A stretch of 64,000 bases of DNA from Candidatus Woesearchaeota archaeon (GTDB taxonomy: Archaea; Nanobdellota; Nanobdellia; Woesearchaeales; GCA-2687795): NCBI GenBank assembly GCA_030753365.1, contig JASMCJ010000008.1, forward strand, positions 928 to 64,927, read 5' to 3'. The first letter of the stretch is position 1; every line of letters starts with the position of its first letter. The notes under the pieces were generated by a model that was given only the letters and a program-made list of their open reading frames with translations, was not told the DNA's origin and made no database searches. The position numbers were made by a program, and so were the translations under genes. Positions 1-64,000 of the stretch are shown here, piece after piece.

Positions 1-2056
1 ATGCGAGTGTGAAATTACAAATGGAGGAGTTGAAATATGTGATGGGTTAGATAATGATTGTGATGGAAATGTTGATGAAGGAGTGAAGACAACTTATTAT
101 AGGGATTCGGATGGAGATAATTATGGGGTTACTTCTGATACAACACTAGCATGCACAGTTCCTACTGGCTATGCTGAATTGAGTGGTGATTGTAATGATG
201 GTGATGCAGCGATTAATCCAGGAGCAACTGAAGCATGCGATGGAGTTGATAGTGATTGTGATGGTGTATTGGATGGCTCTGAAGGTATTACTCAACCATG
301 CGGAACAACTGATGTAGGATTGTGCAGGTATGGAGATGAGAGCTGCACTAATGCAGGAGGATGGACTGGCTGCGATTCTGTTGAACCAACAACAGAAGTG
401 TGCGATGGTTATGACAGGAATTGTGATGGTTATAAGAATAAAAATAATGCAGGCATTACTTTGACTAGTAGCACTAGCTGCGGCACTGATGCATGTGTAG
501 GTACAAAGACCAAAACATGCTCCACTTCCGGAGCATGGAGAGCTTATGGAGACTGCTCTACAAAGAATAATTATGCTGGAATTAAATGCGGGAAGTGTGA
601 TGCAAGCGGAACTCCTGTTTATGATGAGACAAGGGATAGTGATTGCGGCACAAAGAATTGTGATGGGTTAGATAACTGTTATGCTTATGGAAATGGATGT
701 GAAATAAGAGATTATGATGCTATACAAAAAAGATGCACTGGGTTAGGAAAATGTGAGGATCCTACTTGTTCAAGGTATTTAGCTTCCAACCAGAAAGTAG
801 ATTATTGTGATGGTGATTGGAGTGCATACTGGAGCTGTGGTGATGATGGGAATCTTCATAAATATCAGACATGTTATTCTGTAGGTTGTTCAAATGGAGC
901 CTGTACTAGTACCCCTCATGCGAATACTAATAATGATCATTTCACAAGCTGTGGGGGAAGGAGTTGTGTAGCACCAAAGACTTTTAACATGGATGCTGCC
1001 TGTGTACCTGCACCACCAGCATGCGGAGCAACTGGCACTGCTTGCAGCACTAATGCTGACTGCTGCAATCAAAGAGAGAATAAATGCAATTGGCTTGGGA
1101 AATGTGTTCAAAAAGCAGGATGTCCTTACATATATGCTTGTTCAGAAGAAGATTGCAGCTATGTTCATGATGCATTTGCGATGAGTTTCATGAAATCATT
1201 AGAAGAATACAGTTATCAAACATACAAAGGAAACTTAGATTATATAAAGATAACAGAACCTTTCGAAGAAGAAACATCATACATCAATGATTTCAGAGTG
1301 TATGGGATTGAATCAGACGCATTCTTCCTTCCAGAAGAGAATACTGGCGTATTGCACTCTATAGATGATCCTCAACCTCCTTATAAGGTTGAAGACGATT
1401 CATACTATTTCAAGAAGCAGGGAGATTATGCAAAGATAATAATCAATGCAAGACATACAGGCTTATCAATAAAGACGTTAACATACTTATTAAGCAATTT
1501 AGGAGCAAACTGGTTTGAATTTTATGATAAACAATTTTCATTACCAATAATAAACAAAGTATGGAGAACATCAATTAACCAGTACAATATGCATATATTA
1601 CTGAATGGAGAAGATGTTGGAAATATAAGAGGAAAATCAGATATTATAAATGAAACCGGAGAAGATTTCCTGATATACGCAAAAGTAAGTGATGATCACG
1701 ATTACATAAACATAACGCTTGATTATATAGAGGACTGGTATGTTATCAACAATGTTACAGTTGATTTCTCAGAAGATGTTCCATACAGTATAAAAGAAAT
1801 AGAAACTGATTTCCTTCCTTTCAACATTTCCACAAATGAAGAAAGAATAATCAATATTAAGAATAACTCTTATGATAATTACTTGTTTTCAATAAAGGGC
1901 TGGTACAAACCTTACTGGGCTTTAAAACAAAACCAAAGCTTTGAACAGAGCACAAAGCACCTTTTAACTGAAGTGTTGCCTGCAACAACACTCTTTGGAT
2001 CATGGAATTATGTTGAGAAAAACTTAGAATCTATTAATGATATAGTGAAGGAATAG
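1..2056 (+). CDS. Large Cys-rich secreted/surface protein, 5'-truncated by the window edge. The frame is open from nt 2 and the first in-window start (GTG at 83) is probably internal. The Cys-rich N-terminal part carries repeated C-x-DG-x-D-x-DCDG motifs; the ~290 aa C-terminal part has no Cys.
   Basis: ORF 83..2056 has no in-frame stop back to position 2 (..CECEITNGGVEICDGLDNDCDGNVDEGVKT..). Repeated motifs CDGVDSDCDG, CDGYDRNCDG and CDGLDNDCDG match the widespread putative metal-binding Cys-Asp repeat. Composition switches to Cys-free after about aa 370. Confidence 0.6.
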   Translation, partial: CECEITNGGVEICDGLDNDCDGNVDEGVKTTYYRDSDGDNYGVTSDTTLACTVPTGYAELSGDCNDGDAAINPGATEACDGVDSDCDGVLDGSEGITQPCGTTDVGLCRYGDESCTNAGGWTGCDSVEPTTEVCDGYDRNCDGYKNKNNAGITLTSSTSCGTDACVGTKTKTCSTSGAWRAYGDCSTKNNYAGIKCGKCDASGTPVYDETRDSDCGTKNCDGLDNCYAYGNGCEIRDYDAIQKRCTGLGKCEDPTCSRYLASNQKVDYCDGDWSAYWSCGDDGNLHKYQTCYSVGCSNGACTSTPHANTNNDHFTSCGGRSCVAPKTFNMDAACVPAPPACGATGTACSTNADCCNQRENKCNWLGKCVQKAGCPYIYACSEEDCSYVHDAFAMSFMKSLEEYSYQTYKGNLDYIKITEPFEEETSYINDFRVYGIESDAFFLPEENTGVLHSIDDPQPPYKVEDDSYYFKKQGDYAKIIINARHTGLSIKTLTYLLSNLGANWFEFYDKQFSLPIINKVWRTSINQYNMHILLNGEDVGNIRGKSDIINETGEDFLIYAKVSDDHDYINITLDYIEDWYVINNVTVDFSEDVPYSIKEIETDFLPFNISTNEERIINIKNNSYDNYLFSIKGWYKPYWALKQNQSFEQSTKHLLTEVLPATTLFGSWNYVEKNLESINDIVKE

Positions 2057-2134
2057 ATTATATTTCTCTTAAAATTCTTGTTATGCTGAGCTCAAATCAA
2101 AGATTTTATAAATATATAATGCAAAAATCTTATT

Positions 2135-2488
2135 ATGCTACTTACAAAAAAATTAGAAATAGAATTGTTTTTTGAAATAATCCTATTTTTTGCAGGTGTT
2201 GTAATAATAACTATTTTCTTTAACAATAATATTCTTCTTACATTTCTGTTTATTGTAATAGGGGTAATAAGAAAAATATTTTGGCACAAAAAACATGATG
2301 TCTATTATTTTGTATGTGGAGCAATTATAGGTTCACTTGCGGAAATTATATGTGTCTATTTTGGAGTCTGGCAGTATGCAAATCCTTCTTTCTTGGGAGT
2401 TCCAATGTGGTCACCACTGGCATGGGGACTTGTTACAATGTTAGTTATACAAATTGCTGAAAAATTCATTAAGATGAAAATGAAGTAA
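2135..2488 (+). CDS. Small hydrophobic membrane protein (hypothetical)
   Basis: 117 aa with 3-4 predicted TM segments; no recognizable motif. Confidence 0.35.
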   Translation: MLLTKKLEIELFFEIILFFAGVVIITIFFNNNILLTFLFIVIGVIRKIFWHKKHDVYYFVCGAIIGSLAEIICVYFGVWQYANPSFLGVPMWSPLAWGLVTMLVIQIAEKFIKMKMK

Positions 2489-2505
2489 TATTCTGAACTT
2501 TTTTG

Positions 2506-4257
2506 CTAAGAGTAATACAGTTTCCCAGCACTTTTCTGCTCTCTGTCTTTGACGGAGTTGATTTTATTGATTCTTGGGCGATGGCTTGTGCCGTCTCTTC
2601 TTAGAGTGAGATTGAGCAGGGTTAGGAGGGAGTTCATGCCTTGTTCCATGGAGAAGGGGCCTTTGACCAGGCCATGTTTTGCTGGGGTTCCTTCAAATAC
2701 TAATAGTCTGTCTGATAAGTAGTCTAAGAATAATAAGTCATGGTCTACTATGATTGCTGAGATGTTTCTTTGCTCTATGATGTGTTTTATTACTTTGGAT
2801 ACTTTTAGCCTTTGTTCTACGTCAAGGTAGGCTGAGGGCTCGTCTAATAGGACAAGGTTGCAGTCTTTTGATAATGATAGGGCGATGGCTACCCTTTGGA
2901 GTTCTCCTCCTGAGAGCTGGTTGATTTGCTTTGTTAGTAAAGGCTTTATGGTTAGAGGGACTATGATTTCATTGTCATATTTCTTTATGGCATCTTTCAT
3001 GATGTTCATGACTAACTCGTTAGAGGTTGAGTCTATGTATTGAGGCTTGTAGGAGACTTTGACTTTTGTGTCAGGGCTGCCTTTGTCTGGCTTTATGACT
3101 CCTGCAAGGAGCTTGACAAAGGTGGTTTTTCCTATACCGTTTTCTCCTAGCACGCCTACTGCTTCGCCTTTGCTGACTTCGCCTGGCTCTGCTATGAGAT
3201 TGAAGTTTCCTAACTTCTTTTCCATGCTTTTCCAGCTGGTTAAAGGGTTTCGCTTTTTTTCTTTTTCTTTGGCTTTGATTTCAAATTCAATTTTTGAGTT
3301 ACGGAATCTTATGTTGTCTTCTTTTAGGAAGCCTTCAAGGTATGCGTTTATGCCGTTTTTTGTTGTTCTTGGAAGAGAGACTATTCCATAGCAGTCTTCT
3401 TTTCCGTACATGATATGGATTAGGTCTGTCATGTAGTCTAGTGCTATGAGATCGTGCTCTATTATCATGACTGAGGTGTTTTCGTCTGCTAGCACTCTTA
3501 TGAATCTTGAAACATTGAGCCTTTGCTTTATGTCAAGGTATGATGTGATTTCGTCAAAGATGTATACGTCAGCCTTTTTTAAGACTGTGGCTGCTATAGC
3601 AACTCTTTGCAATTCTCCACCGGATATGCTTTCTATTTTGCTGTTGAGTATTGGCGTTATGTCTAGCTGCTGGGCTGTTTCTTCTAGTTTGTTTTTTTCG
3701 TCTACTTTCTTTAATAGTTCTTTTACAGTGCCTTTGAATGTTTGAGGGATTAGGTCTACCTGTTGGGGCTTGTAAGAGATTTTGATGTTTTTGTCTCTTA
3801 CTTTTTCAAAGAAGGATTGGGCTTCTGTGCCTTTGAAGTATTCAATTAGCTCTTTGTGGGTTGCTGCTTTTCCTTTTTCCCCAAGGTTTGGCTTGAGCAT
3901 GCCTGCAAGGATTTTGATGGCTGTGGATTTTCCTATGCCGTTTACTCCCAGTATGCCTACTACTTTGCCGAATACTGGTATTGGAAGGCTGTAGAGTGAG
4001 AAACCGTTTACGCCGTAACGGTGGATTGGCTTTTGTTTTAGTTCTTCTGGGAGGTTTATGATTGAGATTGCTTCTATGGGGCATTTGACGCAGATGTTGC
4101 AGCCTATGCAGAGAGATTCATCTATTATTACCTTGTTGTCTGTGCCCATGGTTATGCATTCTTTGCCTGTTCTGTTTACTGGGCAGGCTTTTATGCAGAA
4201 CTTGCCAGAGCTTTCTGGCTTGCATTTCTCTTTACGGACTATTGCGATTCTTGCCAT
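2506..4257 (-). CDS. abcE1: ABCE1 / RNase L inhibitor-type ribosome recycling ATPase (twin-NBD ABC protein with N-terminal 4Fe-4S domain)
   Basis: N-terminal Cys clusters (CKPESSGKFCIKACP and CIGCNICVKCP). Two Walker A sites (GVNGIGKST, GENGIGKTT) and two LSGGELQRVAIA signatures. Length 583 aa. Confidence 0.9.
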   Translation of the reverse strand: MARIAIVRKEKCKPESSGKFCIKACPVNRTGKECITMGTDNKVIIDESLCIGCNICVKCPIEAISIINLPEELKQKPIHRYGVNGFSLYSLPIPVFGKVVGILGVNGIGKSTAIKILAGMLKPNLGEKGKAATHKELIEYFKGTEAQSFFEKVRDKNIKISYKPQQVDLIPQTFKGTVKELLKKVDEKNKLEETAQQLDITPILNSKIESISGGELQRVAIAATVLKKADVYIFDEITSYLDIKQRLNVSRFIRVLADENTSVMIIEHDLIALDYMTDLIHIMYGKEDCYGIVSLPRTTKNGINAYLEGFLKEDNIRFRNSKIEFEIKAKEKEKKRNPLTSWKSMEKKLGNFNLIAEPGEVSKGEAVGVLGENGIGKTTFVKLLAGVIKPDKGSPDTKVKVSYKPQYIDSTSNELVMNIMKDAIKKYDNEIIVPLTIKPLLTKQINQLSGGELQRVAIALSLSKDCNLVLLDEPSAYLDVEQRLKVSKVIKHIIEQRNISAIIVDHDLLFLDYLSDRLLVFEGTPAKHGLVKGPFSMEQGMNSLLTLLNLTLRRDGTSHRPRINKINSVKDREQKSAGKLYYS

Positions 4258-4293
4258 AGAAGCGTTAAAAGTAAGGGTTGTTTTTAAATGTTA

Positions 4294-5235
4294 TTAAGCA
4301 AAGAACATGATTTTCATAAAGAGGTATGAAAGGTAGAATAAAATAAGGGTTACTGCTTCAGGCTTGCCAAGTTTCATTTTCTTTTTGAAGAAGAAGATTA
4401 GGAGTAATGAGACAAAGAACCAGAATGGGATGTCAAAGAAGGTGATTACTTTGTCTACAGTGTAACCTGAGACCATTGCACCTATGCCTAATGCAAATAA
4501 AGGGTTGGTTATGTTTGAACCTATTAGTGTGCCTAATGACATGCCTGTGGAACCTTTTAGGATTGCTCGTATGGCAACTGTGAGTTCAGGCAGCGCAGTG
4601 ATTAATCCAATTATTATGCTTCCTATAAAAGAGTCTCTTACTCCCCAAAGAGCTGCTAATGTGTCTGCGTTTGTTACAACGACTTTTGCAGAATATAATA
4701 GCAGCGCTAAGCCTATGCATGTTAAGATAGAGTGCTTTAGTATGTTATCCTTAGACTTATGATGATTTCTGAATATTTTTTCGCCTTTTGTTAGGTAGAT
4801 TAGGTAGCCAATGTAAATAAAGGTTAGGATGAAGCCTTCAGTTCTTGATATTTTACCATCTAAGCACATTACAAAAAGAAGGATGATGCCAGAGAGCATT
4901 ACTATGGAGTCTATATTAAGTATTTTCTTATGGGATTTTACAAGAACCATTAGACCTATTAAGCCCATGATAAAGGTTATCTGGATTATGTTGGAGCCAA
5001 TGTTTGTGCCTATTGCTATGTTGCTTGTATCAATTCCCTTTAAGACGTCCATGCTGACTACAAGATGGGTAAAGATTTCTGGAAGAGAAGTGGCGATGGA
5101 GAGAACTGTGAGACCTATGAAGGCTTCTGTCATGTTGATGGCTTTTGCAATTTTCTGGAGGTTTATGACTGCTATGCCTGCACTTATCCAGATGCCTATT
5201 AGGCCTAACATAAGATATAATATCTGAAGGTCCAT
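4294..5235 (-). CDS. Na+/Ca2+ exchanger family (CaCA, YrbG-like) membrane protein
   Basis: Polytopic, with two alpha-repeat-like motifs (ATSLPEIFTH and ITALPELTVAI) typical of CaCA antiporters. Confidence 0.75.
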   Translation of the reverse strand: MDLQILYLMLGLIGIWISAGIAVINLQKIAKAINMTEAFIGLTVLSIATSLPEIFTHLVVSMDVLKGIDTSNIAIGTNIGSNIIQITFIMGLIGLMVLVKSHKKILNIDSIVMLSGIILLFVMCLDGKISRTEGFILTFIYIGYLIYLTKGEKIFRNHHKSKDNILKHSILTCIGLALLLYSAKVVVTNADTLAALWGVRDSFIGSIIIGLITALPELTVAIRAILKGSTGMSLGTLIGSNITNPLFALGIGAMVSGYTVDKVITFFDIPFWFFVSLLLIFFFKKKMKLGKPEAVTLILFYLSYLFMKIMFFA

Positions 5236-5282
5236 AGAGTATTGTTTTTAGGATAGAATGTATATAAAGATTGTTATTTAAT

Positions 5283-5322
5283 AAAAATCCCAATCACAGC
5301 AAGCTGTGAGGTACGAAAAAAC
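5283..5322. terminator. Terminator-like hairpin module HP1: A-tract, CCCAATCACAG-CAAG-CTGTGAGG stem-loop, then a second small hairpin AAAAACC-TTT-GGTTTTT. Member of the dispersed hairpin family.
   Basis: Stem CACAG/CTGTG with CAAG tetraloop, flanked by AAAAATCCC. Same architecture as the copies at 10715, 13601, 31921 and 53415, with compensatory stem changes. Confidence 0.45.
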
Positions 5323-5351
5323 CTTTGGTTTTTGGTATCCCTCTGGAATAT

Positions 5352-5492
5352 TGTCAAAAGTCCGTGACCACCACCAGTCAATAGACTGGTGGCATGCTCG
5401 CCCACTCAAGTGGGCTCGGGTCACTCCCTCTTGAGCACATTTTATTCCACTTTGAACCACCAGTCTAGACTGGTGGAATAAAATGTTTTAAA
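5352..5492 (+). repeat. Structured repeat core, copy 1 (~141 nt) with nested perfect palindromes; near-identical to 18823..18962
   Basis: Contains CCACCAGTC-AATA-GACTGGTGG, GCCCAC-TCAA-GTGGGC and the perfect 20 nt palindrome CCACCAGTCTAGACTGGTGG. The outer pairs GTGACC/GGTCAC and CATTTTATTCCAC/GTGGAATAAAATG compete with the inner palindrome. Matches 18823..18962 with about 3 mismatches. Confidence 0.7.
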
Positions 5493-5507
5493 CTTCATAT
5501 TTTAATC

Positions 5508-5540
5508 CAACCGTTGCAAGCAACGGGGTATTAAACCCAT
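5508..5540. other. Hairpin module HP2 (CCAACCGTTG-CAAG-CAACGGGG then TATTAAACCC), enclosed by inverted repeat ACTTCAT/ATGAAGT
   Basis: Stem CGTTG/CAACG with CAAG tetraloop followed by GGGGTATTAAACCC. Homologous to GCCGATG-CAAG-CATCGGGGTATAAAACCC in the 99 nt repeat unit. Confidence 0.4.
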
Positions 5541-5579
5541 GAAGTAATAAAAAGATTTATATAATTAATAAATTGATGA

Positions 5580-6425
5580 ATGGTTATGATTGATATTAGC
5601 GCGCTTAATATAAAACCTGAAATACTTATTAAGATAATCAGGGTTGCTGTAATGCTTGTTATTCTTGAGGTATTGTATCAGATTATTACAAAGAGTATTA
5701 AGAAAGTTTTGCTTAATAAGATTAAGAGCAAAAGACAAAGATCTAATGTTATTGTATTCTTTAATATATTAAGATATTTGTTTATATTCCTGATAATACT
5801 TATACTGATATTTACTTATACTGGCTCATGGACAGGGTTAGGGATTTCAGCAGGATTGTTGACTGCTGCATTGGGTTGGGCATTGCAAAGGCCAATTACA
5901 GGCATTGCTGCATGGATTATGGTTGTTACGAAGAAACCATTTAGTATTGGAGATAGGATTATTATTGGCTCTGTTAAGGGAGATGTGTCTGATATAACAT
6001 TGACGCATATTTATCTGAAAGAGATTGGTGGGACTGTTGGAGGAGAGGAGAGTTCAGGAAGGATAATATTGGTGCCTAATTCTGTGCTTTTTGAGCAGAA
6101 TATTGTTAATTATACGATGCAGGATGAGTTTATATTGAGCGAGGTTAGGACACTTGTGACTTATGAGTCTAATCTTGATGAGGCTGTTAAAATATGTAAG
6201 GAAGCTGCGGGAAAGGTTACAAGGGATGTTTTAAATGAAGTTCCAGAGAAACCTGTTGTAAGGACGTTTTTTAAGGATTCAGGGATTGTTGTTAAGGTGA
6301 GATTTTTTACAAAGACTGATGATAAAATAAAGGCGGAGAGTGATATTACACAAGCTATATTTGAGATGGTGAAAGAGTCTAAGAATGTTGATATTGCTTA
6401 TCCGCATATACAAATAGTTAAGTAA
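5580..6425 (+). CDS. mscS: Small-conductance mechanosensitive channel (MscS family)
   Basis: Three N-terminal TM helices followed by the MscS beta-domain region (GDRIIIGSVKGDVSDITLTHIYLKE..ILVPNS). Confidence 0.8.
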   Translation: MVMIDISALNIKPEILIKIIRVAVMLVILEVLYQIITKSIKKVLLNKIKSKRQRSNVIVFFNILRYLFIFLIILILIFTYTGSWTGLGISAGLLTAALGWALQRPITGIAAWIMVVTKKPFSIGDRIIIGSVKGDVSDITLTHIYLKEIGGTVGGEESSGRIILVPNSVLFEQNIVNYTMQDEFILSEVRTLVTYESNLDEAVKICKEAAGKVTRDVLNEVPEKPVVRTFFKDSGIVVKVRFFTKTDDKIKAESDITQAIFEMVKESKNVDIAYPHIQIVK

Positions 6426-6438
6426 AAAAGAGGTAAAA

Positions 6439-7377
6439 TTGGAATTTGTGTTCCCATTAATAACTGCTGTACTGAGCATTTTGGTTATTATGAAGTCTGC
6501 TTCTTATGCGATTAATGCTATTATAGATTATGCTAAGAAGACTGGCATTTCTGAGTATTTGATTGGGTTTTTGGTTGTTTCTATTGGTACAACGTTGCCT
6601 GATTTGTCTGCAGGGATTTTTGCGTCATTGTCTGGGCAAGGAGCTCTTATATTGGGAGATGTTATTGGTTCAAATATTCTTGATGTGACTGTTGTGTTGG
6701 GGATTGCTGCAGTGATTGCCAGAAAGGTTAAGGTTCATGGCAAGATAGTTGACAGGACGATGTTTACTACATTGTTTATGGTTTTATTGCCTTTACTACT
6801 TGGGTTAGATGGAATGATTTCAAGGCTTGATGGAATGATATTATTGACAGCTTTCCTTGTTTATTTATCGAGATTGCTTAAAAGAGAGGGTGAATTGGGA
6901 AAGGTCAAAAAGGATGTTAAGTGGAAGAATATATGGAAAGATATGTTTGTTTTTGTTGGCTCGTTGATTGCATTGCTGTTGAGCGCAAGATGGCTTGTGA
7001 TTTCCGCTTTAAGGTTGTCTTATATATTTAACATCCCTGTGTTTGTGATGGGACTTGTGTTTGTTGCTATTGGGAATACAACTCCTGAGCTTATGGTGCA
7101 GATTAAGGCTGTGATGAGTGGGCATACGACCATGGGATTTGGCAATATTCTGGGAGCGGTTGTTGCAAATTCAACGTTGGTGATTGGAATTTCTTCTATT
7201 ATAAATCCTATTCTTTTTGATAAGAAGGCTTTTATGATTCCTGCACTTTTTGCTGTGACTGCTGTGTATATTGGTATTCTGTTTATTAAGAAGAAAGAGG
7301 TTACATGGCAGGAAGGAATCGCATTGTTTTTAATATATGCTACATTCTTAGCTTCTGAGATATTCCTATTAAGATGA
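6439..7377 (+). CDS. Na+/Ca2+ exchanger family (CaCA) membrane protein, second paralog
   Basis: Alpha-repeat motifs GTTLPDLSAG and GNTTPELMVQ, about 10 TM segments. Its stop overlaps the next start (ATGA at 7374..7377). Confidence 0.75.
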   Translation: MEFVFPLITAVLSILVIMKSASYAINAIIDYAKKTGISEYLIGFLVVSIGTTLPDLSAGIFASLSGQGALILGDVIGSNILDVTVVLGIAAVIARKVKVHGKIVDRTMFTTLFMVLLPLLLGLDGMISRLDGMILLTAFLVYLSRLLKREGELGKVKKDVKWKNIWKDMFVFVGSLIALLLSARWLVISALRLSYIFNIPVFVMGLVFVAIGNTTPELMVQIKAVMSGHTTMGFGNILGAVVANSTLVIGISSIINPILFDKKAFMIPALFAVTAVYIGILFIKKKEVTWQEGIALFLIYATFLASEIFLLR

Positions 7378-8594
7378 AATTTGCGCATTTTGCTGACTGC
7401 CATATTGGATCATGGAGAGAGCCTAAGCTGAAAGAGATTAGTACAATGGCTTTTGTTAAGAGTGTTGATTTGTGTATTGAGAAGAGGGTTGATTTTGTTC
7501 TGATTGCAGGAGATTTGTTTAATACTTCATTGCCTTCTATTGATATGCTGAAGGAGACTGTTGTTAAGCTGAAGGAGCTTAAGGATAATAAGATTCCTGT
7601 GTATGTTATTGCTGGGTCGCATGATTATTCTCCTTCAGGGAAGACTATGCTGGATGTGCTTGAGAGCGCTGGATTGTTTGTTAATGTTGGGAAGGGTGAG
7701 GTTGTTGATGGCAAGATTAAATTGAATTTTACTGTTGATGAGAAGACTGGTGTTAAGATTACTGGCATGATGGGGAAGAAGGCTGGACTGGAGAGAGTGT
7801 ATTATGAGAATTTGATTAGAGAGAATCTTGAGAATGAAGAAGGGTATAAGATTTTCATGTTTCATTCTGCGATTACTGAGCTTAAGCCTAAAAGTATGGA
7901 GAAGATTGATTCCAGACCTTTGAGTTTTCTGCCTAAGAAGTTTGATTATTATGCGGGAGGGCATCCGCATTTTGTGTTTTCTGAGAAGATTGAGGGTTAT
8001 GGAACGATTGCTTATCCTGGACCGTTGTTTCCTAATAATTTTAAGGAACTTGAAGAGTTGAGCAAAGGAGGGTTTTTTATTGTTACAGATAATAATGTTG
8101 AGTGGCAGCCTGTGCAGATTTATAATACTGAACATATTAAGGTTGAGTGTGAGCATAGGAAGCCTGAAGATGTTGAAAGGGAAATTTTGGATGGTATTTC
8201 TAAGAAGGAGTTTATTAATACGATTGTTACTCTAAGATTGAGCGGGGTTTTGGAGTGTGGGAAGCCGTCTGATATTGATTTTAAGGAGATTTTTAAGAGG
8301 TTGTATGAGAAGTCTGCTTTTTTTGTTATGAAGAATACGAATGCTTTGAGCACTAAAGAGTTTGAGGAGGTTAAGGTGAGCGCTAGTTCTATAGAGGATA
8401 TTGAGGAAGATATTATTAAGGAGCATGCTGGCCAGATAGAGATTGAGGACTTTTCTCCTGAGCTGGTTACCAAAGAGCTGATGAATGTTATTAACAAGGA
8501 GAAGGATGAGGGCGAGAAGGTTGGTGATTTTGAGAAGAAGGTTAGCGATGAGGTTAAGAAGATTTTGGGTGTGGAGAAGGTGTTTGGAGGTTAA
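7374..8594 (+). CDS. Mre11/SbcD-family calcineurin-like metallophosphoesterase (putative DNA repair nuclease) with acidic C-terminal tail
   Basis: Motifs in Mre11 order: ADCHIG, AGDLFN, AGSHD, GGHPHF. N-terminus MKFAHFADCHIG resembles archaeal Mre11. No Rad50 partner is adjacent. Confidence 0.6.
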   Translation: MKFAHFADCHIGSWREPKLKEISTMAFVKSVDLCIEKRVDFVLIAGDLFNTSLPSIDMLKETVVKLKELKDNKIPVYVIAGSHDYSPSGKTMLDVLESAGLFVNVGKGEVVDGKIKLNFTVDEKTGVKITGMMGKKAGLERVYYENLIRENLENEEGYKIFMFHSAITELKPKSMEKIDSRPLSFLPKKFDYYAGGHPHFVFSEKIEGYGTIAYPGPLFPNNFKELEELSKGGFFIVTDNNVEWQPVQIYNTEHIKVECEHRKPEDVEREILDGISKKEFINTIVTLRLSGVLECGKPSDIDFKEIFKRLYEKSAFFVMKNTNALSTKEFEEVKVSASSIEDIEEDIIKEHAGQIEIEDFSPELVTKELMNVINKEKDEGEKVGDFEKKVSDEVKKILGVEKVFGG

Positions 8595-8596
8595 AA

Positions 8597-9073
8597 ATGG
8601 AAAAATTGTTTGAAACTGGATGTTGTAAAAGGTTTAAGCCTGAGCCTTGGGAGGATAAGGAGGTTACATGGCATGATAAATTATTTCTTAAGGATCGTGT
8701 GATAAGCTTCTTTCATATACCATTGAATTTTGGGAAGGTTATGGTTAAGAATATGAAGTTGATTAAGAAAACGGATGCTCTTGCTCCTGTGCCTGTGCTG
8801 CTTTCTGATGAGAATTCTTTGTGGGGAGCTGATGTTTATATTGCGGTTAGTAAGGAAGTGCCTGGAGCAAGGATGGAGAGGATTTCCGGAACGTTTCTTT
8901 CCAAGGTTTTTGAAGGGCCTTACAAGGATATGGGTAAATGGATTAGTGAAATGAAGACTTATGTTAGCTCAAAGGGTAAAGAGATTAAGAAGATGTATTT
9001 CTTTTATACTACATGCCCTAAGTGCGCTAAGGCTTATGGGAAGAATTATGTGGTTATTTTAGCAAAGGCTTAG
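8597..9073 (+). CDS. Hypothetical protein with C-terminal CPKC zinc-ribbon-like motif
   Basis: 158 aa with GCC near the N-terminus and TTCPKCAKAYG at the C-terminus. No confident family assignment. Confidence 0.35.
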   Translation: MEKLFETGCCKRFKPEPWEDKEVTWHDKLFLKDRVISFFHIPLNFGKVMVKNMKLIKKTDALAPVPVLLSDENSLWGADVYIAVSKEVPGARMERISGTFLSKVFEGPYKDMGKWISEMKTYVSSKGKEIKKMYFFYTTCPKCAKAYGKNYVVILAKA

Positions 9074-9130
9074 GGAATGATTATGAAGGTTGAAGCTGAA
9101 CTTAGAAGTTTCATTTCAATATACACCTAA

Positions 9131-10042
9131 TTAGAAGTCTAACTCGTCGAAATGACCTAAATTATAGGCTTTACGGAAGGCTAAGATGACTGCCTTTATT
9201 TTAGTTTCATCATATTTAGGTCTTAACTTCTTAACTATTTTATACATAATTTCGTCTTTTTTCATAATCCTGTTTATCAGTTTCATTCTTTCAGTGATAT
9301 CTTCTCCTTTAGGTAATGATTCATCTGCCATCTCGGTAAGTGTAAGAAATATATCCTCCCCGAGTTTTCTGTATCTGCGCCTTGATTCATCTGGATGCAT
9401 TTGTTGAGCTATTTCTCTGACAAATTTCTCTTCGTCGCTTTCCAGCTCTTCTTTTACCTCTTCTTCAAGGAGAATAGCTCTTGCAATTTTCATTATGCTT
9501 GTGTGTATATGCTTATTTTCTCCAAAGAAGGATTGTTCTCTAAAAACCCTATAAAGTTCTGGTTCGCTACGAAAGATAAGTTCAAAAAGCTTAAGCAAAA
9601 GGGCTTTTGAAGGTTTTTTTCTGATCAAGTGTATTAAATGCAGTTCCGCTTTGAGAACATTAAAGATTTCGTGAAAGAGTTTTAGAAGCGTTGACTGTTT
9701 TTGTTTGACTGATAAAATTGTTTTAGATAATTTTTCAAGCTCATTCGTACTTTTTAATTGTTCCAAGTCTGCTAGAATCTCTTCATCTGTTTTTTCCTCA
9801 TTAGCAATATTAATTAACTCTGGAGAAATTAAGGATTCAAGTTCTCTCAATATTTTATCCGTAGCTTTGAAATCCTGCAAGGCATTGTCAACGTTTTTAA
9901 AATTGAAATGTTTAGATAAGTTTTCTCTTAGCTTAGAATTAGCTATGTGTTTATTCCATAAAGCCATTCGCTTATTATCATCCATGACTAACTCTTTTAC
10001 AGTGCTCTTTTTACTTCCAAAAAGATGATTTAATAAGCTCAT
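9131..10042 (-). CDS. Hypothetical alpha-helical protein
   Basis: 303 aa, Glu/Lys/Leu-rich helical composition, no recognizable catalytic motif. Confidence 0.35.
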   Translation of the reverse strand: MSLLNHLFGSKKSTVKELVMDDNKRMALWNKHIANSKLRENLSKHFNFKNVDNALQDFKATDKILRELESLISPELINIANEEKTDEEILADLEQLKSTNELEKLSKTILSVKQKQSTLLKLFHEIFNVLKAELHLIHLIRKKPSKALLLKLFELIFRSEPELYRVFREQSFFGENKHIHTSIMKIARAILLEEEVKEELESDEEKFVREIAQQMHPDESRRRYRKLGEDIFLTLTEMADESLPKGEDITERMKLINRIMKKDEIMYKIVKKLRPKYDETKIKAVILAFRKAYNLGHFDELDF

Positions 10043-10162
10043 ATGATTGAAAAGATAGTATACATTAATAAATATTTGTTTCCTATGAATACCAAAGTCT
10101 TTGGGAACTGTGGTTGGATGAAAATGATAAGATTATTAAAGTTGTGAGTTATGTTTTGAGGT

Positions 10163-10552
10163 ATGATAACCAATAAGGAGCTTATCCGGATTGCTGAGGA
10201 TGCTGCTAAGAAGCATAAGTGTTCTAAGGATGTTGAGGTTGGTGACGTAGGGTGTGCGTTGGTTACTGATAAAAATAATGTTTATGTGGGTGTGAGTATC
10301 CAGGCTTGTTGCGGCATTGGGTTTTGCGCTGAAAGTGGAGCTATTTCAAGCATGGTGACTAACAGAGAGTATAGGATTAAAAGGATTGTGGCTGTTAATG
10401 ATAAAGGGAAAGTGCTGCCGCCCTGCGGAAGATGCAGAGAGTTGATGTTTCAGATTGATGAGAAGAATTATGATGCTGAGATTGTTCTTGGAGTGAGTAA
10501 GACGGTTAAACTTAGAAGGCTGCTGCCTGATGTCTGGCAGAGGAAGGTTTGA
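10163..10552 (+). CDS. cdd: Cytidine deaminase (homotetrameric CDA type)
   Basis: Zinc-ligand motifs CAESGAI and PCGRCRE in the spacing typical of small cytidine deaminases; 129 aa. Confidence 0.75.
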   Translation: MITNKELIRIAEDAAKKHKCSKDVEVGDVGCALVTDKNNVYVGVSIQACCGIGFCAESGAISSMVTNREYRIKRIVAVNDKGKVLPPCGRCRELMFQIDEKNYDAEIVLGVSKTVKLRRLLPDVWQRKV

Positions 10553-10714
10553 GGTTAAAAGGTGTTCAATTGAGAATTATCCCTTAGGTGTACTTTTCCA
10601 AAGATATGCTCCTATACCTGCAAAAACAAGTCCAACTATTATACTGATTATTTGACTCTTAGTATCAATTAAACTTGGTAGAAGAATTGGACCAATTATA
10701 CCTACAAGAAAAAT

Positions 10715-10813
10715 AAAAAATCCCAATCGCAGCAAGCTGCGGGGTATTTTTAGTATTTAGTTTGCGTATTAAGCCGATGCAAGCATCGGGGTATAAAACC
10801 CAAACTAAATAAT
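10715..10813. repeat. 99 nt structured repeat unit (HP1-spacer-HP2), 100% identical to 31921..32018
   Basis: Sequence ATAAAAAATCCCAATCGCAG-CAAG-CTGCGGGGTATTTTTAG ... TATTTAGTTTG CGTATTAA GCCGATG-CAAG-CATCGGGGTATAAAACCC CAAACTAAATA. HP1 is followed by a T-run. HP2 is enclosed by the 11 bp inverted repeat TATTTAGTTTG/CAAACTAAATA. Confidence 0.7.
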
Positions 10814-11167
10814 CAATAAAAATAATGAATGGTTATCAGACTTTATATCACAAGATAACAAAAAAACTGATAGAGATAAAGTTATTCATTTTACTATTCT
10901 GAATCTAGGAAATTTAAATGTAAATAAAAGAGAAGGAAAAATAAGAATCATTCTAAATTTAAAAAACAAAGATCTTGTTTTAAATAAATATATGAAAAAG
11001 AAACTTGAAAATTTGAAATTGTTTCTTAATAATTCCATCAATATACTTCTTGACTCTTAATGGAAATAGGAGCTTGCGTCATATTGTCGCTCCGTTTCAC
11101 TCCGTGACTTTTCCTTGCAGAAAAAAACATATAACAACCACTTTTAAAAGGAAATCAATAGAAGAAC

Positions 11168-12583
11168 TCAAACCCCTTCCTCAACAACTCTCCTCACGAC
11201 TTCAGCATCAGCCTTCCCCTGGGTCTTGCGCATCACTTGGCCTACAATGAAATTCAGCGCTTTGGCTTCTCCGGATTTGTAGTCTTTGACTGCCTGGGGG
11301 TTTTCTTTGATTGTTTCCAAGCAGATCTTTTCTATTTCATCGGAGTCAGATAGTTTGCCAAGGTTTTGTTTCTGGATGTATTCCTTGACATCAAATGGCT
11401 TTTCTATGAGCTTTTCAAGGATCTTTTTTGCTACATTATCAGTTATCTGCTTGTTTTCAACCAATCCTAACAAGTCTATCAAATGAGTTTCATCAAGTTC
11501 TATTTCATGGAGTTCTTTTTTGTTGTAATGAAGTACTCGCATGAGTTCTCTTCTTAGCCATTTTGCAGCCAACTCAGGATTTATTTCAGCAGCTACCTTT
11601 TCAAAGAGTTCTGCAAGGATCTTTTCTTTGGCTATTACTTCTGCGTCTAGTTTGTTGATTTTGTGTTTTGAGATAAACTTTTTTACTTTTGATTGGGCTA
11701 GTTCAGGGATGTCTTGCTTTATTTCGTTTACCCAGCTTTGTTTTAGTTCAATGGGTGTTAAGTCGCTTTCTATGATGTAGCCATAGTCTTCTTCTGTTTC
11801 TTTTGTTCTTAAGGAGAAGGTTGCGCCTTTTAGAGTGTCCCAGCCTCTTGTCTCCTGTATTATTTTCCTGCCTTCACTTGTTTCCTGCTTCTGCCTTTGA
11901 ATTTCATAGTTTAGTGCTTTTTCTATTTCTTTGAAGCCTGTGACGTTTTTGATTTCAACTCTTGTATAGTTGCTTTCTTTTATAGAAACATTGATGTCAG
12001 CTTTGACAGCGCTTTTGGATGGATCGCTTATTTCTAAGTATTGGACGATTTCAATCAATTTATTCATGAATTCTCTGGCTTCTTCAGGTGAGCTCATGTC
12101 TGGCTCAGTTACTACTTCGCATAGTGGGATGCCTGCTCTGTTATAGTCTACTAGCACATAAGAGCTTTTTTGAAGGCCTGAGGGATGGATTAGGGCTCCA
12201 GGGTCTTCTTCAAGGTGGACTCTTCTTAGATTGATTTTTTTTCCAGAGGAAAGTTTAACAAATCCACCAACTCCTAAAGGTATTTCATATTGGGTTCTTT
12301 GATAGCCTGAAGGTAAATCAGGATAGAGATATTGCTTTCTGGAGAATATAATCTCAGATTGAATCTTGCTGTTTAATGCTAATGCTAGTTTTACTGAATG
12401 TTCTACTGCTTTTTTGTTGGTTACTGGCTTTGAGCCTGGCATTGCAAGGCAGACTTCGCAGGTGTGAGTGTTTGGAGAACTGTCTGGTTGAGGAAGAGAA
12501 CAACCGCAGAAGAGCTTGCTATTTAGCTTGTTTAGTGAGAGATGCACTTCAATGCCGATGATTATGTAGCTTTTAGGAGTCAT
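11168..12583 (-). CDS. gatB: Aspartyl/glutamyl-tRNA amidotransferase subunit B (GatB)
   Basis: N-terminal IGIEVHLSLN..SKLFCGCS motif, 471 aa (GatB-sized, lacks the GatE insertion), C-terminal YqeY/GatB tail. Confidence 0.85.
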   Translation of the reverse strand: MTPKSYIIIGIEVHLSLNKLNSKLFCGCSLPQPDSSPNTHTCEVCLAMPGSKPVTNKKAVEHSVKLALALNSKIQSEIIFSRKQYLYPDLPSGYQRTQYEIPLGVGGFVKLSSGKKINLRRVHLEEDPGALIHPSGLQKSSYVLVDYNRAGIPLCEVVTEPDMSSPEEAREFMNKLIEIVQYLEISDPSKSAVKADINVSIKESNYTRVEIKNVTGFKEIEKALNYEIQRQKQETSEGRKIIQETRGWDTLKGATFSLRTKETEEDYGYIIESDLTPIELKQSWVNEIKQDIPELAQSKVKKFISKHKINKLDAEVIAKEKILAELFEKVAAEINPELAAKWLRRELMRVLHYNKKELHEIELDETHLIDLLGLVENKQITDNVAKKILEKLIEKPFDVKEYIQKQNLGKLSDSDEIEKICLETIKENPQAVKDYKSGEAKALNFIVGQVMRKTQGKADAEVVRRVVEEGV

Positions 12584-12810
12584 TTTAGGTATTCTAAATT
12601 TAAAACTGTTCTTGTTATTAAAACTTTCTTTGGAATGTAGTAAAAATAAGGATTAGAATAATAATATTTATATAACTGCAATAGTATTAAACAAGACATG
12701 GTTGATAAAAAGGAAGTGGAACGGATATTTCTAAAATTAAGGAAGATATAGCTAAAGAACTTAAGAAAGGAGCTTATAAGGCTGAGGATATAAAGAAGCA
12801 GAGAGCGCCT

Positions 12811-13596
12811 GTGTCTAAGATTATTAAGAAGGCTAAGTCTGCACCAAAGAGGATGAATAGCAATTTTATTAAAACAGGGATTCATGGCCTGGATGGTTTG
12901 ATGGATAAGGGGATTCCAAAAGGGACTGCTAATCTTGTTTGCGGTGGTCCAGGCTCTGGCAAGACTATATTGGGATTGCAGACTTTAAATTATGCTGCAA
13001 GCAAGGGGCAAAAATGCATTTATATGACTTTTGAGGAGTCTGAGGATAGGTTAAGAAAGCATATGAGGGATTTTGGATGGAGCCCTGAAAAGCTTGAGAA
13101 GAAAGGTTTATTGGTTATAAAGAGATATGACCCTTTTGCTGTTACAAGACAGGTGGAAGCTTTGCTGGAGAAGGCTAAGGGAGAATTGCTTATTGATGTT
13201 AACCCAATTTTGTTTCCTAAGGGATTTAAGCCTGACAGAGTGGTTGTTGACAGCTTGTCTGCTATTTCTGCGGCGTTTGTTGGCAAGGAAGAGACTTACA
13301 GGATATATATTGAGCAGTTGTTCAGGCTGCTTGAAAATATTGGAGCTACTTCTTTTTTGATTACTGAGTCTACTGATATTCCTACTAAGCTTACAGAGTC
13401 TGGTGTTGAAGAGTTCCTGGCAGATGGTGTTATTATTGTGTATAATGTGCAGAGAGGGAATACAAGGGAGTCTGCTATTGAAATTTTGAAGCTGAGAGGA
13501 GCTTCGTTTCAGAAGAAAATTGTTGCAATGCAGATACAAGGAAAGAAAGGTATTGTTGTTTATCCTGAGCATGAAGTTTTTGGAGGAATTCAGTAA
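12811..13596 (+). CDS. KaiC-like / RadA-paralog RecA-superfamily ATPase. GTG start at 12811; an ATG at 12853 is an alternative.
   Basis: GIHGLDGLMDKGIPKG..CGGPGSGKT Walker A and a KaiC-like single-domain layout, 261 aa. Confidence 0.65.
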   Translation: MSKIIKKAKSAPKRMNSNFIKTGIHGLDGLMDKGIPKGTANLVCGGPGSGKTILGLQTLNYAASKGQKCIYMTFEESEDRLRKHMRDFGWSPEKLEKKGLLVIKRYDPFAVTRQVEALLEKAKGELLIDVNPILFPKGFKPDRVVVDSLSAISAAFVGKEETYRIYIEQLFRLLENIGATSFLITESTDIPTKLTESGVEEFLADGVIIVYNVQRGNTRESAIEILKLRGASFQKKIVAMQIQGKKGIVVYPEHEVFGGIQ

Positions 13597-13600
13597 AGCG

Positions 13601-13652
13601 GAAAATCCTAAAAATCGCTATCCCCACAGCAAGCTGTGAGGTATTGAACCCA
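13601..13652. terminator. Bidirectional terminator-like hairpin (family member) at a convergent gene junction
   Basis: AAAATCCTAAAAATCGCTATCCCCACAG-CAAG-CTGTGAGGTATTGAACCC; stem CACAG/CTGTG. Lies between the 3' ends of the KaiC-like gene (+) and a membrane protein gene (-). Confidence 0.45.
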
Positions 13653-13665
13653 AGTTGTAATAATT

Positions 13666-14268
13666 CTAGATATGGTATTCAAATCTTATAATAGGCTTTA
13701 TGTTTTTGATGTTGTACCATATTAAGAATATAATCACACTTGTCATTGTGCCTAGTACAAGGGCTGTTAAGGAGAAGTTTAGGACATAAGGCATGATTTC
13801 TTTTTTACCAGAAGCAAGAAGGAACATGGTGAAGGGTATTGAGGCTGCTGATAGGCCTGCTCCCAGTATGACTGATAAAGGTATGTTTTTGAATTCTATG
13901 GTGAACAGTAGAGAGATTAGTTCAAAGACGAGCCCTGCTGCTGTTAGTATGATGACTTTGTTCCAGCCAAGGCCGCCAAAGTTGCTTATGTCAGAAGTGG
14001 CTAAGGCTCCTAAGAAGCTGAATATTAGTATGGCCCCGGGCCTGTTGATGAGTAAGGCTATGAATGCCATGAATGCGATTGTTAGTGCTAAGGATAACAT
14101 GAAGGTTAATGTGGTGTCTGACAGGCTGATGAAGTAGGTGAGAGTGGACCATAACAAGACTAGGATGATGACCGCTAATAGGTCAATCTTCCTTAAGCGC
14201 TTGAAGTTAGGGAATAACTGCTTGCTCTTTTTAGAGGTTTCTGGCTTGGTTTCTTTTTTCTTTTTCAT
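13666..14268 (-). CDS. Polytopic membrane protein (hypothetical); last gene of the MinD-containing operon
   Basis: 200 aa, Lys-rich N-terminal tail then 5-6 TM helices. Confidence 0.4.
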   Translation of the reverse strand: MKKKKETKPETSKKSKQLFPNFKRLRKIDLLAVIILVLLWSTLTYFISLSDTTLTFMLSLALTIAFMAFIALLINRPGAILIFSFLGALATSDISNFGGLGWNKVIILTAAGLVFELISLLFTIEFKNIPLSVILGAGLSAASIPFTMFLLASGKKEIMPYVLNFSLTALVLGTMTSVIIFLIWYNIKNIKPIIRFEYHI

Positions 14269-14272
14269 GGTA

Positions 14273-15349
14273 TTAAATGAGCCTCTTTAACTTTGAAAGT
14301 TTGTGAAGCCTTGCCTGAATTACAGGCAGTTTGTGTTTTATTTGCATTAAGCCTTCTTTGTATTTGTCTACTTTGACATCATAGGTGTGTTTTGGGAGGA
14401 TGCCTTTAGAGTAATAGTCAGACTGGGCTTTTACCATTAAATCTTCCAAAACTTTTTTCTCAATGGTGGTTTCTTTCACTTTGTCTTTTAGCAGTTTGAC
14501 CATGAACCTGTTATAGAATATGAAGGTTATAATGGATAAGATTATGATTAAAGCTATGAGCCATTTGTAGTATTGTTTTATAAAACTGAAGGTGGTTTCT
14601 GTGCCTGCTTTGTAGATTGCTTTTAGTACTGTGTTTTCTGCTTTGATTTTGCTTATTAAAGGACCTATTTCTGCAAGCAATGATTCTGCTTCTTCGTATC
14701 TTTCATCTTTAAATTCGGTTTCTGCTTCTGAGAAGATGCTATAAAGAGGGGAAACGTTTAATCTTAATTCTTCTATTTCTTTTATTCTCATTTCTGAGAC
14801 TTTGAAATTGTCTCTTAGTTCGTATGCTCGGAGTTTTCTTTCGTTTATTGACTGAGTTTTTTCTAGAACGGTTTTGTAGTCCACTGGGATGCCTATCTTT
14901 TCCTGAGCTTCTGCTAGTAGAATTCTTGCTTTTTCTCTTTTCTCAGTGTTGTTTATTGTTTCTATTTGTTCTAATAGAGAAGTGTAATCTTCCCCTTTAA
15001 AGTAGCTTTTGGCTTCTATTAGGGTGTCGTTTACCCAGGTTATGCTGAAGCCTTGTTCCTGCATTTCCTGCATGTCTGACTCTGCCTGAAGAATGGCGTT
15101 GAAGGCTAGTTCCTGACTGATGTTTTCAAGAGTGAGAGTATCATAATCTATTGCAGAAGGCTTGTCTTCAAAGATTCTTAGGTCTGAGATTATGTTGCCT
15201 GTTATTGAGGCAGAAGGGATTTGTATTTGGGCTATGTTTGCTGATAAAAATGTTAGTAGAACTATACATAATGCTAATATGCTAAAGCATATTGTGTACA
15301 TTTCAGCTTCCTGTTCTATGTCCAAAGTTTTCTTTTTTCTTTTAGTCAT
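14273..15349 (-). CDS. Bitopic coiled-coil protein (N-terminal signal-anchor, long extracytoplasmic coiled-coil, C-terminal TM plus cytoplasmic tail)
   Basis: 358 aa. Hydrophobic segments at aa ~18-38 and ~268-290 with heptad-rich Glu/Lys sequence between. Its start overlaps the MinD stop. Confidence 0.45.
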   Translation of the reverse strand: MTKRKKKTLDIEQEAEMYTICFSILALCIVLLTFLSANIAQIQIPSASITGNIISDLRIFEDKPSAIDYDTLTLENISQELAFNAILQAESDMQEMQEQGFSITWVNDTLIEAKSYFKGEDYTSLLEQIETINNTEKREKARILLAEAQEKIGIPVDYKTVLEKTQSINERKLRAYELRDNFKVSEMRIKEIEELRLNVSPLYSIFSEAETEFKDERYEEAESLLAEIGPLISKIKAENTVLKAIYKAGTETTFSFIKQYYKWLIALIIILSIITFIFYNRFMVKLLKDKVKETTIEKKVLEDLMVKAQSDYYSKGILPKHTYDVKVDKYKEGLMQIKHKLPVIQARLHKLSKLKRLI

Positions 15350-16145
15350 TCTGCATTAGCATTCTGTTTACATTTTCTGTTGATATGTTTTTTTTGAATA
15401 TGTCTTTTACCTTTTGAAAGATTCTTGGGTCTTTGTAGGTTTCTCCTATTAAGCTGGCTGCTAGTTTCTTGAATTCAATGGCACTGCTTGCTTTTTGGTT
15501 GTATAAGGTGACTGGTGTTGTGTAGTAGACTGATTCAGGCACTTTTATGTCTTCTCTGAGTACGCTTAGGACTGGCACGCCTGCTGCCTTTTCTATGTCT
15601 TCTATGCTTAGCTCAAATTTCTTGTTTCTTACCCTATTGATTATCATACCGGTTATGGGTGTTCGTTTTTGTTTTGCTAGTTTTACTGCTCGCAGTGTTG
15701 TGCTTAGAGTGGGATAGTCAGGAGAGGTTACTACTAAGAGCTCGTCTGAGGCTACCATTGCGGAGAGCATTTCGTCGTTTAGGCAGGGAGAGGAGTCTAT
15801 GAGGATTATGTCATAGTAGTCTTTTAGGTAGCTGATTTTCTTTTTTAGAGCGAAGGGATTTATCTGGCGAGAGATGTAGGCGGCTGGAATGAAGTGGAAG
15901 CCTGCTTCATGCTGGTAGATGGCTTCGTTTGCGTTGACTCTGTTGAGGAGCACGTCATGGATGGTTACTTCTGGGTTGACTAGGCCTAGATGCAGGCCAA
16001 GGTTGGGGGCTGAGAAGTTGGCGTCTATTACAAGGATTTTTTTGTTGAATTCAGTGGATAGGGCTGCGCCTAGGTTTGCTACAGTGGTTGTTTTTCCTAC
16101 TCCTCCTTTTAGACTTATTATTCCTATTATTTTTCCTTTAGTCAT
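15342..16145 (-). CDS. MinD/ParA-family P-loop ATPase
   Basis: Deviant Walker A IISLKGGVGKTTTVANLG, 267 aa, ParA/MinD topology. ATGA overlap with the upstream gene. Confidence 0.85.
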   Translation of the reverse strand: MTKGKIIGIISLKGGVGKTTTVANLGAALSTEFNKKILVIDANFSAPNLGLHLGLVNPEVTIHDVLLNRVNANEAIYQHEAGFHFIPAAYISRQINPFALKKKISYLKDYYDIILIDSSPCLNDEMLSAMVASDELLVVTSPDYPTLSTTLRAVKLAKQKRTPITGMIINRVRNKKFELSIEDIEKAAGVPVLSVLREDIKVPESVYYTTPVTLYNQKASSAIEFKKLAASLIGETYKDPRIFQKVKDIFKKNISTENVNRMLMQND

Positions 16146-17833
16146 CTTCCATATACCTCCTTAAGATTGTTGATTATTGATCTTGGTTTTGGCTTGAATA
16201 TGATTTTGAAGATTTTTGGGATGGGTTCCTGTTCCTTTCTCTCAGGTTTTTGCTGTAGATTGTTTATGTTGAACTCATCTGCTAAGATGCTGAGGATTTG
16301 CCTTTTGTCCTGCACTCTTGCAAATGTTTTTGTTTGCAAGACTAAGTCATTTACTGTGAGGCTTGTAGATGGTTCTCTCAGCGAAATATGATTTCCTATA
16401 GGGAAAGAGATGATGTCTTCAGAAGTGTTAGAAAGTGTAGGTTTTTCTTGGTTACTGGAAGATACTGCTTTTTTCTTGCTTTTGTTTTTGGTTCTATTTA
16501 ACAGATTTGTTATTGGGTTATAGTCCATTTTTAAGAGTGTTATGACTGAGATTATTATGAGCAGCGCGATTTTTGATTTGTTTTTTACTGCTTTTTTCTT
16601 TTTGATTGTTTTCTGAGATTGTTTTTTCTTGCTTTTGTTATAGATTATGAAGTTAGGCAGTGCGAATTTAGACAAATGTTTCTGTTTCTTCTTTGAGGTT
16701 TTCCTTGTTTTTTCTGCTTTCAGAGTTTTATGGGCTTTTGCCTGCGGCTTTTTCTTTCCTTTTAGGTGTTCTTTTTCTTTTAGCTTGTCTAGTTTCTTTT
16801 TCTTTCCTAACCTGGTTTCCATGACTGCTATGGCACGTTCTAGTTCTATTCTTCTTAGCTTGTATTCTTCTATTTTTCTTGTGTAAGCTTTTTTTGTTAT
16901 TGACTGCTTGTTGTAGTATGCTTCCTGAAGATGTTTGATTTTTGTTATTATGACCTTGTCTTCTTTTTTGAGCCTTTCTATTTCGTTTGAGACTTTTATT
17001 ATGCCTGCCCTTTTGTCTCTTAGCTTTGCTTTTTCTTTTCTTATTTCACCTAATCTTGTTTCATAGGAGTACATTTGTTTGTGATATTCAGTGGTGGAGA
17101 TTTTCTTTTTCTTGAATGTCTTTTCCTGGAGTTCAAGCATTAGGCTGTTGATTGAGGTTTCTTCTTTGGTAAGGTCTTCAAGCTTTCTTGATATTATTGT
17201 TAATGCAAATTTCTTCTTGATTATTACTCCGGTGGCTGAGATGATTATGGCAGAGAAGATTAAGGCCCACCAGTATTGCTGGAGCAGCCAAAGAATGTTT
17301 ATTCTTCCCTTAGAGAGTAATACATGTGTCATTTGGGCTTCTTTTGCACGTTGGATGGCTGCTTCATAGTCTTCTCTTTCGAATGCAGCGATTGCAAGAT
17401 TTAAGAGGTTTCTTGCTTCATCTATGTTAATGCCTCTGGATTCGGTTTCTGCCAAATTTCTTCTGAGAGCTTTTATGAGTTCGTCTGCTGTGAGAGCGTT
17501 TTTCCAGAGTGCGGTTATCTTTTCGCTTAACTCTTTGGATAGTTTGTAGTCTTTTTCTTCAAAGGCTTTTTTTGCCTGTCTTAGAAGACTTTCTATTTTT
17601 TCTGAAGGGATTCCTGCGTCTTTTATTTCAGTGTAGTGCTCTTCTGCAAGGGTTAACTGGTCTGCTGAGAGCTTTTCACTGACTTCATAGATGGAGAGAG
17701 TGATGAATCTTGTTTCTACCATGTCTTTTTCTGTGCGTGATGTTACTGTTACATTGTTGGAGAGAGTTTCCTTTTTTATGCCAATTAGCTTGCTTGCTTT
17801 GTTGTTGAATAACCTCATCTTTTTAGCTCCCAT
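16142..17833 (-). CDS. Large Lys-rich coiled-coil protein with two TM segments. Likely start is the internal Met at 17818, giving an ATGA overlap with the upstream wHTH gene.
   Basis: 563 aa. TM segments ILWLLQQYWWALIFSAIIISATGVII and IALLIIISVITLL, with long heptad-like K/E-rich stretches and poly-Lys tracts. Confidence 0.45.
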   Translation of the reverse strand: MGAKKMRLFNNKASKLIGIKKETLSNNVTVTSRTEKDMVETRFITLSIYEVSEKLSADQLTLAEEHYTEIKDAGIPSEKIESLLRQAKKAFEEKDYKLSKELSEKITALWKNALTADELIKALRRNLAETESRGINIDEARNLLNLAIAAFEREDYEAAIQRAKEAQMTHVLLSKGRINILWLLQQYWWALIFSAIIISATGVIIKKKFALTIISRKLEDLTKEETSINSLMLELQEKTFKKKKISTTEYHKQMYSYETRLGEIRKEKAKLRDKRAGIIKVSNEIERLKKEDKVIITKIKHLQEAYYNKQSITKKAYTRKIEEYKLRRIELERAIAVMETRLGKKKKLDKLKEKEHLKGKKKPQAKAHKTLKAEKTRKTSKKKQKHLSKFALPNFIIYNKSKKKQSQKTIKKKKAVKNKSKIALLIIISVITLLKMDYNPITNLLNRTKNKSKKKAVSSSNQEKPTLSNTSEDIISFPIGNHISLREPSTSLTVNDLVLQTKTFARVQDKRQILSILADEFNINNLQQKPERKEQEPIPKIFKIIFKPKPRSIINNLKEVYGR

Positions 17834-18030
17834 ACGTTGATATTGCTGATTTTGTAGCCGTCTATCTTACCGGCTAATTGAAGTTTGAGACAGTGAGTTT
17901 GAACAGAATGCCAGGCTCGGCCTATTTTCTGGCAGAGAACCCTTGTAGAAACTGGCCTGTTAGATGCATTTAGAACCTTGAGAATATCTCGATCTATCTT
18001 TTCAGCCCTTCTTTTTACGATAGTACCCAT
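17815..18030 (-). CDS. Small winged-helix DNA-binding protein (first gene of the MinD operon)
   Basis: 71 aa. RDILKVLNASNRPVSTRVLCQKIGRAWHSVQTHCLKLQLAGKI has an HTH/wHTH-like pattern. Confidence 0.5.
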   Translation of the reverse strand: MGTIVKRRAEKIDRDILKVLNASNRPVSTRVLCQKIGRAWHSVQTHCLKLQLAGKIDGYKISNINVWELKR

Positions 18031-18054
18031 AATTGTAGATAAATATGGGCTGAG

Positions 18055-18076
18055 CGTATATAAAGCTTTATAACTA
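18055..18076 (-). promoter_or_regulatory. Candidate archaeal TATA/BRE promoter for the wHTH-MinD operon (palindromic TATATAAAGCTTTATA)
   Basis: AT-rich TATA-like box about 30-40 nt upstream of the start codon at 18030 on the minus strand; short or absent leader. Confidence 0.4.
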
Positions 18077-18253
18077 CCGACGAGTAAGTGCGAACGTTGA
18101 GACTGATATTAGGACCGATGTTAGTCCGAACGTATAGTGATAGAATATATAGGTTGAAGGAGATAGTTAGAGAGGAATATAGGCGTTAAGAAAGTTGTTT
18201 TTAATAGAAGATGTTAAAATTAAGCAATAATTTTAAATACATCAAGTTCTAAA

Positions 18254-18805
18254 GTGGATTCTATGGCAGAAAGAACTATTGTTGTGGATCATATGCGGCT
18301 TACTTATGAAGGGTTGTTTGAGGTTAATGAGCTGTATAGGACTATAGATGAGTGGCTTAGAGGGAAGGGTTATGATAAGAAGGAGTCAAAGAATATAGAG
18401 AAGGTTACGCCTGAAGGCAAATATATAGAGCTTGAACTGGAGCCATGGAAGAAGATTACCTCTTATGCAAAGAATATCGTTAAGATGAGAATTATAATGA
18501 CTAATATCAAGGAAGTTGAGGTTGAGAAGGATAATGCGAAAGTAAAGATGAACCAGGGTAAGGTGCATATTGTGTTTGACGGCTTCCTTGAGACTGATTA
18601 TGAGAATAGGTGGGAGTCAGGACCTATGTATTATTTTATTAGGACTATTTTTAATAAGTATATTTATGGGTTTTATACGGATGGATATAAGAAGAATATA
18701 TTGGATGATGTTAATCATCTGCATTCTACGATAAAGTCTTTTCTGAATTTGTATAGGTATTCAGCAGAAGCATGGACTAAGCCTTCTGCGCAGCTTAGGC
18801 CTTAG
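18254..18805 (+). CDS. Hypothetical protein
   Basis: 183 aa, no recognizable motif. Confidence 0.35.
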   Translation: MDSMAERTIVVDHMRLTYEGLFEVNELYRTIDEWLRGKGYDKKESKNIEKVTPEGKYIELELEPWKKITSYAKNIVKMRIIMTNIKEVEVEKDNAKVKMNQGKVHIVFDGFLETDYENRWESGPMYYFIRTIFNKYIYGFYTDGYKKNILDDVNHLHSTIKSFLNLYRYSAEAWTKPSAQLRP

Positions 18806-18822
18806 ATTGACTGATTTTTTTC

Positions 18823-18962
18823 TGTCAAAAGTCCGTGACCACCACCAGTCAATAGACTGGTAGCATGCTCGCCCACTCAAGTGGGCTCGGGTCACTCCCT
18901 CTTGAGCACATTTTATTCCACTTTGAACCACCAATCTAGACTGGTGGAATAAAATGTTTTAA
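18823..18962 (+). repeat. Structured repeat core, copy 2 (near-identical to 5352..5492). Its 3' end supplies the last 8 codons and the stop of the DHH gene on the opposite strand.
   Basis: Same ~140 nt as copy 1, with G to A (GACTGGTAGC) and G to A (CCACCAATCTAGA) changes that break two palindromes. Overlaps 18936..18962 of CDS 18936..20024. Confidence 0.7.
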
Positions 18963-20024
18963 CAGTTTGATAAATTTTTCAAAATCCTTTGTCTTTACGC
19001 AGATACCGCAGGCATGCTCATGGCCTCCGCCATAACCTTCTACACTTTTAAATAATTCTTCAACTATAGGAGGAAGTATTATTTTAGTGGACCTTAGGCT
19101 GCATTTGACTTCTCCGCTTTTTTCCCTTCCGATTAGAACGACTTTGTCTGGAAAGAGGTAGATTAGCTCATTACTTAGGTCTGAGGTAAAAGAATTCCTG
19201 TTACTATAAATGTATGAAAGGAGTTTTTTACTTTTTTGGCTTGCTTGTTTTATGATTTTTAATAATTCCTGGTACTGCTGATTTACTTTTTGATATTTTT
19301 TGTAGATATACTTACCTTGAGGAGAGGTTTGCTCTAAGATTTCATCAGGATGTTTTATTCTTGTAATAACTTTGATACAGCTCATTGCTTCGTAGGAGTT
19401 TCCTTTTAAGATGAATGAGAAGATTCTTACTAATGTTCCTAGTTTGGTGGTGAATAATGCATCCTGAGGAGTTTTTATTTTTTCAGGGATTAAAGAAGGG
19501 TATGCTTTTTGAAATTCTGGAAGAAAATCTGGAAGTGTCCAGTCCCCTACGGTTCCAGTCATTGCTATCCATATGTCCTGTTTTACTACATTGTAGCAGA
19601 TTGATGAGACTGGTGAGTTGTCTTTAGGATCTTGTACCCGTGGATTGTAATAATCACAGTTTCTGTAAGGCTCTTTTGGAGGAGGATGGTGGTCTATTAT
19701 GACTACTTTTGATTTTATGCCATCTATGAAGTCCTGGCTTATTGTGGGCTTGTCAAGCACGAAGACTATGTCTGGCTGGTATTCGTCTACTTTTCTTAAC
19801 ATATCAGGCCCAAGTTCAGGGAAGGATTTGATGATTATTCCTTTTCCATCTCCTACAAACCGGTAGAACTGCAGGAAAGAGCATACACCATCAGGATCGT
19901 CATGGAAGAAGATTAATGGGTTTTTGTGCTCTTCCAATTCTTTTCTGATTTTTTTTAGTTGTGATGATGGTAACATTTTAGATTTTGTCAAATTCTGGTT
20001 TCCAAGAGATATTAGCTTTTTCAA
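18936..20024 (-). CDS. DHH/DHHA1-family phosphoesterase (NrnA/RecJ-like). The true start is probably the internal Met at ~19976 (MLPSSQ..), which abuts the HD gene stop.
   Basis: DHH motif VIIDHHPPP, Asp-rich N-terminal motifs (FFHDDPDGV), DHHA1 motif GGGHEHACG near the C-terminus. Confidence 0.7.
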   Translation of the reverse strand: MKKLISLGNQNLTKSKMLPSSQLKKIRKELEEHKNPLIFFHDDPDGVCSFLQFYRFVGDGKGIIIKSFPELGPDMLRKVDEYQPDIVFVLDKPTISQDFIDGIKSKVVIIDHHPPPKEPYRNCDYYNPRVQDPKDNSPVSSICYNVVKQDIWIAMTGTVGDWTLPDFLPEFQKAYPSLIPEKIKTPQDALFTTKLGTLVRIFSFILKGNSYEAMSCIKVITRIKHPDEILEQTSPQGKYIYKKYQKVNQQYQELLKIIKQASQKSKKLLSYIYSNRNSFTSDLSNELIYLFPDKVVLIGREKSGEVKCSLRSTKIILPPIVEELFKSVEGYGGGHEHACGICVKTKDFEKFIKLLKHFIPPV

Positions 20025-20607
20025 ACTCTGACTTTAATTTTGTTTTTACCAAGTTTAATACTGGTTTCAGTTGAGGAAAATTATTAACGTGTTTATCCGC
20101 ATAAGTTGCTGTGATTTCAGAGATATCATAATAAGCCTTTTTGCCATTTTCTATAAGGTAAGCCATGGTTTCAATCTTGTCTAAAGCTTTAATAAACTTT
20201 GCTTCTTCAGTTGCTGTAGCCTCATATTCAGTCCAGAGGTTATAAAGCTCAGTTCCCCTTCTAAGAGGCAAGTTTTTCCTTAGCTCATTAATCGCTCTTA
20301 ATTCACCCTGTTCTTTCTGCAGTTTAGCAGCCTCATTATTATGATATAACCTATAATCAATATCTCCTGTGAGTGATTCACCAATATCATGAATAAGAGC
20401 TAACTTGAGCGCGTGTTCTATGTTAATAGCTAAGTTTAATTCATTAGCTAGAACAAATGCCATTAAGGAAAGACGCCAGGTATGGTCTGCAGTTGATTCC
20501 TTGTTGCGGAGTAGTTCTGACTCACTAAACCTGTAAGTGTCTTTGAGCTTGCCTGCTTTTTGCAGAAAGTTGAAGATTTGTTCAAGATTTTCTTTGGTTT
20601 TATCCAT
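19978..20607 (-). CDS. HD-domain metal-dependent phosphohydrolase (YfbR-like nucleotidase type)
   Basis: H..HD motif (LALIHDIGE) with downstream conserved D residues, 209 aa. Confidence 0.7.
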   Translation of the reverse strand: MDKTKENLEQIFNFLQKAGKLKDTYRFSESELLRNKESTADHTWRLSLMAFVLANELNLAINIEHALKLALIHDIGESLTGDIDYRLYHNNEAAKLQKEQGELRAINELRKNLPLRRGTELYNLWTEYEATATEEAKFIKALDKIETMAYLIENGKKAYYDISEITATYADKHVNNFPQLKPVLNLVKTKLKSEFEKANISWKPEFDKI

Positions 20608-20657
20608 AAGAGAGATAATTGCTGTGATTTATATAAATGTTTTTGGTTAAATATACC

Positions 20658-20697
20658 AGATATCGGATAGGTCAAAATAAGAGTTATCCGATATATT
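20658..20697. promoter_or_regulatory. Candidate operator: 12 bp inverted repeat AGATATCGGATA-N16-TATCCGATATAT in the divergent HD/Fic promoter region, overlapping a TATA-like box
   Basis: 11/12 complementary arms centred at ~20677, 30-70 nt upstream of the Fic ATG (20726). On the other strand it lies upstream of the HD gene start (20607). Confidence 0.4.
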
Positions 20698-20725
20698 TAA
20701 AAGGAAAGAGTATTTACTATAATGA

Positions 20726-21661
20726 ATGATAGTAGATAAAGAATTATTTGAGAGAATTATTAAGAAAAAGAAGAAATTGGACAGTTTAAGACCTTTTTCT
20801 AAAGCTTCTTTAAGCAGGTTGAAGGAAAATTTTGATGTTGAATCTACGTATAACTCAAATGCTATCGAAGGAAATACTCTGACTAAATCTGAGACAAAAC
20901 TTGTTATTGAAAAAGGAATTACTATAGGTGGTAAGCCAATGAGAGAGTATTTTGAGGCTATAAACCATAAAAAAGCAATTGATTTTATTGAATCTATTGT
21001 AACAGAAAAGAAAGAAATCACAAAAGAGATTGTTTGTAAGATAAACTGGTTTGTTTTAGATAATATTGAAGAAGATGAGAAAGGAATTTACAGGTTAAGG
21101 AAAGTGCATATAGAAGGGGCATCCTTTGTTCCCCCTAAACCAGATTTAGTTCCTGAACAAATGGAAGAATTTCTTGAATGGCTCAAGGAAAATCAAAATA
21201 AGATGAATATTGTTGATTTTGCTGCTCTTGCTCATGAAAAATTTGTTTTTATACATCCTTTTATAGATGGAAACGGTAGATGTACTAGACTACTTATGAA
21301 CCTTCTTCTTATGCAAAAAGGATATCCTTCTACTATAATATTGAAAGCCGAAATAAAAAAGTATATAAGAACATTGGATCAAGCCCATTTAGACAATTAT
21401 GCTCCTTTTGTGAACTTTATTGCAAGGAGTATTGAAAGGTCTTTGGCTTTATGGATTGATGCCTTAAGAATCCCTTCAGAAAGCGATGAAGATGAGTTTA
21501 TTTCATTGGCCGAGGCTTCAAGACTTTGTTCTTATAGCCAAGAATATCTGAGTTTATTGGCAAGGAAAGGCAAGCTGGAAAGCATAAAAAAGGGAAGGAA
21601 CTGGGTTACTACGAGGAAGGCTGTTAGGGAGTATGTTGATAAAAATAAGGGCAAACTATAA
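20726..21661 (+). CDS. Fic/DOC-family protein (AMPylation-type) with C-terminal winged-helix domain
   Basis: Canonical Fic motif HPFIDGNGRCTRLL; 311 aa. Confidence 0.85.
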   Translation: MIVDKELFERIIKKKKKLDSLRPFSKASLSRLKENFDVESTYNSNAIEGNTLTKSETKLVIEKGITIGGKPMREYFEAINHKKAIDFIESIVTEKKEITKEIVCKINWFVLDNIEEDEKGIYRLRKVHIEGASFVPPKPDLVPEQMEEFLEWLKENQNKMNIVDFAALAHEKFVFIHPFIDGNGRCTRLLMNLLLMQKGYPSTIILKAEIKKYIRTLDQAHLDNYAPFVNFIARSIERSLALWIDALRIPSESDEDEFISLAEASRLCSYSQEYLSLLARKGKLESIKKGRNWVTTRKAVREYVDKNKGKL

Positions 21662-21688
21662 ATATAAACTTCAATCAATAGATATTAT

Positions 21689-22993
21689 ATGACTAATTCA
21701 ATGCTGCAGGTTACAAAGGGTATGAGGGATTTCATACCTGAAGAGAAGATTATGAGGGATGAGCCAGTTGGCACTATAAAGAAGGTATTTGAGGTTTATG
21801 GGTTTAACCCGATTGAGACTCCTATTATTGAGAAGTATGATACACTGGCTGCGAAGTTTGCTGCGGGAGAGGAGTCTGATGCGCTTAAAGAAACGTTTAA
21901 GCTGACTGACCAAGGTGGGAGGAATTTAGGGTTGAGGTTTGACCTTACTGTTCCTTTTTGCAGGTTTGTTGGGATGAATCCTAATTTTAAGATGCCGTTT
22001 AAGAAGTATGCTGCAGGGAATGTTTTTAGGGATGGGCCTATTAAGACTGGAAGGTATAGGCAGTTTATGCAGATGGATACTGATATTGTGGGGACTAAGT
22101 CTGTGCTTGCTGATGCTGAGATGTTGAGCTTAGCTGAGATGGTTTTTAAGAAGATTGGGTTTGAGGTTGTTATTGAGCTTAATAACAGGAAGATTATTGA
22201 TGGAATTATGGAGCTGGCTGAGATTAAGGAGAAGGATAGGTTTAGTGTTATTATTTCTATTGATAAGCTTAAGAAGATGGGAGAGGAGAGTGTTAAGGAA
22301 GAGTTGAAGGAGAAAAAGCTTAATGATAAACAGATTGGGATTATTATTAGCGGCTTTAAGGTGGGAGAAGATAATAAGAAGACTCTTGATAATCTTAAAG
22401 AGTTGTTGAGTAATGGTGCTGGGCAGGAGAGTGTTAAAGAGACTGAAGAACTGCTTGATTATCTTGATATGTTTGGGGTTAAGAGTGTGGTGTTTAATCC
22501 TTCACTGGCTAGAGGGCTGGCCTATTATACTGGACCAGTGTTTGAGGTGTTTATGAAGGATTCAGGGATTAAGTCTTCTGTTGCGGGAGGAGGAAGGTAT
22601 GATAAGATTATTGGGAATTATTTGCAGACTAAGTATGAGTTTCCTGCTACAGGGATTAGTTTTGGGATTGATGTTATTAGTGAGGCTTTGAAGGAGAAGA
22701 AGAAATTAGTTAGAAAGTCTGTTGTGAAAGCGTTTGTTATCCCGATTGGGACTTTGAAGGAGAGTATTAAGATTGTGCAGAGGTTGAGAGGGGAAGGGAT
22801 TAGCACTGATTTTGATGTTGCTGAGAAAGGTGTGGGTAAGAATATGGAGTTTGTTGATTCTTATGAGATTCCTTTTGCGATTTTTGTGGGTGAGGATGAA
22901 TTAAAGAAGAAGATGGTTAAGCTGAGGGATATGAAGTCTGGGAAGGAAGAGATGGTTAGTGTTGATGATGTTGTTAAAAGGTTGAAGGAGTAA
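21689..22993 (+). CDS. hisS: Histidyl-tRNA synthetase
   Basis: Class II aaRS motifs including GGGRYD, HisRS-like N-terminal KGMRDFIPEE, C-terminal anticodon-binding domain; 434 aa. Confidence 0.9.
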   Translation: MTNSMLQVTKGMRDFIPEEKIMRDEPVGTIKKVFEVYGFNPIETPIIEKYDTLAAKFAAGEESDALKETFKLTDQGGRNLGLRFDLTVPFCRFVGMNPNFKMPFKKYAAGNVFRDGPIKTGRYRQFMQMDTDIVGTKSVLADAEMLSLAEMVFKKIGFEVVIELNNRKIIDGIMELAEIKEKDRFSVIISIDKLKKMGEESVKEELKEKKLNDKQIGIIISGFKVGEDNKKTLDNLKELLSNGAGQESVKETEELLDYLDMFGVKSVVFNPSLARGLAYYTGPVFEVFMKDSGIKSSVAGGGRYDKIIGNYLQTKYEFPATGISFGIDVISEALKEKKKLVRKSVVKAFVIPIGTLKESIKIVQRLRGEGISTDFDVAEKGVGKNMEFVDSYEIPFAIFVGEDELKKKMVKLRDMKSGKEEMVSVDDVVKRLKE

Positions 22994-23008
22994 ATATCTA
23001 ATTTCTTA

Positions 23009-25666
23009 GTGAAATATATAAACAAAGAAGGGTTTTTGAGTGTTAGAATGGTTACTTATATAGAAAAGCCTAAAACTGAAAAGGAAATAAGGAATATCCT
23101 TAATCCGATTGTGGATAAGTGGTTTTTTAGTAGGTTTAAGGCTTTTAGTTTGCCGCAGCTTTATGGGGTTATGGAGATTCATTCAAGGAATAATATTCTT
23201 GTTAGCGCGCCTACTGGAGCTACTAAGACGCTTACTTCTTTCCTGAGTATATTGAATGAGTTGATTGATTCTTCAGAGAAAGGAATTCTTGAGGATAGGA
23301 TTTATGCTGTTTATATTTCCCCGCTTAAGGCGCTTAATGAAGATATTAAGGTTAATCTTGTGGAGCCTTTGAGAGAGATGGAGAAGATTGCTGGGAAAGA
23401 GCTGGGCATTAGGGTGGGTGTGAGGACTGGTGACACTTCTGCGTATGAGAAGCAGAAGATGTTGAAGAGTCCGCCGCATATTCTGATTACAACGCCTGAA
23501 AGTTTGGCAATTATTCTTTCTTCTTTTAAGTTTATTGAGCATTTGCAGAATGTTGAATGGTGTATTATTGATGAGATTCATGCGCTTGCAGAGAATAAGA
23601 GAGGAGTGCATCTTTCACTTTCTATGGAGAGGCTGAATGCGTTGTCTTCCCATATGACTAAGGTGGGGTTAAGTGCTACAGTTGCGCCTTTGGAGGAGGT
23701 TGCTAAGTTTCTTGTTGGTTATGAGGATGGCAAAGAGAGGGATTGCAAGGTTGTGGATGTACAGTTTCTTAAGAATATGGATTTGAAGGTGCTGAGCCCG
23801 GTTGCTAATCTGATTGATGTGGAGCAGGAGACTATGCACCATGAGATGTATAAACTTATTGACAAGTTAGTGCAGGAGCATAAGACTACTTTAATTTTTA
23901 CTAATACTAGAGCTGCTACTGAGAGAGTGGTTGACCATTTGAAGGATAAGTTTCCTAAGAATTATACGGAGAATGCTGAGGAGCCTGATGATTCTGATAA
24001 TAAAAGGATTGGAGCGCATCATGGGAGCTTGAGCAAGGAGCATAGGCATAGGATAGAGCAGGGGTTGAGAGATGGTAAGCTGAAAGCGGTTGTTACGAGC
24101 ACTTCTTTGGAGTTGGGTATTGATATTGGTTATATTGATTTGGTGATTTGTTTGGGAAGCCCTAAGAGTATTGCCAGGGCTGTGCAAAGGATTGGAAGGA
24201 GCGGGCATAAGCTGCATGAGACTGCTAAGGGAAGGATTGTTGTGCTTGATAGGGATGACCTTGTTGAGTGCGCTGTGCTGCTGAAGTCTGCAGTGGAGAA
24301 GAAGATTGATAAGATTGATATTCCTACTGATTGCCTTGATGTTCTGGCGCAGCAGATTGATGGGATGGCTATACAGGAGAGAATTCATATTGATGATATG
24401 TTTAAGATTATTAAGAGCAGTTATTGTTATAAGAATCTTAAGAGAAGAGATTTTATGGAGATTATTGATTATCTTAGCGGGAAGTTTGTTTCTTTGGAGG
24501 ATAGGTATATTTATGCTAAGATTTGGTATGATGAAGAGACTGGGATGATTGGCAAGAGAGGCAGGATGGGAAGGGTTATTTATATGACTAATATTGGCAC
24601 TATTCCTGATGAGAGTTTTATTACTGTGAAGACTGGGGAGCAGCCGATTGGGAAGATTGATGAGGGTTTTCTTGAGAAGTTAAAGAGAGGGGATGTGTTT
24701 GTTCTTGGAGGGGAGAAGTATGAGTTTTTGTATAGCAGAGGGATGGTTGCACAGGTTAAGGCTTCGGTTGTGAGACCGCCTACTATTCCTTCATGGTCTA
24801 GTGAGATGCTGCCACTGAGTTTTGATTTGGCTATGGATATTAGCAAGTTTAGAAGGAGGATGGATGATGCTTTTACTAAGCAGAAGAGTAAAAAGGAAAT
24901 TATGAAGTTTATTTATGATTATCTTTATCTTGATGAGAATGCTGCTAATTCTATTTATGAGTATTTTGATGAGCAGTTCCAGTATGCGCAGATTCCTTCT
25001 GATAAGAAGATTGTGGTGGAGTCGTATAATGATGGCAAGCAGAATTATTATTTGTTTCATACTTTGTTTGGGAGAAGGGTTAATGATGTTTTGTCAAGAG
25101 CAGTGGCGTTTGCTATCGCAAGGACTGAACATAAGGATGTTGAGATAGGGATTAATGATAATGGGTTTTATATTGGCTCAGAGAGGAAGCTGCCGATTAT
25201 GAAGGCAGTTAAGCTGTTGAAGTCAGAAGAACTTAGGAAGGTGTGCGAGATGGCGATTGAGAGGACTGAGGTGTTGAAGAGAAGGTTTAGGCATTGCGCT
25301 GGAAGAGCGTTGATGATTCTTAGGTCTTATAAGGGGAGACAGAAGAGGGTGGGGAGGCAGCAGGTTTCTTCTATGATTTTAATGAGCGCGTTGAAGAGGA
25401 TTAATCCCAATTTTACGATTCTTAAGGAGGCTAAGAGGGAAGTGTTAGAAGATTTAATGGATATTGATAATGCTGTGAAGATATTGAAGGGTGTAGAGAA
25501 TGGCAAGATTAGGGTTGTTGAGATTTCCACTAAGATTCCTTCACCGTTTGCGTTTAAGCTGATTGCGCAGGGGCATACTGATATTATGAAGATTGAGGAT
25601 AGGATTGAGTTTCTTAGAAGGATGCATCAGAATGTGCTGGCGAAGATTAGCTTGGGGAAGAAGTAG
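23009..25666 (+). CDS. lhr: Lhr-like large superfamily-2 helicase (DEAD/DEAH box core plus Lhr C-terminal domains)
   Basis: Motif II IDEIHAL, SAT motif, HRIGRSGH motif VI and a long C-terminal domain; 885 aa. Walker A reads APTGATKT, which is non-canonical. Confidence 0.75.
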   Translation: MKYINKEGFLSVRMVTYIEKPKTEKEIRNILNPIVDKWFFSRFKAFSLPQLYGVMEIHSRNNILVSAPTGATKTLTSFLSILNELIDSSEKGILEDRIYAVYISPLKALNEDIKVNLVEPLREMEKIAGKELGIRVGVRTGDTSAYEKQKMLKSPPHILITTPESLAIILSSFKFIEHLQNVEWCIIDEIHALAENKRGVHLSLSMERLNALSSHMTKVGLSATVAPLEEVAKFLVGYEDGKERDCKVVDVQFLKNMDLKVLSPVANLIDVEQETMHHEMYKLIDKLVQEHKTTLIFTNTRAATERVVDHLKDKFPKNYTENAEEPDDSDNKRIGAHHGSLSKEHRHRIEQGLRDGKLKAVVTSTSLELGIDIGYIDLVICLGSPKSIARAVQRIGRSGHKLHETAKGRIVVLDRDDLVECAVLLKSAVEKKIDKIDIPTDCLDVLAQQIDGMAIQERIHIDDMFKIIKSSYCYKNLKRRDFMEIIDYLSGKFVSLEDRYIYAKIWYDEETGMIGKRGRMGRVIYMTNIGTIPDESFITVKTGEQPIGKIDEGFLEKLKRGDVFVLGGEKYEFLYSRGMVAQVKASVVRPPTIPSWSSEMLPLSFDLAMDISKFRRRMDDAFTKQKSKKEIMKFIYDYLYLDENAANSIYEYFDEQFQYAQIPSDKKIVVESYNDGKQNYYLFHTLFGRRVNDVLSRAVAFAIARTEHKDVEIGINDNGFYIGSERKLPIMKAVKLLKSEELRKVCEMAIERTEVLKRRFRHCAGRALMILRSYKGRQKRVGRQQVSSMILMSALKRINPNFTILKEAKREVLEDLMDIDNAVKILKGVENGKIRVVEISTKIPSPFAFKLIAQGHTDIMKIEDRIEFLRRMHQNVLAKISLGKK

Positions 25667-25667
25667 A

Positions 25668-26285
25668 TTATTTCAACACTTTCCCTGTTTCCATGTACCA
25701 TAGGTATAAGTCAAGCTCTGCGAGAGTTAGTTGTGTGTTGGTTGCTATGTTTCTTAATGTGTCTTCAAGTTTGAAATATTCTTTTTTTGTTAAGGTTTTA
25801 GGTTTTTCTGTTAAGTTATGTTTTACAAGAAGGTCTATGATATGGAAGTCGATGATTGCAAGGTTTTGGTGGCCAATGTTTCTTAAGAAGTGACTGGATT
25901 CTTTGTAGCCTATGCCTTTGATATTTTTTACTAGCCATTCCCTTGCATTTTGGCTGTCTTGGTTGATTGTATTACTTAGCTCTTTTAGATGTTTTCTTGC
26001 TTCAATGATATAAGAAGCTCTTTTTGTATGGAACCTACAACTGTTTTCTTTTAGAGTAGAGATTAACTTTTCTTCGTTTAATTCTAAGAAGCCAGTGGTT
26101 ATTTTATTTTGGACAGAGATGCATCTTTCAGCGGATGAATTTGCTGTGAGAATGCAGAAGCAGAGTTCGCTGAAGATTTTGTTGATGGGTTGGTTGCCTG
26201 TTTTTTTGAATTGGCTTATTCTGAGGTTTACTGATTCTCTTATGTTGCTCTTTTTTAAACCTTCAATGAGTTCAAGTAGTTTCAT
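25668..26285 (-). CDS. ogg: Archaeal 8-oxoguanine DNA glycosylase/lyase (Ogg2 family, HhH-GPD)
   Basis: Blocks ELCFCILTAN, NIKGIGYKESSHFLRN and LDLYLWYMETGKVLK are near-identical to those of characterized archaeal Ogg; 205 aa. Confidence 0.85.
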   Translation of the reverse strand: MKLLELIEGLKKSNIRESVNLRISQFKKTGNQPINKIFSELCFCILTANSSAERCISVQNKITTGFLELNEEKLISTLKENSCRFHTKRASYIIEARKHLKELSNTINQDSQNAREWLVKNIKGIGYKESSHFLRNIGHQNLAIIDFHIIDLLVKHNLTEKPKTLTKKEYFKLEDTLRNIATNTQLTLAELDLYLWYMETGKVLK

Positions 26286-26303
26286 TAGTATTCATTTAAT
26301 GTT

Positions 26304-26819
26304 TCAAAGACATTCAGGCTCATAATATTCTCTTTCGTGCTTGCAAGAAGGACATTTCTTTGGTGGTTCAGTTCCTTCATAAATATAACCGCATTTGCTG
26401 CATTTCCAGTTTATTGGCTTGTCTCTTTTGAATAGGGTTCCGTTTTCAACCATTTCAAGGAGCTTTTTATATCTTTCTTCATGATGTTTCTCTACTTCGC
26501 TTATTTCTGTGAAGAGTTTCTTTGCTTCTTTATTGCCTTCTTCTTCTGCGTCTTTTGCAAAGCCTGGATACATTTCTGTGTTTTCATAGTGTTCTCCTGC
26601 GATAGCTACTTTTAGATTTTCTTTTGTGTTTCCTATTCCTTTTGATTGCTTGAATTCGTCTTTTGCATGCTGCATTTCGTTTAATGCGGTTTCTTCAAAG
26701 ATCTTTGCAATGTAATGATATCCTTCTTTTCTTGCGACTTTTGCAAAATAATCATATTTGTTTCTTGCCTGGCTTTCACCAGCAAAAGCAGTTTTTAGAT
26801 TTTCTTCAGTTTTAGTCAT
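26304..26819 (-). CDS. rbr: Rubrerythrin (di-iron ferritin-like domain plus C-terminal rubredoxin-like CxxC..CxxC)
   Basis: E..H di-iron motifs in two helices; C-terminal [16 protein letters not shown]. Confidence 0.85.
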
Positions 26820-26822
26820 TTT

Positions 26823-27914
26823 TTACCTCATCATTTTTTTAGTTATTCTTTCCTTTGCAATTTTCATTGCAGATTCTCTTGGCATTATACCTTTGCTTTT
26901 TGAGTCTTCTAATACAAGTTTAGTGTTTTTTGTTACTTTTTCTTCTACCATGGTGAACATGTCCTGTTCACTGCCGCCAGTGTATTCTATGTAAGAGCTT
27001 ATTACGCCGCCTGCGTTGGCTACGAAGTCTGGTACTACTAAAATTCCTTTTTTATGGCAGAGTTCTTCTGTTTCTATTGTCATGGGTATGTTGCTGCCTG
27101 CTACAATGAGCTTAAAGTTGAGATTGTCAACATCTTCTGAGCTGATAAGGTCAGGGATGGCTGCAGTGATTAGGATGTCTGCTTTTATGTCAAGTATATT
27201 GTCTGTAGGTTTACTTGGCTTGTAGTTTGTTACTGTGCCTGTTTCTTTTTTTGTTTTGGCTAGTTCGTTGAAGTCTATGCCTTCAGTGTTTGATATTACA
27301 CCTTTGCTGTCTGATACGGCTATTAGTTTTGCACCTTCTTCTGTGAGGAATTTGGCTGCAAACCAACCTACGTTTCCAAAGCCTTCTATGGCTATTGTTG
27401 AGTTTTTTAGGTCAAAGTTTAGATGCTCTGCTGCTACTTTTGTTGCATGGAATACGCCAAAGCCGGTAGAGCCCAGCTCATGAGGTATGCCTCCCATTGA
27501 AGAGGGTTTTCCTGTGCAGGATTTGTTGTCACCGTTTGCGTTGGAGAACCATTCCATTTCTTTTTCTGCCATGTTCATGTCAGGGGCTGCAACGTATAGC
27601 TCAGGGCAGACTATTTTCAGGGCTTTTGAGAAGTCTTTTACTATTTCTTCTTTTTTTTCTGGAGAGAGTTCTTTGCTGTTTGCTACTATACCTGATTTTG
27701 CTCCTCCAAAAGGAAGGTCTGCAAGAGCGCATTTCCAGGTCATTGCTCTTGCTAGTTTTGATACTTCTTCTTCGGTTACTGAAGGTGTCATTCTTATGCC
27801 ACCTTTGCCTGGGCCGAGCTTGGTGTTGTCTATTACAACAAAGCCTTTCATGCCTGATTTAGGATTGTAAACTGTTAGAATCTTTTCTGGTCCGAATTCA
27901 TCGTAGTTTATCAT
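26823..27914 (-). CDS. Glu/Leu/Phe/Val amino-acid dehydrogenase (short, LeuDH-like size)
   Basis: KGGIRM..FGGAKSGI catalytic-region motifs and a Rossmann GFGNVG NAD(P) site; 363 aa. Confidence 0.75.
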   Translation of the reverse strand: MINYDEFGPEKILTVYNPKSGMKGFVVIDNTKLGPGKGGIRMTPSVTEEEVSKLARAMTWKCALADLPFGGAKSGIVANSKELSPEKKEEIVKDFSKALKIVCPELYVAAPDMNMAEKEMEWFSNANGDNKSCTGKPSSMGGIPHELGSTGFGVFHATKVAAEHLNFDLKNSTIAIEGFGNVGWFAAKFLTEEGAKLIAVSDSKGVISNTEGIDFNELAKTKKETGTVTNYKPSKPTDNILDIKADILITAAIPDLISSEDVDNLNFKLIVAGSNIPMTIETEELCHKKGILVVPDFVANAGGVISSYIEYTGGSEQDMFTMVEEKVTKNTKLVLEDSKSKGIMPRESAMKIAKERITKKMMR

Positions 27915-27986
27915 TTGTGTTGCCCCCTTATTACTAAAAGAGAGGTTGGGAGGGTTATAAATTTCTTTCGGTGGGGAAATAGTGAG

Positions 27987-28262
27987 TTAATCATTATAAG
28001 GAGGTTCTTGGGAAGATGCATTTCGTTCTATTATATCTACTCTTTCTGAGAGAGCAATAAGTTTTTGTTCGTCAGAATTATCGAATTTCCTGTCCTGTCT
28101 TCTTTTATATTCTTCAAATCCTATACAAACAGAAATAAGTCCTTCAATAGCAGAAATAGCATAGTTTCCTTTTACTACATTGTGTATAGCATCAACAGCA
28201 AATCCTGAATAAATTAAGAATCCTGCAACATCTACAATCTTTTCAAGCTTAGCTTTGTCCAT
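27987..28262 (-). CDS. Small hypothetical protein
   Basis: 91 aa; no motif. Confidence 0.3.
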   Translation of the reverse strand: MDKAKLEKIVDVAGFLIYSGFAVDAIHNVVKGNYAISAIEGLISVCIGFEEYKRRQDRKFDNSDEQKLIALSERVDIIERNASSQEPPYND

Positions 28263-28295
28263 ATAATTGTATTGAAATGATTAATTCTTTTTAAA

Positions 28296-28850
28296 TTATT
28301 CCTTACTATATAATCCTATAAGCGTTGCTTCTGCAAGTACATGGTCCTGCATGGCTCTTTTTATGTCACCTTTCTTTGATTTTTCTTCTATGCCTAATTT
28401 TGTGTCTAGTGCAAATAGCTTGAAAAAATACCTATGGGTTCCTGAAGGAGGACATGGCCCGCCATATTCATGCTTATTGAAGTCGTTTAAGCCTTGGACT
28501 GCTCCATTGGGAGCTTTGCCTTCTTCTATTTTTGAGATAAGAGGGATGTTCCATATAAGCCAATGGTCCCATGTTCCCATAGGGGCATCAGGATCATCTA
28601 CTATTAATAATAAGCTTTTTGTGTTTTCTGGTATTTCTTCTATGTTTAAAGGGGGGCTTATATCTTTTCCCTGACAGGTGTATTTAGAAGGTATTTTACC
28701 ATTGTTTTCAAAGGCTGGGCTTGTTATTTTTAGTTCTGACATTTTTTCCACCTTGTTTGTTGTTGATGATTGTTTTTGTGAACAGGATGCAAGTAGGAAT
28801 AGAGCAGTTAATATTAATGTTTTGGTGAAAGTAAGGTGGAATGGTTTCAT
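28296..28850 (-). CDS. YbhB/YbcL (PEBP/RKIP) family protein with lipoprotein-type signal peptide
   Basis: DPDAP..WDHWLIWNIP PEBP motifs; N-terminal hydrophobic segment ending LLASCS. Confidence 0.75.
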   Translation of the reverse strand: MKPFHLTFTKTLILTALFLLASCSQKQSSTTNKVEKMSELKITSPAFENNGKIPSKYTCQGKDISPPLNIEEIPENTKSLLLIVDDPDAPMGTWDHWLIWNIPLISKIEEGKAPNGAVQGLNDFNKHEYGGPCPPSGTHRYFFKLFALDTKLGIEEKSKKGDIKRAMQDHVLAEATLIGLYSKE

Positions 28851-28901
28851 ATTATTCTGCTTTTAGTAAGGTTTATTAATCTGTGATTGTAGTTTGATGT
28901 T

Positions 28902-29291
28902 ATGAAACAAAAGGTTCCCCCATCATTAAGGGTATGGTTCTTGATACATTTTGTTGTTGATATGCTGTTTGCAATACCTTTAATTATAAATCCTGTTTGG
29001 TTTCTTAGATTGGTAGGATTTGGTGTTGTTGAGCCGTTTGCAACGAGATTGGTGGGTGCTGCATTGATTGGTATTGGAGGGGTGTCGCTTGCTGCGCATA
29101 AGGCAGGAGTTGAAACTTTTAATTCATTGCTTACATTGAAAATTTTGTGGTCTTTTAGCGCTATGCTGGGAATAATATTAACTTTGATACAGGGAGGGTC
29201 AAAGGTTGGATGGTTTATATTAGCAATGTTCTTTGTGTTTTCAGGTGTGTGGGTTTATTATAAGAAAAGAATAAATAAAAAAATTAACTAA
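28902..29291 (+). CDS. Small membrane protein (hypothetical)
   Basis: 129 aa, 4 predicted TM helices. Confidence 0.35.
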   Translation: MKQKVPPSLRVWFLIHFVVDMLFAIPLIINPVWFLRLVGFGVVEPFATRLVGAALIGIGGVSLAAHKAGVETFNSLLTLKILWSFSAMLGIILTLIQGGSKVGWFILAMFFVFSGVWVYYKKRINKKIN

Positions 29292-29667
29292 CCCATAAAC
29301 CATGAATGTTGCAAAGTTCTCTTGCTGTTATCTCTTCTGTGTTTTCAATTGTGAATTCCGCTTCTGGCTTTTCTCCTGGATAAAGTCTTTTGCATCCAAT
29401 AACCTTCCCTGCCCTGGCTATTTGGATAAGTCCGATGTAATGGCTTTCTTCCATGGGATGTTCTACTTCGCCAACTTTTACTTTTACCTTATTCCCTTTT
29501 ATTTCAACTACTGGAACATGCTTTTCATTGCCTTCCTGTTCCTTTGATTTTTCTTCAAGCAGAATCATTTCACTGCCACAGCAGGATAAGGTTCCTCCAC
29601 CCGCATGAATTATTGAAATTATGTTTCCACAAAGTTTGCATTTGTATATTTCATCTGTTTTTACCAT
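29284..29667 (-). CDS. dfx: Desulfoferrodoxin (2Fe superoxide reductase)
   Basis: N-terminal desulforedoxin Cys4 (CKLCGN..SCC) and C-terminal SOR domain with the HVPV..H..C..H iron site; 127 aa. Confidence 0.85.
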   Translation of the reverse strand: MVKTDEIYKCKLCGNIISIIHAGGGTLSCCGSEMILLEEKSKEQEGNEKHVPVVEIKGNKVKVKVGEVEHPMEESHYIGLIQIARAGKVIGCKRLYPGEKPEAEFTIENTEEITARELCNIHGLWVS

Positions 29668-29669
29668 AT

Positions 29670-30578
29670 TTAATCACCTTTTTTTGAAGCTAAATATCTT
29701 GCTGCCTTGATTAGTGCCATGCAGCCCTGCCCTGCAGCAATTATGTATTGATATTCATGACCTGATGCGCAGTCGCCTGCTGCAAAGATGCCTGGGGTGG
29801 TTGTATGTCCCTGACAGTCTATCTGAATATGTTTATGTTCGTCAAGCTTGACTATGTTTTTGAATGGTTCTGTGCTGGGGACTCTTCCAATCTCTATTAT
29901 TATGCCTTTGACGTTTAGTTGTTTTTCCTTTCCAGTTTGGCTATATTTTATTCCTGTTACGAATTTATTGCCTAAGATTTCTTTGGTTTCTGTGTTGAGG
30001 ATGATTTCTACTTTAGGGTTTTTCTTTACTCTTTCCTGTAGATATTCATGAGCTTTGAATTCGCTATCACGTAGAATAAGATAGATTTTTGAGGCTATGT
30101 CTTTCATAAAATCAACAGCTTCAAGAGCTGCATCTCCCCCGCCTATTACTGCTACTTCTTTATCTGAGAATAAGGGACCATCACAGATTGCACAGTAGGT
30201 TACACCCTTGTTTGCAAATTTCTGCTCTCCCGGAATGTTGAGCTTTCTTGCATTTGAGCCGGTAGCTATGATAACTGTCTTTGTCTCATATTGTTCTTTG
30301 TTTGTGATTACAAGGAAGTTTGAGGCTTTCTTTTTTATGTTCTTTACGGTTTCTAGTGAGACATTCACATTGTTGAATTTTGCCTGTTTTTCAAGAATTG
30401 AGCTAAATCCTACCCCTGTTGTTTTGACTATGCCAGGATAGTTGAGTACTTCTCCGCTTACCATGAACTGGCCACCAAAGATTGAAGAAAGAATCTTATA
30501 GTTCATCCTCTTTCTTGAAGCATAGATTGCTGCGGTTAAGCCTGATATGCCTGCACCGATTATTGTTGTGTCGTACAA
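29670..30578 (-). CDS. trxB: Thioredoxin-disulfide reductase
   Basis: FAD site GAGISGLTAA, redox-active CAICDG, NAD(P) site AVIGGGDAALE; 302 aa. Confidence 0.85.
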   Translation of the reverse strand: MYDTTIIGAGISGLTAAIYASRKRMNYKILSSIFGGQFMVSGEVLNYPGIVKTTGVGFSSILEKQAKFNNVNVSLETVKNIKKKASNFLVITNKEQYETKTVIIATGSNARKLNIPGEQKFANKGVTYCAICDGPLFSDKEVAVIGGGDAALEAVDFMKDIASKIYLILRDSEFKAHEYLQERVKKNPKVEIILNTETKEILGNKFVTGIKYSQTGKEKQLNVKGIIIEIGRVPSTEPFKNIVKLDEHKHIQIDCQGHTTTPGIFAAGDCASGHEYQYIIAAGQGCMALIKAARYLASKKGD

Positions 30579-30647
30579 ATTAGTTGCCTCTTTTATTAGG
30601 GAATTTATGATTAGAAGTATATTAGTAGATATAGTATAATAAAGTTA

Positions 30648-30911
30648 TTATTTTAGCTTTGAAGAGCGGTTTTTGCCTCCTGTTTTGTAAGGAGTATATT
30701 CACCTTTGGCTTTTTGTGATGTTCGTTCCTCAGGCGTTTCTTCATAGATTTCCCTTTCATCATAGCCGCAGTTGTCACAGACAATGCATTTGATTTGCTG
30801 ATAGTCGACAAGCTTTATTTTGCTTGATTTGCATTTTGGGCAGAGTTTCATTTGATCCATGTTTAAAGAGATTATCCTTTTTATATTTATCCAAAAAATA
30901 ATTAACCCCAT
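30648..30911 (-). CDS. Small zinc-ribbon protein
   Basis: CPKC..CIVCDNCG four-Cys ribbon; 87 aa. Confidence 0.4.
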   Translation of the reverse strand: MGLIIFWINIKRIISLNMDQMKLCPKCKSSKIKLVDYQQIKCIVCDNCGYDEREIYEETPEERTSQKAKGEYTPYKTGGKNRSSKLK

Positions 30912-31285
30912 ATTCCAAGGATTATTCCAATTATTTCAACAATAACATATAACCAGATTATGTAAGCCATTACCCCTATTATTAACGTTATTAAAACAAA
31001 GTTGAGGATCTTTCTTCTTTTCTTCTTTAGTTCATCAATTGTGCAAACTTTCTCCTTCTTATAAATATACCAAAACAACGCACCAATTAAGAAAAATAAA
31101 GCAATTCCCCTAAACGCCCATTTATACTGGCCATATAATGTATTTGATAAAGAGGCTGCAAAGCTTACTGTGCTTATCCCCAGAAGAACTAACACAACAG
31201 GTGTAAAACAGCATAAACCTCCAATAAAGGCCCCAATAGGGATTATTTTCTTAAGAAAAGACTTTTGTTGTTTGCTCAGTTTCAT
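30902..31285 (-). CDS. MerT-like membrane protein with vicinal Cys pair in TM1
   Basis: IGGLCCFTPVVLVLLGIS resembles the MerT CC-GPLVLxALG first-helix motif; 127 aa, 3 TM. Confidence 0.5.
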   Translation of the reverse strand: MKLSKQQKSFLKKIIPIGAFIGGLCCFTPVVLVLLGISTVSFAASLSNTLYGQYKWAFRGIALFFLIGALFWYIYKKEKVCTIDELKKKRRKILNFVLITLIIGVMAYIIWLYVIVEIIGIILGIWG

Positions 31286-31288
31286 TTT

Positions 31289-31606
31289 CTATTCACTTAA
31301 GCAAAGCAGTATAGCCAAATCTTCTTCTGCTTTTAATGAATGAGGAGCATCTTTGGGCATAAAGATAAAAACGCCTGGCTCCATCTTAATATCTTTGTCA
31401 AATAATTTGAAGGTACCTTTACCTTGTAAGACCTGGACACAACCATTCTTTGTTGATGTGTGAGAATCTATATCTGTCCCTTTAGCTAAGCACATTAAAG
31501 TGTAGTTGAAGGTGTCAGATTTGGCTAGAACTTTACTAAAGACACCATCTTTAGGAAATTCCATCATTTCATTAAGGTTCTTAGAGAAACCTTTGTTTTC
31601 TTCCAT
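31289..31606 (-). CDS. Cupin-fold small protein
   Basis: 105 aa with a conserved-barrel pattern (GTD.DSHTS..G..VQVLQG, PKDAPH). Confidence 0.55.
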   Translation of the reverse strand: MEENKGFSKNLNEMMEFPKDGVFSKVLAKSDTFNYTLMCLAKGTDIDSHTSTKNGCVQVLQGKGTFKLFDKDIKMEPGVFIFMPKDAPHSLKAEEDLAILLCLSE

Positions 31607-31609
31607 TTT

Positions 31610-31843
31610 TTATATATTTAAGAGACTTTTAATCTTTTCAACATCAAAACCTACTACAATCTCTCCATCTATGTCTATTACAGGAACGCCCATTTGGCCG
31701 GATTTGTCTATCATCTCTTTGCTAGCCTTCTGATCTTTGCTTACATCAATGTTTTCGAAATCGATATTATGTTCTTTTAGGAATTCTTTTGCCTTTATGC
31801 AGAAAGGGCAGGTTGGTGTACTGTATACTTTTACTTTTGCCAT
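31610..31843 (-). CDS. Glutaredoxin / NrdH-like small redoxin
   Basis: CPFC active site in a 77 aa thioredoxin fold (VYSTPTCPFCIKAK..GVPVI). Confidence 0.8.
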   Translation of the reverse strand: MAKVKVYSTPTCPFCIKAKEFLKEHNIDFENIDVSKDQKASKEMIDKSGQMGVPVIDIDGEIVVGFDVEKIKSLLNI

Positions 31844-31920
31844 TTTTTGCCTCCTTGAATTCGTTTGTTTTTAGTGTATTATATTATATGTGGTTATAAT
31901 AACCTTTTGATTATAATAAT

Positions 31921-32018
31921 AAAAAATCCCAATCGCAGCAAGCTGCGGGGTATTTTTAGTATTTAGTTTGCGTATTAAGCCGATGCAAGCATCGGGGTAT
32001 AAAACCCAAACTAAATAA
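31921..32018. repeat. 99 nt structured repeat unit, identical to 10715..10813; serves as the terminator region of the pentapeptide gene
   Basis: 100% identity to copy at 10715. On the minus strand the HP1 hairpin is followed by ATTTTTT immediately 3' of the stop at 32019. Confidence 0.7.
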
Positions 32019-32684
32019 TTAATATCCTGCCTGATAATAATTGCTTGGTCCTAGCCCATTATTACCCAAGAGAGGTCTTAAAGGATCAAATCCTCCGTAA
32101 AACATATATCCTTTTGGTTTTCTGCTATTTTCCTTTGTTGGAATTCCAAAGTAATTTATATTTACAGCATAAAGATTAGCGCTTCCTGTTATATTTGCCT
32201 GTCCAATATTTTGAACTTTGTACATGTTAGAACCTGAAAGATTTGTTTGCGATAAATAAGATCCGCCAAGATTTGAATATGCAAGGTTCGAGTTAGATAA
32301 ATTAGCTCCTCTAAAATCAGAGTTGCTTAAATTAACTCCACTAAAATCAACGCCTGACAGGTTTTTATTCCTGAAATTTGCTCCTTTTAACTCAACCTTT
32401 TCTTCTCTTCTCCTTGAAATGAAGTTGTTCCACAATTCCTTGTTCTCTGTTATGAATGAAACTAAACTCTCTATATCTCCTTCATTAATAAGGCTGATAA
32501 GCTCAACCAATGACTGCTTTTCTGGAATATCATTAAAGTTTTTATTTTGTGCGGTACCTTCCTCAAAATAAACCTCTGAAGTTTCATTATTCTTCTGGTC
32601 TGTTCGTTTCTTCTTCAATTTCACATTTGCAAGAGCCATCTTTACAACCACATACTTTACAGACTTTTTTACCTGCAAAATCAA
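32019..32684 (-). CDS. Pentapeptide-repeat protein (start possibly at the internal Met at ~32639)
   Basis: Tandem A(D/N)LSxx pentapeptide repeats (GANFRNKNLSGVDFSGVNLSNSDFRGANLSNSNLAYSNL). Confidence 0.65.
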   Translation of the reverse strand: MILQVKKSVKYVVVKMALANVKLKKKRTDQKNNETSEVYFEEGTAQNKNFNDIPEKQSLVELISLINEGDIESLVSFITENKELWNNFISRRREEKVELKGANFRNKNLSGVDFSGVNLSNSDFRGANLSNSNLAYSNLGGSYLSQTNLSGSNMYKVQNIGQANITGSANLYAVNINYFGIPTKENSRKPKGYMFYGGFDPLRPLLGNNGLGPSNYYQAGY

Positions 32685-32720
32685 AACATTCTTTTGTTTC
32701 TTTCATTATTACTACCTTTT

Positions 32721-33284
32721 TTATATTTTCCCAACAAGCTCCAAACTGGGTTTTAATGTTTTTTCTCCAGGTTGCCAGTTCATTGGACAAACTTGCCCTT
32801 TGTGTTCCCTTATGAATTTTGCTGCATTGATTTTTCTTAGCAATTCGTTAATGCTTCTGCCTATATCGTTGTCATGGAATTCGAATGCTTTGATAATGCC
32901 TTCGGGATTGATGATAAATGTCGCCCTTAGTGATAAGCCTTCTTCTTCAATGTATGTGCCATAACTTTTGCTTACTTTTCCTGTAGGGTCGGCTAACATA
33001 GGAAATGTTATTTTTTTAATAGTTTCTGAGTTGTCATGCCATGCTTTGTGCACAAATACAGTGTCAGTGCTTATGCTGATTATTTCTGCACCTATTTCTT
33101 TTATTTTGTTATAATTATCTGCCAGTTCTCCAAGTTCTGTGGGGCAGACAAATGTAAAGTCTGCAGGGTAGAAAAAAAGTATGATCCATTTGCCTTTGTA
33201 ATCGCTTAAACTGATTTTTTTTGTTTCATTATTAATTAAAGCATCTGATGTAAAGTCTGGTGCTTTTTCGTTTATTGTTACCAT
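32721..33284 (-). CDS. Peroxiredoxin (AhpC/TSA family)
   Basis: Peroxidatic Cys motif FTFVCPTE; 187 aa. Confidence 0.85.
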   Translation of the reverse strand: MVTINEKAPDFTSDALINNETKKISLSDYKGKWIILFFYPADFTFVCPTELGELADNYNKIKEIGAEIISISTDTVFVHKAWHDNSETIKKITFPMLADPTGKVSKSYGTYIEEEGLSLRATFIINPEGIIKAFEFHDNDIGRSINELLRKINAAKFIREHKGQVCPMNWQPGEKTLKPSLELVGKI

Positions 33285-33449
33285 TTTACCTTTTATACCA
33301 ATATTAATGGTTTATTCTTCTTATTTGTTTGAAATAGATAGTGAATATTATAATCCATACTTCCATTTAAATCTTTGTTTTAATTTAAGGAAAAAGAAAG
33401 ACAGCTCTGGGAAAAAAGGAGGGAAAACCCAGGGCTGCTTATAGTTAAA

Positions 33450-33610
33450 TGTCAAGAACCACCCATCACAGATGGGTGGCATGAAGGATTTACGCCTAGA
33501 GCCATCCCATTTTTCTTGGTGGTTCTTGAGCATGCTCAGAAATATAACACCTTCCAAAACTGGATTGTGGACTTCGTCCACTGGTTATAAAACCAGTGGT
33601 ATATTTCTGA
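33450..33610 (+). repeat. Diverged third member of the structured repeat family (hairpins preserved by compensatory substitutions)
   Basis: Hairpin CCACCCATC-ACA-GATGGGTGG (copy 1 has CCACCAGTC-AATA-GACTGGTGG). Shared GGTGGCATG and CTTGAGCA blocks. Hairpin CCACTGGTT-ATAAAA-AACCAGTGG (copy 1 has CCACCAGTCTAGACTGGTGG). Outer stem CAAGAACCACC/GGTGGTTCTTG. Confidence 0.55.
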
Positions 33611-33614
33611 CATA

Positions 33615-33752
33615 TTAACCCATTGTGTATTTCCATAAATCATGCTGGATTTGGTCAACTATGTTGGTATAATCAAACATGTTGTCAAACTTTGTTTCCA
33701 TTGAATCTTCCTCATAGCATTTGCCTTTACGGCAGATAATTTTCTGGTTCAT
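33615..33752 (-). CDS. Candidate small protein (45 aa) with GGTGA ribosome-binding site
   Basis: MNQKIICRKGKCYEEDSMETKFDNMFDYTNIVDQIQHDLWKYTMG, with GGTGAAATAA directly before the ATG. Below the 60 aa ORF-track cutoff and unsupported by homology. Confidence 0.25.
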   Translation of the reverse strand: MNQKIICRKGKCYEEDSMETKFDNMFDYTNIVDQIQHDLWKYTMG

Positions 33753-33891
33753 TTATTTCACCTCTAATGACTTAGTTAGAATGAAAAATATATAAAAGTG
33801 ATTACTTTAGAACATAAGAAAAAGGATAAAGAGAGATTTATATTAAAGGAAAAGTTTATTAAGTATTTATGTTAATCTTATATTATATAAA

Positions 33892-34464
33892 ATGACTAAT
33901 GACCCTGAAACGTTTATGAAACTGGAAGAATTTGATAAGAAGATACAGTTCTATGAGAAACTTGGGCTTGATAAGAGAGATAATGTTATACTTTCTATGG
34001 TTTCTAAAAATCCGAGAGTTTCGCAGGAAGAGATTGCAAAGAACATTAAGTTGAGCCAACCATCTGTTGGTGCAAGGATAAGGAAGCTTCAGCAGAAAGG
34101 AGTATTGCATAATGTTAATGGAGTTAATTTTAAGGTTGTAGACCTTAACTTAGCAAAAGTTGATGTTAATTCTACTGATACGAATGCTATAATAGAGGAG
34201 TTTAAGGATTGTCCCTTTTTTATTAATGCATTGATTACATCAGGAAGGCATAATCTTTGTTTGTTGTTTATGGCAACTGACCTTAAACGGCTGGAAGGGA
34301 TTGTGAATCATCATTTGAGAGGCAATCCTAAGGTTAAGGATGTTGAGATGAATATTGTTATTTCTACTGCAAAGGATTTGGTGCTGCCACTGAATATTGA
34401 TTATGAAAATAAAGAGCAAGCTGGTTGTAAACAGGATTGTAAAGATTGTGCTAATAAGTTTTGA
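33892..34464 (+). CDS. Lrp/AsnC-family transcriptional regulator (HTH plus RAM-like domain) with Cys-rich C-terminal tail. The start may be the downstream Met at ~33916.
   Basis: HTH region ILSMVSKNPRVSQEEIAKNIKLSQPSVGARIRKLQQKG, then a RAM-like domain. C-terminal CKQDCKDCANKF. Confidence 0.6.
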   Translation: MTNDPETFMKLEEFDKKIQFYEKLGLDKRDNVILSMVSKNPRVSQEEIAKNIKLSQPSVGARIRKLQQKGVLHNVNGVNFKVVDLNLAKVDVNSTDTNAIIEEFKDCPFFINALITSGRHNLCLLFMATDLKRLEGIVNHHLRGNPKVKDVEMNIVISTAKDLVLPLNIDYENKEQAGCKQDCKDCANKF

Positions 34465-34478
34465 GATTGTTAGTTAGT

Positions 34479-35951
34479 TTATTCTGAGAATACCTGCGCG
34501 CTGTATTTATAGATGTCAACGTTAGGAGATTTCCAACAGTCTTCTGGTGAGCCTTGTTTTAAGCATAGTCTTGATAAGAATCCTTCTTTGTCAGGCAATT
34601 GTTCCCAGACCTGAGGGAGATAGGTTGACTGCTTGTTGTTGTATACAATGATTACTCCATCTTCTAAAGGAGTTAGCTGGTCAAGGTATTCCTGCCAGTT
34701 GTTTGCTTTGATGAGAATTGGTATGTCCAAAACTGAAACTGTTATAGTGATTTTGTCTAGTTCATCTAGCTGGACTGGCTCAAACCTGGTATCTTTGGTG
34801 GCTGCGTTAATGGCATTATCTCTTACAGCAAGGTACATAGGCTGGACTGGCATAAGGCTGCCTATTGAACCTCTTAATATTCCATCTTTTTCTAAGCTGA
34901 CAAAAAGGCCTTTTTTTCTGAAAAGTTTTGGGAATGTAAAGATAAGCTTAGGCTCTAACATTTCATTATCTTTAACGTATAATTCAATGGTGTCTCTTGC
35001 TAAACTAAGCAGTAATGATTTTTCTGAATTACTTAAAGGAGTTTTGTTGTGAGCGACAACAGAACTGTAACCTACAACGCTTTCCTTGTTTCCTGTTGTG
35101 TCACCGCTATTTTTGTAATCAACCACACTGATGTCAAGATTTTTTTGGACGGCTAGCTGAAGGAATGCCAATAAGATGTTGTTGCCGTCAGTTATACATT
35201 GATTTATATTTTTATAGTTATAGGACATTAAAGAGCCTAAGCAGAACCCGTCAAGTTTAAGCGCTTCATTATAAGGATAGTAATGGGATAAGTCAATACT
35301 GAATACGTATAGTGTTTTTCCATCATCATATTCTAATAGTTTGTTTACAAATTCTTCAATTTGATTATCTGTTAATTTTCCCAAAATCATAGGGATGAGC
35401 TTAAAGTTAGGGTTTAATGCCTGGAGGAAGGGAAGCTCAACTTCTATCATTTGCATGTCATGCGCTCCTTCTACTGATTTGAATAAGCCGGATTTGGTGT
35501 TTAATAGTTCATAAGATGTTTTGGAAATTTCTGTTTCTCCAAGAGGAGTTTTATAGTGAGTATATTTGATTGGAAGGGATATGCCATTAAAGTTAATGTC
35601 GGAGTTATGGTTAGAGGCAATTACGAATACTCTTTCATATTGCCTGTCTAATTGTTTAAAGCTTTTAGCAGCTATTTCCCCTGAATATTGGTATCCGGCA
35701 TGAGGCACTATTATCGCATGGACTTCTTCTGATATAGTTTTTTCAGTATTGTCCAGAAAGGATTTGATCAGGCTGTAGAGTTCATTACTATTTTGAGGAT
35801 AGAATTGGCCTGCTGCTACTGGTTCTCTGACTGCTTTTTGCCTGGGTGCGCGGACTATTCCGCCTGTTATGCCACACCCTGAAATGAGTAAGAGGAGTAA
35901 GAGAATGGTGATTGTTAATGACTTTTTTTTATATAGCATAATTACCCCCAA
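34479..35951 (-). CDS. Fusion of MEMO1-family protein (AmmeMemoRadiSam system protein B-like) and AMMECR1 domain, with N-terminal lipoprotein-type signal peptide
   Basis: N-terminus ILLLLLLISGCGITGG. MEMO motif IIVPHAGYQYSG. AMMECR1 region GLFVSLEKDGILRGSIGSL, i.e. the conserved LRGCIG motif with Cys replaced by Ser. 490 aa. Confidence 0.7.
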   Translation of the reverse strand: MGVIMLYKKKSLTITILLLLLLISGCGITGGIVRAPRQKAVREPVAAGQFYPQNSNELYSLIKSFLDNTEKTISEEVHAIIVPHAGYQYSGEIAAKSFKQLDRQYERVFVIASNHNSDINFNGISLPIKYTHYKTPLGETEISKTSYELLNTKSGLFKSVEGAHDMQMIEVELPFLQALNPNFKLIPMILGKLTDNQIEEFVNKLLEYDDGKTLYVFSIDLSHYYPYNEALKLDGFCLGSLMSYNYKNINQCITDGNNILLAFLQLAVQKNLDISVVDYKNSGDTTGNKESVVGYSSVVAHNKTPLSNSEKSLLLSLARDTIELYVKDNEMLEPKLIFTFPKLFRKKGLFVSLEKDGILRGSIGSLMPVQPMYLAVRDNAINAATKDTRFEPVQLDELDKITITVSVLDIPILIKANNWQEYLDQLTPLEDGVIIVYNNKQSTYLPQVWEQLPDKEGFLSRLCLKQGSPEDCWKSPNVDIYKYSAQVFSE

Positions 35952-36089
35952 TACCTTTATACTGAATTTCCTTCTTTTTATATTTTGTGGAAATGGTTAT
36001 TGCAATTTCGACAGTTTAATAAATGAATTATGGTATGGAATAGATAAAAGGAGAAGTTAGGTTTTAGAAATGAGGTGAAATTGTAGGTT

Positions 36090-36764
36090 ATGATAGCAAT
36101 AATTTTTGGATTGGTAATGGGAATTACACATTATCTTAGTGAACATCTTAATTTGAAGGAGACAAAATATTATGCTCAATTAATCTCTTTTTCTGCAGGA
36201 ATTTCTATAACTTATATTTTTCTTGACTTGTTTCCACAGTTTAGTGAAGGGGCTATACAGATTAATAAGTTCTTGTTTATATTTGTGTTATTGGGATTTA
36301 TATCATTTCATTTGGTTGAGAAGTATATTTATTTGCATTCACCTAAAGATAAGTTAATAAGAGAGTTGGCTATAGAAGATACAGTGATTTCTTTTGTTTA
36401 TCATTTCATTGTTGGAATGATAATAGTCAGTTTTGTTGAACAAGGCTGGGTGAAAGGGACATTATTCTTTATTCCAGTATTGTTTTATACAGCTGTGAGT
36501 ACTTTGCCCGTAGATAAGACTAAGTTCATGGCTATTAGGTTTGTGTTATCAATGTCTACATTGTTAGGGGTTTTGTTTGCAAGCTTTGTAAATATAATTC
36601 CTATGATATATTATGCTTTGTTAGGGACTGTTATAGGAATATTGCTGTTCACGATTATCAGACATTCTATACCTTCAGGTAAGGAAGGAAAACCTTTATC
36701 CTTTACAATAGGAGTTATTGTTTATACTTTGATTATAATAACATTGAATTGGACGTTTATATAA
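36090..36764 (+). CDS. Polytopic membrane protein (hypothetical, 7-8 TM)
   Basis: 224 aa, hydrophobic throughout; no confident transporter signature. Confidence 0.35.
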   Translation: MIAIIFGLVMGITHYLSEHLNLKETKYYAQLISFSAGISITYIFLDLFPQFSEGAIQINKFLFIFVLLGFISFHLVEKYIYLHSPKDKLIRELAIEDTVISFVYHFIVGMIIVSFVEQGWVKGTLFFIPVLFYTAVSTLPVDKTKFMAIRFVLSMSTLLGVLFASFVNIIPMIYYALLGTVIGILLFTIIRHSIPSGKEGKPLSFTIGVIVYTLIIITLNWTFI

Positions 36765-36845
36765 GAAAAGAGGTGAAAAGGTTTTTAAAGGTAAAGGATT
36801 ATAAATGGCTTAATTGCATATTGATTTTAAAAAAGAGGTGAAAAA

Positions 36846-37091
36846 ATGTGCGGAAAATGTGGTGGTTTTTGTGTTATATCTGGAGTGGCAACATGGGGTT
36901 TCTTTGCTTTGTTGTTGAGTTTGTTGGGTGTTGGCAACGCTATGTTAAATGGGTTGTGGCTGACTATACTGATATTCTTGGCTTTTGTGTTCTGCCCTGT
37001 GCTGAATAAGAAGCTTGCAGAAAACTGTACGTGCGGTGTATGCAGTCCAAAAGCAGAAAAGCTTAAACCAAAGAAGGGAAAGAAGAAATAA
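36846..37091 (+). CDS. Small Cys-rich membrane protein
   Basis: 81 aa: MCGKCGGFC at the N-terminus, two TM helices, CTCGVCSP and a Lys-rich tail. Confidence 0.4.
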   Translation: MCGKCGGFCVISGVATWGFFALLLSLLGVGNAMLNGLWLTILIFLAFVFCPVLNKKLAENCTCGVCSPKAEKLKPKKGKKK

Positions 37092-37098
37092 AAATAGA

Positions 37099-39306
37099 CT
37101 ATAACCTTTTATGTTTGAGCAGTAAGGAGTTGCTTACAACGCTTACGCTGCTCATTGCCATTGCTGCTCCTGCAATTATAGGGGATAGGAGCCAGCCTGT
37201 GAAAGGGTAGAGGGCTCCTGCAGCTAACGGTATGCCTAAAGTATTATAGAATAATGCCCAGAACATGTTCTGCTTTATCTTTGACATTGTTAGTTTGCTT
37301 AATCTGATTGATCTTGGTACATCTAAGAGATCGTTTCTCATTAGTACAATGTTTCCTGTTTCCATAGCAACGTCTGTGCCAGATCCCATGGCGATGCCTA
37401 TGTCTGCCTGAGCTAGTGCTGGAGCATCGTTTATTCCATCACCTACCATAGCAACTTTTCCTTTCTTCTGAAGCTTTTTTACATATTTTGCTTTGTCTTC
37501 AGGTAAGACTTCTGCAAATACATGGTTTATGCCTGCCTGCTTGGCGATTGCATTGGCAGTTCTTTTATTGTCTCCGGTTATCATGTAAATAGAGATTTTC
37601 ATGTTTTGTAATTTTTTAACAGCAGCTTTGGATGTTTCTTTGATAGTGTCTGCTACTGTTATTATTCCAATAACTTTTTTTGAGTCTGAGAGGATCATAG
37701 CAGTTTTACCTTGTTCTTCAAGAGGTCCTATTTTGGATTTTAGTTTTTTTATGTTTATTTTGTTGTCTATCATTAACTTTGAATTGCCAAAGTAATACTG
37801 AGTTTTGTTTAGCTTGGCTTTTATGCCATGACCAGGGATTGCCCTGAATCCTTTAGGATTTCCTAAAGAAAGTTTGTTTTGTTTTGCTTTTTTTACAATT
37901 GCTTCTGCTAGTGGATGCTCAGAGTTTTTTTCTATGCTTGCTGCTAGTTGAAGCAATTTGTTTTCAGATTTGATGTTGATGGGAACTATGTCTGTTACTT
38001 CAGGCGTGCCTTTTGTTATTGTTCCTGTTTTATCGAAGATGATGGAGTTTAGCTTGTGTGCTGTTTCAAGGGCATCTCCTCCTTTGATGAGGATTCCTTT
38101 TTTAGCGCCTTTGCCTGTTCCTACCATTATGGCTGTGGGGGTTGCAAGGCCTAAAGCGCAGGGGCAAGCTATTACAAGGACAGAGACTGCAGCGATTAGA
38201 GCAAATTTTATGTCTTTTTCAAATAGAAAGAGCCAGGAAGAGAAGGTTAATATTGCAATGATTATTACGATTGGCACAAAATAAGAGGAGATTGTGTCGG
38301 CAAATCTCTGGATTGGAGCTTTCTTCCCCTGAGCTTCTTCTATGAGCTTTATTATTCTTGATAAAGTGGTGTTTTCTCCTACTTTTGTTGCCTTGAATTT
38401 AAAGCTACCCTGTTTGTTTATGGTGGCTCCGGTTACTATGTCACCTTCCTTCTTTTCAACTGGCATGCTTTCCCCGGTTACCATGCTTTCATCTATTGAT
38501 GAAGAGCCATCAGTTATTTTTCCGTCAACAGGGATTTTTTCTCCGGGTTTTACTAAGATTATATCTCCTTCAACAACATGGTCTATTTTTATTTTGATTT
38601 CTTTCCCATTTCGTATTACTGTTGCTGTTTTAGGAGATAAACCCATGAGCTTTTTTATTGCTTCAGAGGTTTTCCCTTTTGCTATGGCTTCAAGGAATTT
38701 TCCCATTATGACTAAGGTTATGAGGATTGCTGAGGTTTCAAAGTATTGGCCTAGTTCAGGGTTGAATAAGATAGCATATACGCTGAAGAAGTATGCAGCG
38801 CTTGTGCCTACTGCTATTAAAGTGTCCATGTTGGTTGTTTTGTTTTTTAATGCGTTCCATGCACCCCTATAGAATGACCAGCCTACTATGAACTGGACAG
38901 GTGTTGCTAAGAACCATAAAATATAATCTTGATAAGGAATTGTTATATCAAGCCACATGAAAACCATGCCGATTATGAAAGCAGGGATGGCGAAGAATAG
39001 GCTTAGAATGAATTTGTTTTTGAAAGTTTTTATTTCTTCTTTTTGCATTAGTTCATGTTTTTTTATGTTTTCTTCTTCTGAGCCTGGTGACGCTTTGTAG
39101 CCAGTGTTTTTGACTATGGTTATTAATTTTTTTTCTGAAATTAAAGTTTCATCATATAAGACAGAAGCATTGCTTGTAGAGAAGTTTACGTTGGCTTCTT
39201 TAACACCTTTAGACTTTGATAGGGATTTGTTGATTGTGACTGCGCAGGATGCGCATGTCATTCCAGCTATCTGAAGGTTTGTCTTTTTCATTTTTATTAC
39301 CTCCAT
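37099..39306 (-). CDS. copA: Copper-translocating P1B-type ATPase (CopA-like)
   Basis: N-terminal HMA domain GMTCASCAV, membrane CPC motif ([12 protein letters not shown]), DKTGTIT phosphorylation site, GDGINDAP hinge; 735 aa. Confidence 0.9.
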
Positions 39307-39449
39307 TTCTTTTTTATCTTTTGCTAATTTCTCTCAATATTAATGTATATATTAAAAATAATATGATACAGTACTATTTAGGGTTTTTCTTTTTATAGTT
39401 AGCCAAATATAAATAAAATAATAAAAAATAGTGAAAGAATAGGGGAAAA

Positions 39450-41225
39450 TCAGCTGATTATCCTTCTGCCAGAAGATGTTATTTTTATGGATTTAAACCG
39501 GCCTTTCTGCTCAACCTGTAATAATCCAATATTTTGAAGGTTGCTTATTTTGACTCGTGTTGTGGGTTTGGTGATTTTGAAGTTAATTGTGATGTCTTTG
39601 TAGGAGACTAATTTGTTAATCACATTGTTTTCATTAATGTATTTTAGAATGTTTAGTTCTAATTCAGATAGTTCTACTTTTTTCTTTAGGTGTTTTCCAT
39701 AGAGGTCTATGGTTTCTGCTTCTATTGCTTTAAGATGTGATTCTTGAATCAGTTCAGGGTTTACAGATAAGATGATTATGCAGTCGTGTTGTGTTGCAAG
39801 GTCTTTTAAGGCATGAATGTTCTTAAGTATGTCTTCAAACTGGTTTTCTGTTAAGAGGTAGTCTAACCTGTCCAGTAAAATAACGCTCTTTTCGCTCTTT
39901 TTAACAAATTCTGAGATTAACTTTGATAGATTCTCAATATTATTTTCGCAGGGTATTCCTTCTACTCTTGTGTATGTCAGCCAAACAAATGAAGTTTTAT
40001 GGAGATTATATCTCTTCTTGATGGCTCTTGGGTCTTCCCTAACAACACCTAAACCAGCAAAACCTCTGTTCAGAGAGCTGATGAATAACTCGTGCGCATG
40101 GTTTTCATCATCTTCTTTTACAAGATAAACTTTTCCCGCATCAAGGCTTATGTCTGCAAGAGTGTATTTGTCTTCTTCTGTCCCTATGTTTATTCCCAGC
40201 TTTTCCAAAGTAACATTGGTTTTATCTAATTCCATCTGAACTTTTTCTTTGGATTTGTATAAGGAGAAAATAAAGAAGAAAATTGTGGTTATAACTACTA
40301 TTACAAAGCCTAAACTAAAGAGATGCCTTCTTTGCATAATCCTTATCTCTTTTCCAACATTGTCTAAAGGAGTCAAAAGAATAAGCCTCCAGGTTTCTGA
40401 ACCAAGATATATGTCAGATGAAGTTATTATGGTTTCACCGAAGCCTTCAAAATGCGAAATAGTGTCCAAACCACCTTTCTTTAACAGATTATTGTAATTG
40501 TTTTCTAGTTCTGAGTAATCTTCTAATTGGCTGCTTTTTAGAATTGTTTCTTTAGAACTCATATCAATTAATAAAAAATAGTTTTCACCAGTTCTTATAA
40601 TTGGATGAAAATAAAGATCATATAATTTGTTAAGTTCAACAATGCTTAGTAGCGTTCCTTTGAATTCTCCAACGAAATTTGGATAAGGGGTGTATTTTGT
40701 TGTTTCAAATAAGGGAGCGGAAACAATAATCTGTAGATTACTGCCTTGATTGACTGAGCCTGCTATGAAGGGCTCGCTTGTTTCTTTGGGTATCTTAAAA
40801 TAGTCCTTGTTTTGGATGTTCATGCCCAAATAATCTGAAAATGAAGGTGAAGAACATTCTACTACATTACCAGCTTTATCTACTCTTATGAGTGAATCGA
40901 TTTTTCCTTCGATTTTTTCATGGACTAGTTTCATATTATCATTGCATTTGGTGATGTCAAATGTTTCCATTACTGGAAATTTGCTAAGAGTGATAAGTTC
41001 ATCTTTTACCTGAAGAATGTGGTTTTCTGTCTGGCTTGCAATATGTTCTGTTTTTATTAATTGATTTTCCTTTAACTGGTTTATTATTACCTCTTCAATA
41101 TCTGAAAATGAAAGATAATTGACTAATATAATTGATCCTATTATGACTAATGAAATTAGCGTAATTAACAATAACTTGTTGCTTTTCAGTATTTTTACCC
41201 TTTCAAAGAATATTGAAGACATCAT
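39450..41225 (-). CDS. Membrane-anchored sensor/regulator: TM1, a large extracytoplasmic Cache-like domain, TM2, a cytoplasmic RecA-fold-like (DUF835-type) domain and a C-terminal winged-helix DNA-binding domain
   Basis: Hydrophobic segments at aa ~17-38 and ~297-320. The C-terminal region ELNILKYINENNVINKLVSYKDITINFKITKPTTRVKISNLQNIGLLQVEQKG is wHTH-like. No histidine kinase or MCP motifs. Confidence 0.45.
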   Translation of the reverse strand: MMSSIFFERVKILKSNKLLLITLISLVIIGSIILVNYLSFSDIEEVIINQLKENQLIKTEHIASQTENHILQVKDELITLSKFPVMETFDITKCNDNMKLVHEKIEGKIDSLIRVDKAGNVVECSSPSFSDYLGMNIQNKDYFKIPKETSEPFIAGSVNQGSNLQIIVSAPLFETTKYTPYPNFVGEFKGTLLSIVELNKLYDLYFHPIIRTGENYFLLIDMSSKETILKSSQLEDYSELENNYNNLLKKGGLDTISHFEGFGETIITSSDIYLGSETWRLILLTPLDNVGKEIRIMQRRHLFSLGFVIVVITTIFFFIFSLYKSKEKVQMELDKTNVTLEKLGINIGTEEDKYTLADISLDAGKVYLVKEDDENHAHELFISSLNRGFAGLGVVREDPRAIKKRYNLHKTSFVWLTYTRVEGIPCENNIENLSKLISEFVKKSEKSVILLDRLDYLLTENQFEDILKNIHALKDLATQHDCIIILSVNPELIQESHLKAIEAETIDLYGKHLKKKVELSELELNILKYINENNVINKLVSYKDITINFKITKPTTRVKISNLQNIGLLQVEQKGRFKSIKITSSGRRIIS

Positions 41226-41433
41226 GATACCCGATTATAGGCTATATATAGCATTATTTTAAAAATTTCCCCTGTTTTTTCACTAATATTTGTCCTTATT
41301 TATATAGAAGATTAATAATCTAAGAGATATAAAGAAAGAATTGTTGTAGTTAAAAATAAATATTTAATAGAAAAGTTAATAAAAACAACTAACATTATCA
41401 AATATAATAATAAGATTATAGGAGGTAATAAAC

Positions 41434-42255
41434 ATGGAAGAAGACAGGAAAGATGAAGAAAAACATGGTACAGAACACCATCACATTAAACATGAACATC
41501 ATCATAGGCATGATAATGAAGGGAAGTTAATCACTAAATCTATTGTTACATTAATCGTAGCTTTGGTATTGATTCTGTTGTTTAATGAGGTTCAGATGAA
41601 TGCTATTTCAGGCATGGTAACTACTGGCGTTTCTGCTGGAGGAGTTAATCAGGCATCAAACTCAGAAACTAAAACAAGCAGCGGATCAACAAGTCTTTCA
41701 CAGAATAAGGACTTATCAGATATAAACTTAGAAGAAATAAAATCAACAGCTCATACGATCGCAGCAGTTTTCCCATTAGAAGGGTTAGATGGAGATGGTG
41801 TTATGGAAGTAATGTTCCCTATAGGAACACCGGAGTATGGTGAAGAGCTTGGAGTAAGTTTTGATGATCCTGTTACAGCTTTAAACGTATTAGCAAAAAT
41901 GTATAGGGGATTAAAAGCAGAAGTAGAAAAAAGCAATCCTGAAGCATTCCAAAGATTTGTAAACTTGGCTTCAAACCCTTATGGTATATCATGTGAATAC
42001 TGTTGTGGAATAGGTCCAGCTGGCGCAGATAAAAAAGGAAATTCTAAATGTGGTTGTGCGCATAATCCAGGAATACTAAGCTTGTCTTTATATCTCTCAG
42101 CATATACAGATTATAGTGATGGTGAAATTCTTAGAGAGGCTATGAGATGGAAAACTCTTTGGTTCCCAAAGAATATGATAGGACTAGGAGCAGATCTTGC
42201 TGGAGGAGACACGTCATCATTAGATAACCTGCCTGGAATGGTAGGAGGTTGTTAA
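41434..42255 (+). CDS. His-rich, Cys-rich membrane-anchored secreted protein ending in LPGMVGGC; strong SD (AGGAGGT)
   Basis: N-terminus HGTEHHHIKHEHHHRHD then one TM. Cys clusters CEYCCG and CGCAHN. C-terminus DNLPGMVGGC followed by stop. Confidence 0.45.
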   Translation: MEEDRKDEEKHGTEHHHIKHEHHHRHDNEGKLITKSIVTLIVALVLILLFNEVQMNAISGMVTTGVSAGGVNQASNSETKTSSGSTSLSQNKDLSDINLEEIKSTAHTIAAVFPLEGLDGDGVMEVMFPIGTPEYGEELGVSFDDPVTALNVLAKMYRGLKAEVEKSNPEAFQRFVNLASNPYGISCEYCCGIGPAGADKKGNSKCGCAHNPGILSLSLYLSAYTDYSDGEILREAMRWKTLWFPKNMIGLGADLAGGDTSSLDNLPGMVGGC

Positions 42256-42277
42256 GAATAAGTTAGGAGGACAAAAA

Positions 42278-42397
42278 ATGAAAAAAAGCACAATGATTTT
42301 TATTTTATTGTTGTTAGTAGTTGTTATATTTGTAGTAGGTTGTTCAACTCAAGGCAGCTATCCAGCACCATCAGGCCCAATAGGAGGCGGATGTTAG
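42278..42397 (+). CDS. Candidate 39 aa lipoprotein-type peptide (lipobox VVGC), Cys at both ends of the predicted mature peptide, ends GGGC
   Basis: AGGAGG 7 nt upstream of the ATG. Sequence MKKSTMIFILLLLVVVIFVVGCSTQGSYPAPSGPIGGGC. Below the ORF-track cutoff. Confidence 0.35.
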   Translation: MKKSTMIFILLLLVVVIFVVGCSTQGSYPAPSGPIGGGC

Positions 42398-42410
42398 ATT
42401 AACAAAGAAA

Positions 42411-42827
42411 ATGCAGTATGTACCAAAAGAAGAGAATAAGGAAGAGGTTTTAAAAGAGCACCAACATAGAGAGGATAATTTAAGGCTGGATAAAGAAAAG
42501 GCTGCTAAGAAAAAAAAAGGAGTGATTATTATTGCTCTGGTATTCTTTTCAGTCATTGCTGCTGTGGTTACCTATGGATTGCTTTCACCTGGAAGGTATG
42601 ATAACTTTGCAAAGTGCCTTACAGAGAAAGGTGCTGTTATGTATGGAGAGGATTGGTGCCAGTATACAAACGCGCAAAAGAATATGTTTGGAAAGTCTTT
42701 CAAATATATTCATTATGAAGTAAATGAGAATCTTAATAAAAGACCTACATGGGTTATTAATGGGAAGAGTTATGAGACTGTGCAGTCTTTTGAAAGATTG
42801 GCTTCATTAACAGGATGTGAAATTTGA
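42411..42827 (+). CDS. Membrane-anchored thioredoxin-fold protein with monothiol CxxT motif (paralog of 45406..45774)
   Basis: YDNFAKCLTEKGAVMYGEDWCQYTNAQKNMFG aligns with YDSFAQCLTEKGVKMYGGYWCPHCANQKDMFG of the downstream paralog. The active site reads WCQYT here and WCPHC there. Confidence 0.5.
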   Translation: MQYVPKEENKEEVLKEHQHREDNLRLDKEKAAKKKKGVIIIALVFFSVIAAVVTYGLLSPGRYDNFAKCLTEKGAVMYGEDWCQYTNAQKNMFGKSFKYIHYEVNENLNKRPTWVINGKSYETVQSFERLASLTGCEI

Positions 42828-42872
42828 GTAAAAGATGATTTTTGAAACATATAAACTTAGGAGGTAAATAGA

Positions 42873-43109
42873 ATGAAACAAACAACAATTGTTACAGTAA
42901 TATTGGCTGTGCTTGTGCTTATTTCAGTTGTTCAAGCAGTTCAGTTGAATGGACTTAAAGCAAAATTGACAGGAGGAGAATTAGGTGTAATAAGTTCTTC
43001 TTCAGGGAACACAGCTCTTACTACCACTCCTTCTTCTGGAAGTGGCAAGAGAGTGTCCAGTCTGCCTAGCAGTATAAAGGATTTGCCACAGATGGTTGGC
43101 GGCTGTTAA
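42873..43109 (+). CDS. Small secreted Ser/Thr/Gly-rich protein ending in LPQMVGGC
   Basis: 78 aa; N-terminal signal/TM, low-complexity SSSSGNTALTTTPSSGSG, C-terminus KDLPQMVGGC then stop; SD AGGAGGT upstream. Confidence 0.4.
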   Translation: MKQTTIVTVILAVLVLISVVQAVQLNGLKAKLTGGELGVISSSSGNTALTTTPSSGSGKRVSSLPSSIKDLPQMVGGC

Positions 43110-43178
43110 GTTCAACCGTTATTTTATCTTTTTATATTTGTGAGAATGTCATAAAAGAGATTAAAGGAGGAATAAAGA

Positions 43179-44423
43179 ATGGAAGAACATCATGAGCATA
43201 AAGAACACCATAAACAAAGTCACCACCATGAATCTGAAGAGCATCATGAACATAGAAAACATCATAAAACTCATCATAAGAAGAGGAGAGTTCCAAATAG
43301 ATCGTTTTATAATAGAATGTATATAACTTTAGGAGTAGTTTTGATTCTATTTATGTTATATAACCTTTCACAGACATTGTCTATTAATATTACACTTGAT
43401 CAAAAGATTGCTAATGTAAAAGAGGCTGCAAAGCCTGCTGAGATTAGTTTAACAGTGATTTCTACAAGCTCATGTAAAGATTGTTATGATATTAATTCAG
43501 CTGTGGAAGTTATTGAGTCAATTGGTGTGAGTGTGACAAGCAAAGAGATTGATTTTTCTTCTGAAGAGGCTAAAGCGCTTATTGCAGAGCATACTATTGA
43601 GAAGGTTCCTACAGTAATCGTGACTGGAGAGATTGATAAGTCTTCTTCATTGAAAAGGACTCTTGGAGAGATAGGAAAAGAGAGCGGTGATGCATATGTG
43701 TTTACCAGTTTAGAACCACCGTTTATTGAAACTAAGACTGGAATGGTTAGAGGGAAGATATCATTGGTGCATCTTAAGAAAGAGAGTTGCGATGATTGCA
43801 TTGATTTAGCTCCGTTAATAAGCCAGTTAAGCGCATCAGGATTAATCCTTGAAGAGAGCGAAGAGATAGATGTTGATAGCACAAAAGGGAAGGAATTAGT
43901 GAAGAAGTATAGTGTTGAAAAGATTCCTACAATTATAATGGATAAGGAAGCTGAGGTTTATCCTAATATTGTACAGAGCTGGAGCCAGCTTGGAAGTGTT
44001 GAAGGAGATGGATCATATGTTATGAGGGAGGTTAGTTCTCCTTATTATAGCATTGAAGAAGAGGCTATTAAGGGATTAATTTCTATGATAATATTAAGTG
44101 ATGAAACTTGTGAGGAATGTTATGATGGAGGAGAATTTCACAGCCCTGTTTTACAAAGGATGGGAATCACATTCAAAGAAGAGGATGAGTTAGATGTTTC
44201 CAGTGAAGAAGGGAAGGAATTGGTGGAGAAATATAGTATAAATCTTGTTCCTACTATAATAATTACAGGAGATATTGAGGAATATCCTGTGTTAGTAAGC
44301 GCATGGGTAGAAGTTGGAACTGAAGAGTCTGATGGAAACTATGTGTTTAGAAAGGTTGAGATTGCTAACCAACCTTATAAGAATCTGACTGATGGAAAGG
44401 TTGTTGGAAGTAGAACAGAATAA
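43179..44423 (+). CDS. His-rich N-terminal tail, one TM, then three tandem thioredoxin/glutaredoxin-fold modules each carrying CxxC (protein-disulfide-oxidoreductase-like)
   Basis: N-terminus MEEHHEHKEHHKQSHHHESEEHHEHRKHHKTHHKK. Three ~100 aa repeats with SCKDCYD, SCDDCID and TCEECYD, each followed by a VPT(V/I)I(V/M) beta-strand motif. Confidence 0.55.
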   Translation: MEEHHEHKEHHKQSHHHESEEHHEHRKHHKTHHKKRRVPNRSFYNRMYITLGVVLILFMLYNLSQTLSINITLDQKIANVKEAAKPAEISLTVISTSSCKDCYDINSAVEVIESIGVSVTSKEIDFSSEEAKALIAEHTIEKVPTVIVTGEIDKSSSLKRTLGEIGKESGDAYVFTSLEPPFIETKTGMVRGKISLVHLKKESCDDCIDLAPLISQLSASGLILEESEEIDVDSTKGKELVKKYSVEKIPTIIMDKEAEVYPNIVQSWSQLGSVEGDGSYVMREVSSPYYSIEEEAIKGLISMIILSDETCEECYDGGEFHSPVLQRMGITFKEEDELDVSSEEGKELVEKYSINLVPTIIITGDIEEYPVLVSAWVEVGTEESDGNYVFRKVEIANQPYKNLTDGKVVGSRTE

Positions 44424-44492
44424 AATGATTATTCAGAAAAGTCTTTGGATTCTTTCTTGTTTTCTCTTTATTGTATGTAGAGGTGATAAAAT

Positions 44493-44732
44493 ATGAATAA
44501 GATTTTAGTTATTATTGGATTAGTAGTTGGAATTGGAGGGATTATTTTTTCGTTGCTGCCTCCTGATATGCATATGGCTCTTTTTGGCGGGAGTGACCAA
44601 ATGAAATCTGAAATGAGTGGTATGAATAATATGGATTCGGGACATCACAATCATGGAGCATTTGTTACATATGGACTTGTTGTAGCTGTAGTAGGACTTG
44701 GTGCTGCTGTGGCAGGATGGAAAATCTTTTGA
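44493..44732 (+). CDS. Small two-TM protein with Met/His-rich loop (candidate metal-binding)
   Basis: 79 aa; loop MKSEMSGMNNMDSGHHNHG between two hydrophobic helices. Confidence 0.35.
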   Translation: MNKILVIIGLVVGIGGIIFSLLPPDMHMALFGGSDQMKSEMSGMNNMDSGHHNHGAFVTYGLVVAVVGLGAAVAGWKIF

Positions 44733-44737
44733 TTTAA

Positions 44738-45409
44738 ATGAAAGAAGGTAAAAAGAATTATTTATGGGCAGGGGTCGTAGGAGGGTTTACTGCAACAACT
44801 TGTTGCATTGCTCCTATTATTCTTGTTTTGTTAGGCTTTGGAACAGCTGTTAGTATGGCAGTGATGCATCAATTCCATATAGTTAGTATTGTTTCAGGAA
44901 TTGTTCTTATGATACTGATAAGCCTATATCTTGTAAAACGTAAATCCGGAACTTGCAGTATTAATGCAGTTAAACAGAACTGGAAAAGTATTGTGATTGC
45001 AATAATAATCATGGGAGGATCATGGGCAGTCATTAATTATCTTGTTATTGCTCCAGTTGCAGCATCTGTGTATAATAAATTGCCTGTTGAGCAAAAGCCT
45101 TTAGGCAATCTTAAAGAGATGGCTGAATCTCATGGTATGCCTGAGATGGCTAATATTAAGGTTGAGCCTGAGCAGGAAGGAAAGAAATTGATTGTGTTAG
45201 AGATTGAGGGGGTATTCTGCGGCTCTTGCGGCCCTTCTATAGAGTATGATGTTAAAAGTGTTTTAGGGGTCTTGGAAGTAGAAACTTCAGGAACAACTAT
45301 GAGTGTTACATATGATTCTGATGTTACAAGCAAGGATGTGATTGTTGCGAGTATTCATGATCCTTATTCAGCTACAATTATTGAAGAAGAAAAATTATTA
45401 TCTAAGTGA
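44738..45409 (+). CDS. MerT-like membrane domain (vicinal CC) fused to a C-terminal heavy-metal-associated (HMA, MerP/CopZ-like) domain
   Basis: TM1 FTATTCCIAPIILVLLGFG (MerT-like CC motif); C-terminal IVLEIEGVFCGSCG HMA metal-binding motif; 223 aa. Confidence 0.6.
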   Translation: MKEGKKNYLWAGVVGGFTATTCCIAPIILVLLGFGTAVSMAVMHQFHIVSIVSGIVLMILISLYLVKRKSGTCSINAVKQNWKSIVIAIIIMGGSWAVINYLVIAPVAASVYNKLPVEQKPLGNLKEMAESHGMPEMANIKVEPEQEGKKLIVLEIEGVFCGSCGPSIEYDVKSVLGVLEVETSGTTMSVTYDSDVTSKDVIVASIHDPYSATIIEEEKLLSK

Positions 45410-45774
45410 GATGGTTAAAGATGAATATTAAACAAATATTAGGAATTGTTTTGATTTGTTCAGTCTTGGTTATGGTTGGATGCTCAAGCATTAATTATGA
45501 TAGTTTTGCACAATGCCTTACAGAGAAAGGTGTTAAGATGTATGGGGGATATTGGTGTCCGCATTGCGCTAACCAAAAGGATATGTTTGGAAATTCTTTT
45601 GGTTATGTGAATTATATTGAATGTTCGCTTCCTAATAGAGAAGGAAAAACAGAAATATGTATAGAAGAGGATATAAAAGTTTATCCTACATGGGAGTTTG
45701 CAGACGGAAGCAGGAAAGAAAGAGTACATTCATTGGAACAATTGAGCGCGTTTAGCGGATGTAGCATAGAATAA
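45406..45774 (+). CDS. Membrane-anchored/secreted thioredoxin-like protein (WCPHC active site)
   Basis: 122 aa; N-terminal hydrophobic anchor, WCPHC, thioredoxin-fold spacing. Confidence 0.7.
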   Translation: MRWLKMNIKQILGIVLICSVLVMVGCSSINYDSFAQCLTEKGVKMYGGYWCPHCANQKDMFGNSFGYVNYIECSLPNREGKTEICIEEDIKVYPTWEFADGSRKERVHSLEQLSAFSGCSIE

Positions 45775-45798
45775 AAAATATTACGGAGGAAAAACAAA

Positions 45799-46335
45799 AT
45801 GACTTTAACATCAAATGTTACAAATATTTTATCTTTATTGACTATTTTTGGAAATATTTTGATAGGGTATTTCCTTATTCTTTTTATCTTTAAGAAAGAG
45901 ATTAAAGTTTCCGGATTTTTAAAGAAAAATGCTTTACTCTTTGCTTTTATTGTTGCACTAATCGCTACAACTGGGAGTTTATTTTATTCTGAGATTGCTG
46001 GTTATGAACCCTGTAAATTATGTTGGTTTCAAAGAATCTTTATGTATCCACTGGTTATTTTGTTTGGGACAGCTTTAATTAAAAAAACACGTAGTGTTGT
46101 TCACTATGCAATACCTATGAGCATAATAGGAGGATTTATTGCTGCATATCATTATGCTATTCAAAGGTTGACTTATTCAGCTTCTTGTTCAGCAGATGGA
46201 ACTTCATGTACTGCTAAATACTTTTTTCATTATGGTTATATTACTATTCCAATGATGGCTTTGACTGCTTTTATATTAATAATTATTTTATGTTTTATTC
46301 TGAAGAGTAAAAAAATAAAAAGTGATGAAAAGTGA
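45799..46335 (+). CDS. DsbB/BdbC-family disulfide bond formation protein B
   Basis: EPCKLCWFQRIFMYP first-loop CxxC motif and a second Cys pair in the later periplasmic loop (SCSADGTSC); 4 TM; SD GGAGG upstream. Confidence 0.7.
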   Translation: MTLTSNVTNILSLLTIFGNILIGYFLILFIFKKEIKVSGFLKKNALLFAFIVALIATTGSLFYSEIAGYEPCKLCWFQRIFMYPLVILFGTALIKKTRSVVHYAIPMSIIGGFIAAYHYAIQRLTYSASCSADGTSCTAKYFFHYGYITIPMMALTAFILIIILCFILKSKKIKSDEK

Positions 46336-47300
46336 AGACTAAAAAACTTCTTATTTTTTTTATATTTCTTGTTATTATTTCATCTTATGTTTTTGCACAG
46401 TCTGAGATACCTATTGGATTACAGAGGATTATTGATTTTAATAAGCAAAGCACTATGGATTTTGCTGTTAAGATTTCATTTTTTGTGGCTTTTGTTGCAG
46501 GAATTTTAGGGATTTTATCTCCTTGTATATTACCATTTCTGCCTGCTTATTTTTCTTATACGTTTAAAGAGAAGAAGAATATTACAAAGATGACTTTGGT
46601 TTTCTTTTTAGGGTTTTCAACAGTGTTTGTTGCAATGGGCTTGATTGCAGGATATATTGGAGAGAGGTCTTTGATGATTGTACAAAGCAGCTGGCTGGTT
46701 AGTATTGCTGGATTGTTTTTGATAGTATTGGGTGTTATGTCTTTGTTGGGTAAAGGATTTTCTTCTTTTATTAAGTTTCATCATAAGTTTAAGAATGACG
46801 TTATAGGAACTTTTCTGTTTGGAGTGTTTTTTGCTATTGGATGGACTGCTTGCTTAGGTCCAATATTGGGAGGTATCTTGGGGATTGGAGCGATCCTTCA
46901 TAATATGTTTTATTCAGGTTTGCTACTGTTCTTTTATTCTTTAGGTAATCTTGTGCCTTTGTTTCTTTTTTCAGTGTTCTATGATAAGTTTAAGCTTTCT
47001 GAGAGCAAGCTCATTAAAGGGAAGATGTTTAAGTTTTCAGTTTTAGGAAAAGAGTTCAATGTGCATTCTACTAATCTTATTTCTGGGTCTTTGTTTATAA
47101 TAATAGGGAGTATACTAATTATTTTTAAAGGGACTGCTATATTCAATACATGGGATTTTCTTGGAACAAAACAATACTTCTATTCATTCCAGGACCTGCT
47201 TATTGACTGGAAGTATGCAAATATTCTTGGGGTGACTATTTTTGCTTTGTTTGTTGTGATTGTTGGAAGGTTTTTGTGGAAGAATAAGAACAAGAAATAA
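46332..47300 (+). CDS. ccdA: CcdA/DsbD-family transmembrane thiol:disulfide electron-transfer protein, with C-terminal extension
   Basis: LSPCILPFLPAYFSY and GWTACLGPILG conserved-Cys motifs; 322 aa. Confidence 0.75.
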   Translation: MKTKKLLIFFIFLVIISSYVFAQSEIPIGLQRIIDFNKQSTMDFAVKISFFVAFVAGILGILSPCILPFLPAYFSYTFKEKKNITKMTLVFFLGFSTVFVAMGLIAGYIGERSLMIVQSSWLVSIAGLFLIVLGVMSLLGKGFSSFIKFHHKFKNDVIGTFLFGVFFAIGWTACLGPILGGILGIGAILHNMFYSGLLLFFYSLGNLVPLFLFSVFYDKFKLSESKLIKGKMFKFSVLGKEFNVHSTNLISGSLFIIIGSILIIFKGTAIFNTWDFLGTKQYFYSFQDLLIDWKYANILGVTIFALFVVIVGRFLWKNKNKK

Positions 47301-48119
47301 TTATTCTTTAATATGTCCATCAACCCCAACAGTTATCTGTTTTAGAGTTATTCTTTTACCTGATTCATTTAATGCTTCTTCAACAATACTGTATAGTCCA
47401 TAGCAACATGGCACTTCCATGATTGCAACGGTTATTGTGTTAAGATTGTTCATTTCTATTATTCCTTTTATTTTTTCTTTGTATTCTTCTATATCATCAA
47501 GTTTAGGGCAGCCTATTGCTAGTGATCTTCCTTTGATTAATTGGCTTTGTAGGTTTGGGTTTGCAAAGCCAACACAGTCTGCTGCTATTAATAAGTCTGA
47601 GTCCTGAAAGAATGGTGCAGATGGTGGGAGAAGGTTGAGTTGGATAGGCCATTGCCTTAGTTCTGATTCTTGTTCAGAAGAAGGTTGGTTATTTTTGGGT
47701 TTTAATTCTCTTAGTTGTGTTCCTGGACAGCCGCAGGGTAAATCTTCTTTCATTTTAGTTTCCTCCATTGTGATTTTTATATTGTTTTCATTGAGATATT
47801 CTACCGCTTCATTGAGCAGTTTTGTTTCTCCATGATCTTTGAGATGTTTTAGATGCGCTTTGATTGTGTTTTCTCCATGTTTTACAATGTTTTCCATTGT
47901 TTTCTTTTCATCATAGGGTTCTGCTTCTCTCTCTTCTATGGTTATTGCGCCTTCAGGGCAGTGACCTATGCAAGCGCCTAAGCCATCACAGAATAAGTCA
48001 CTGATTAATCTTACTTTGCCATCTATTATTTGCAATGCGCCTTCTGGGCAGTTGGGGATGCATTTGCCGCAACCGTTGCATTTGGTTTCGTCTATTTTGA
48101 TTATACTTCTTTTTACCAT
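47301..48119 (-). CDS. 4Fe-4S dicluster-domain protein with Cys-rich C-terminal domain
   Basis: CNGCGKCIPNCP and CDGLGACIGHCP ferredoxin motifs; further Cys pairs (CGCPG, CPKL, PCCYG). Confidence 0.5.
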   Translation of the reverse strand: MVKRSIIKIDETKCNGCGKCIPNCPEGALQIIDGKVRLISDLFCDGLGACIGHCPEGAITIEEREAEPYDEKKTMENIVKHGENTIKAHLKHLKDHGETKLLNEAVEYLNENNIKITMEETKMKEDLPCGCPGTQLRELKPKNNQPSSEQESELRQWPIQLNLLPPSAPFFQDSDLLIAADCVGFANPNLQSQLIKGRSLAIGCPKLDDIEEYKEKIKGIIEMNNLNTITVAIMEVPCCYGLYSIVEEALNESGKRITLKQITVGVDGHIKE

Positions 48120-48152
48120 TGTTTTGTTGAGAATTAATGTGGCTATATAAAA

Positions 48153-49400
48153 GTGATGGTTTTAGAATATAAGTTTAAGTCTCTGAATCGTTTATTTAAT
48201 AATTACAGTTTAAAACAAAAACCTTATATTCTTGTTAAACCAGTAATTATCTTTATGGTATATCAACCTTTAGAAGATTCACTTTTGTTAATGAAGTATA
48301 TTGACAAGTATTCAAAAGGAAGTGTGTTAGATATTGGTACAGGCTCTGGTGTATTAGCTGTTGAGGCTGCTAAGAATGCTGAGACGGTTGTTGGTGTTGA
48401 TATTGATGAGAAGGCTATTAAGTATTGTAAGAAAAATGTTAAGGATGAGAAGATTAGGTTTTTTAAGGGTAATTTGTTTAAGGATGTTAAGGGTAAGTTT
48501 GATTTGATTGTGTTTAATCCGCCGTATCTTCCTAAAGATAAGGAGGATAAAGATATTGCGCATTGCGGCGGGAAGCATGGGTATGAAGTTGTTGAGAGAT
48601 TTATTAGAGAAGTTGGCGATTATCTTGAGCCTGATGGGAAGGTTTTGTTGTTGTTTTCTTCGCTTACTAATAAAGAGAAGGTTGATGGGTTTGTTAAAGA
48701 GAATTTGCTTGGATTTGAGTTGTTGGAGGAGAAGAGCTTCTTTTTTGAGAAGCTGTATGTTTATCTTTTATGGAAGTCAGAGATTCTTGTTGAGCTGGAG
48801 AAGAGGTTTGAGAAGATTAAGTTTTTGGAGAGAGGACATAGAGGAATGTTGTTTACTGGGAAGTTTGATGGCAAGAAGGTTGCGATTAAAGTGAAGAATC
48901 CTGAGAGTGAAGCGATTGAGAGGATTGGGAATGAAAGGAACTGGCTTGAAAGGCTGAATAATCGAGGGATTGGGCCTAAACTTTTGGTTAAGGAGAAGGA
49001 ATACTTTGCTTATAGGTTTGTTGAAGGAGAGTTTATTCTTGACTTTTTGGGGAGAGCTTGTAAGAGAGATATTGTTAAGGTTATAACAGCAGTGTTTGAG
49101 CAGCTTTTTGTTTTGGATAAACTGGGTGTTAATAAGGAAGAGATGCATCATCCAGTTAAGCATGTTATTGTTGGGAAGAATTTGAAAGTTACTTTGTTGG
49201 ATTTTGAGAGATGCCATAGAAGTTTGAAGCCGAAGAATGTTACACAGTTTTGTCAGTTTGTTTGTTTGAAGAAGGTTTCTGAGTTGCTGAAGAAGAAGAA
49301 AATTAAGATTAGTATGAAGAAGATGATTAAGAGCGCTAAGATGTATAAAGGGGAGATGAGTGAGGAGAGTTTGGAGGGGATTTTGGAGAATATTAAGTAA
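48153..49400 (+). CDS. Fusion of an Mtq2/HemK-type SAM-dependent methyltransferase (NPPY motif) with a C-terminal Bud32/RIO-like kinase-fold domain that lacks canonical catalytic motifs
   Basis: N-terminus EDSLLLMKY..LDIGTGSGVLAV..LIVFNPPYLP. C-terminus LERGHRGMLFTGKFDGKKVAIKV (Gly-loop/VAIK-like). HGD is replaced by HPVKH and DFG by DFE. Confidence 0.55.
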   Translation: MMVLEYKFKSLNRLFNNYSLKQKPYILVKPVIIFMVYQPLEDSLLLMKYIDKYSKGSVLDIGTGSGVLAVEAAKNAETVVGVDIDEKAIKYCKKNVKDEKIRFFKGNLFKDVKGKFDLIVFNPPYLPKDKEDKDIAHCGGKHGYEVVERFIREVGDYLEPDGKVLLLFSSLTNKEKVDGFVKENLLGFELLEEKSFFFEKLYVYLLWKSEILVELEKRFEKIKFLERGHRGMLFTGKFDGKKVAIKVKNPESEAIERIGNERNWLERLNNRGIGPKLLVKEKEYFAYRFVEGEFILDFLGRACKRDIVKVITAVFEQLFVLDKLGVNKEEMHHPVKHVIVGKNLKVTLLDFERCHRSLKPKNVTQFCQFVCLKKVSELLKKKKIKISMKKMIKSAKMYKGEMSEESLEGILENIK

Positions 49401-50205
49401 AAACATAAATTATATTAACAACCCTATCTTACCTTTTTCTAAAATGTCGCTTTTCCCTAACATAAGCATTCCGTTTATTGTTGTGGTCGTTTCTATTATA
49501 TTTGCAAGTTTAAAGGTTGTTAAACAGTATGAGAGAGGTGTTCTGTTTACTTTAGGTAAGTATTCCGGTGTTCTTAATCCTGGATTGAAGCTGGTTATCC
49601 CCCTTATACAGACATGGGAAAGGATTGATATGAGGGTTAAAGCTGTTGACGTGCCTAGCCAGGAATGTGTTTCTAAGGATAATGTTAGTTTGAAGGTTAA
49701 TGCTGTGCTGTATTATAAGGTTGAGCATTCTGAGAAGGCTGTGATTGAGGTTGAGCATTTTGGGTATGCGGTTTCACAGTTGGCACAGACCACGATGAGA
49801 AATATTGTGGGTGAGTTTGAGCTTGATGAGATTCTACAGAAAAGAGAGGTTCTTTCAAATAAGATACAGCAGATTGTTGATAAGGATACTGACCCTTGGG
49901 GTATTAAGGTTAAGAAGATTGAGATTAAGGATATTGAATTACCTGAGACAATGAAAAGGGCTATGGCTCACCAGGCTGAATCTGAAAGAGACAGGAGGGC
50001 AAGGATTATTCTTGCAACAGGTGAACAGCAGGCTGCGCAGAAGCTTGCTGAAGCTGGAAAGACGATTGCATCAGAGCCTGTGGCTTTGCAGTTGAGATTG
50101 TTCCAGACTATTAGCGATATCTCAACTGAGAAGAATAGCACTATTATTATGCCGATACCTATGGAGTTTATAGAGTATATTAAAGGGATTACTAAGAAGA
50201 AATAA
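49360..50205 (+). CDS. SPFH/Band-7 (stomatin/prohibitin-like) membrane protein
   Basis: N-terminal TM then the stomatin core YERGVLFTLGKYSGVLNPGLKLVIPLIQ..., with a coiled-coil tail. Confidence 0.8.
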   Translation: MRRVWRGFWRILSKNINYINNPILPFSKMSLFPNISIPFIVVVVSIIFASLKVVKQYERGVLFTLGKYSGVLNPGLKLVIPLIQTWERIDMRVKAVDVPSQECVSKDNVSLKVNAVLYYKVEHSEKAVIEVEHFGYAVSQLAQTTMRNIVGEFELDEILQKREVLSNKIQQIVDKDTDPWGIKVKKIEIKDIELPETMKRAMAHQAESERDRRARIILATGEQQAAQKLAEAGKTIASEPVALQLRLFQTISDISTEKNSTIIMPIPMEFIEYIKGITKKK

Positions 50206-50237
50206 GTTTTATATAGACAACGCTAATTCTTTTTCTT

Positions 50238-50867
50238 ATGGCATATAAAGCTGTTGTTTTTGATTTGGATGGGACTCTTGTGCATACAATGCCTGAGTAT
50301 AGATATAAGATTGTTGGGCAAACACTAAAAGAATTGGGAACTAGTTCTTCTAAACATTACATTGATAGGTTCTGGTTTGAAACAAGAAGAGATGATATTA
50401 TCAAAGAACATTTTGAAGTAGATGTTGACTTATTCTGGAAAACATTTAGACAGTGTGATACCATAGATCTAAGAAAACAGCTTACAAGAGTGTATGATGA
50501 TGTTGGTTTTGTTAAGGAGTTAAAGCAGAAGGGTTACAAAGTAGGGATAGTTACAGGAGCCCCATTGCATATTATGTCGCTTGAAGTGGATATGATAGGG
50601 GAAGAATATTTTGATGCTTTTGTGAGAGCGCAGCTTTCTAGTGGAATAAAGCCAAAACCTGACCCTCATGGGATTGAAGAATGCTTAAGCATTCTTGGAG
50701 TAAAGAAGGAGGAAGCTGTTTATGTGGGGAATGCTGATGAAGATGTTTCGGCTGCAAAGAATGCTCAGGTGTTTGATGTATTAGTGTTAAGGAATGAGCA
50801 TGAATTTCCTGATATTCAGGCTTCTTTGACTGTTAACTCCTTATATGAACTTAGGGAGTTGTTATGA
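50238..50867 (+). CDS. HAD-superfamily hydrolase
   Basis: Motif I VVFDLDGTL; downstream GNADEDV motif IV region. Confidence 0.75.
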   Translation: MAYKAVVFDLDGTLVHTMPEYRYKIVGQTLKELGTSSSKHYIDRFWFETRRDDIIKEHFEVDVDLFWKTFRQCDTIDLRKQLTRVYDDVGFVKELKQKGYKVGIVTGAPLHIMSLEVDMIGEEYFDAFVRAQLSSGIKPKPDPHGIEECLSILGVKKEEAVYVGNADEDVSAAKNAQVFDVLVLRNEHEFPDIQASLTVNSLYELRELL

Positions 50868-50899
50868 TTTATTCCAATACACTTAAATATTAATTTAGC

Positions 50900-51235
50900 T
50901 TGTTCTCTTTGATGGTTACTAAAAAGGATTTTAAGTGCAAGCAGTGCGGTGAATGCTGTAAATTGATTGTTAAGCTTTCTAAGAAGGATGTTGAGAAGAT
51001 TGAAAAGGCTGGGTATGGAAAGGAGGAGTTTGCTGCGCTTGACCCGTTGGAGCCTAAGTCTAAGGTGAAGGATGCTATGAAGAGGAGGAATAGCAGATGT
51101 GTGTTTTCTGATTTAAAGGACGATAAGTATTGGTGCAGAATCTATAAGATTAGACCGGAGAATTGCAAGATTTTTCCCTTTTTTAATGATGAGGTTGAGA
51201 GCTGCAAGCCTGATAGGCTGCTTAAATGGTGGTAA
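50900..51235 (+). CDS. YkgJ/UPF0153-family Cys-cluster protein
   Basis: CKQCGECCK at the N-terminus plus C-terminal Cys residues; 111 aa. Confidence 0.5.
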   Translation: MFSLMVTKKDFKCKQCGECCKLIVKLSKKDVEKIEKAGYGKEEFAALDPLEPKSKVKDAMKRRNSRCVFSDLKDDKYWCRIYKIRPENCKIFPFFNDEVESCKPDRLLKWW

Positions 51236-51287
51236 ATCCCAAAACTATTTAAATGAATGTTGAATTTCTATACTTGGTGATTATATA

Positions 51288-51857
51288 ATGGTGGATTTCA
51301 AACTTACAATTTCGGAAAAAGCTGGAAAGAGCTATCAAACAGTTATTAATGACCCTGACAGTAAGATGTTTATGGGTAAGAAGATAGGAGATAAAGTTAG
51401 CGGTGAGACTATTAACCTTGCTGGTTATGAGCTGTTGATTACAGGAGGCTCTGATTCTGCAGGCTTTCCTATGAGAAAGGATGTTAGTGGTTCAGCAAGG
51501 AAGAAGATATTGGCTGTTAAGGGTATTGGGCTTAAGAAGAAAGGGAAGGGTACAAGGCAGAGAAAGACTGTGTGCGGCAATACTATTCATGAAAGCATTT
51601 CTCAGATTAATCTTCAGGTTGTTAAGGAAGGCAGTAAGAAGTTAGCTGACGCTTTTGGAAGTAAAGAGGGTGAAGGAAAGGAAGGCGAAGAGAAAGCGCC
51701 TGAGAAGAAAGAAGCTGCTAAGGAAAAGAAAGCAGAAGAAAAGCCAGCTGAGAAGAAGGAAGAAGCACCAAAAGAGGAAGTAAAGAATGCTCTGACTACG
51801 TCCAGCACCAACTCCGTTGGAGAAGATAAACAGCCTGAAGAGAAAAAGGCTGAGTAA
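51288..51857 (+). CDS. rps6e: 30S ribosomal protein S6e with Lys/Glu/Ala-rich C-terminal extension
   Basis: GGSDSAGFPMRKDVSGSARKKILAVKGIGLKK block typical of S6e. Confidence 0.85.
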   Translation: MVDFKLTISEKAGKSYQTVINDPDSKMFMGKKIGDKVSGETINLAGYELLITGGSDSAGFPMRKDVSGSARKKILAVKGIGLKKKGKGTRQRKTVCGNTIHESISQINLQVVKEGSKKLADAFGSKEGEGKEGEEKAPEKKEAAKEKKAEEKPAEKKEEAPKEEVKNALTTSSTNSVGEDKQPEEKKAE

Positions 51858-52388
51858 ATGCCTGACAGATTTTCTTTGATTGTTGATAAGTATAGAGAGT
51901 TTACTGATTCTTTGTTGAATAAGGGTGTACTTCCATTAAGGGAAACTTCTAATGGTTTTTGGGGGATTTCTGTTTGTGAAGAGGTTTTTGAATTGTTTAG
52001 GAAGATTAGGCTGCAATGTTATAGGAGTTTTATTGATGTTGGCTCAGGAGATGGAAGGGTTACTGCGATTGCTTCTTTGTTTACAAATGCTGTAGGGATA
52101 GAATCTGATAAAGAGCTTTATGAGATGAGTGTGAAGATTAAAGAAGAGTTGGGGTTGAACTGTGAGTTTGTTAACAAAGATTTTTATGAGTATGATGTGT
52201 CAAGGTTTGAGGTTGTTTATTGCTTTCCTGATAATTTGAGCTATAGATTTGAGAAGAAGATGGTGGAAGAGTTGAAGGGGAAACTTGTTATGAGCGGTGC
52301 GAATTCAGGGCTTAGTGGGCTTAAGGAAGATAAAAGAATGGTGATTTTAGGAAATAGGTTTTTGGTGTATTCTAAGGGAAAGGATTAA
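51858..52388 (+). CDS. Small class-I SAM-methyltransferase-like protein (hypothetical)
   Basis: IDVGSGDGRV glycine-rich SAM-binding-like motif; 176 aa. Confidence 0.4.
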   Translation: MPDRFSLIVDKYREFTDSLLNKGVLPLRETSNGFWGISVCEEVFELFRKIRLQCYRSFIDVGSGDGRVTAIASLFTNAVGIESDKELYEMSVKIKEELGLNCEFVNKDFYEYDVSRFEVVYCFPDNLSYRFEKKMVEELKGKLVMSGANSGLSGLKEDKRMVILGNRFLVYSKGKD

Positions 52389-52391
52389 CAT

Positions 52392-53417
52392 TTGGAAAAA
52401 GATATATTTTTAAAATACGCTAGGTTTACAAATCTTAAGATGAAAAAGTATGATGTTTATGCAATTGGTAATGCATTGATGGATGTTTATACTAAAGTGG
52501 AGAATGAGAAATTAGTAGAGATTAATCTAAAGAAAGGGGATATGCATCTTGTTGATGAGGAACAGTCAAAAAGGTTTTTTGAAGGTGTTAAAGATAATAT
52601 ATTAAAGACTGGGCCTGGTGGCTCTTCTGTGAATGTTGCTGCTGGTGTTGCTATGTTAGGTGGTAGTGTAGCGTTCTGCGGGGTTGTAGGAAATGATGAA
52701 CAAGGTAGAATGTTTGAGGATATCCTTGTTAAAGAGGGAGTTATTGCTAACCTTGCTAAGAGCAGCAAGATGACTGGGAATGTTATTTCGTTTATTACAG
52801 ACGATAGTGAGAGGACATTTGCAACTCATCTGGGGGCGGCTCTCGAGCTGAAGAAGGAAGATGTTAGTGAAGAGGATATTATCGCAAGTAAGGTTCTTCA
52901 TATAGAGGCATATCAATTGGAGGATCCTAAGCTTAAAGAGGTTTGTTTTCATGCAATGGATGTTGCTAAGAGTAATGGTGTTAAAGTTTCTATTGATTTG
53001 AGCGACCCTGCATTGATTATGAGGAATCTTGAAGAGTTTAAGAAGGTTGTTAAGGATTATGCAGATATTGTTTTTGCTAATGAGGAAGAGGCTAAGGCGT
53101 TTACTGGTTTAGAGCCTGAAGAGGCATTGCATAAGATTGCTGAGGATGCTGAGGATGCTGTTGTTAAGTTGGGGAGCAAAGGTTCTATTATTAAGAATGG
53201 AGAAGATGTTTTTAAGATTGAGGCTGTTGAAGCTAATGCTATTGATACTACTGGGGCAGGTGATAGTTTTGCTGCAGGGTTCCTTTATGGATTTTGCAAT
53301 GAGTTGGGGATAGAAAAGTCAGGGAAGCTTGGCTCTTTTCTTGGAAGCAAGGTTGTGGAAGAGATTGGCACAAGGATTGAACAAGATGTTAAAGAGGAGA
53401 TTGAGCAATTAAAATAA
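52392..53417 (+). CDS. PfkB-family carbohydrate/nucleoside kinase (ribokinase superfamily)
   Basis: N-terminal GG motif region and C-terminal DTTGAGDSFAAGFLYG anion-hole motif. Confidence 0.75.
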   Translation: MEKDIFLKYARFTNLKMKKYDVYAIGNALMDVYTKVENEKLVEINLKKGDMHLVDEEQSKRFFEGVKDNILKTGPGGSSVNVAAGVAMLGGSVAFCGVVGNDEQGRMFEDILVKEGVIANLAKSSKMTGNVISFITDDSERTFATHLGAALELKKEDVSEEDIIASKVLHIEAYQLEDPKLKEVCFHAMDVAKSNGVKVSIDLSDPALIMRNLEEFKKVVKDYADIVFANEEEAKAFTGLEPEEALHKIAEDAEDAVVKLGSKGSIIKNGEDVFKIEAVEANAIDTTGAGDSFAAGFLYGFCNELGIEKSGKLGSFLGSKVVEEIGTRIEQDVKEEIEQLK

Positions 53418-53452
53418 AAATCCCAACCATCCAAAAGGATGGGGTATTTTTA
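53415..53452. terminator. Terminator-like hairpin (family member) immediately after the PfkB kinase stop
   Basis: AAAATAAAAATCCCAACCATCC-AAAA-GGATGGGGTATTTTTAGT; stem CCATCC/GGATGG then T-run. Shares the GGGGTATTTTTAGT tail with the 99 nt unit. Confidence 0.5.
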
Positions 53453-53519
53453 GTGTTCCAAATACCCTAAATAACTTGTATTGATAATATGAACACAACC
53501 ACCACAAGCGAAGGAGTAT

Positions 53520-54020
53520 TTGAAACAAATGAAACCTGAAGAGATTTATGAAAAACTGGAAAAGAGTTCTGAATTTAAAGAATGGAAAAAAGATAATAAG
53601 GGCTGTTTCTTGTCATATATGTTTAAGGTTACTCCTGGTGATGAAGATTGGCAGGTTGGATTTTATGATAAGGGAAAGGATAGCATTACAACTTTTAAGT
53701 TTGTGAATGATAAAGTAGAAATTATAGAGGATCAGAAAGTGTTTAAGAAGGAAGAGAGCAATGTCAATAAGTTAGAGCTTAATGATGTGAAGGTTGAGCT
53801 TGAAGAGGCTTTGAAAACTGCTAATAAAGTTAGGTCAGAGAAGTATAAAGTGGATTATTCTAAGATTATTGTACTTTTGCAGAGGCTTGATGTTGGGCAG
53901 ATATGGAATATTACGTATATTACTAATACATTGTCAACGTTGAATATTAAGCTTAGTTGTGACTCTGGGGATGTGTTGAGCGAAGAGCTTATCCCTTTGA
54001 CTAATTATAAGGGTGGTTGA
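53520..54020 (+). CDS. Hypothetical protein
   Basis: 166 aa, no motif recognized. Confidence 0.35.
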   Translation: MKQMKPEEIYEKLEKSSEFKEWKKDNKGCFLSYMFKVTPGDEDWQVGFYDKGKDSITTFKFVNDKVEIIEDQKVFKKEESNVNKLELNDVKVELEEALKTANKVRSEKYKVDYSKIIVLLQRLDVGQIWNITYITNTLSTLNIKLSCDSGDVLSEELIPLTNYKGG

Positions 54021-54084
54021 GGTTGTGTTTTATATATTTTCTAGTATAGTATTATTTATATAATTCTTATTTTTCTAAAAGTGG

Positions 54085-55776
54085 ATGAATGTTAAGATTG
54101 AGGAGATAAAATCCTTAGAAGGCAGCGATGGCAGTAAAGGTTGGCCTGTAGCTGTTAAGGATAGAGTAGCTTATCATTGTTTTAAAGATGATGAAGGAAG
54201 TGATTGTCCTAATGTTGCGGTGACTTTCTTATGGACTATGAGGGATGCTGTTATTCCTAAGCTTGATAAGGAGAATCTTGCGATTGCTACTAACTTTTAT
54301 ACGCCATCAGGGCTTACTGGGATGTTGAGGAATATTTTAGGGAATCCTTACATAAGATATATTATATTGTTAGGAGAAGAGTATTCTTCTAAGTCTGGAG
54401 ATGGCACTGCCAAAAGTGAAGAAGGTGTTGAACTTACAAGTGCTAATGCACTAAGGGCTTTTTTTGAGAAAGGGATTGATGAGAACAGGAAGGTTCCAGG
54501 ATTTGAAAATGCTATTTATATTGATAAGAATATTCCTTCTGAAATGGTTATAAAGGTTAAAGATAATGTTAAACTTATTGATTTGAATAAGGATATGCCT
54601 GATGCAAGTTTTGAAGAGAAGGTGGAGAAAGCTAATGATTTGATTAGGATGCTTGAGAGAAAAGAGCCGTTTATTGATAAACCTTGCACTTTTGAGTATG
54701 AGAAGTCTAAGGTTTCTATGAATTATGAAGGAGGGCCTTTGGTTGTGCATGGGAATAGTATTCCAGAGATCTGGGTTGATGTTATTCATAATATTTACAG
54801 GTATGGAAGGGATAATCTGATGAATGCTGAGACTGACAGATGGGTTAAGGAGATTAATAATATGGTGGCTGTTATTCATGAGCCGCAGAATGTTGATTTA
54901 TCTTTTAATCCGTTTTTGGTTCCACTGACTGAAGAGAAGATCGAGGCTTATAAGAAAGAGATTTTGTCTCCTATATTGCCTGAAGGGAAGGCTTATACCT
55001 ATGGGAATAAGCTGAGGGCTTATTATTATCCTTCTGCTGAGGAGATTAAGGAGTTGGTTAACTCTAAAGAGTATAAGGATTTTGAGTTTGGAAAAGGAGT
55101 TCACCTTGATGCTAATGTTAGTTATAAGAAAGAATACTGTGAGATTGACCAGCTGCAGGATATGATTGAGGTGCTTAAGAGAGATCCTTATTCTAAGGCT
55201 GTTGTTGGGATTACATGGCATGCACAAGATGAGTTGATGAGGAAACATAAGAGCAGCCCATGCCTTGCTATGCTGCAAGCTATGATACAGGATGAGAAAT
55301 TAAATTTGTTTGTGTTTTTCAGGAGCCATGATATGACTCAAGGATGGCCAGAGAATGCTTATGGGTGTGCTGCAATACAGAAGAAGATTGCTGATGAAGT
55401 AGGGGTTGAGGCTGGTATCCTTACTATTGTTTCTGGGAGCGCGCAGATTTATAATCATTATTATCAGCAGATTGAGGATATGCTTGCTAAGCATAGGAAG
55501 CAGAAGATTGATTATAAAGATTCAAGAGGGAATTATGTTATTGAGGTTAAGGAAGGTAAGATTGTTGTTTGCCATGTTGATGGGCAGAGCAATCAGGAGC
55601 TTGAGAGGTTTGAAGGTGGTAGTGCATCTAGTGTTGGGTTGAAGATTTCTCATGCTGGGCAGATTCATAAGACTGACCATGCGATTTATTTAGGAAGAGA
55701 GTTGCAGAAGGCTGAGCATGCTTTGAAGTCAGGGAAGAAGTATGAGCAGGATGTTGAAATTATAAAAGAAAAATAA
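54085..55776 (+). CDS. Thymidylate-synthase-fold (ThyA family) protein with a ~200 aa N-terminal extension and insertions
   Basis: The C-terminal half aligns block-by-block with ThyA: DQLQDMIEVLKRDPYSKAVVGITWH, SPCLAMLQAMIQDEKLNLFVFFRSHD (PCH/QRSxD equivalents), GWPENAYGCAAI, GILTIVSGSAQIYNHY. 563 aa. Confidence 0.65.
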   Translation: MNVKIEEIKSLEGSDGSKGWPVAVKDRVAYHCFKDDEGSDCPNVAVTFLWTMRDAVIPKLDKENLAIATNFYTPSGLTGMLRNILGNPYIRYIILLGEEYSSKSGDGTAKSEEGVELTSANALRAFFEKGIDENRKVPGFENAIYIDKNIPSEMVIKVKDNVKLIDLNKDMPDASFEEKVEKANDLIRMLERKEPFIDKPCTFEYEKSKVSMNYEGGPLVVHGNSIPEIWVDVIHNIYRYGRDNLMNAETDRWVKEINNMVAVIHEPQNVDLSFNPFLVPLTEEKIEAYKKEILSPILPEGKAYTYGNKLRAYYYPSAEEIKELVNSKEYKDFEFGKGVHLDANVSYKKEYCEIDQLQDMIEVLKRDPYSKAVVGITWHAQDELMRKHKSSPCLAMLQAMIQDEKLNLFVFFRSHDMTQGWPENAYGCAAIQKKIADEVGVEAGILTIVSGSAQIYNHYYQQIEDMLAKHRKQKIDYKDSRGNYVIEVKEGKIVVCHVDGQSNQELERFEGGSASSVGLKISHAGQIHKTDHAIYLGRELQKAEHALKSGKKYEQDVEIIKEK

Positions 55777-55788
55777 AAGAAAAAAAGA

Positions 55789-56802
55789 CTAAACGTCTTT
55801 TATCCCGCCTTCTGTTATGTTGAAGGTTGCTTCGTTTTCTGGCAGGTTTGGGCTGTCTACAAGCTTAGCAACTCTTGTGCCTTTCTTGCCTCTTCTTAAA
55901 TAAATCCTGAAAGCGCTGTTATGGCCTACAATATGACCGCCGATTGCTTCAGTTGGGTCGCCAAAGAAGGTGTCAGGCTTTGCCATGACCTGGTTGGTTA
56001 CATATACACATAGGTTGTGCATGTCAGCAAGCTTTGATAATACTTTCATGTGCCTGTTGATTTTCTGCTGCCTTTCTGCTAGTGTTCCCCGGCCTATGAA
56101 TTCTGCCCTGAAATGAGCTGTTAGTGAGTCAATTATGACTAGCTTTACATTAAGACTTTTATTGATTAGCTCTTCAATCTTTTCTGCTAATAACATTTGG
56201 TGGTCTGAGTTGAATGCTTTTGCTACCTTGATGTTTTCAAGGGCTTTTTTGGAGTCAATGCCCATACCTTCAGCAAACTGAATTATTCTTTCAGGCCTGA
56301 ATGTATTTTCCGTGTCAATGTAGACAACGGTGCCTTCTGCTCCTTTCTTGCTTATAGGGAGTTGGGCATTTACGGCTAACTGATGCGCTATTTGGGTTTT
56401 GCTGCTTCCATAAGCGCCATAGGCTTCTATTATTGAGCCTGTTTCAAAGCCACCGCCTAAGATTTCATCAACTGCGGTGGAGCCAGTGGTTATTTTAATA
56501 ACCTTTTTCCTTCTTTCTAATAAGTCTGTACCGGATTCAAAACCCATCTCCATCATGCTTCTTGCAGCTTGGATGACTTTTCTTGCTGAGGCTTCGTTTA
56601 TGCCTGTTGCATCGCATAATTGTCCCGGAGATGCTACTGCAATGTTTAGAATCTCAGAATAGCCGCTTTCTTTTAGCTTTTCAGCGGTTGCAGAGCCAAT
56701 GCCTGGAAGGTCTTCTATGTCCTGCCCTTTTTTTTCTTGTTTTTCCTGAGTTTTTTGCTCAGGAACTGGGTCTGTATTTTCTTCTTTTTCCATGATTATC
56801 AC
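55789..56802 (-). CDS. radA: DNA repair and recombination protein RadA
   Basis: N-terminal HhH domain (EDLPGIGSATAEKLKESGY), RecA core with Walker A GAYGSSKTQ and Walker B VKLVIIDS; 337 aa. Confidence 0.9.
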   Translation of the reverse strand: MIIMEKEENTDPVPEQKTQEKQEKKGQDIEDLPGIGSATAEKLKESGYSEILNIAVASPGQLCDATGINEASARKVIQAARSMMEMGFESGTDLLERRKKVIKITTGSTAVDEILGGGFETGSIIEAYGAYGSSKTQIAHQLAVNAQLPISKKGAEGTVVYIDTENTFRPERIIQFAEGMGIDSKKALENIKVAKAFNSDHQMLLAEKIEELINKSLNVKLVIIDSLTAHFRAEFIGRGTLAERQQKINRHMKVLSKLADMHNLCVYVTNQVMAKPDTFFGDPTEAIGGHIVGHNSAFRIYLRRGKKGTRVAKLVDSPNLPENEATFNITEGGIKDV

Positions 56803-56871
56803 CTTTTGGTTTTAGTAGATTTAATTTTATATATTAAAAAATAAAAAAATAAAAAAATAAAATGTTAGGGT

Positions 56872-57195
56872 TTATGCAAGGGCATCTGAAGTCATGTCTT
56901 TTAAAGCTACATGCTCATATGCTTTGCTTAAGACTAAAGACAGTTTTGGCAAATCATTGACTCTGAAAGAGTTTGTTGATTTCCATTCGTCATTCTTGTC
57001 TTTATAATTTCTTTCTACAGAAATCGTTTTGTATGTGGCACGCTCACCTTCTTTGGTTTGGCCATGGTTTTCCCATACTGTGGCGCATACACCACCGGCT
57101 CTAAACTTTTTTTCAGGCATATTCTTGCCTGTATCTTCTTCTATATTTTTGGTCTCCATTTGAGACACCTCCTTGCTTTTCGCATTTTTTTTCAA
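56872..57195 (-). CDS. Small PC4-like/DUF3276-like putative ssDNA-binding protein
   Basis: The pattern RAGGVCATVWEN..ERATYKTISVERNYKDKNDEWKSTNSFRVNDLPKLSLVLSKAYEHV resembles PC4/YdbC-type folds; weak. Confidence 0.35.
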   Translation of the reverse strand: MKKNAKSKEVSQMETKNIEEDTGKNMPEKKFRAGGVCATVWENHGQTKEGERATYKTISVERNYKDKNDEWKSTNSFRVNDLPKLSLVLSKAYEHVALKDMTSDALA

Positions 57196-57307
57196 ATCCC
57201 CTTATTTATGGACACAGGAAGAGAATTCCTGATCCCAAGGATTGGAGTGGTTGCATTCAAGCAACGAAAGTAGGGTAGTGGCAGTTGTTTATATATTTTG
57301 TGCGGAC

Positions 57308-57400
57308 CTGACCAGTGACCAGTGGGTATGCTTAAATGAGAAATTTTTAAGATAGAGGGGTTGCAAAGAGGTTTTGCACTGGTCAAAGTGGAAAAATGAT
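57308..57400 (-). repeat. Degenerate, inverted partial relative of the structured repeat family inside the divergent promoter region
   Basis: The reverse complement of 57370..57400 reads CATTTTTCCACTTTGACCAGTGC, versus CATTTTATTCCACTTTGAACCACCAGTC in the copy 1 core. Also GACCAGTG/CACTGGTC inverted repeats. Confidence 0.35.
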
Positions 57401-57485
57401 TGTTTAATGGAAGTTATTAGAAAATAATGTATTATATATTAAAAAGGAAGGTTTTTATAAAAGAAGAAGATTTCTAAAACATAAG

Positions 57486-59249
57486 ATGGTAATAGAAATA
57501 GATTCTAAATATGAAGAGAAGAAAGCTACGATTGTAGGTATTATGCCAAGACTTCCTGAACATTCCAAACAGAGTGTGTTTGGCAAGGTGAGAATGTTCT
57601 CAATTGGATTAGATTCTGTTCTTAGTCAGATAGAAGGACATGATGTTTATATTGTTGATGAAAATAATTATAAAGGTCCTATTGATGCTGATGGTCTGCC
57701 TGATTATTATGAATTAGGAAATAGGCGGCATGCTATAATATCAATGATTTATGGAGGAATGAGCATTTTGGCTCCAAGGCTTTATTCTATTGCTAAGGAA
57801 AATCAAAAAAGAGGTATAGTGACTGTTGCAGGCGGTAAGCATGTGGAAAACATGCCGTTGGAAGCTTTAGCTTCAGGTGTTGATATTGTTGTACATGGTG
57901 AGGGAGAAAAGGCAGCACAGGAAATATCTAGTGCAATTATAAGATATGGCAAGGTCGTAGAAGGATATAAAAAGAATCTTGAGCAGATTCTTGGGATTAG
58001 CTTTCTTAGAGAGGATGGAGAGTATAGGTTTACTGGAGAAAGAGAACCTATGACTGTGGAAGAGCTGGACGGGTTAAAGGACCCTAACATGAAATTAATA
58101 AAATATATGAATAAGAAATGGACTACTATACCTGTTACTTGGGGTAGAGGTTGTAATTATGCATGTGAATTTTGCACTGTTAATGGAAAGCATAGGGCAG
58201 GAGGCGCTGAAAAAGTTATAAGACAGATAGATGCAAGCATTAAGTTAGGATATCATAATTTCTTTATTACAGATGATCATGTTGCTCAGAATTCTGATAA
58301 AGCAATAGAGATGTTTACTGCGTTAGGTGATTATATTAAAAAAACAAAGAAGAAGATAAGTGTAATTGTACAGTCGAGAACTGAGTTAGCAGAGAATGAA
58401 GAGCTTAAAAAAGCAATGAAATATGGTGGAGTGAATACTATTTGCATCGGTTATGAAAGCCCTATAGATGAAGAGTTGAGGGCTATGCATAAGGGAATTA
58501 CTGTTAAAAAGATGGTTGAAAGGTCAAGAGAATTGTCAAAGGACTTTTACATCCATGGAATGTTCATATTTGGTTATCCTACTTTTAAGGATTCAGAGTA
58601 TAAATCTAATTTAACATTAGAAGAAAGAGCTAAAAGATATGAACAATTTTTCAGAGATGCAAAAATAACCACTGTGCAGGTGTTTAAGGCAATACCTTTA
58701 GTAGGGTCTGAACTTAGAAAAAGGCTTGACAAAGAAGGAAGGCTTATACCTTTGGATAAGGTTGGCTGGGACAAGTATGATGGAGCTTTTTTGCCTTATG
58801 ACCCGACTCCAGAAGGGATAAATGCTCATGAGCTTCAGGATATTCCAATAAAACTTATGGAAAGGAGATATTCAGGTAATGCCTTGGGGAAGATATTGAA
58901 TTATGGCAGATGGATTGACTGGACTGCTAATACTTTAGGATTTCCTGTTACATTTGGGAGTTCTTATGTGAAGAATTTTGTAAGGAATTTGAATGAGAAG
59001 AAGAGAGTATTTAAGGGTAAATTTATGACAGGGAAAGATGTTTTCTATGAGCCATTGCAAAAGACATGGAAGGTGTTTAAAAAAAATTGGAGAACAACTT
59101 TCTTTAACACAATGGGAGGAGGTATAATTAGAAAATGGAAGTCTATTTATAGGAAAGGGGATTATAAGCCTTTGCTTAGTAGAATGTATCAACGAAAGGA
59201 AGAACAAGATAAGAGAACAATAACTAAAGATTATATTGCCTTAAAATAA
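57486..59249 (+). CDS. B12-binding-domain radical SAM protein (class B-like) with long C-terminal extension
   Basis: The N-terminal ~200 aa has a Rossmann-like B12-binding pattern, followed by the radical SAM CNYACEFC (CX3CX2C) motif; 587 aa. Confidence 0.75.
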   Translation: MVIEIDSKYEEKKATIVGIMPRLPEHSKQSVFGKVRMFSIGLDSVLSQIEGHDVYIVDENNYKGPIDADGLPDYYELGNRRHAIISMIYGGMSILAPRLYSIAKENQKRGIVTVAGGKHVENMPLEALASGVDIVVHGEGEKAAQEISSAIIRYGKVVEGYKKNLEQILGISFLREDGEYRFTGEREPMTVEELDGLKDPNMKLIKYMNKKWTTIPVTWGRGCNYACEFCTVNGKHRAGGAEKVIRQIDASIKLGYHNFFITDDHVAQNSDKAIEMFTALGDYIKKTKKKISVIVQSRTELAENEELKKAMKYGGVNTICIGYESPIDEELRAMHKGITVKKMVERSRELSKDFYIHGMFIFGYPTFKDSEYKSNLTLEERAKRYEQFFRDAKITTVQVFKAIPLVGSELRKRLDKEGRLIPLDKVGWDKYDGAFLPYDPTPEGINAHELQDIPIKLMERRYSGNALGKILNYGRWIDWTANTLGFPVTFGSSYVKNFVRNLNEKKRVFKGKFMTGKDVFYEPLQKTWKVFKKNWRTTFFNTMGGGIIRKWKSIYRKGDYKPLLSRMYQRKEEQDKRTITKDYIALK

Positions 59250-59696
59250 GATAGTTATGATAATAGTCCCTATAATAGTTAATAAGAAAATTGTTTCTAA
59301 TAAAGAGCCTGTTTCAATAAAGCCGGCTATTCTAAATTGAGATACGGGGTATAGGAAGTTTATGCCTTGCTTTGTAAGAGCATCTGCTATTAAGTGAGAT
59401 GATATACCCAGTAAGGTTATTATAGCGTAGGGTTTGCCTGCATAACGCCAAATGAGTGCTGAGATAACTGTCCAGAAAAGCAGGCTGTGGAATAGTTTTC
59501 TATGACCGAAGAGTTTTTCTATGATGAATGAGATGGGCTTTATTTTTTTTCCTAACAATGAATTGCTTTTGTCTATGTCTGGGAGAAGGCTGGTTAATAT
59601 GATTATACTTAAGAATAGATAGTTATTAATATTAAAGTAAGGCTTTATGATTAACCAGAGCAAGATTCCAAATGCTAAATGAGTTTTGAACAGCAT
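59241..59696 (-). CDS. YdjM/DUF457-family membrane-bound metal-dependent hydrolase
   Basis: 151 aa; 4 TM with conserved His/Asp positions (FGHRKLFHS, SHLIADALT). Confidence 0.5.
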   Translation of the reverse strand: MLFKTHLAFGILLWLIIKPYFNINNYLFLSIIILTSLLPDIDKSNSLLGKKIKPISFIIEKLFGHRKLFHSLLFWTVISALIWRYAGKPYAIITLLGISSHLIADALTKQGINFLYPVSQFRIAGFIETGSLLETIFLLTIIGTIIITILF

Positions 59697-60074
59697 GGAA
59701 TTATTTTAATTGATGTGATATTTAATGTTTTGCAAATGATTGTTAACAAAACAAAAAGAATAATAATTTCAGAGAAAGAGAAGTGTTGTAAGAGCATATT
59801 CTCAAAGGCTAAGGGGCTGATGTTTTCAAGGAGAATGTGGAGACCACTTGTATTTTTCTTTGATAGAGAGCAGAAGGTTTCTATTCATATGTTTTTTGTA
59901 TTTTTTCCTATTGATGTGGTTTATCTTGATGAAAGTAGAAAAGTGGTTTGTGTTAAGGAGAATGTAAAACCTTTTAGAGTGGTTGAGCCTGTAAATTGCA
60001 GGTATATTGTTGAGCTTGCTGAAAATAGTGTTAAAAAGTATAAGATAGAGAAAGAGGATATGATTGGATTTTAG
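59679..60074 (+). CDS. DUF192-family protein
   Basis: MWRPLVFFFD..FPIDVVYLDESRKVV..IVELAEN matches the DUF192 pattern; 131 aa. Confidence 0.5.
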   Translation: MSFEQHGIILIDVIFNVLQMIVNKTKRIIISEKEKCCKSIFSKAKGLMFSRRMWRPLVFFFDREQKVSIHMFFVFFPIDVVYLDESRKVVCVKENVKPFRVVEPVNCRYIVELAENSVKKYKIEKEDMIGF

Positions 60075-60079
60075 TATGT

Positions 60080-61693
60080 TTAACCGCCTAAAGCTGCAAG
60101 CTTTACATCTGTCTTTAGCTCCATAATATCGTAATTAATCTTTCTTTTTTCTTCGTCTTCAGTGCTTAAGTTTTTATGAAGGTTTTCTATCTGAGATATT
60201 ACTTTCATGGCTTCTGCTGTGTCTCGCATCTGGATTAATTGCCTTGCTTTTGTAATGAGAGGATTTATTTCAGGGTGAGTGAGTGAAGACTCTTCTTCCG
60301 CTGCACCAAAGCTTATTGGTGGGAGCTTGCCCTGTTCTTTGATGTATAAGTGAAACTTTTCTTCGTTTGCATAGTTTTCCTTATTTGAGATATTGGATTC
60401 TCTTTGCTTTAATTCATGTGATGTTTTTTTTATGAGTGTTTCTTTTTCTCTTAGATCAATTTCTTTGTCTTTTAAGAATCCTAATTTTGCTGCGCCTTCC
60501 CGAGTGAGCTTTTCTAATCTTTTTGTTTCCAACTGTTGTTCTTTTTGGAGTTTGGAAATGGCTTGTCTTATCTCAGGCATTTTCTTTTCATATTCTTTTG
60601 CCTTGTTGACAATGTCTTCTCTCTTTCTGATTTCTTTTTCTTTACTTAGTATGCTATTTTCCTTTTCTTTAAGGAAGAGTTTTGCTTCTCCAATCTGGTT
60701 TATTTTGTTTATTATTCCCTGTTCTTTGTCATCTAAGGCTTTTTTGCCTTTTTCTAAAAGAGTGATTTTATCAATGACTGCTTGTTCTTCTTTCTTTAAG
60801 TCTTTTACACCAGATTCAATGACTTTTGAACGGTTTAGGAATATGCCTTTTATGCCTCCTAAGAATGCAAGGTCTTTTCTTAGATGTTTTTCTTTTTCGA
60901 GCCATTGGCTTTCAAGCTTTTCAAGCTGTACCTGTTTTTTGATGAAGCCTCTCTCGATTTCTTTTTTGTTTTCCATCAATGCTGCCATGCCGTCGCTTAT
61001 TTCCTGTTTTGTTGTTTGGAGCAGTTTTAGTTTGATTTCTACCTTCTTTTCTTCTTTTTGAAGTATTTTCTTATTTGTTGTAATTTCTTTGGCTGTGATG
61101 ACTAATTCTTTTTCCTTTTTTGATAATAAAACCTGGTCAGCTTCAAGCTGATTGACACTTTTGATGATTTCTTCTTCTTTTTTATAGAGAGCCTGTTCGT
61201 CATCATTGAATAGTCCACCTTTTGATTCAAAGTCCTGAGATTGTTGGAGCAGTTGGTTTTGTTTTTTGGTTAAGAGGTTTAGTTTTCTTTCTACATTTTT
61301 CCTGTCTTTTGCTAATAACTTTCTTCTTTCCGCTAAATCTTTTTGTAGATTAGAAAGGGATTTTTCTTTTTCAATTAATTGTGGTTCCCGTGAGGTTAGG
61401 TTCTTTGGTATTTTATTTAGTTTTTTAGATATTTTTATTTTTTTCTGTAAGGCTCTCTTTTGGGCCTGTAGCTCTTTTGTTTCCTTTTTGAGCTTTGCCT
61501 TCTGCTCATTGAACTTGGTGAGCTTTCTGTTAAAAATCTTATTAAGAGGTGATAAAGAAACAGTCGGAGCTATCTTTTTTCCGCCAATCTTGAATATTTT
61601 TTTTACTTTGCCCAGATTAAGTCTTCTTAATTCCGGCGGTGGTTCTGGCGGTTTCTCTAATACTGCGTCTAACCCCCGTTTTCTAGCTCCCAT
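60080..61693 (-). CDS. Large coiled-coil protein (Lys/Glu-rich)
   Basis: 537 aa of almost continuous heptad-type sequence; basic, Pro-rich N-terminus. Confidence 0.45.
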   Translation of the reverse strand: MGARKRGLDAVLEKPPEPPPELRRLNLGKVKKIFKIGGKKIAPTVSLSPLNKIFNRKLTKFNEQKAKLKKETKELQAQKRALQKKIKISKKLNKIPKNLTSREPQLIEKEKSLSNLQKDLAERRKLLAKDRKNVERKLNLLTKKQNQLLQQSQDFESKGGLFNDDEQALYKKEEEIIKSVNQLEADQVLLSKKEKELVITAKEITTNKKILQKEEKKVEIKLKLLQTTKQEISDGMAALMENKKEIERGFIKKQVQLEKLESQWLEKEKHLRKDLAFLGGIKGIFLNRSKVIESGVKDLKKEEQAVIDKITLLEKGKKALDDKEQGIINKINQIGEAKLFLKEKENSILSKEKEIRKREDIVNKAKEYEKKMPEIRQAISKLQKEQQLETKRLEKLTREGAAKLGFLKDKEIDLREKETLIKKTSHELKQRESNISNKENYANEEKFHLYIKEQGKLPPISFGAAEEESSLTHPEINPLITKARQLIQMRDTAEAMKVISQIENLHKNLSTEDEEKRKINYDIMELKTDVKLAALGG

Positions 61694-61819
61694 TCCAATA
61701 CTGTTTTAGTTGATGATTGTTTATAAAGTTTTGTTGTATCTGTGTAATAGTTAGTGAATATAATAAGATATATGTTACAACAAACTTTATATACACAATA
61801 TAATTAGAAGTATATTAAA

Positions 61820-63136
61820 ATGGCAAATGTAGGGGATAATGTGATAGTTAAGACCGATAAAGAGGTTTTTGAAGGAGTTCTTATGCCAAGGCCTGATATT
61901 CTTGATAAAGATGTTACAGTGGTTAAGCTGGATAATGGTTATAATGTGGGTGTTGAGAATAAGAGGATTAAGAAGGTTGAGGTTGTTAAGAAGAATAATG
62001 GGAGAGGTATGAAGAAAGGGAAGGTGAGTTATAAGAAAGGATTGCCTAAGATTTCTATATTGCATACTGGAGGCACTATGGCTTCTAAGGTGGATTATAG
62101 GACTGGAGGGGTTGTTGCTATGTTTACTCCTGAAGATATTGTGTCTATGTTTCCTGAGCTTGCAGAGATTGTAAATATTGATTCTGAGCTGGTTGCTAAT
62201 ATGTGGAGCGATGATTTGAGGTTTGCTCATTTTAAGATGATTGCTAAGGCTGTTGAGAAAAAGGTGAAAGGCGGAGCAGAAGGAGTTATTATTAGCATGG
62301 GTACTGATAATCTTGCAGTTGCGTCTGCTGCGTTGGCTTTTATTATTGAGGATAGTCCTGTGCCAATTATGCTGGTTGGGGCACAAAGAAGTTCTGACAG
62401 AGGAAGTTCTGATGCAGGAATGAATTTGATTTGCGCTGCTGAGTTTATTGCAAAGAGTGATTTTGCTGGTGTGGCTGTGTGCATGCATGAAGATAGCAGT
62501 GATAGGACGTGTGCTATATTGCCTGCTGCCAAGACTAAGAAATTGCATAGCTCAAGAAGGGATGCTTTTAAGGCTGTTAATGATATGAAGATTGCTGATG
62601 TGAATTATGATTCAAGGAAGGTGCATTTCTTTAAAGGAAATTATACTAAGAAGGATAAGAAGAGGAAAATTATTGTGAGGCCTAATATGGAAGATAAGAT
62701 TGGGTTGTTGAAGGTTTCTGTTAATATGTTTCCTGAGCAGTTTGAGTTTTATAAGGGTTGGAAGGGATTGATTATAGAAGGTACTGGGCTAGGACATACA
62801 CCTGGGCATGCGCCTAATGAGATGGCTAAGATACATGAAAAGATGTTTCCTGCGATTAAGAAAGTTGTTGATTCTGGATGCATGGTTGTTATGACTACTA
62901 CTTGCCTGTTTGGAAAGGTTGATATGAAAGTTTATAGCAAGGGAAGAGATTTATTGGATTTAGGTGTGATTTCAGGAGAGGATATGCTGCCTGAGACTGC
63001 GTTTGTTAAATTGGCATGGCTACTTGGTAATTATAAGAAGGAAAAGGCTGAAGAGTTGGTTGGCAAAGATTTGAGAGGAGAGATTAATAGTAGGATTACA
63101 CCAAAAGAGTTTGTTAAAGAATCTTTGTTTTCTTGA
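61820..63136 (+). CDS. gatD: Glutamyl-tRNA(Gln) amidotransferase subunit D (GatD, asparaginase-like)
   Basis: ISILHTGGTMASKVDYRTGGV asparaginase-type threonine motif, archaeal GatD N-terminal domain, 438 aa. Confidence 0.85.
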   Translation: MANVGDNVIVKTDKEVFEGVLMPRPDILDKDVTVVKLDNGYNVGVENKRIKKVEVVKKNNGRGMKKGKVSYKKGLPKISILHTGGTMASKVDYRTGGVVAMFTPEDIVSMFPELAEIVNIDSELVANMWSDDLRFAHFKMIAKAVEKKVKGGAEGVIISMGTDNLAVASAALAFIIEDSPVPIMLVGAQRSSDRGSSDAGMNLICAAEFIAKSDFAGVAVCMHEDSSDRTCAILPAAKTKKLHSSRRDAFKAVNDMKIADVNYDSRKVHFFKGNYTKKDKKRKIIVRPNMEDKIGLLKVSVNMFPEQFEFYKGWKGLIIEGTGLGHTPGHAPNEMAKIHEKMFPAIKKVVDSGCMVVMTTTCLFGKVDMKVYSKGRDLLDLGVISGEDMLPETAFVKLAWLLGNYKKEKAEELVGKDLRGEINSRITPKEFVKESLFS

Positions 63137-63693
63137 ATATGGGATATACAGAAAAGATTGTTGATAAAGTTTATAAGATTAAAGCAGATTCTAATCTTTA
63201 TTTTCTTGATTTTGATGAGAAGATGGTTATTGATACTGGAAGTGATTCTAATAAAGATATTGTTAAGAGAGAGTTAGGGAAACTGGTTGAGCTGAAAGAG
63301 ATTAAGAAGATTATTTTTACCCATCTTCATTATGATCATATTGGGAATTATGATTTGTTTCCTAACGCTAAATTTTTTGCTTCTCTTTCTGAGATTGAGG
63401 ATTTTAAGAAAGACCCTGTTGGTACTACTGTTAGTGAAGAGAAGGTTGATGTTGATTTGAAGCTTTTGGGAAAGATGAAGGAGTTTGAGATTATTGATAC
63501 TCCTGGGCATACAAGGGGCTCTATCTGCTTGTTCTTTTTGAAGGAGAAAATATTGTTTTCAGGAGATACATTGTTTTATAAGGGATTTGGTCGTATTGAT
63601 CTTCCTACTTCTGTGCCTGAAGAGATGAAAGGATCTTTGGATAAGTTGAAGAAATTAGAGTATAAGGTTTTGTGTCCTGGGCATGAGTATTGA
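63133..63693 (+). CDS. MBL-fold metallo-hydrolase (start probably at ATG 63139)
   Basis: HLHYDHIGN (HxHxDH) motif plus downstream His/Asp ligands; 186 aa. Confidence 0.75.
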   Translation: MNMGYTEKIVDKVYKIKADSNLYFLDFDEKMVIDTGSDSNKDIVKRELGKLVELKEIKKIIFTHLHYDHIGNYDLFPNAKFFASLSEIEDFKKDPVGTTVSEEKVDVDLKLLGKMKEFEIIDTPGHTRGSICLFFLKEKILFSGDTLFYKGFGRIDLPTSVPEEMKGSLDKLKKLEYKVLCPGHEY

Positions 63694-63715
63694 TTTGGAA
63701 ATAGATAATGAACTA

Positions 63716-64000
63716 TCAATAGGTATCTGATCTTTCATAGTTTAGAGTTACTTCTCTTTGTCCATCAGACCCTTCAATTATTGTTAAAACGGGTTTGCCA
63801 GTGATAACAGCCGGTGATTCCATTCCTATCACAACCTCCGCTAATGAATCAGGATTGACATGAACTCCTATATTTTCTCTCAGTCTGAGGTATTCACTCT
63901 TTTGACCTTCAGATTCCATTGCGGCAGGGATTTGGTCCTCTAATGGAATAGGAACTAGGACTATTTGATTTAATCCTCTTTCTGGATCACCTACTGTGCT
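63716..64000 (-). CDS. 3' end of a gene that continues beyond the window (product unknown)
   Basis: The minus-strand frame stays open from 63716 to the window edge. The 63919 Met is likely internal. Confidence 0.3.
   Translation of the reverse strand, partial: STVGDPERGLNQIVLVPIPLEDQIPAAMESEGQKSEYLRLRENIGVHVNPDSLAEVVIGMESPAVITGKPVLTIIEGSDGQREVTLNYERSDTY

Follow-up and report, generated by a model that had tools for sequence, protein, structure and literature searches.

A conserved X-S-TRI-CcdA gene cassette of DPANN archaea within a cluster of metal and disulfide genes from a marine Woesearchaeota genome

In the TlpA/Sco/PCuAC systems, an extracytoplasmic thioredoxin (Trx) acts as reductant for the cysteines of a copper chaperone and the CuA cupredoxin, which allows copper to be inserted. 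Mobile C-terminal tails with shuttle cysteines, such as the CGC tail of Erv2, the GCUG of mammalian TrxR, the C-terminal CC of MerA and the CxC tail of CCS, link a buried centre to a partner by carrying electrons or metal from one to the other. In the Sox system, a CcdA-type transporter (SoxV) and a periplasmic thioredoxin (SoxW/SoxS) maintain the SoxY arm in its active form. This flexible, Gly-rich C-terminal arm (GGCGG) carries the SoxYZ substrate on its cysteine (PMC5336275). In the ScsABCD systems of Salmonella, Proteus and Caulobacter, a transporter of the DsbD/CcdA superfamily, the DsbD-like ScsB, feeds the envelope Trx-fold proteins ScsC and ScsD, which protect against copper (PMC10907172, PMC3322552), and ScsC itself binds Cu(I) with sub-picomolar affinity (PMC8900818).

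We have analysed a 64-kb stretch of DNA (the window) from a marine Woesearchaeota (DPANN) genome, which carries a cluster of metal and disulfide genes at positions 36090-47300 (Table 1). All genes that an earlier note on this DNA had named in the cluster were found in the ORF list where it had placed them. The strong GGAGG sites that it had described were also recovered, with GGAGG or GAGGTG upstream of eight of the 12 plus-strand genes; two further plus-strand genes overlap the preceding one, and overlaps occur at 45406/45409 and at 46332/46335, where the CcdA start overlaps the DsbB stop codon. Because its GC content (0.33-0.39) is like that of the remaining window, the "island" of the earlier note stands as a functional cluster but not as a compositional island. 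The best explanation of the region is that accessory metal and disulfide genes are joined to a conserved DPANN cassette, whose core consists, in this order, of X (no known family), S, the triple-CxxC protein TRI and CcdA. A GGGC lipopeptide and a monothiol Trx are additional members in this genome.

Table 1. Features of the cluster and of the upstream redox genes (window positions)
Feature	Position	Strand	Properties
Thioredoxin-reductase-like flavoprotein (CAIC)	29670..30578	-	Pyr_redox_2 and Pyr_redox_3 matches; outside the cluster
CPFC glutaredoxin/thioredoxin-like protein	31610..31843	-	77 aa; Glutaredoxin match
ZIP-type divalent-metal permease, divergent	36090..36764	+	224 aa, no Cys
Cys-rich two-TM mini-protein	36846..37091	+	81 aa, 7 Cys; GAGGTG site; two hydrophobic segments
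CopA, P1B-type Cu(I)-exporting ATPase	37099..39306	-	one N-terminal HMA domain
DUF835-wHTH membrane sensor-regulator	39450..41225	-	DUF835 1.3e-25; winged helix 3.7e-4
Protein X	41434..42255	+	273 aa; single TM helix
Pre-lipopeptide	42278..42397	+	39 aa; MKKSTMIFILLLLVVVIFVVGC/STQGSYPAPSGPIGGGC; AGGAGG site
Monothiol Trx	42411..42827	+	membrane-anchored, VKOR-associated type, active site WCQYT
Protein S	42873..43109	+	78 aa; signal peptide ending VQA
TRI	43179..44423	+	three Trx folds, membrane-anchored, N-in topology
Two-TM mini-protein, Met/His-rich outward loop	44493..44732	+	loop MKSEMSGMNNMDSGHHNH; two TM segments
MerT-like/HMA fusion	44738..45409	+	three-TM domain (TTCCIAP) and outward HMA (CGSC)
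Dithiol Trx	45406..45774	+	WCPHC, lipoprotein-like, VKOR-associated type
DsbB/BdbC-type protein	45799..46335	+	PF02600 4.5e-14, 53.5 bits (cut-off 22.1)
CcdA-type thiol-electron transporter	46332..47300	+	PF02683 2.4e-14, 53.6 bits (cut-off 27.1)

The four-gene cassette is undescribed and common to many tiny DPANN archaea. X had matches in 124 GTDB species genomes; 80 loci were retrieved and their genes mapped by phmmer. Most loci with enough flanking sequence had the order X, S, TRI, CcdA, and 42 loci were co-directional from X through CcdA. Flanks of 5 kb or more on each side were available for 32 loci (full-flank loci); of these, 31 have CcdA, 28 have TRI and no fewer than 27 have S. The clustering is not due to chance, the core order recurring in dozens of species-level genomes and being held across lineages in which X is only 40-60% identical.

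The whole cluster is not one co-inherited unit. Across the 80 related loci, X, S, TRI and CcdA were kept, whereas CopA, DsbB and MerT-HMA, also part of the supposed island, proved accessory: DsbB was found in three loci, MerT-HMA in two, and the ZIP permease, likewise accessory, near X in one. CopA lay within 10 kb in 18 of the whole set of 80. For the full-flank loci the count was 12 of 32, where a single-copy gene would be expected about once, given a genome size of ~1 Mb. Any copper-linked gene (CopA, HMA, DUF411, Met-rich protein or CuA-type cupredoxin) was present in 20 of the 32. Since copper genes are missing from about a third of the well-sampled loci, copper may be one of several contexts of the cassette rather than its function itself. 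These data also bear on the possibility that there is no joint function, copper efflux, oxidative folding and the CcdA pathway being independent housekeeping neighbours in a small genome. The absence of CopA, DsbB, MerT-HMA and the ZIP gene from most related loci, the unremarkable GC content and the location of CopA and the sensor on the opposite strand would fit such an arrangement; yet we consider it distinctly unlikely in view of the core order kept between divergent lineages, the overlapping or abutting genes and the many-fold enrichment of copper-linked genes around X.

X was predicted to comprise a cytoplasmic His-rich tail, a TM helix, a low-complexity linker, a conserved all-helical domain with an invariant SCEYCCG…CGCxHNP (family form CE[YF]CC…CGCxH) and a flexible C-terminus, which in the window ends in the almost invariant LPGMVGGC. 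AlphaFold confidence was moderate for the Cys loop (pLDDT 75-81) and the tail was predicted to be flexible (pLDDT about 49). The earlier note had listed two His-rich secreted proteins. This was not borne out: the His-rich stretches, those of X and TRI, lie N-terminal to the single TM helix on its K/R-rich side, are predicted to be cytoplasmic tails and are not conserved across the family. That note had taken X as merely His-rich and secreted, and contained neither the shared LPxMVGGC C-terminus nor the GGGC lipopeptide. X of several lineages carries, as a fusion, a 4-TM domain with an intrahelical GC[PA]xCG, in line with a link to metal. PDB profile searches and Foldseek gave no convincing structural relative of X, and no relative of known function was detected; a metal-binding role is therefore suggested by its motif composition and neighbour genes.

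In S, the signal peptide is followed by a short amphipathic stretch and then by a linker rich in Ser and Gly, and the C-terminus is LPQMVGGC. It is predicted to be domainless and its tail aligns with that of X at 9 of 13 residues, so that S would in effect be X minus the globular domain. Of 77 S ORFs lying directly 3' of X in related loci, 46 had an [VAI]QA site before [FVIL]Q[LIV], and P0038 joins X and S in one protein, by fusion or read-through. A single-membrane archaeon lacks a closed periplasm, so that the use of a secreted S peptide is less obvious, a point against the relay proposed below. In the lipopeptide, a Pro-rich spacer separates a lipobox-like VVGC from the terminal GGGC; its gene is also present in the public annotation of the same contig, and its family occurs in nine other loci, in each of them immediately 5' of the monothiol Trx.

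Of 85 X proteins, 68 end in LPGMVGGC; among the 77 S proteins, [LP]xMVGGC, and with it MVGGC, is the end of 75. A GGC end was found in 168 of 12331 ORFs of the related loci, nearly all of them X, S or the lipopeptide. Fused forms retain the tail, as do paralogues of 30-40% identity, and its six non-Cys positions are conserved as strongly as the cysteine. Judged from the residues themselves, the strict conservation of L, P, M, V, G and G would suit recognition by a processing enzyme and by TRI equally. Hence LPxMVGGC might be a C-terminal processing or anchoring signal, cut after Gly-Gly by a peptidase or transpeptidase (as in double-glycine leaders) or lipidated on its cysteine, with X and S being structural surface proteins. 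The [DN]-L-P-x-M-V-G-G spacing resembles the -8, -7, -4, -2 and -1 positions of double-glycine leaders, the tail is found on otherwise unrelated bodies, and a BlaR1-like HExxH membrane peptidase gene lies upstream in 19 of the 80 loci. However, the BlaR-like gene has a BlaI-like repressor as its partner and occurs in alternation with the DUF835 sensor, indicating a regulatory role. The conserved partners of the cassette are redox proteins, and no peptidase or transferase is among them. Removal of a single residue would be an odd signal. Moreover, the LPxMV part is missing from the lipopeptide and from one thioredoxin family, whose ends are GGGC(G) or SGGC, which suggests that function resides in the Gly-Gly-Cys thiol itself. 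A processing signal is thus quite improbable.

The cluster encodes three kinds of Trx-fold proteins, and all were predicted to face outward, in agreement with the extracytoplasmic role supposed before. Near its N-terminus each has a single TM helix or a signal peptide, preceded by positive charges, from which the outward orientation of the Trx-fold domains follows. TRI matched the Pfam families Thioredoxin_3, Thioredoxin and Glutaredoxin, and scored 38 bits against the PDO model TIGR02187, under the cut-off of 185. Its folds each carry an acidic CxxC (CKDC, CDDC and CEEC) and a cis-Pro, and all six cysteines, as well as the cis-prolines, are invariant in 45 orthologues. CcdA has eight hydrophobic segments and only two cysteines, within SPCILPF and TACLGPIL. 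The reductive branch described earlier, CcdA and a triple thioredoxin, is thus present in the window, and we propose that TRI would act as distributor of CcdA-derived electrons.

The oxidative branch was also confirmed, with DsbB (motifs CKLCWFQR and CSADGTSC) and a DsbA-like CPHC thioredoxin. The latter, whose WC[PS]HC subfamily adjoins DsbB and CcdA, matched the Trx-like domain of Synechococcus VKOR (3kp8_A, E 4.5e-18, residues 36-121) and is likely the DsbA-equivalent partner of DsbB. The monothiol Trx is its paralogue (35% identity, E 3e-23), with a predicted N-in, C-out topology, and its WC[QKP]YT subfamily lies between X/lipopeptide and S/TRI in about 19 loci.

The reading that we prefer, with a probability of about 45%, is that cytoplasmic thioredoxin, CcdA and TRI, acting in this order, keep surface thiol arms reduced, and that these arms act as Cu(I) ligands or donors or as a sink for oxidation. 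Reducing equivalents would start from the cytoplasmic thioredoxin-reductase-like flavoprotein and the small CPFC redoxin, the putative donor to CcdA (both encoded 10-17 kb upstream), and would cross the membrane via CcdA. TRI would accept these electrons on its three outward folds and hold reduced a set of dedicated clients that share a flexible C-terminal arm ending in Gly-Gly-Cys, namely X, in which a helical domain accompanies the arm, S, which has the arm only, and the lipopeptide. In the reduced state, the arms together with the Cys/His cluster of X would serve as surface thiolate ligands or carriers for a thiophilic metal, most likely Cu(I). They would buffer the metal, or exchange it with Cys-motif membrane proteins and pass it on to cupredoxins, and would be recycled when oxidised by copper or oxygen. 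In this genome the cassette would be under the divergent DUF835-wHTH sensor, beside CopA, the MerT-like/HMA fusion and the Met/His-loop protein, with the separate oxidising pair of DsbB and the CPHC thioredoxin presumably inserted between TRI and CcdA.

The interpretation offered by the earlier note is partly supported. The Cys-rich giant protein that it had cited was found (positions 2-2056, 40 Cys, MopE-type motifs), but general folding of disulfide-rich surface proteins is not the purpose suggested by the conserved core, this being a reducing pathway with what would be dedicated Cys-tailed clients. X could still be a new disulfide-generating catalyst, analogous to DsbB, VKOR or Erv, with a CxxC beside a cofactor or metal in its helical bundle and the C-terminal cysteine as shuttle; TRI would then be a PDI/DsbA-like carrier passing disulfides to secreted Cys-rich proteins, and CcdA would provide for the isomerase function. 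Erv2 and Ero1 combine a CxxC with a shuttle cysteine on a mobile segment, a layout echoed by the all-helical X with its CE[YF]C and flexible Cys tail. The rarity of DsbB near X (three of 80 loci) would leave lineages that may need another oxidant, and the MopE-motif surface protein would be a possible substrate encoded in the window. Nevertheless, the invariant partner CcdA moves electrons outward, in the reducing direction, the C-x-[DE]-C motifs of TRI are unlike the CPHC of the DsbA type, this genome holds X plus a complete DsbB/CPHC pair, and X has no evident flavin or quinone motif. We therefore regard such a catalyst as unlikely.

The surface relay that we favour resembles ScsABCD in that a transporter of the DsbD/CcdA superfamily would feed outward Trx-fold proteins; clustering with copper genes is a further likeness, the Scs genes being also stress-induced. 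In contrast to Scs, the transporter is a minimal CcdA without the ScsB periplasmic domains, its partner is a three-domain Trx/Grx-like protein rather than a DsbA-like ScsC, the GGC-tailed X, S and lipopeptide have no Scs counterpart, and the host is a single-membrane archaeon. With TlpA/Sco/PCuAC the related loci share CuA-motif cupredoxins (PF13473/COX2), the commonest genes between TRI and CcdA (nine of 42 loci); however, no cupredoxin was found in the cluster of this window, Sco and PCuAC homologues are missing, and X is unrelated by sequence and fold. SoxY is a beta-sandwich partnered with SoxZ and Sox enzymes, whereas X is helical and S lacks a domain, no sox genes occur in the neighbourhoods and the cysteine is the very last residue. 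The known shuttle-cysteine tails are on flavoenzymes or known chaperone folds, unlike the present tail, which is also on free-standing mini-proteins.

X could also be a CcmH-like apocytochrome thiol reductase, in a cytochrome c maturation route from CcdA through a CcmG-like Trx, on the pattern of CcdA/DsbD-CcmG-CcmH. This is most improbable: hhalign assigned a probability of 0.4% to a match between the X family and E. coli CcmH, the PDB profile search and Foldseek gave no match, CxxCH occurs in no ORF of at least 60 aa in the window, no haem-handling family is among the recurrent neighbours, and X differs by its additional cysteines, its histidine and its tail. To our knowledge, DPANN archaea generally lack respiratory cytochromes. 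Finally, DsbB and the adjacent CPHC Trx form a standard oxidising pair, but the Trx is of the type fused to VKOR in cyanobacteria and is paired here with DsbB in place of VKOR; its monothiol paralogue, paired with the lipopeptide, is a further difference.

The metal parts of the window are CopA, the MerT-like/HMA fusion, the ZIP permease and the MopE-motif protein. The copper-handling parts reported before, a CPC-type CopA, the fusion and the Met/His-loop protein, were all present. CopA matched E1-E2_ATPase (4.8e-68), Hydrolase (HAD, 7.4e-39) and HMA (4.9e-14), and has the motifs GMTCASC, CPC, DKTGT and GDGINDAP. The fusion scored above the cut-off for HMA (26.5 bits), under it for MerT (24.2 bits, cut-off 32.9) and far under it for NCBIfam MerTP (38.5 bits, cut-off 180).

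The sensor, transcribed divergently from X, has an extracytoplasmic domain between TM 10-30 and TM 300-326, followed by DUF835, a degenerate KaiC/FlaH-like domain with weak FlaH matches, and a winged helix. The Cache-like/wHTH regulator of the earlier reading thus kept its C-terminal winged helix and gained a DUF835 domain, whereas dCache_1 matched only weakly and in an orthologue. A DUF835 gene lies near X in 22 of the 80 loci, mostly directly upstream on the opposite strand.

The Cys-rich mini-protein, with an N-terminal MCGKCGGFC and a CTCGVC near its C-terminus, matched no Pfam or NCBIfam family and is kept beside the ZIP gene and CopA in close relatives. In public calls the dithiol Trx starts five codons later (ATG at 45421, 117 aa). 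The Met/His-loop protein recurs with the CPHC Trx and DsbB in two related loci (L035 and L044).

Patterns derived from X, a 273-aa protein of the island at 36090-47300, were scanned over one genome per GTDB species, which confirmed 124 relatives. The best 80 loci of these were fetched, and their gene order was established by mapping 14 window proteins onto all ORFs and by clustering the called genes. The relatives carry the names Woesearchaeota, Nanoarchaeota, Pacearchaeota, Micrarchaeia, Iainarchaeum and others, Candidatus Micrarchaeum and Candidatus Nanoanaerosalina being among them, together with a few doubtful bins; three X-bearing contigs (L043, L062 and L068) are labelled bacterium or Patescibacteria group bacterium, reflecting either mis-binning or a real non-archaeal presence. 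A single order recurred across the loci: X, S (a small protein with the C-terminal LPxMVGGC of X), TRI (a membrane-anchored, triple-CxxC thioredoxin-fold protein) and CcdA. Flanks of 5 kb or more on each side were available for 32 loci; of these, 31 have CcdA, 28 have TRI and at least 27 have S. The genes from X to CcdA were co-directional in 42 loci, 18 of which had no insert besides a monothiol thioredoxin and a lipopeptide gene. DsbB and the MerT-HMA fusion were accessory, occurring in 3 and 2 of the 80 loci, respectively. The earlier note had presented the ~11 kb of metal and thiol-disulfide genes as one unit; given the recurrent four-gene order and the rarity of DsbB and MerT-HMA, the island is instead a lineage-specific assembly around an old cassette. 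This conserved cassette and its putative cysteine-tipped clients are the main point of interest. The GC content is even across the window (0.33-0.39), and for want of an anomaly the idea of a horizontally acquired island was rejected.

An ORF listing combined with Pfam, NCBIfam and PDB searches bore out the gene inventory first proposed for the island, and strong GGAGG/GAGGTG ribosome-binding sites were present upstream of 8 of the 12 plus-strand genes. The inventory was incomplete in that a 39-aa gene had been overlooked; together with the ZIP-like permease and the MerT-like fusion, it corrects the annotation of the region. A simple hydropathy and positive-inside analysis placed all thioredoxin-fold domains outside the cell and none in the cytoplasm, as the earlier proposal needed, and the X and HMA domains were also predicted to be extracellular. 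The His-rich stretches of X and TRI, taken as secreted in the earlier note, precede the single TM helix on its K/R-rich side, are thus predicted to be cytoplasmic, and are not conserved in the family. The tRNA and Rfam scans of the window gave no match.

Features of the window and of related loci (positions in the window unless a locus is named)
Feature	Position	Remarks
Cys-rich protein	2-2056	Extends past the window start; 657 aa with 40 Cys; several Cu-binding_MopE motifs in repeat (PF11617, E 5.7e-15)
Rubrerythrin	26304-26819	Stress cluster
Desulfoferrodoxin	29284-29667	Stress cluster
Thioredoxin-reductase-like flavoprotein	29670-30578	Stress cluster; candidate cytoplasmic donor
Second MerT-like protein	30902-31285	Stress cluster; GGLCCF
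Cupin		Stress cluster; listed between the second MerT-like protein and the CPFC redoxin
77-aa CPFC glutaredoxin-like protein	31610-31843	Stress cluster; candidate cytoplasmic donor
2-Cys peroxiredoxin	32721-33284	Stress cluster
MEMO-AMMECR1 fusion	34479-35951 (-)	Lipoprotein-like N-terminus
ZIP-like permease	36090-36764	Candidate divalent-metal transporter
CopA	37099-39306	P1B-1 Cu(I) ATPase: E1-E2, HAD, N-terminal HMA GMTCASC, CPC, DKTGT; Cu(I) specificity predicted
DUF835 + winged-helix membrane sensor	39450-41225	PF05763, 90.2 bits (cut-off 33.1)
X	41434-42255	273 aa
Lipopeptide	42278-42397	39-aa gene
Trx138, monothiol thioredoxin	42411-42827	WCQYT
S	42873-43109	78 aa
TRI	43179-44423	Triple CxxC
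MerT-like/HMA fusion	44738-45409	MerT 24.2 bits (below 32.9); MerTP 38.5 bits (below 180)
CPHC thioredoxin	45406-45774	122 aa
DsbB/BdbC	45799-46335	PF02600, 53.5 bits (cut-off 22.1); CKLCWFQR and CSADGTSC
CcdA	46332-47300	PF02683, 53.6 bits (cut-off 27.1); DsbD_2, 33.5 bits (24.9)
Met/His-loop mini-protein		In the island
272-aa protein	47301-48119 (-)	Convergent with CcdA; N-terminal 2x[4Fe-4S] ferredoxin domain, 13 Cys
CuA-type lipoproteins	L003 13065-13508; L012 12718-13158; L038 12496-12882; others	In related loci

The X of the window is identical to a protein from a marine Candidatus Woesearchaeota archaeon MAG, which places the window in a DPANN archaeon, and the contig is present in TARA-type samples. 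Its family comprises 1151 or more clusters at 90% identity, all annotated as hypothetical, and 279 representatives at 50% identity (E up to 1e-3). In an alignment of 26 members (53-67% identity), a variable tail in the cytoplasm is followed by a single TM helix, and a low-complexity linker then leads to a conserved domain and a C-terminal tail. The motifs P-x-G-x-P-x-Y-G, S-C-E-x-C-C-G, C-G-C-x-H-N-P and W-K-T…F-P of the domain were invariant in this alignment, as was the C-terminus LPGMVGGC. The CE[YF]CC, CGCAH and MVGGC signatures were kept even in paralogues at 30-40% identity and in fused forms. X matched no family in Pfam or NCBIfam; against PDB sequences it gave only noise (E > 0.9), alone and as a profile, and a Foldseek search of its model against the PDB returned no match with E < 4. 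X is treated here as a family without known relative. That X is a new disulfide-generating catalyst seems unlikely to us. A CcmH-like role in cytochrome maturation is very improbable, since hhalign against E. coli CcmH gave a probability of 0.4%, the PDB profile search was empty and no window ORF of at least 60 aa carries a CxxCH motif. In several lineages (L052 9266-10669, L081 9251-10645; P0171, P0173, P0309), X has an additional 4-TM domain fused to its N-terminus, one helix of which holds GC[PA]xCG. This domain, free-standing in ~8 other loci, had no Pfam match even at E up to 5; it may resemble MerC.

S proteins (65-112 aa) consist of a signal peptide, ending in [VAI]QA in 46 of 77, a Ser/Gly-rich linker and the same C-terminal end as X. 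The tail of S is identical to that of X at 9 of 13 residues, and LPxMVGGC or a near variant forms the C-terminus of 75 of the 77 proteins. The overlooked 39-aa gene, whose product is MKKSTMIFILLLLVVVIFVVGCSTQGSYPAPSGPIGGGC, has an AGGAGG site, is called in the public annotation and is conserved in nine other loci; its family ends in GP[IV]GGGC(G), and the monothiol thioredoxin gene always lies next downstream. A GGC C-terminus was present in 168 of the 12331 ORFs of the loci, nearly all of them from the X, S or lipopeptide families. We regard it as improbable that the LPxMVGGC tail is a processing signal. The homology search with S matched only other S proteins of 65-96 aa and no further tail-bearing architectures, and a literature search for the string MVGGC yielded no relevant paper. 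A database protein, P0038, joins X and S and contains MVGGC twice, through either natural read-through or an overlooked stop codon. A thioredoxin-family protein downstream of CcdA in L001 (14384-14929) and L027 (13779-14252) ends in CDV[ST]GGC.

In TRI, all six cysteines (three times C-x-[DE]-C-[YF]-D) and three cis-prolines were invariant in 45 orthologues. The protein scored 38.2 bits against the archaeal PDO model TIGR02187 (cut-off 185) and, while PDO has two thioredoxin folds, TRI is set apart by three folds with three invariant CxxC motifs and a membrane anchor. Considering the known properties of ResA, CcmG and TlpA-type proteins, the acidic CxxC motifs, together with the constant partnership with CcdA, speak for TRI acting as a reductant. 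CcdA has only two cysteines, one in each of SPCILPF and TACLGPIL, both in TM segments. Two candidate cytoplasmic donors, the thioredoxin-reductase-like flavoprotein and the CPFC redoxin, are encoded 10-17 kb upstream; CcdA may pass electrons from such donors to TRI, the candidate acceptor.

The 122-aa CPHC thioredoxin resembles the thioredoxin-like domain of the cyanobacterial (Synechococcus) VKOR (3kp8_A, E 4.5e-18), and Trx138 is its paralogue (35% identity, E 3e-23). The redox-active CxxC is present in the former (CPHC) but absent from Trx138 (CQYT) and throughout its subfamily. No VKOR membrane domain is fused to the CPHC thioredoxin or encoded in the cluster, its neighbour being DsbB. The pair of DsbB and CPHC thioredoxin would be an ordinary oxidising pair inserted into the cassette in this genome, and it is this insertion that accounts for the two branches described in the earlier note. 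That interpretation stood insofar as oxidising and reducing branches are both encoded here, and failed insofar as the 11-kb island is not conserved as such.

The copper and metal parts in the window are CopA, the MerT-like/HMA fusion, the Met/His-loop protein, the ZIP-like permease and the Cys-rich MopE-motif protein. The fusion fell below the MerT and MerTP cut-offs and keeps the Cys pair of TM1 (TTCCIAP) and the CxxC of the HMA domain, and hence is MerT-like only. In the related loci, CopA lay within 10 kb of X in 12 of the 32 with full flanks (~1 expected for a single-copy gene in a ~1 Mb genome), and 20 of the 32 had at least one copper-linked gene. The commonest insert between TRI and CcdA (9 of 42 loci) was a small lipoprotein with the CuA motif H…C-x3-C-x3-H-x2-M, matching Cupredoxin_1 and COX2. 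Set against these counts, a mere co-location of unrelated systems appears hardly probable. Recurrent upstream genes encode DUF411, Met-rich proteins and membrane proteins with Cys motifs. In 9-12 loci (L003 3445-5852, L031 4728-7944 and others), a module upstream of the sensor comprises a Met-rich secreted protein, DUF411 and two uncharacterised membrane families carrying HCPLC and CHSVC motifs.

The DUF835 sensor was found near X in 22 loci, mostly divergently upstream, and a BlaI/BlaR-like pair occupied this place in ~20 others. In L034, L041, L045, L048, L050, L053, L078 and L080, a BlaI-like repressor and a BlaR1-like HExxH membrane protease are divergently upstream of X and DUF835 is absent. 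This suggests that the sensor and the BlaI/BlaR1 pair are two interchangeable sensing modules for one cassette. Among the papers searched, only a census of archaeal signalling proteins mentions DUF835. A repeat search in the 208-bp divergent promoter region (41226-41433) gave weak AT-rich matches and no convincing operator.

From this context, we infer that the cassette system is an envelope thiol-reducing pathway. The best-supported reading, to which we assign a probability of about 0.45, is a CcdA-fed reducing relay with cysteine-tipped clients at the cell surface. Its dedicated clients would be the Gly-Gly-Cys arms together with the X Cys/His cluster; these may act at the surface, where their target would be a thiophilic metal (most likely Cu(I)), and would be recycled after oxidation. 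Functionally closest to the cassette are TlpA/Sco-type CuA maturation and the bacterial Scs system (PMC10907172, PMC3322552, PMC8900818), the resemblance to the latter being functional only: the cassette CcdA has TM segments only, whereas ScsB has periplasmic domains, and TRI matches Trx/Grx models, whereas ScsC is DsbA-like. For a terminal Gly-rich arm that bears a cysteine, the swinging arm of SoxY offers a precedent (PMC5336275), but only the Gly-Gly-Cys arm is common to both. SoxY carries its GGCGG arm on a beta-sandwich and is partnered by SoxZ; X is predicted to be all-helical and no Sox families were found among the neighbours. None of the proteins could be assigned to the Scs, TlpA/Sco or SoxY families, and a literature search combining DPANN, CcdA and thioredoxin retrieved no relevant paper.

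A more speculative view, to which we would give only a small chance, is that the Gly-Gly-Cys tails, encoded by genes and tethered to the surface, take the place of a low-molecular-weight thiol such as glutathione. DPANN cells are not known to make small thiols. The lipopeptide (18 residues), S and the X tail would then be peptides displayed or secreted with a terminal cysteine as sole functional group, and the WC[QKP]YT monothiol thioredoxin would work in the manner of a monothiol glutaredoxin that adds and removes peptide thiols. TRI and CcdA might take the part of glutathione reductase, and X could be an enzyme or metal centre with the arms as co-substrate. If so, redox state and metal outside the cell would be buffered by protein, in a way previously undescribed.

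DPANN archaea are abundant and mostly uncultured, their life on a host depends on the cell surface, and we know of very few of their conserved hypothetical proteins with even a tentative role. What is new here is the X family, with no Pfam, NCBIfam or PDB relative, tied to CcdA and a triple thioredoxin and to copper genes. If the relay reading is true, the cassette would do in archaea what the envelope-reducing Scs and TlpA systems do in bacteria, X would represent a new copper- or redox-active fold, and the C-terminal MVGGC would be a simple sequence mark for finding clients; the X ectodomain, the tail peptides and the TRI domains would be testable reagents.

Directly left of the island lies a cytoplasmic redox and oxidative-stress cluster (26304-33284), so that the stress-related region including the island spans ~21 kb, with the MEMO-AMMECR1 fusion between the two clusters. 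Homologues of the ferredoxin-domain protein that is convergent with CcdA were also found within 10 kb of X in L005, L052 and L078.

What the first reader, a model, noticed from the sequence alone, without database searches (positions are those of the whole stretch)
41434..43109. Three consecutive secreted products end in a terminal Cys after Gly-Gly: ..NLPGMVGGC, ..PIGGGC and ..DLPQMVGGC
Two proteins, one 273 aa and one 78 aa, are otherwise unrelated but both end in the 8-residue tail LP(G/Q)MVGGC directly before the stop codon. Between them, a 39 aa lipobox peptide with a GGAGG ribosome-binding site would mature to about 18 residues bounded by Cys at both ends and also ends GGC. No TM segment or basic tail follows, so this is not a PGF-CTERM or LPXTG signal. 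A conserved C-terminal MVGGC could be a soft-metal (Cu(I)) ligand tail, or a substrate tag for a protease or ligase. A Gly-Gly terminus followed by extra residues is how some sulfur-carrier proteins are stored before processing. It could also be a recognition tail for the neighbouring thiol-disulfide machinery.
Basis: seen in the sequence. Interest (0 to 1): 0.55.

Follow-up and report, generated by a model that had tools for sequence, protein, structure and literature searches.

The report
Membrane-tethered Gly-Gly-Cys tails in DPANN archaea
Three small-genome (DPANN) archaeal membrane proteins really do end in a conserved Gly-Gly-Cys tail, and they belong to an undescribed, widely conserved gene cluster that sits with the cell's outward-facing thiol-reducing machinery, so the tails most likely act as tethered reactive thiols on the cell surface.

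Summary
In a Woesearchaeota window, a 273-aa protein (LARGE), a 39-aa lipopeptide and a 78-aa protein (small) end in ..LPGMVGGC, ..PIGGGC and ..LPQMVGGC. All three endings are conserved. 119 of 120 LARGE homologues and 112 of 113 small homologues end in VGGC with the Cys as last residue. 21 loci carry the lipopeptide, ending GGGC, GGGCG or GGGCGG.

LARGE and small form a conserved adjacent gene pair across Woese-, Pace-, Nano-, Micr- and Iainarchaeota. Small is LARGE without its globular core: same TM and juxtamembrane module, same tail. The tails co-vary: M/M in 70 pairs, Q/Q in 4, never mixed, with Q arising at several tree positions.

The usual operon is LARGE, small, a membrane protein with three CxxC thioredoxin domains, then CcdA/DsbD. 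The lipopeptide is always directly upstream of a conserved monothiol (CxxT) thioredoxin-like gene. CopA, ArsR and BlaI/M48 regulators are frequent neighbours.

LARGE has no Pfam, NCBIfam or PDB relative. It has five invariant core Cys plus one His.

Best reading, inferred: single-Cys swinging arms that are clients or cofactors of a CcdA-to-thioredoxin pathway. A Cu(I)-handling role is not excluded. Sorting signals, sulfur-carrier storage and lipobox readings fail.

The parts
41434..42255 (+). LARGE: 273-aa type-II membrane protein. It has a His/Lys-rich cytoplasmic N-terminus, one TM helix with the juxtamembrane motif FNEVQMN, a disordered Ser/Thr/Gly linker, a helical Cys-rich ectodomain, and the tail ..SSLDNLPGMVGGC.
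   Evidence: ORF. More than 1151 homologues at 90% clustering, with no Pfam or NCBIfam match. AlphaFold2 model pLDDT 82.8, core above 90. Only 279 representatives at 50% identity in 1.84 billion proteins.
41992..42063 (+). Invariant Cys/His cluster of LARGE: S-C187-E-Y-C190-C191-G ... C206-G-C208-x-H210-N-P.
   Evidence: Invariant columns in the 44-sequence alignment A1. 171 of 180 family members have exactly 6 Cys, five in the core and one in the tail.
42220..42252 (+). C-terminal tail of LARGE (L263-C273: LDNLPGMVGGC), with Cys as the last residue.
   Evidence: 119 of 120 homologues end in MVGGC. L263, P267, V270, G271, G272 and C273 are invariant. Model pLDDT is 84 for residues 261-270 and 68 for 271-273, so the tail is not modelled as fully disordered.
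42278..42397 (+). 39-aa lipopeptide: signal peptide with lipobox VVGC (mature Cys23), then STQGSYPAPSGPIGGGC. The mature peptide is 17 residues with Cys at both ends.
   Evidence: Homologues in 21 of 200 loci end SGP(I/V)GGGC, GGGCG or GGGCGG. It is always immediately upstream of the monothiol Trx gene (18 of 18 loci).
42411..42827 (+). TM-anchored thioredoxin-like protein with a conserved monothiol active site W-C-Q-Y-T (CxxT), plus a probable structural Cys pair.
   Evidence: about 20 loci carry 'WC.YT' with 3 Cys and no lipobox. This is distinct from the canonical 'WCPHC' lipoprotein form with about 7 Cys. tblastn.
42873..43109 (+). Small: 78-aa protein with a TM helix and juxtamembrane VQAVQLN, a Ser/Thr-rich linker, and the tail SLPSSIKDLPQMVGGC. 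It resembles LARGE without its globular core.
   Evidence: hhalign against LARGE. It follows LARGE on the same strand in 74 pairs. 112 of 113 members have exactly one Cys.
43062..43106 (+). C-terminal tail of small (LPSSIKDLPQMVGGC).
   Evidence: L71, M74, V75, G76, G77 and C78 are invariant in alignment A2. Its codons differ from those of the LARGE tail at nearly every synonymous site. Across 74 pairs the same codon is used at 44% of identical residues, so gene conversion does not explain the identity.
43179..44423 (+). mTrx: 414-aa membrane-anchored protein with a His-rich N-terminus and three thioredoxin/PDO-like domains (CKDC, CDDC, CEEC).
   Evidence: Pfam Thioredoxin_3, Thioredoxin and Glutaredoxin; NCBIfam PDO_seleno_TRX. 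Present in 60 of 78 loci directly after small, with three CxxC in 50 of 58 members.
46332..47300 (+). CcdA/DsbD-type transmembrane electron transporter.
   Evidence: tblastn E 1e-112 to the cluster found in 59 of 78 loci. A cluster representative hits Pfam DsbD_TM at 6.9e-17.
45406..46335 (+). Canonical CPHC thioredoxin-like lipoprotein (45406-45774) and a DsbB/BdbC-type disulfide oxidoreductase (45799-46335). This is an oxidising pair in the same gene string.
   Evidence: (NF002849 at 1.4e-42 for DsbB).
44738..45409 (+). MerT/HMA (MerTP-like) heavy-metal transport and binding protein inside the gene string.
   Evidence: Pfam HMA at 8.5e-6, and MerT at 3.7e-5 (24.2 bits, below its gathering score of 32.9). 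NCBIfam MerTP_fusion at 8.6e-10, also below its curated cut-off.
39450..41225 (-). Divergently transcribed membrane sensor/regulator (extracellular domain, TM, DUF835, winged helix). Candidate regulator of the operon.
   Evidence: Pfam DUF835 at 1.3e-25. Found in the same divergent position in 20 of 78 loci.
37099..39306 (-). CopA-type copper P-type ATPase.
   Evidence: ORF features (MTCASC, CPC, DKTGT). Homologues lie within 7 kb of the pair in 13 of 78 loci by de novo clustering, and in 10 by BLAST with the window's CopA.

Best explanation
The three tails are membrane-tethered, single-cysteine 'swinging arms' exposed on the outer face of the cytoplasmic membrane of DPANN archaea.

Each arm has three parts: an anchor (a TM helix in LARGE and small, an N-terminal lipid in the lipopeptide), a flexible low-complexity linker, and a Gly-flanked Cys at or next to the C-terminus.

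The arms take part in thiol-disulfide exchange with the thioredoxin-fold proteins encoded beside them. CcdA imports reducing equivalents from the cytoplasm. The three-domain CxxC membrane thioredoxin (mTrx) passes them on. The arm cysteines of LARGE and small are its clients, and are either kept as free thiols or cycled through mixed disulfides. The lipopeptide's Cys is the dedicated partner of the monothiol CxxT thioredoxin-like protein, as a resolving or carrier thiol, much as glutathione serves a monothiol glutaredoxin.

LARGE's helical ectodomain, with five invariant Cys and one His, is the catalytic or substrate-binding unit that its own arm and the arm of small reach into. Small is a core-less paralogue that supplies an extra arm. 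It probably sits next to LARGE and mTrx through the shared juxtamembrane motif.

Shown: the anatomy, conservation, gene linkage, tail co-variation and Cys census. Inferred: the outward topology, the direction of electron flow, that the arm Cys is redox-active, and what the ultimate substrate is (oxidised surface thiols, sulfur species, or a metal).
For: 1. The terminal Cys is conserved down to the most divergent members. LARGE has exactly six Cys and small has exactly one.

2. Gene linkage in 78 loci from five DPANN lineages follows the order LARGE, small, mTrx (60 loci), CcdA (59 loci). The window has the same set.

3. The lipopeptide gene is always directly upstream of a conserved monothiol 'WC.YT' Trx-like gene (18 of 18 loci). 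This holds even where that pair lies away from LARGE and small.

4. The tails of LARGE and small co-vary: M/M in 70 pairs, Q/Q in 4, mixed in 0. Q-type tails occur at four or more separate places in a neighbour-joining tree built without the tail. In L045 both tails lose Pro. In a paralogous pair in L063 both lose LP. Synonymous codons differ, so selection acts on the peptide.

5. An unbiased metagenome scan for P-x-M-V-G-G-C-stop found only LARGE-type ORFs (60), small-type ORFs (about 75) and short random ORFs (about 17). No third family appeared.

6. The juxtamembrane motif [NQ]xxQ[ILTMV] is present in LARGE (46 of 69), small (46 of 51) and mTrx (19 of 76), against 4 of 467 other TM proteins in the same loci.

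7. At least 10 representative clusters fuse LARGE to a polytopic membrane domain with a TM-embedded GCP(S/T)CG motif.

9. There is precedent for Gly-flanked C-terminal Cys arms in SoxY (GGCGG; PMC6067878), and for DsbD-dependent protection of single cysteines by DsbG (PMC4624244, PMC3322552).
Against: - There is no experimental datum, and all functional links rest on gene neighbourhood.
- The CcmH match is marginal. Foldseek and hmmsearch against the PDB find nothing.
- I could not inspect model coordinates, so whether the tail Cys lies near a core Cys is unknown.
- No core column of LARGE co-varies with the M-to-Q change, so the common partner of the two tails is unidentified.
- Metal-related neighbours (CopA, ArsR, the MerTP-like protein, Met/His-rich proteins), His-rich cytoplasmic N-termini (12.8% His) and EMxAxMHP inserts before some tails fit a metal role equally well.
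- Six Cys in LARGE would also fit three structural disulfides.
Confidence: 0.45

Rival explanations
1. Soft-metal (Cu(I), possibly Hg/Zn) handling. The Met/Cys tails and LARGE's Cys/His cluster bind Cu(I) at the outer membrane face, either accepting it from CopA or buffering it. The CcdA-thioredoxin pathway only keeps the ligand thiols reduced. This would be an archaeal counterpart of the bacterial Scs system.
For: CopA is within 7 kb in 13 of 78 loci, roughly 8 times the chance expectation for genomes of about 1 Mb. ArsR and BlaI/M48 regulators are nearby, and the MerTP-like protein sits inside the window operon. Other neighbours are Met/His-rich LTxxQ proteins, and L063 has a small protein with TRASH-like Cys motifs, recognised by eye only. 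An 'EMxAxMHP' insert lies just before the tail in some small and LARGE members. Cytoplasmic N-termini are His-rich or Cys-rich. CxxCC and CxC motifs are typical Cu(I)-thiolate ligand patterns (general knowledge). ScsB/ScsC link DsbD-type reduction to copper tolerance and bind Cu(I) (PMC10907172, PMC8900818).
Against: Met at position -5 is replaced by Gln at least three or four times independently, in both tails. The copper genes are far less constant than CcdA and mTrx. The lipopeptide tail has no Met or His. A single thiol per arm is a weak chelator unless arms pair up.
Confidence: 0.25
2. Structural or assembly disulfide. The terminal Cys is simply the sixth Cys of LARGE and pairs with the odd core Cys. 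The Cys of small forms a covalent disulfide with LARGE, with another small, or with the lipopeptide, building a disulfide-linked surface complex. The thioredoxins would act as isomerases during assembly. This resembles tailpiece cysteines in IgM polymerisation supervised by the monothiol ERp44 (general knowledge).
For: There is an even Cys count of 6 in 171 of 180 LARGE proteins, and any seventh Cys is always N-terminal. Small has exactly one Cys. The tail is modelled with pLDDT 68-84, not as a free coil. Co-variation of the two tails would also follow from tail-tail contact. DsbB- and DsbA-like oxidising genes lie in the same islands.
Against: A CcdA reducing pathway is the most constant neighbour, whereas DsbB and DsbA are rare (DsbB in 2 loci, DsbA-like in about 10). 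Invariant Gly-Gly and long disordered linkers suggest mobility rather than a fixed cross-link. The lipopeptide is linked to a monothiol thioredoxin, which points to turnover.
Confidence: 0.15
3. C-terminal modification or anchoring signal. V-G-G-C is read as a lipobox-like motif, and the Cys is lipidated (for example by the Lgt homologues found nearby) or otherwise processed, giving proteins anchored at both ends.
For: M-V-G-G-C fits the loose PROSITE lipobox pattern (my recollection of the pattern). A bona fide Lgt (PF01790 at 8e-79, TIGR00544 at 4e-64) lies within 7 kb in 10 of 78 loci. Co-variation of the two tails would fit one shared modifying enzyme.
Against: No hydrophobic h-region precedes the tails. 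The real lipoboxes in these loci have V/I/S/T/A at position -2, never Gly, and are followed by Ser or Thr. The genuine lipoproteins in the operon already explain Lgt's proximity. Lgt is absent from most neighbourhoods. Distant family members have VGEC, VGDC and RGGC tails, which are incompatible with a lipobox.
Confidence: 0.07
4. Known sorting or carrier systems: a PGF-CTERM/archaeosortase or LPXTG/sortase signal, or a ThiS/MoaD/QbsE-type sulfur carrier stored with residues after Gly-Gly.
For: Only superficial resemblance: an 'LP' in the motif, and Gly-Gly before the end.
Against: Nothing follows the Cys, so there is no TM segment or basic tail. LARGE is helical and membrane-anchored, not beta-grasp. 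No sortase, archaeosortase, E1-like or JAMM gene recurs in 78 neighbourhoods.
Confidence: 0.02

Closest known systems
SoxY sulfur-carrier protein of the Sox system (C-terminal GGCGG swinging arm)
   Same: Both are extracytoplasmic, with a single Cys flanked by glycines at the very C-terminus of a flexible arm. Several lipopeptide homologues end literally in GGGCGG. In SoxY the arm cysteine carries the substrate between enzyme active sites (PMC6067878, citing Sauve et al. 2007).
   Different: SoxY is a soluble beta-sandwich protein partnered with SoxZ in sox clusters. Here the arms hang from a TM helix or a lipid, LARGE is all-helical, no Sox genes are nearby, and there is no sequence or fold relationship.
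DsbD/CcdA-dependent extracytoplasmic reducing pathways: DsbG protecting single cysteines, CcmG to CcmH, and ScsB/ScsC/ScsD/ScsA
   Same: A CcdA/DsbD_TM transporter together with membrane-anchored thioredoxin-fold proteins, in one operon with clients that carry lone or clustered cysteines. Copper and envelope-stress genes are nearby, as with Scs (PMC3322552, PMC4624244, PMC10907172).
   Different: The clients (LARGE, small, lipopeptide) are new families. The thioredoxin protein has three tandem PDO-like domains on a TM anchor. A conserved monothiol CxxT thioredoxin is paired with a ribosomal lipopeptide. The hosts are archaea with a single membrane.
CcmH periplasmic domain (cytochrome c maturation thiol-disulfide oxidoreductase, PDB 2hl7)
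   Different: The score is marginal and is not seen by Foldseek or hmmsearch. The motif is CxxCC...CxC.H rather than LRCxxC. No Pfam CcmH match was found, and no cytochrome c maturation gene was identified among the recurrent neighbour families that were annotated.
Monothiol glutaredoxin with glutathione, and ERp44 (CxxS) with tailpiece cysteines
   Same: A thioredoxin-fold protein with one active-site Cys works together with a small thiol or with a C-terminal tail cysteine of a client. Here a CxxT thioredoxin-like gene is invariably coupled to the GGGC lipopeptide gene.
   Different: The thiol partner is a gene-encoded, lipid-anchored peptide rather than a metabolite. There is no homology beyond the thioredoxin fold. 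The analogy comes from general knowledge and was not tested.

Membership tests
PGF-CTERM / archaeosortase sorting signals | C-terminal motif followed by a hydrophobic TM segment and a basic tail; an archaeosortase gene in the genome. | tested here: not met
   Cys is the last residue in 119 of 120 LARGE and 112 of 113 small proteins, and nothing follows it. No archaeosortase-like family recurs in 78 neighbourhoods.
LPXTG / sortase substrates | LPXTG pentapeptide, then a hydrophobic stretch and a charged tail. | tested here: not met
   The motif is LPxMVGGC-COOH, with no Thr-Gly at positions 4-5 and no downstream segment.
Bacterial-type lipoprotein (Lgt substrate) | N-terminal signal peptide whose h-region ends in the lipobox [LVI][ASTVI][GAS]C. 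| tested here: met
   This applies to the N-terminus of the 39-aa peptide only: MKKSTMIFILLLLVVVIFVVGC-ST. 21 homologues have the same layout. Lgt genes are present in 10 related loci.
Bacterial-type lipoprotein (Lgt substrate), applied to the C-terminal tails | Lipobox preceded by a membrane-embedded h-region; position -2 is usually A/S/T/V/I. | tested here: not met
   No hydrophobic stretch precedes LPxMVGGC. Gly at -2 is absent from the genuine lipoboxes in these loci. Distant members end in VGEC, VGDC or RGGC.
SoxY | C-terminal GGCGG on a SoxY beta-sandwich, with a SoxZ partner and a sox gene cluster. | tested here: not met
   A Gly-flanked C-terminal Cys is present, and some lipopeptides end in GGGCGG. 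But there are no SoxY or SoxZ family hits, LARGE is helical, and no sox genes are in the neighbourhoods.
Ubiquitin-like sulfur carriers (ThiS/MoaD/QbsE) | Beta-grasp fold and a cytoplasmic location; a C-terminal Gly-Gly activated by an E1-like enzyme; extra residues removed by a JAMM peptidase. | tested here: not met
   The proteins have an N-terminal TM anchor or a lipobox and an all-helical model. No ThiS/MoaD family hit was found. No E1 or JAMM genes recur nearby.
CcmH | Three-helix periplasmic domain with LRCxxC; encoded with ccm genes. | tested here: inconclusive
HdrB-type CCG domain | CX(31-39)CCGX(35-36)CXXC binding a non-cubane [4Fe-4S] cluster; cytoplasmic. | tested here: not met
   There is no Pfam CCG hit. 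The spacing is CxxCCG-x14-CxC. The domain follows an N-in TM anchor, so it is predicted to lie outside the cell.
DsbD/CcdA-dependent reducing pathway (operon backbone) | A DsbD_TM/CcdA membrane protein with two conserved Cys, plus an extracytoplasmic thioredoxin-fold CxxC partner. | tested here: met
   Pfam DsbD_TM at 6.9e-17. The window copy at 46332-47300 carries SPCILP and TACLGP. mTrx has three CxxC in 50 of 58 members. Electron transfer itself cannot be tested here.

The most novel reading that the evidence does not exclude
DPANN archaea encode their own surface thiol cofactors. These would be ribosomally made Gly-Gly-Cys peptides tethered to the membrane by a TM helix (small), by a lipid (the lipopeptide), or carried in cis (the LARGE tail). 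They would act as carrier or resolving thiols for a previously unknown extracytoplasmic Cys/His enzyme (LARGE) and for a monothiol thioredoxin, recharged through a three-domain thioredoxin and CcdA. In effect this is a protein-based, membrane-bound substitute for low-molecular-weight thiols or SoxY-type carriers in organisms with minimal metabolism.
Probability: 0.25. Interest if true: 0.8.

Novelty: new variant of a known kind. Interest (0 to 1): 0.62.

Why it matters
DPANN archaea have tiny genomes, and most of their conserved surface proteins have no known function. This analysis defines a conserved module that is unannotated in Pfam and NCBIfam and for which a full-text search for the tail sequence (MVGGC) found no relevant paper. 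The module has three parts: two protein families and a lipopeptide, present in five DPANN lineages.

Its signature is easy to recognise and to test: a terminal Cys after Gly-Gly on a tethered arm. It is tied to the only route these cells have for sending reducing power to their outer surface.

If the arms are carrier or buffer thiols, this would be a new way of doing extracytoplasmic thiol chemistry, and a genetically encoded parallel to SoxY arms or to the glutathione/glutaredoxin pair. If they handle copper, it would be an archaeal analogue of the Scs system.

Either way, the tail is a handle for labelling, trapping partners, and annotating several hundred 'hypothetical' protein clusters.

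Tried and rejected
- **Literature.** 'MVGGC' gives no relevant paper. 'DPANN + CcdA + thioredoxin' gives none.
- **Family and structure searches for LARGE.** Pfam and NCBIfam give no real hit for LARGE, small or the lipopeptide. Foldseek against the PDB and hmmsearch against the PDB find nothing. The afdb50 fold library was unavailable.
- **Fused membrane domain.** It returned only 2 hits and no annotation. Pfam and NCBIfam on that domain and on other long family members were also empty, apart from an FKBP domain in one protein.
- **Core-tail co-variation.** I looked for a LARGE core column that co-varies with the M-to-Q tail change, to locate a docking site. None was consistent.
- **LARGE+small complex model.** I planned an AlphaFold model of the complex using the natural read-through fusion P0038. 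The tool also returns no coordinates, so the job was not run.
- **First profile-profile comparison.** The comparison was confounded by P0038 being in A1. It was redone without P0038.
- **Gene conversion.** Rejected as the cause of tail identity, because synonymous codons differ.
- **Fourth GGGC end.** The one near 23695 lies out of frame inside a helicase gene.
- **Signal-peptidase cleavage of small.** Cleavage at VQA|VQL was considered. Many homologues have F or Y at -3 or T at -1, and the same segment is conserved in the uncleavable LARGE. It is more likely an anchor, but this is unresolved.


Full report
**1. What is in the window**

The window has 36% G+C. Its 273-aa protein is 100% identical to a protein of a Candidatus Woesearchaeota MAG.

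On the + strand, between 41434 and 47300, lies one tight gene string:
- LARGE, 41434-42255, 273 aa, ends ..NLPGMVGGC
- a 39-aa lipobox peptide, 42278-42397, ends ..PIGGGC
- a 138-aa TM-anchored thioredoxin-like protein, 42411-42827
- small, 42873-43109, 78 aa, ends ..DLPQMVGGC
- a 414-aa membrane protein with three thioredoxin/PDO-like CxxC domains, 43179-44423
- a 79-aa TM protein
- a MerT/HMA-like protein
- a CPHC thioredoxin-like lipoprotein
- a DsbB/BdbC homologue
- CcdA, 46332-47300

Upstream, on the other strand, are a DUF835 sensor/regulator and a CopA ATPase.

Only these three ORFs of 949 (at least 30 aa) end in GGC, against an expectation of about 0.04. A fourth GGGC-stop near 23695 is out of frame within a helicase gene.

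**2. The tails are conserved**

LARGE belongs to a family with more than 1151 clusters at 90% identity, all 'hypothetical' and without Pfam domains. 119 of the best 120 end in (L/I)P(G/S)MVGGC.

An exhaustive HMMER search of 1.84 billion representatives finds 279 clusters at 50% identity. The C-terminal Cys persists to the edge of the family, with variants VGSC, RGGC, VGEC, VGDC, QGGC and IGGCG. Most exceptions are fragments cut by contig ends.

Small has 47 listed homologues with one architecture: a TM helix, then 'VQAVQLN', a Ser/Thr-rich linker, and 'SLPSSIKDLPQMVGGC'.

The lipopeptide recurs in 21 of 200 loci examined. It has a lipobox, a Pro-rich spacer, and 'SGP(I/V)GGGC', often with one or two more residues (GGGCG, GGGCGG).

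**3. LARGE and small are a conserved gene pair and are related**

A scan of one genome per GTDB species returned 213 loci encoding a relative, of which 80 were kept. They are labelled Woese-, Pace-, Nano-, Micr- and Iainarchaeota. A few carry Methanosarcinales or Patescibacteria labels, which I did not verify and which may reflect binning.

In 74 cases a small gene lies beside LARGE on the same strand, in all but one locus (L074) just downstream.

A profile-profile comparison, with the read-through fusion P0038 removed, aligns the N-terminal TM and juxtamembrane part of small to that of LARGE (probability 94%, E 1.3e-7), and also aligns the 19-residue tails. Small therefore looks like LARGE with the globular domain deleted.

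A metagenome scan for DNA encoding P-x-M-V-G-G-C-stop gave 152 matches: 60 LARGE, about 75 small-type TM-anchored short proteins, and about 17 short random ORFs. No third family appeared. Within what could be sampled, the tail is private to these two families.

**4. The two tails co-evolve**

- At position -5, pairs are M/M (70) or Q/Q (4), never mixed.
- In a neighbour-joining tree built without the tail, Q-type LARGE proteins (L037, L059, L076, L078/L079) sit in four different places.
- In L045 both tails lack the Pro.
- In one of the two pairs of L063 both tails lack LP.
- In the window, the codons of the two tails differ at almost every synonymous site. Across all pairs the same codon is used at 44% of identical residues, near what codon bias alone gives.

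Selection therefore acts on the peptide, and some factor common to both tails constrains them. That factor could be a shared partner, mutual contact, or a shared environment. Gln is commonly used as a methionine-sulfoxide mimic (general knowledge), and the Q forms occur in lineages labelled Micrarchaeum sp., Micrarchaeia or unclassified archaeon.

**5. Cysteine census and anatomy**

171 of 180 LARGE proteins have exactly six Cys: C187, C190, C191, C206 and C208 in 'SCE(Y/F)CCG..x14..CGC.H(N)P', plus the terminal Cys. A seventh Cys, where present, is always in the N-terminal region. 112 of 113 small proteins have exactly one Cys.

The N-terminal cytoplasmic segment of LARGE is 12.8% His. mTrx in the window, and some small variants, also carry His- or Cys-rich N-terminal extensions.

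The AlphaFold2 model of LARGE has pLDDT 82.8, with the core above 90. It shows a long TM helix, a disordered linker and an all-helical ectodomain. The tail has pLDDT 84 falling to 68.

**6. Context**

De novo clustering of the neighbours in 78 loci gives these recurrent families:

| Neighbour family | Loci (of 78) | Basis |
|---|---|---|
| 3x CxxC membrane thioredoxin (mTrx) | 60 | three CxxC in 50 of 58 members, |
| CcdA/DsbD_TM | 59 | Pfam 6.9e-17, |
| VKOR-type thioredoxin-like protein | 28 | |
| DUF835 regulator, divergent | 20 | |
| M48 peptidase | 15 | |
| BlaI-type repressor | 14 | |
| CopA | 13 | |
| Lgt | 10 | PF01790 8e-79, |
| DsbA-like, DoxX, DUF1573 (with or without rhodanese), ArsR, a Met/His-rich LTxxQ protein | fewer | |

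The thioredoxin-like family splits in two. One form is a canonical 'WCPHC' lipoprotein with about 7 Cys. The other is a TM-anchored 'WC.YT' monothiol form with 3 Cys; this is the one in the window between the lipopeptide and small.

The lipopeptide gene is always immediately upstream of this monothiol gene (18 of 18 loci), including loci where the pair lies kilobases from LARGE and small.

A juxtamembrane motif [NQ]xxQ[ILTMV] is shared by LARGE, small and mTrx but is nearly absent from other TM proteins in the same loci.

At least ten representative clusters fuse LARGE to a polytopic membrane domain with a TM-embedded GCP(S/T)CG motif. L063 has a stand-alone copy of this domain.

**7. Interpretation**

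Three features fit a mobile arm that must reach into a narrow site:
- one Cys per arm
- glycines next to it
- a flexible tether to the membrane

The model case is SoxY, whose C-terminal GGCGG cysteine carries sulfur intermediates (PMC6067878). The constant company of CcdA and thioredoxin-fold proteins fits arms that are serviced by, or are part of, a reducing relay. DsbD-dependent DsbG protects lone cysteines in this way, and ScsB/C/D do so under copper stress (PMC4624244, PMC3322552, PMC10907172). The obligatory pairing of a monothiol thioredoxin with a single-Cys lipopeptide recalls a monothiol glutaredoxin and its thiol co-substrate.

I therefore favour 'tethered redox-active thiol arms in a CcdA-to-thioredoxin pathway, with LARGE as a new Cys/His ectodomain they serve' (confidence 0.45).

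A copper-handling version (0.25) is kept alive by CopA, the MerTP-like protein and ArsR nearby, by Met/His-rich neighbours, by the EMxAxMHP inserts before some tails, and by the CxxCC/CxC motifs. It is weakened by the recurrent Met-to-Gln exchange and by the looser linkage to copper genes.

A purely structural disulfide (0.15) fits the even Cys count. It fits less well with a reducing pathway as the constant neighbour.

A lipobox-like modification signal (0.07) fits the loose pattern and the nearby Lgt. It fails on the missing h-region, the Gly at -2 and the acidic or basic variants.

Known sorting signals and ubiquitin-like sulfur carriers fail their defining features.

**8. Novelty**

The backbone, CcdA plus extracytoplasmic thioredoxins, is a known kind of system. 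The clients and their shared, co-evolving C-terminal signature are not described in Pfam, in NCBIfam, or in a full-text search for the tail sequence MVGGC. I rate it a new variant of a known kind, of above-average interest. The function is inferred from context only.

Noticed in passing
window 42411-42827; L001, L003-L008, L014, L015, L020, L024, L028 and others: The thioredoxin-like gene between the lipopeptide and small is not a decayed CxxC. It is a conserved monothiol subfamily ('WC.YT', CxxT, 3 Cys, TM-anchored). It is distinct from the canonical 'WCPHC' lipoprotein paralogue at 45406-45774.
   Followed up: yes
L047 9266-10669, L074 7225-8646, P0173, P0175, P0176, P0180, P0181, P0188, P0207, P0273; stand-alone copy at L063 14449-14958: LARGE is fused in at least 10 representative clusters to an unannotated polytopic membrane domain of about 230 aa. 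The domain has a TM-embedded 'S(L/M)GCP(S/T)CG' motif followed by 'P(L/F)KG(L/I)E(L/V)K', and sometimes a second CxxC after the last helix. There is no Pfam or NCBIfam match, and only 2 database homologues were found by word search.
   Followed up: partly
window 41536-41619, 42885-42960 and about 43300-43370; related loci: A juxtamembrane polar motif [NQ]xxQ[ILTMV] follows the single TM helix of LARGE, small and mTrx. It is nearly absent (4 of 467) from other TM proteins in the same loci. This suggests the three helices share a partner or pack together.
   Followed up: partly
window 41434-41530 and 43179-43290; L070 4923-5252, L051 10891-11295, L106, L189, L176, L105: His-rich (sometimes CC- or C2H2-like) cytoplasmic N-terminal extensions recur on LARGE, on mTrx and on some small proteins. 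In LARGE this segment is 12.8% His. Their role is unknown; they may bind metal on the cytoplasmic side.
   Followed up: partly
L097 (ORF ending 510-533), L185, P0222; neighbour family 'u171', e.g. L024 2551-3087: An 'E-M-x-A-x-M-H-P-(D/E)' insert lies immediately before the MVGGC tail in some small and LARGE members. The same motif occurs in a neighbouring LTxxQ, Met-rich secreted protein family. It may be a Cu(I)-type Met/His site.
   Followed up: no
L003 16040-16801, L014 6871-7632, and 8 further loci: Bona fide bacterial-type prolipoprotein diacylglyceryl transferase (Lgt; PF01790 at 8e-79, TIGR00544 at 4e-64) is encoded in DPANN archaeal contigs near this operon, together with proteins that have classical lipoboxes.
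   Followed up: partly
window 42238-42290; 32 of 75 LARGE genes in L001-L080: The Gly-Gly codons of the LARGE tail often read GGAGG. In about 21 loci this lies 6-10 nt upstream of the next gene's start codon, so the tail-coding sequence may double as the ribosome-binding site of the downstream gene.
   Followed up: partly
P0038 (335 aa): This is a read-through fusion of LARGE and small (..LPGIVGGC-EGGKK-MKQATL..LPQMVGGC). The stop codon has been lost or mis-sequenced, and the cluster has a single member.
   Followed up: no
window 39450-41225 (-): A 591-aa protein combines an extracellular sensor-like domain, a TM segment, DUF835 and a C-terminal winged helix. It is divergently transcribed from the operon in 20 of 78 loci. 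It is a candidate one-component membrane regulator of an uncharacterised archaeal type.
   Followed up: no
L013 7301-8701, L024, L034 (three tandem genes upstream of CcdA and LARGE): Tandem DUF1573 (CxC) proteins sit next to the operon, and one is fused to a rhodanese domain with a lipobox. DoxX-family membrane proteins occur in 10 loci. These are further hints of extracytoplasmic sulfur or thiol chemistry.
   Followed up: no
window 23695: '..CYSCAFGGGC*' is an out-of-frame reading inside the 885-aa helicase gene at 23009-25666. It is not a gene.
   Followed up: yes
L039, L057, L065, L077; L001, L003, L007 and others: Some loci carry record titles naming Patescibacteria, 'bacterium' or Methanosarcinales, although their gene content matches the DPANN loci. 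This is probably a binning or labelling artefact, but it was not checked.
   Followed up: no
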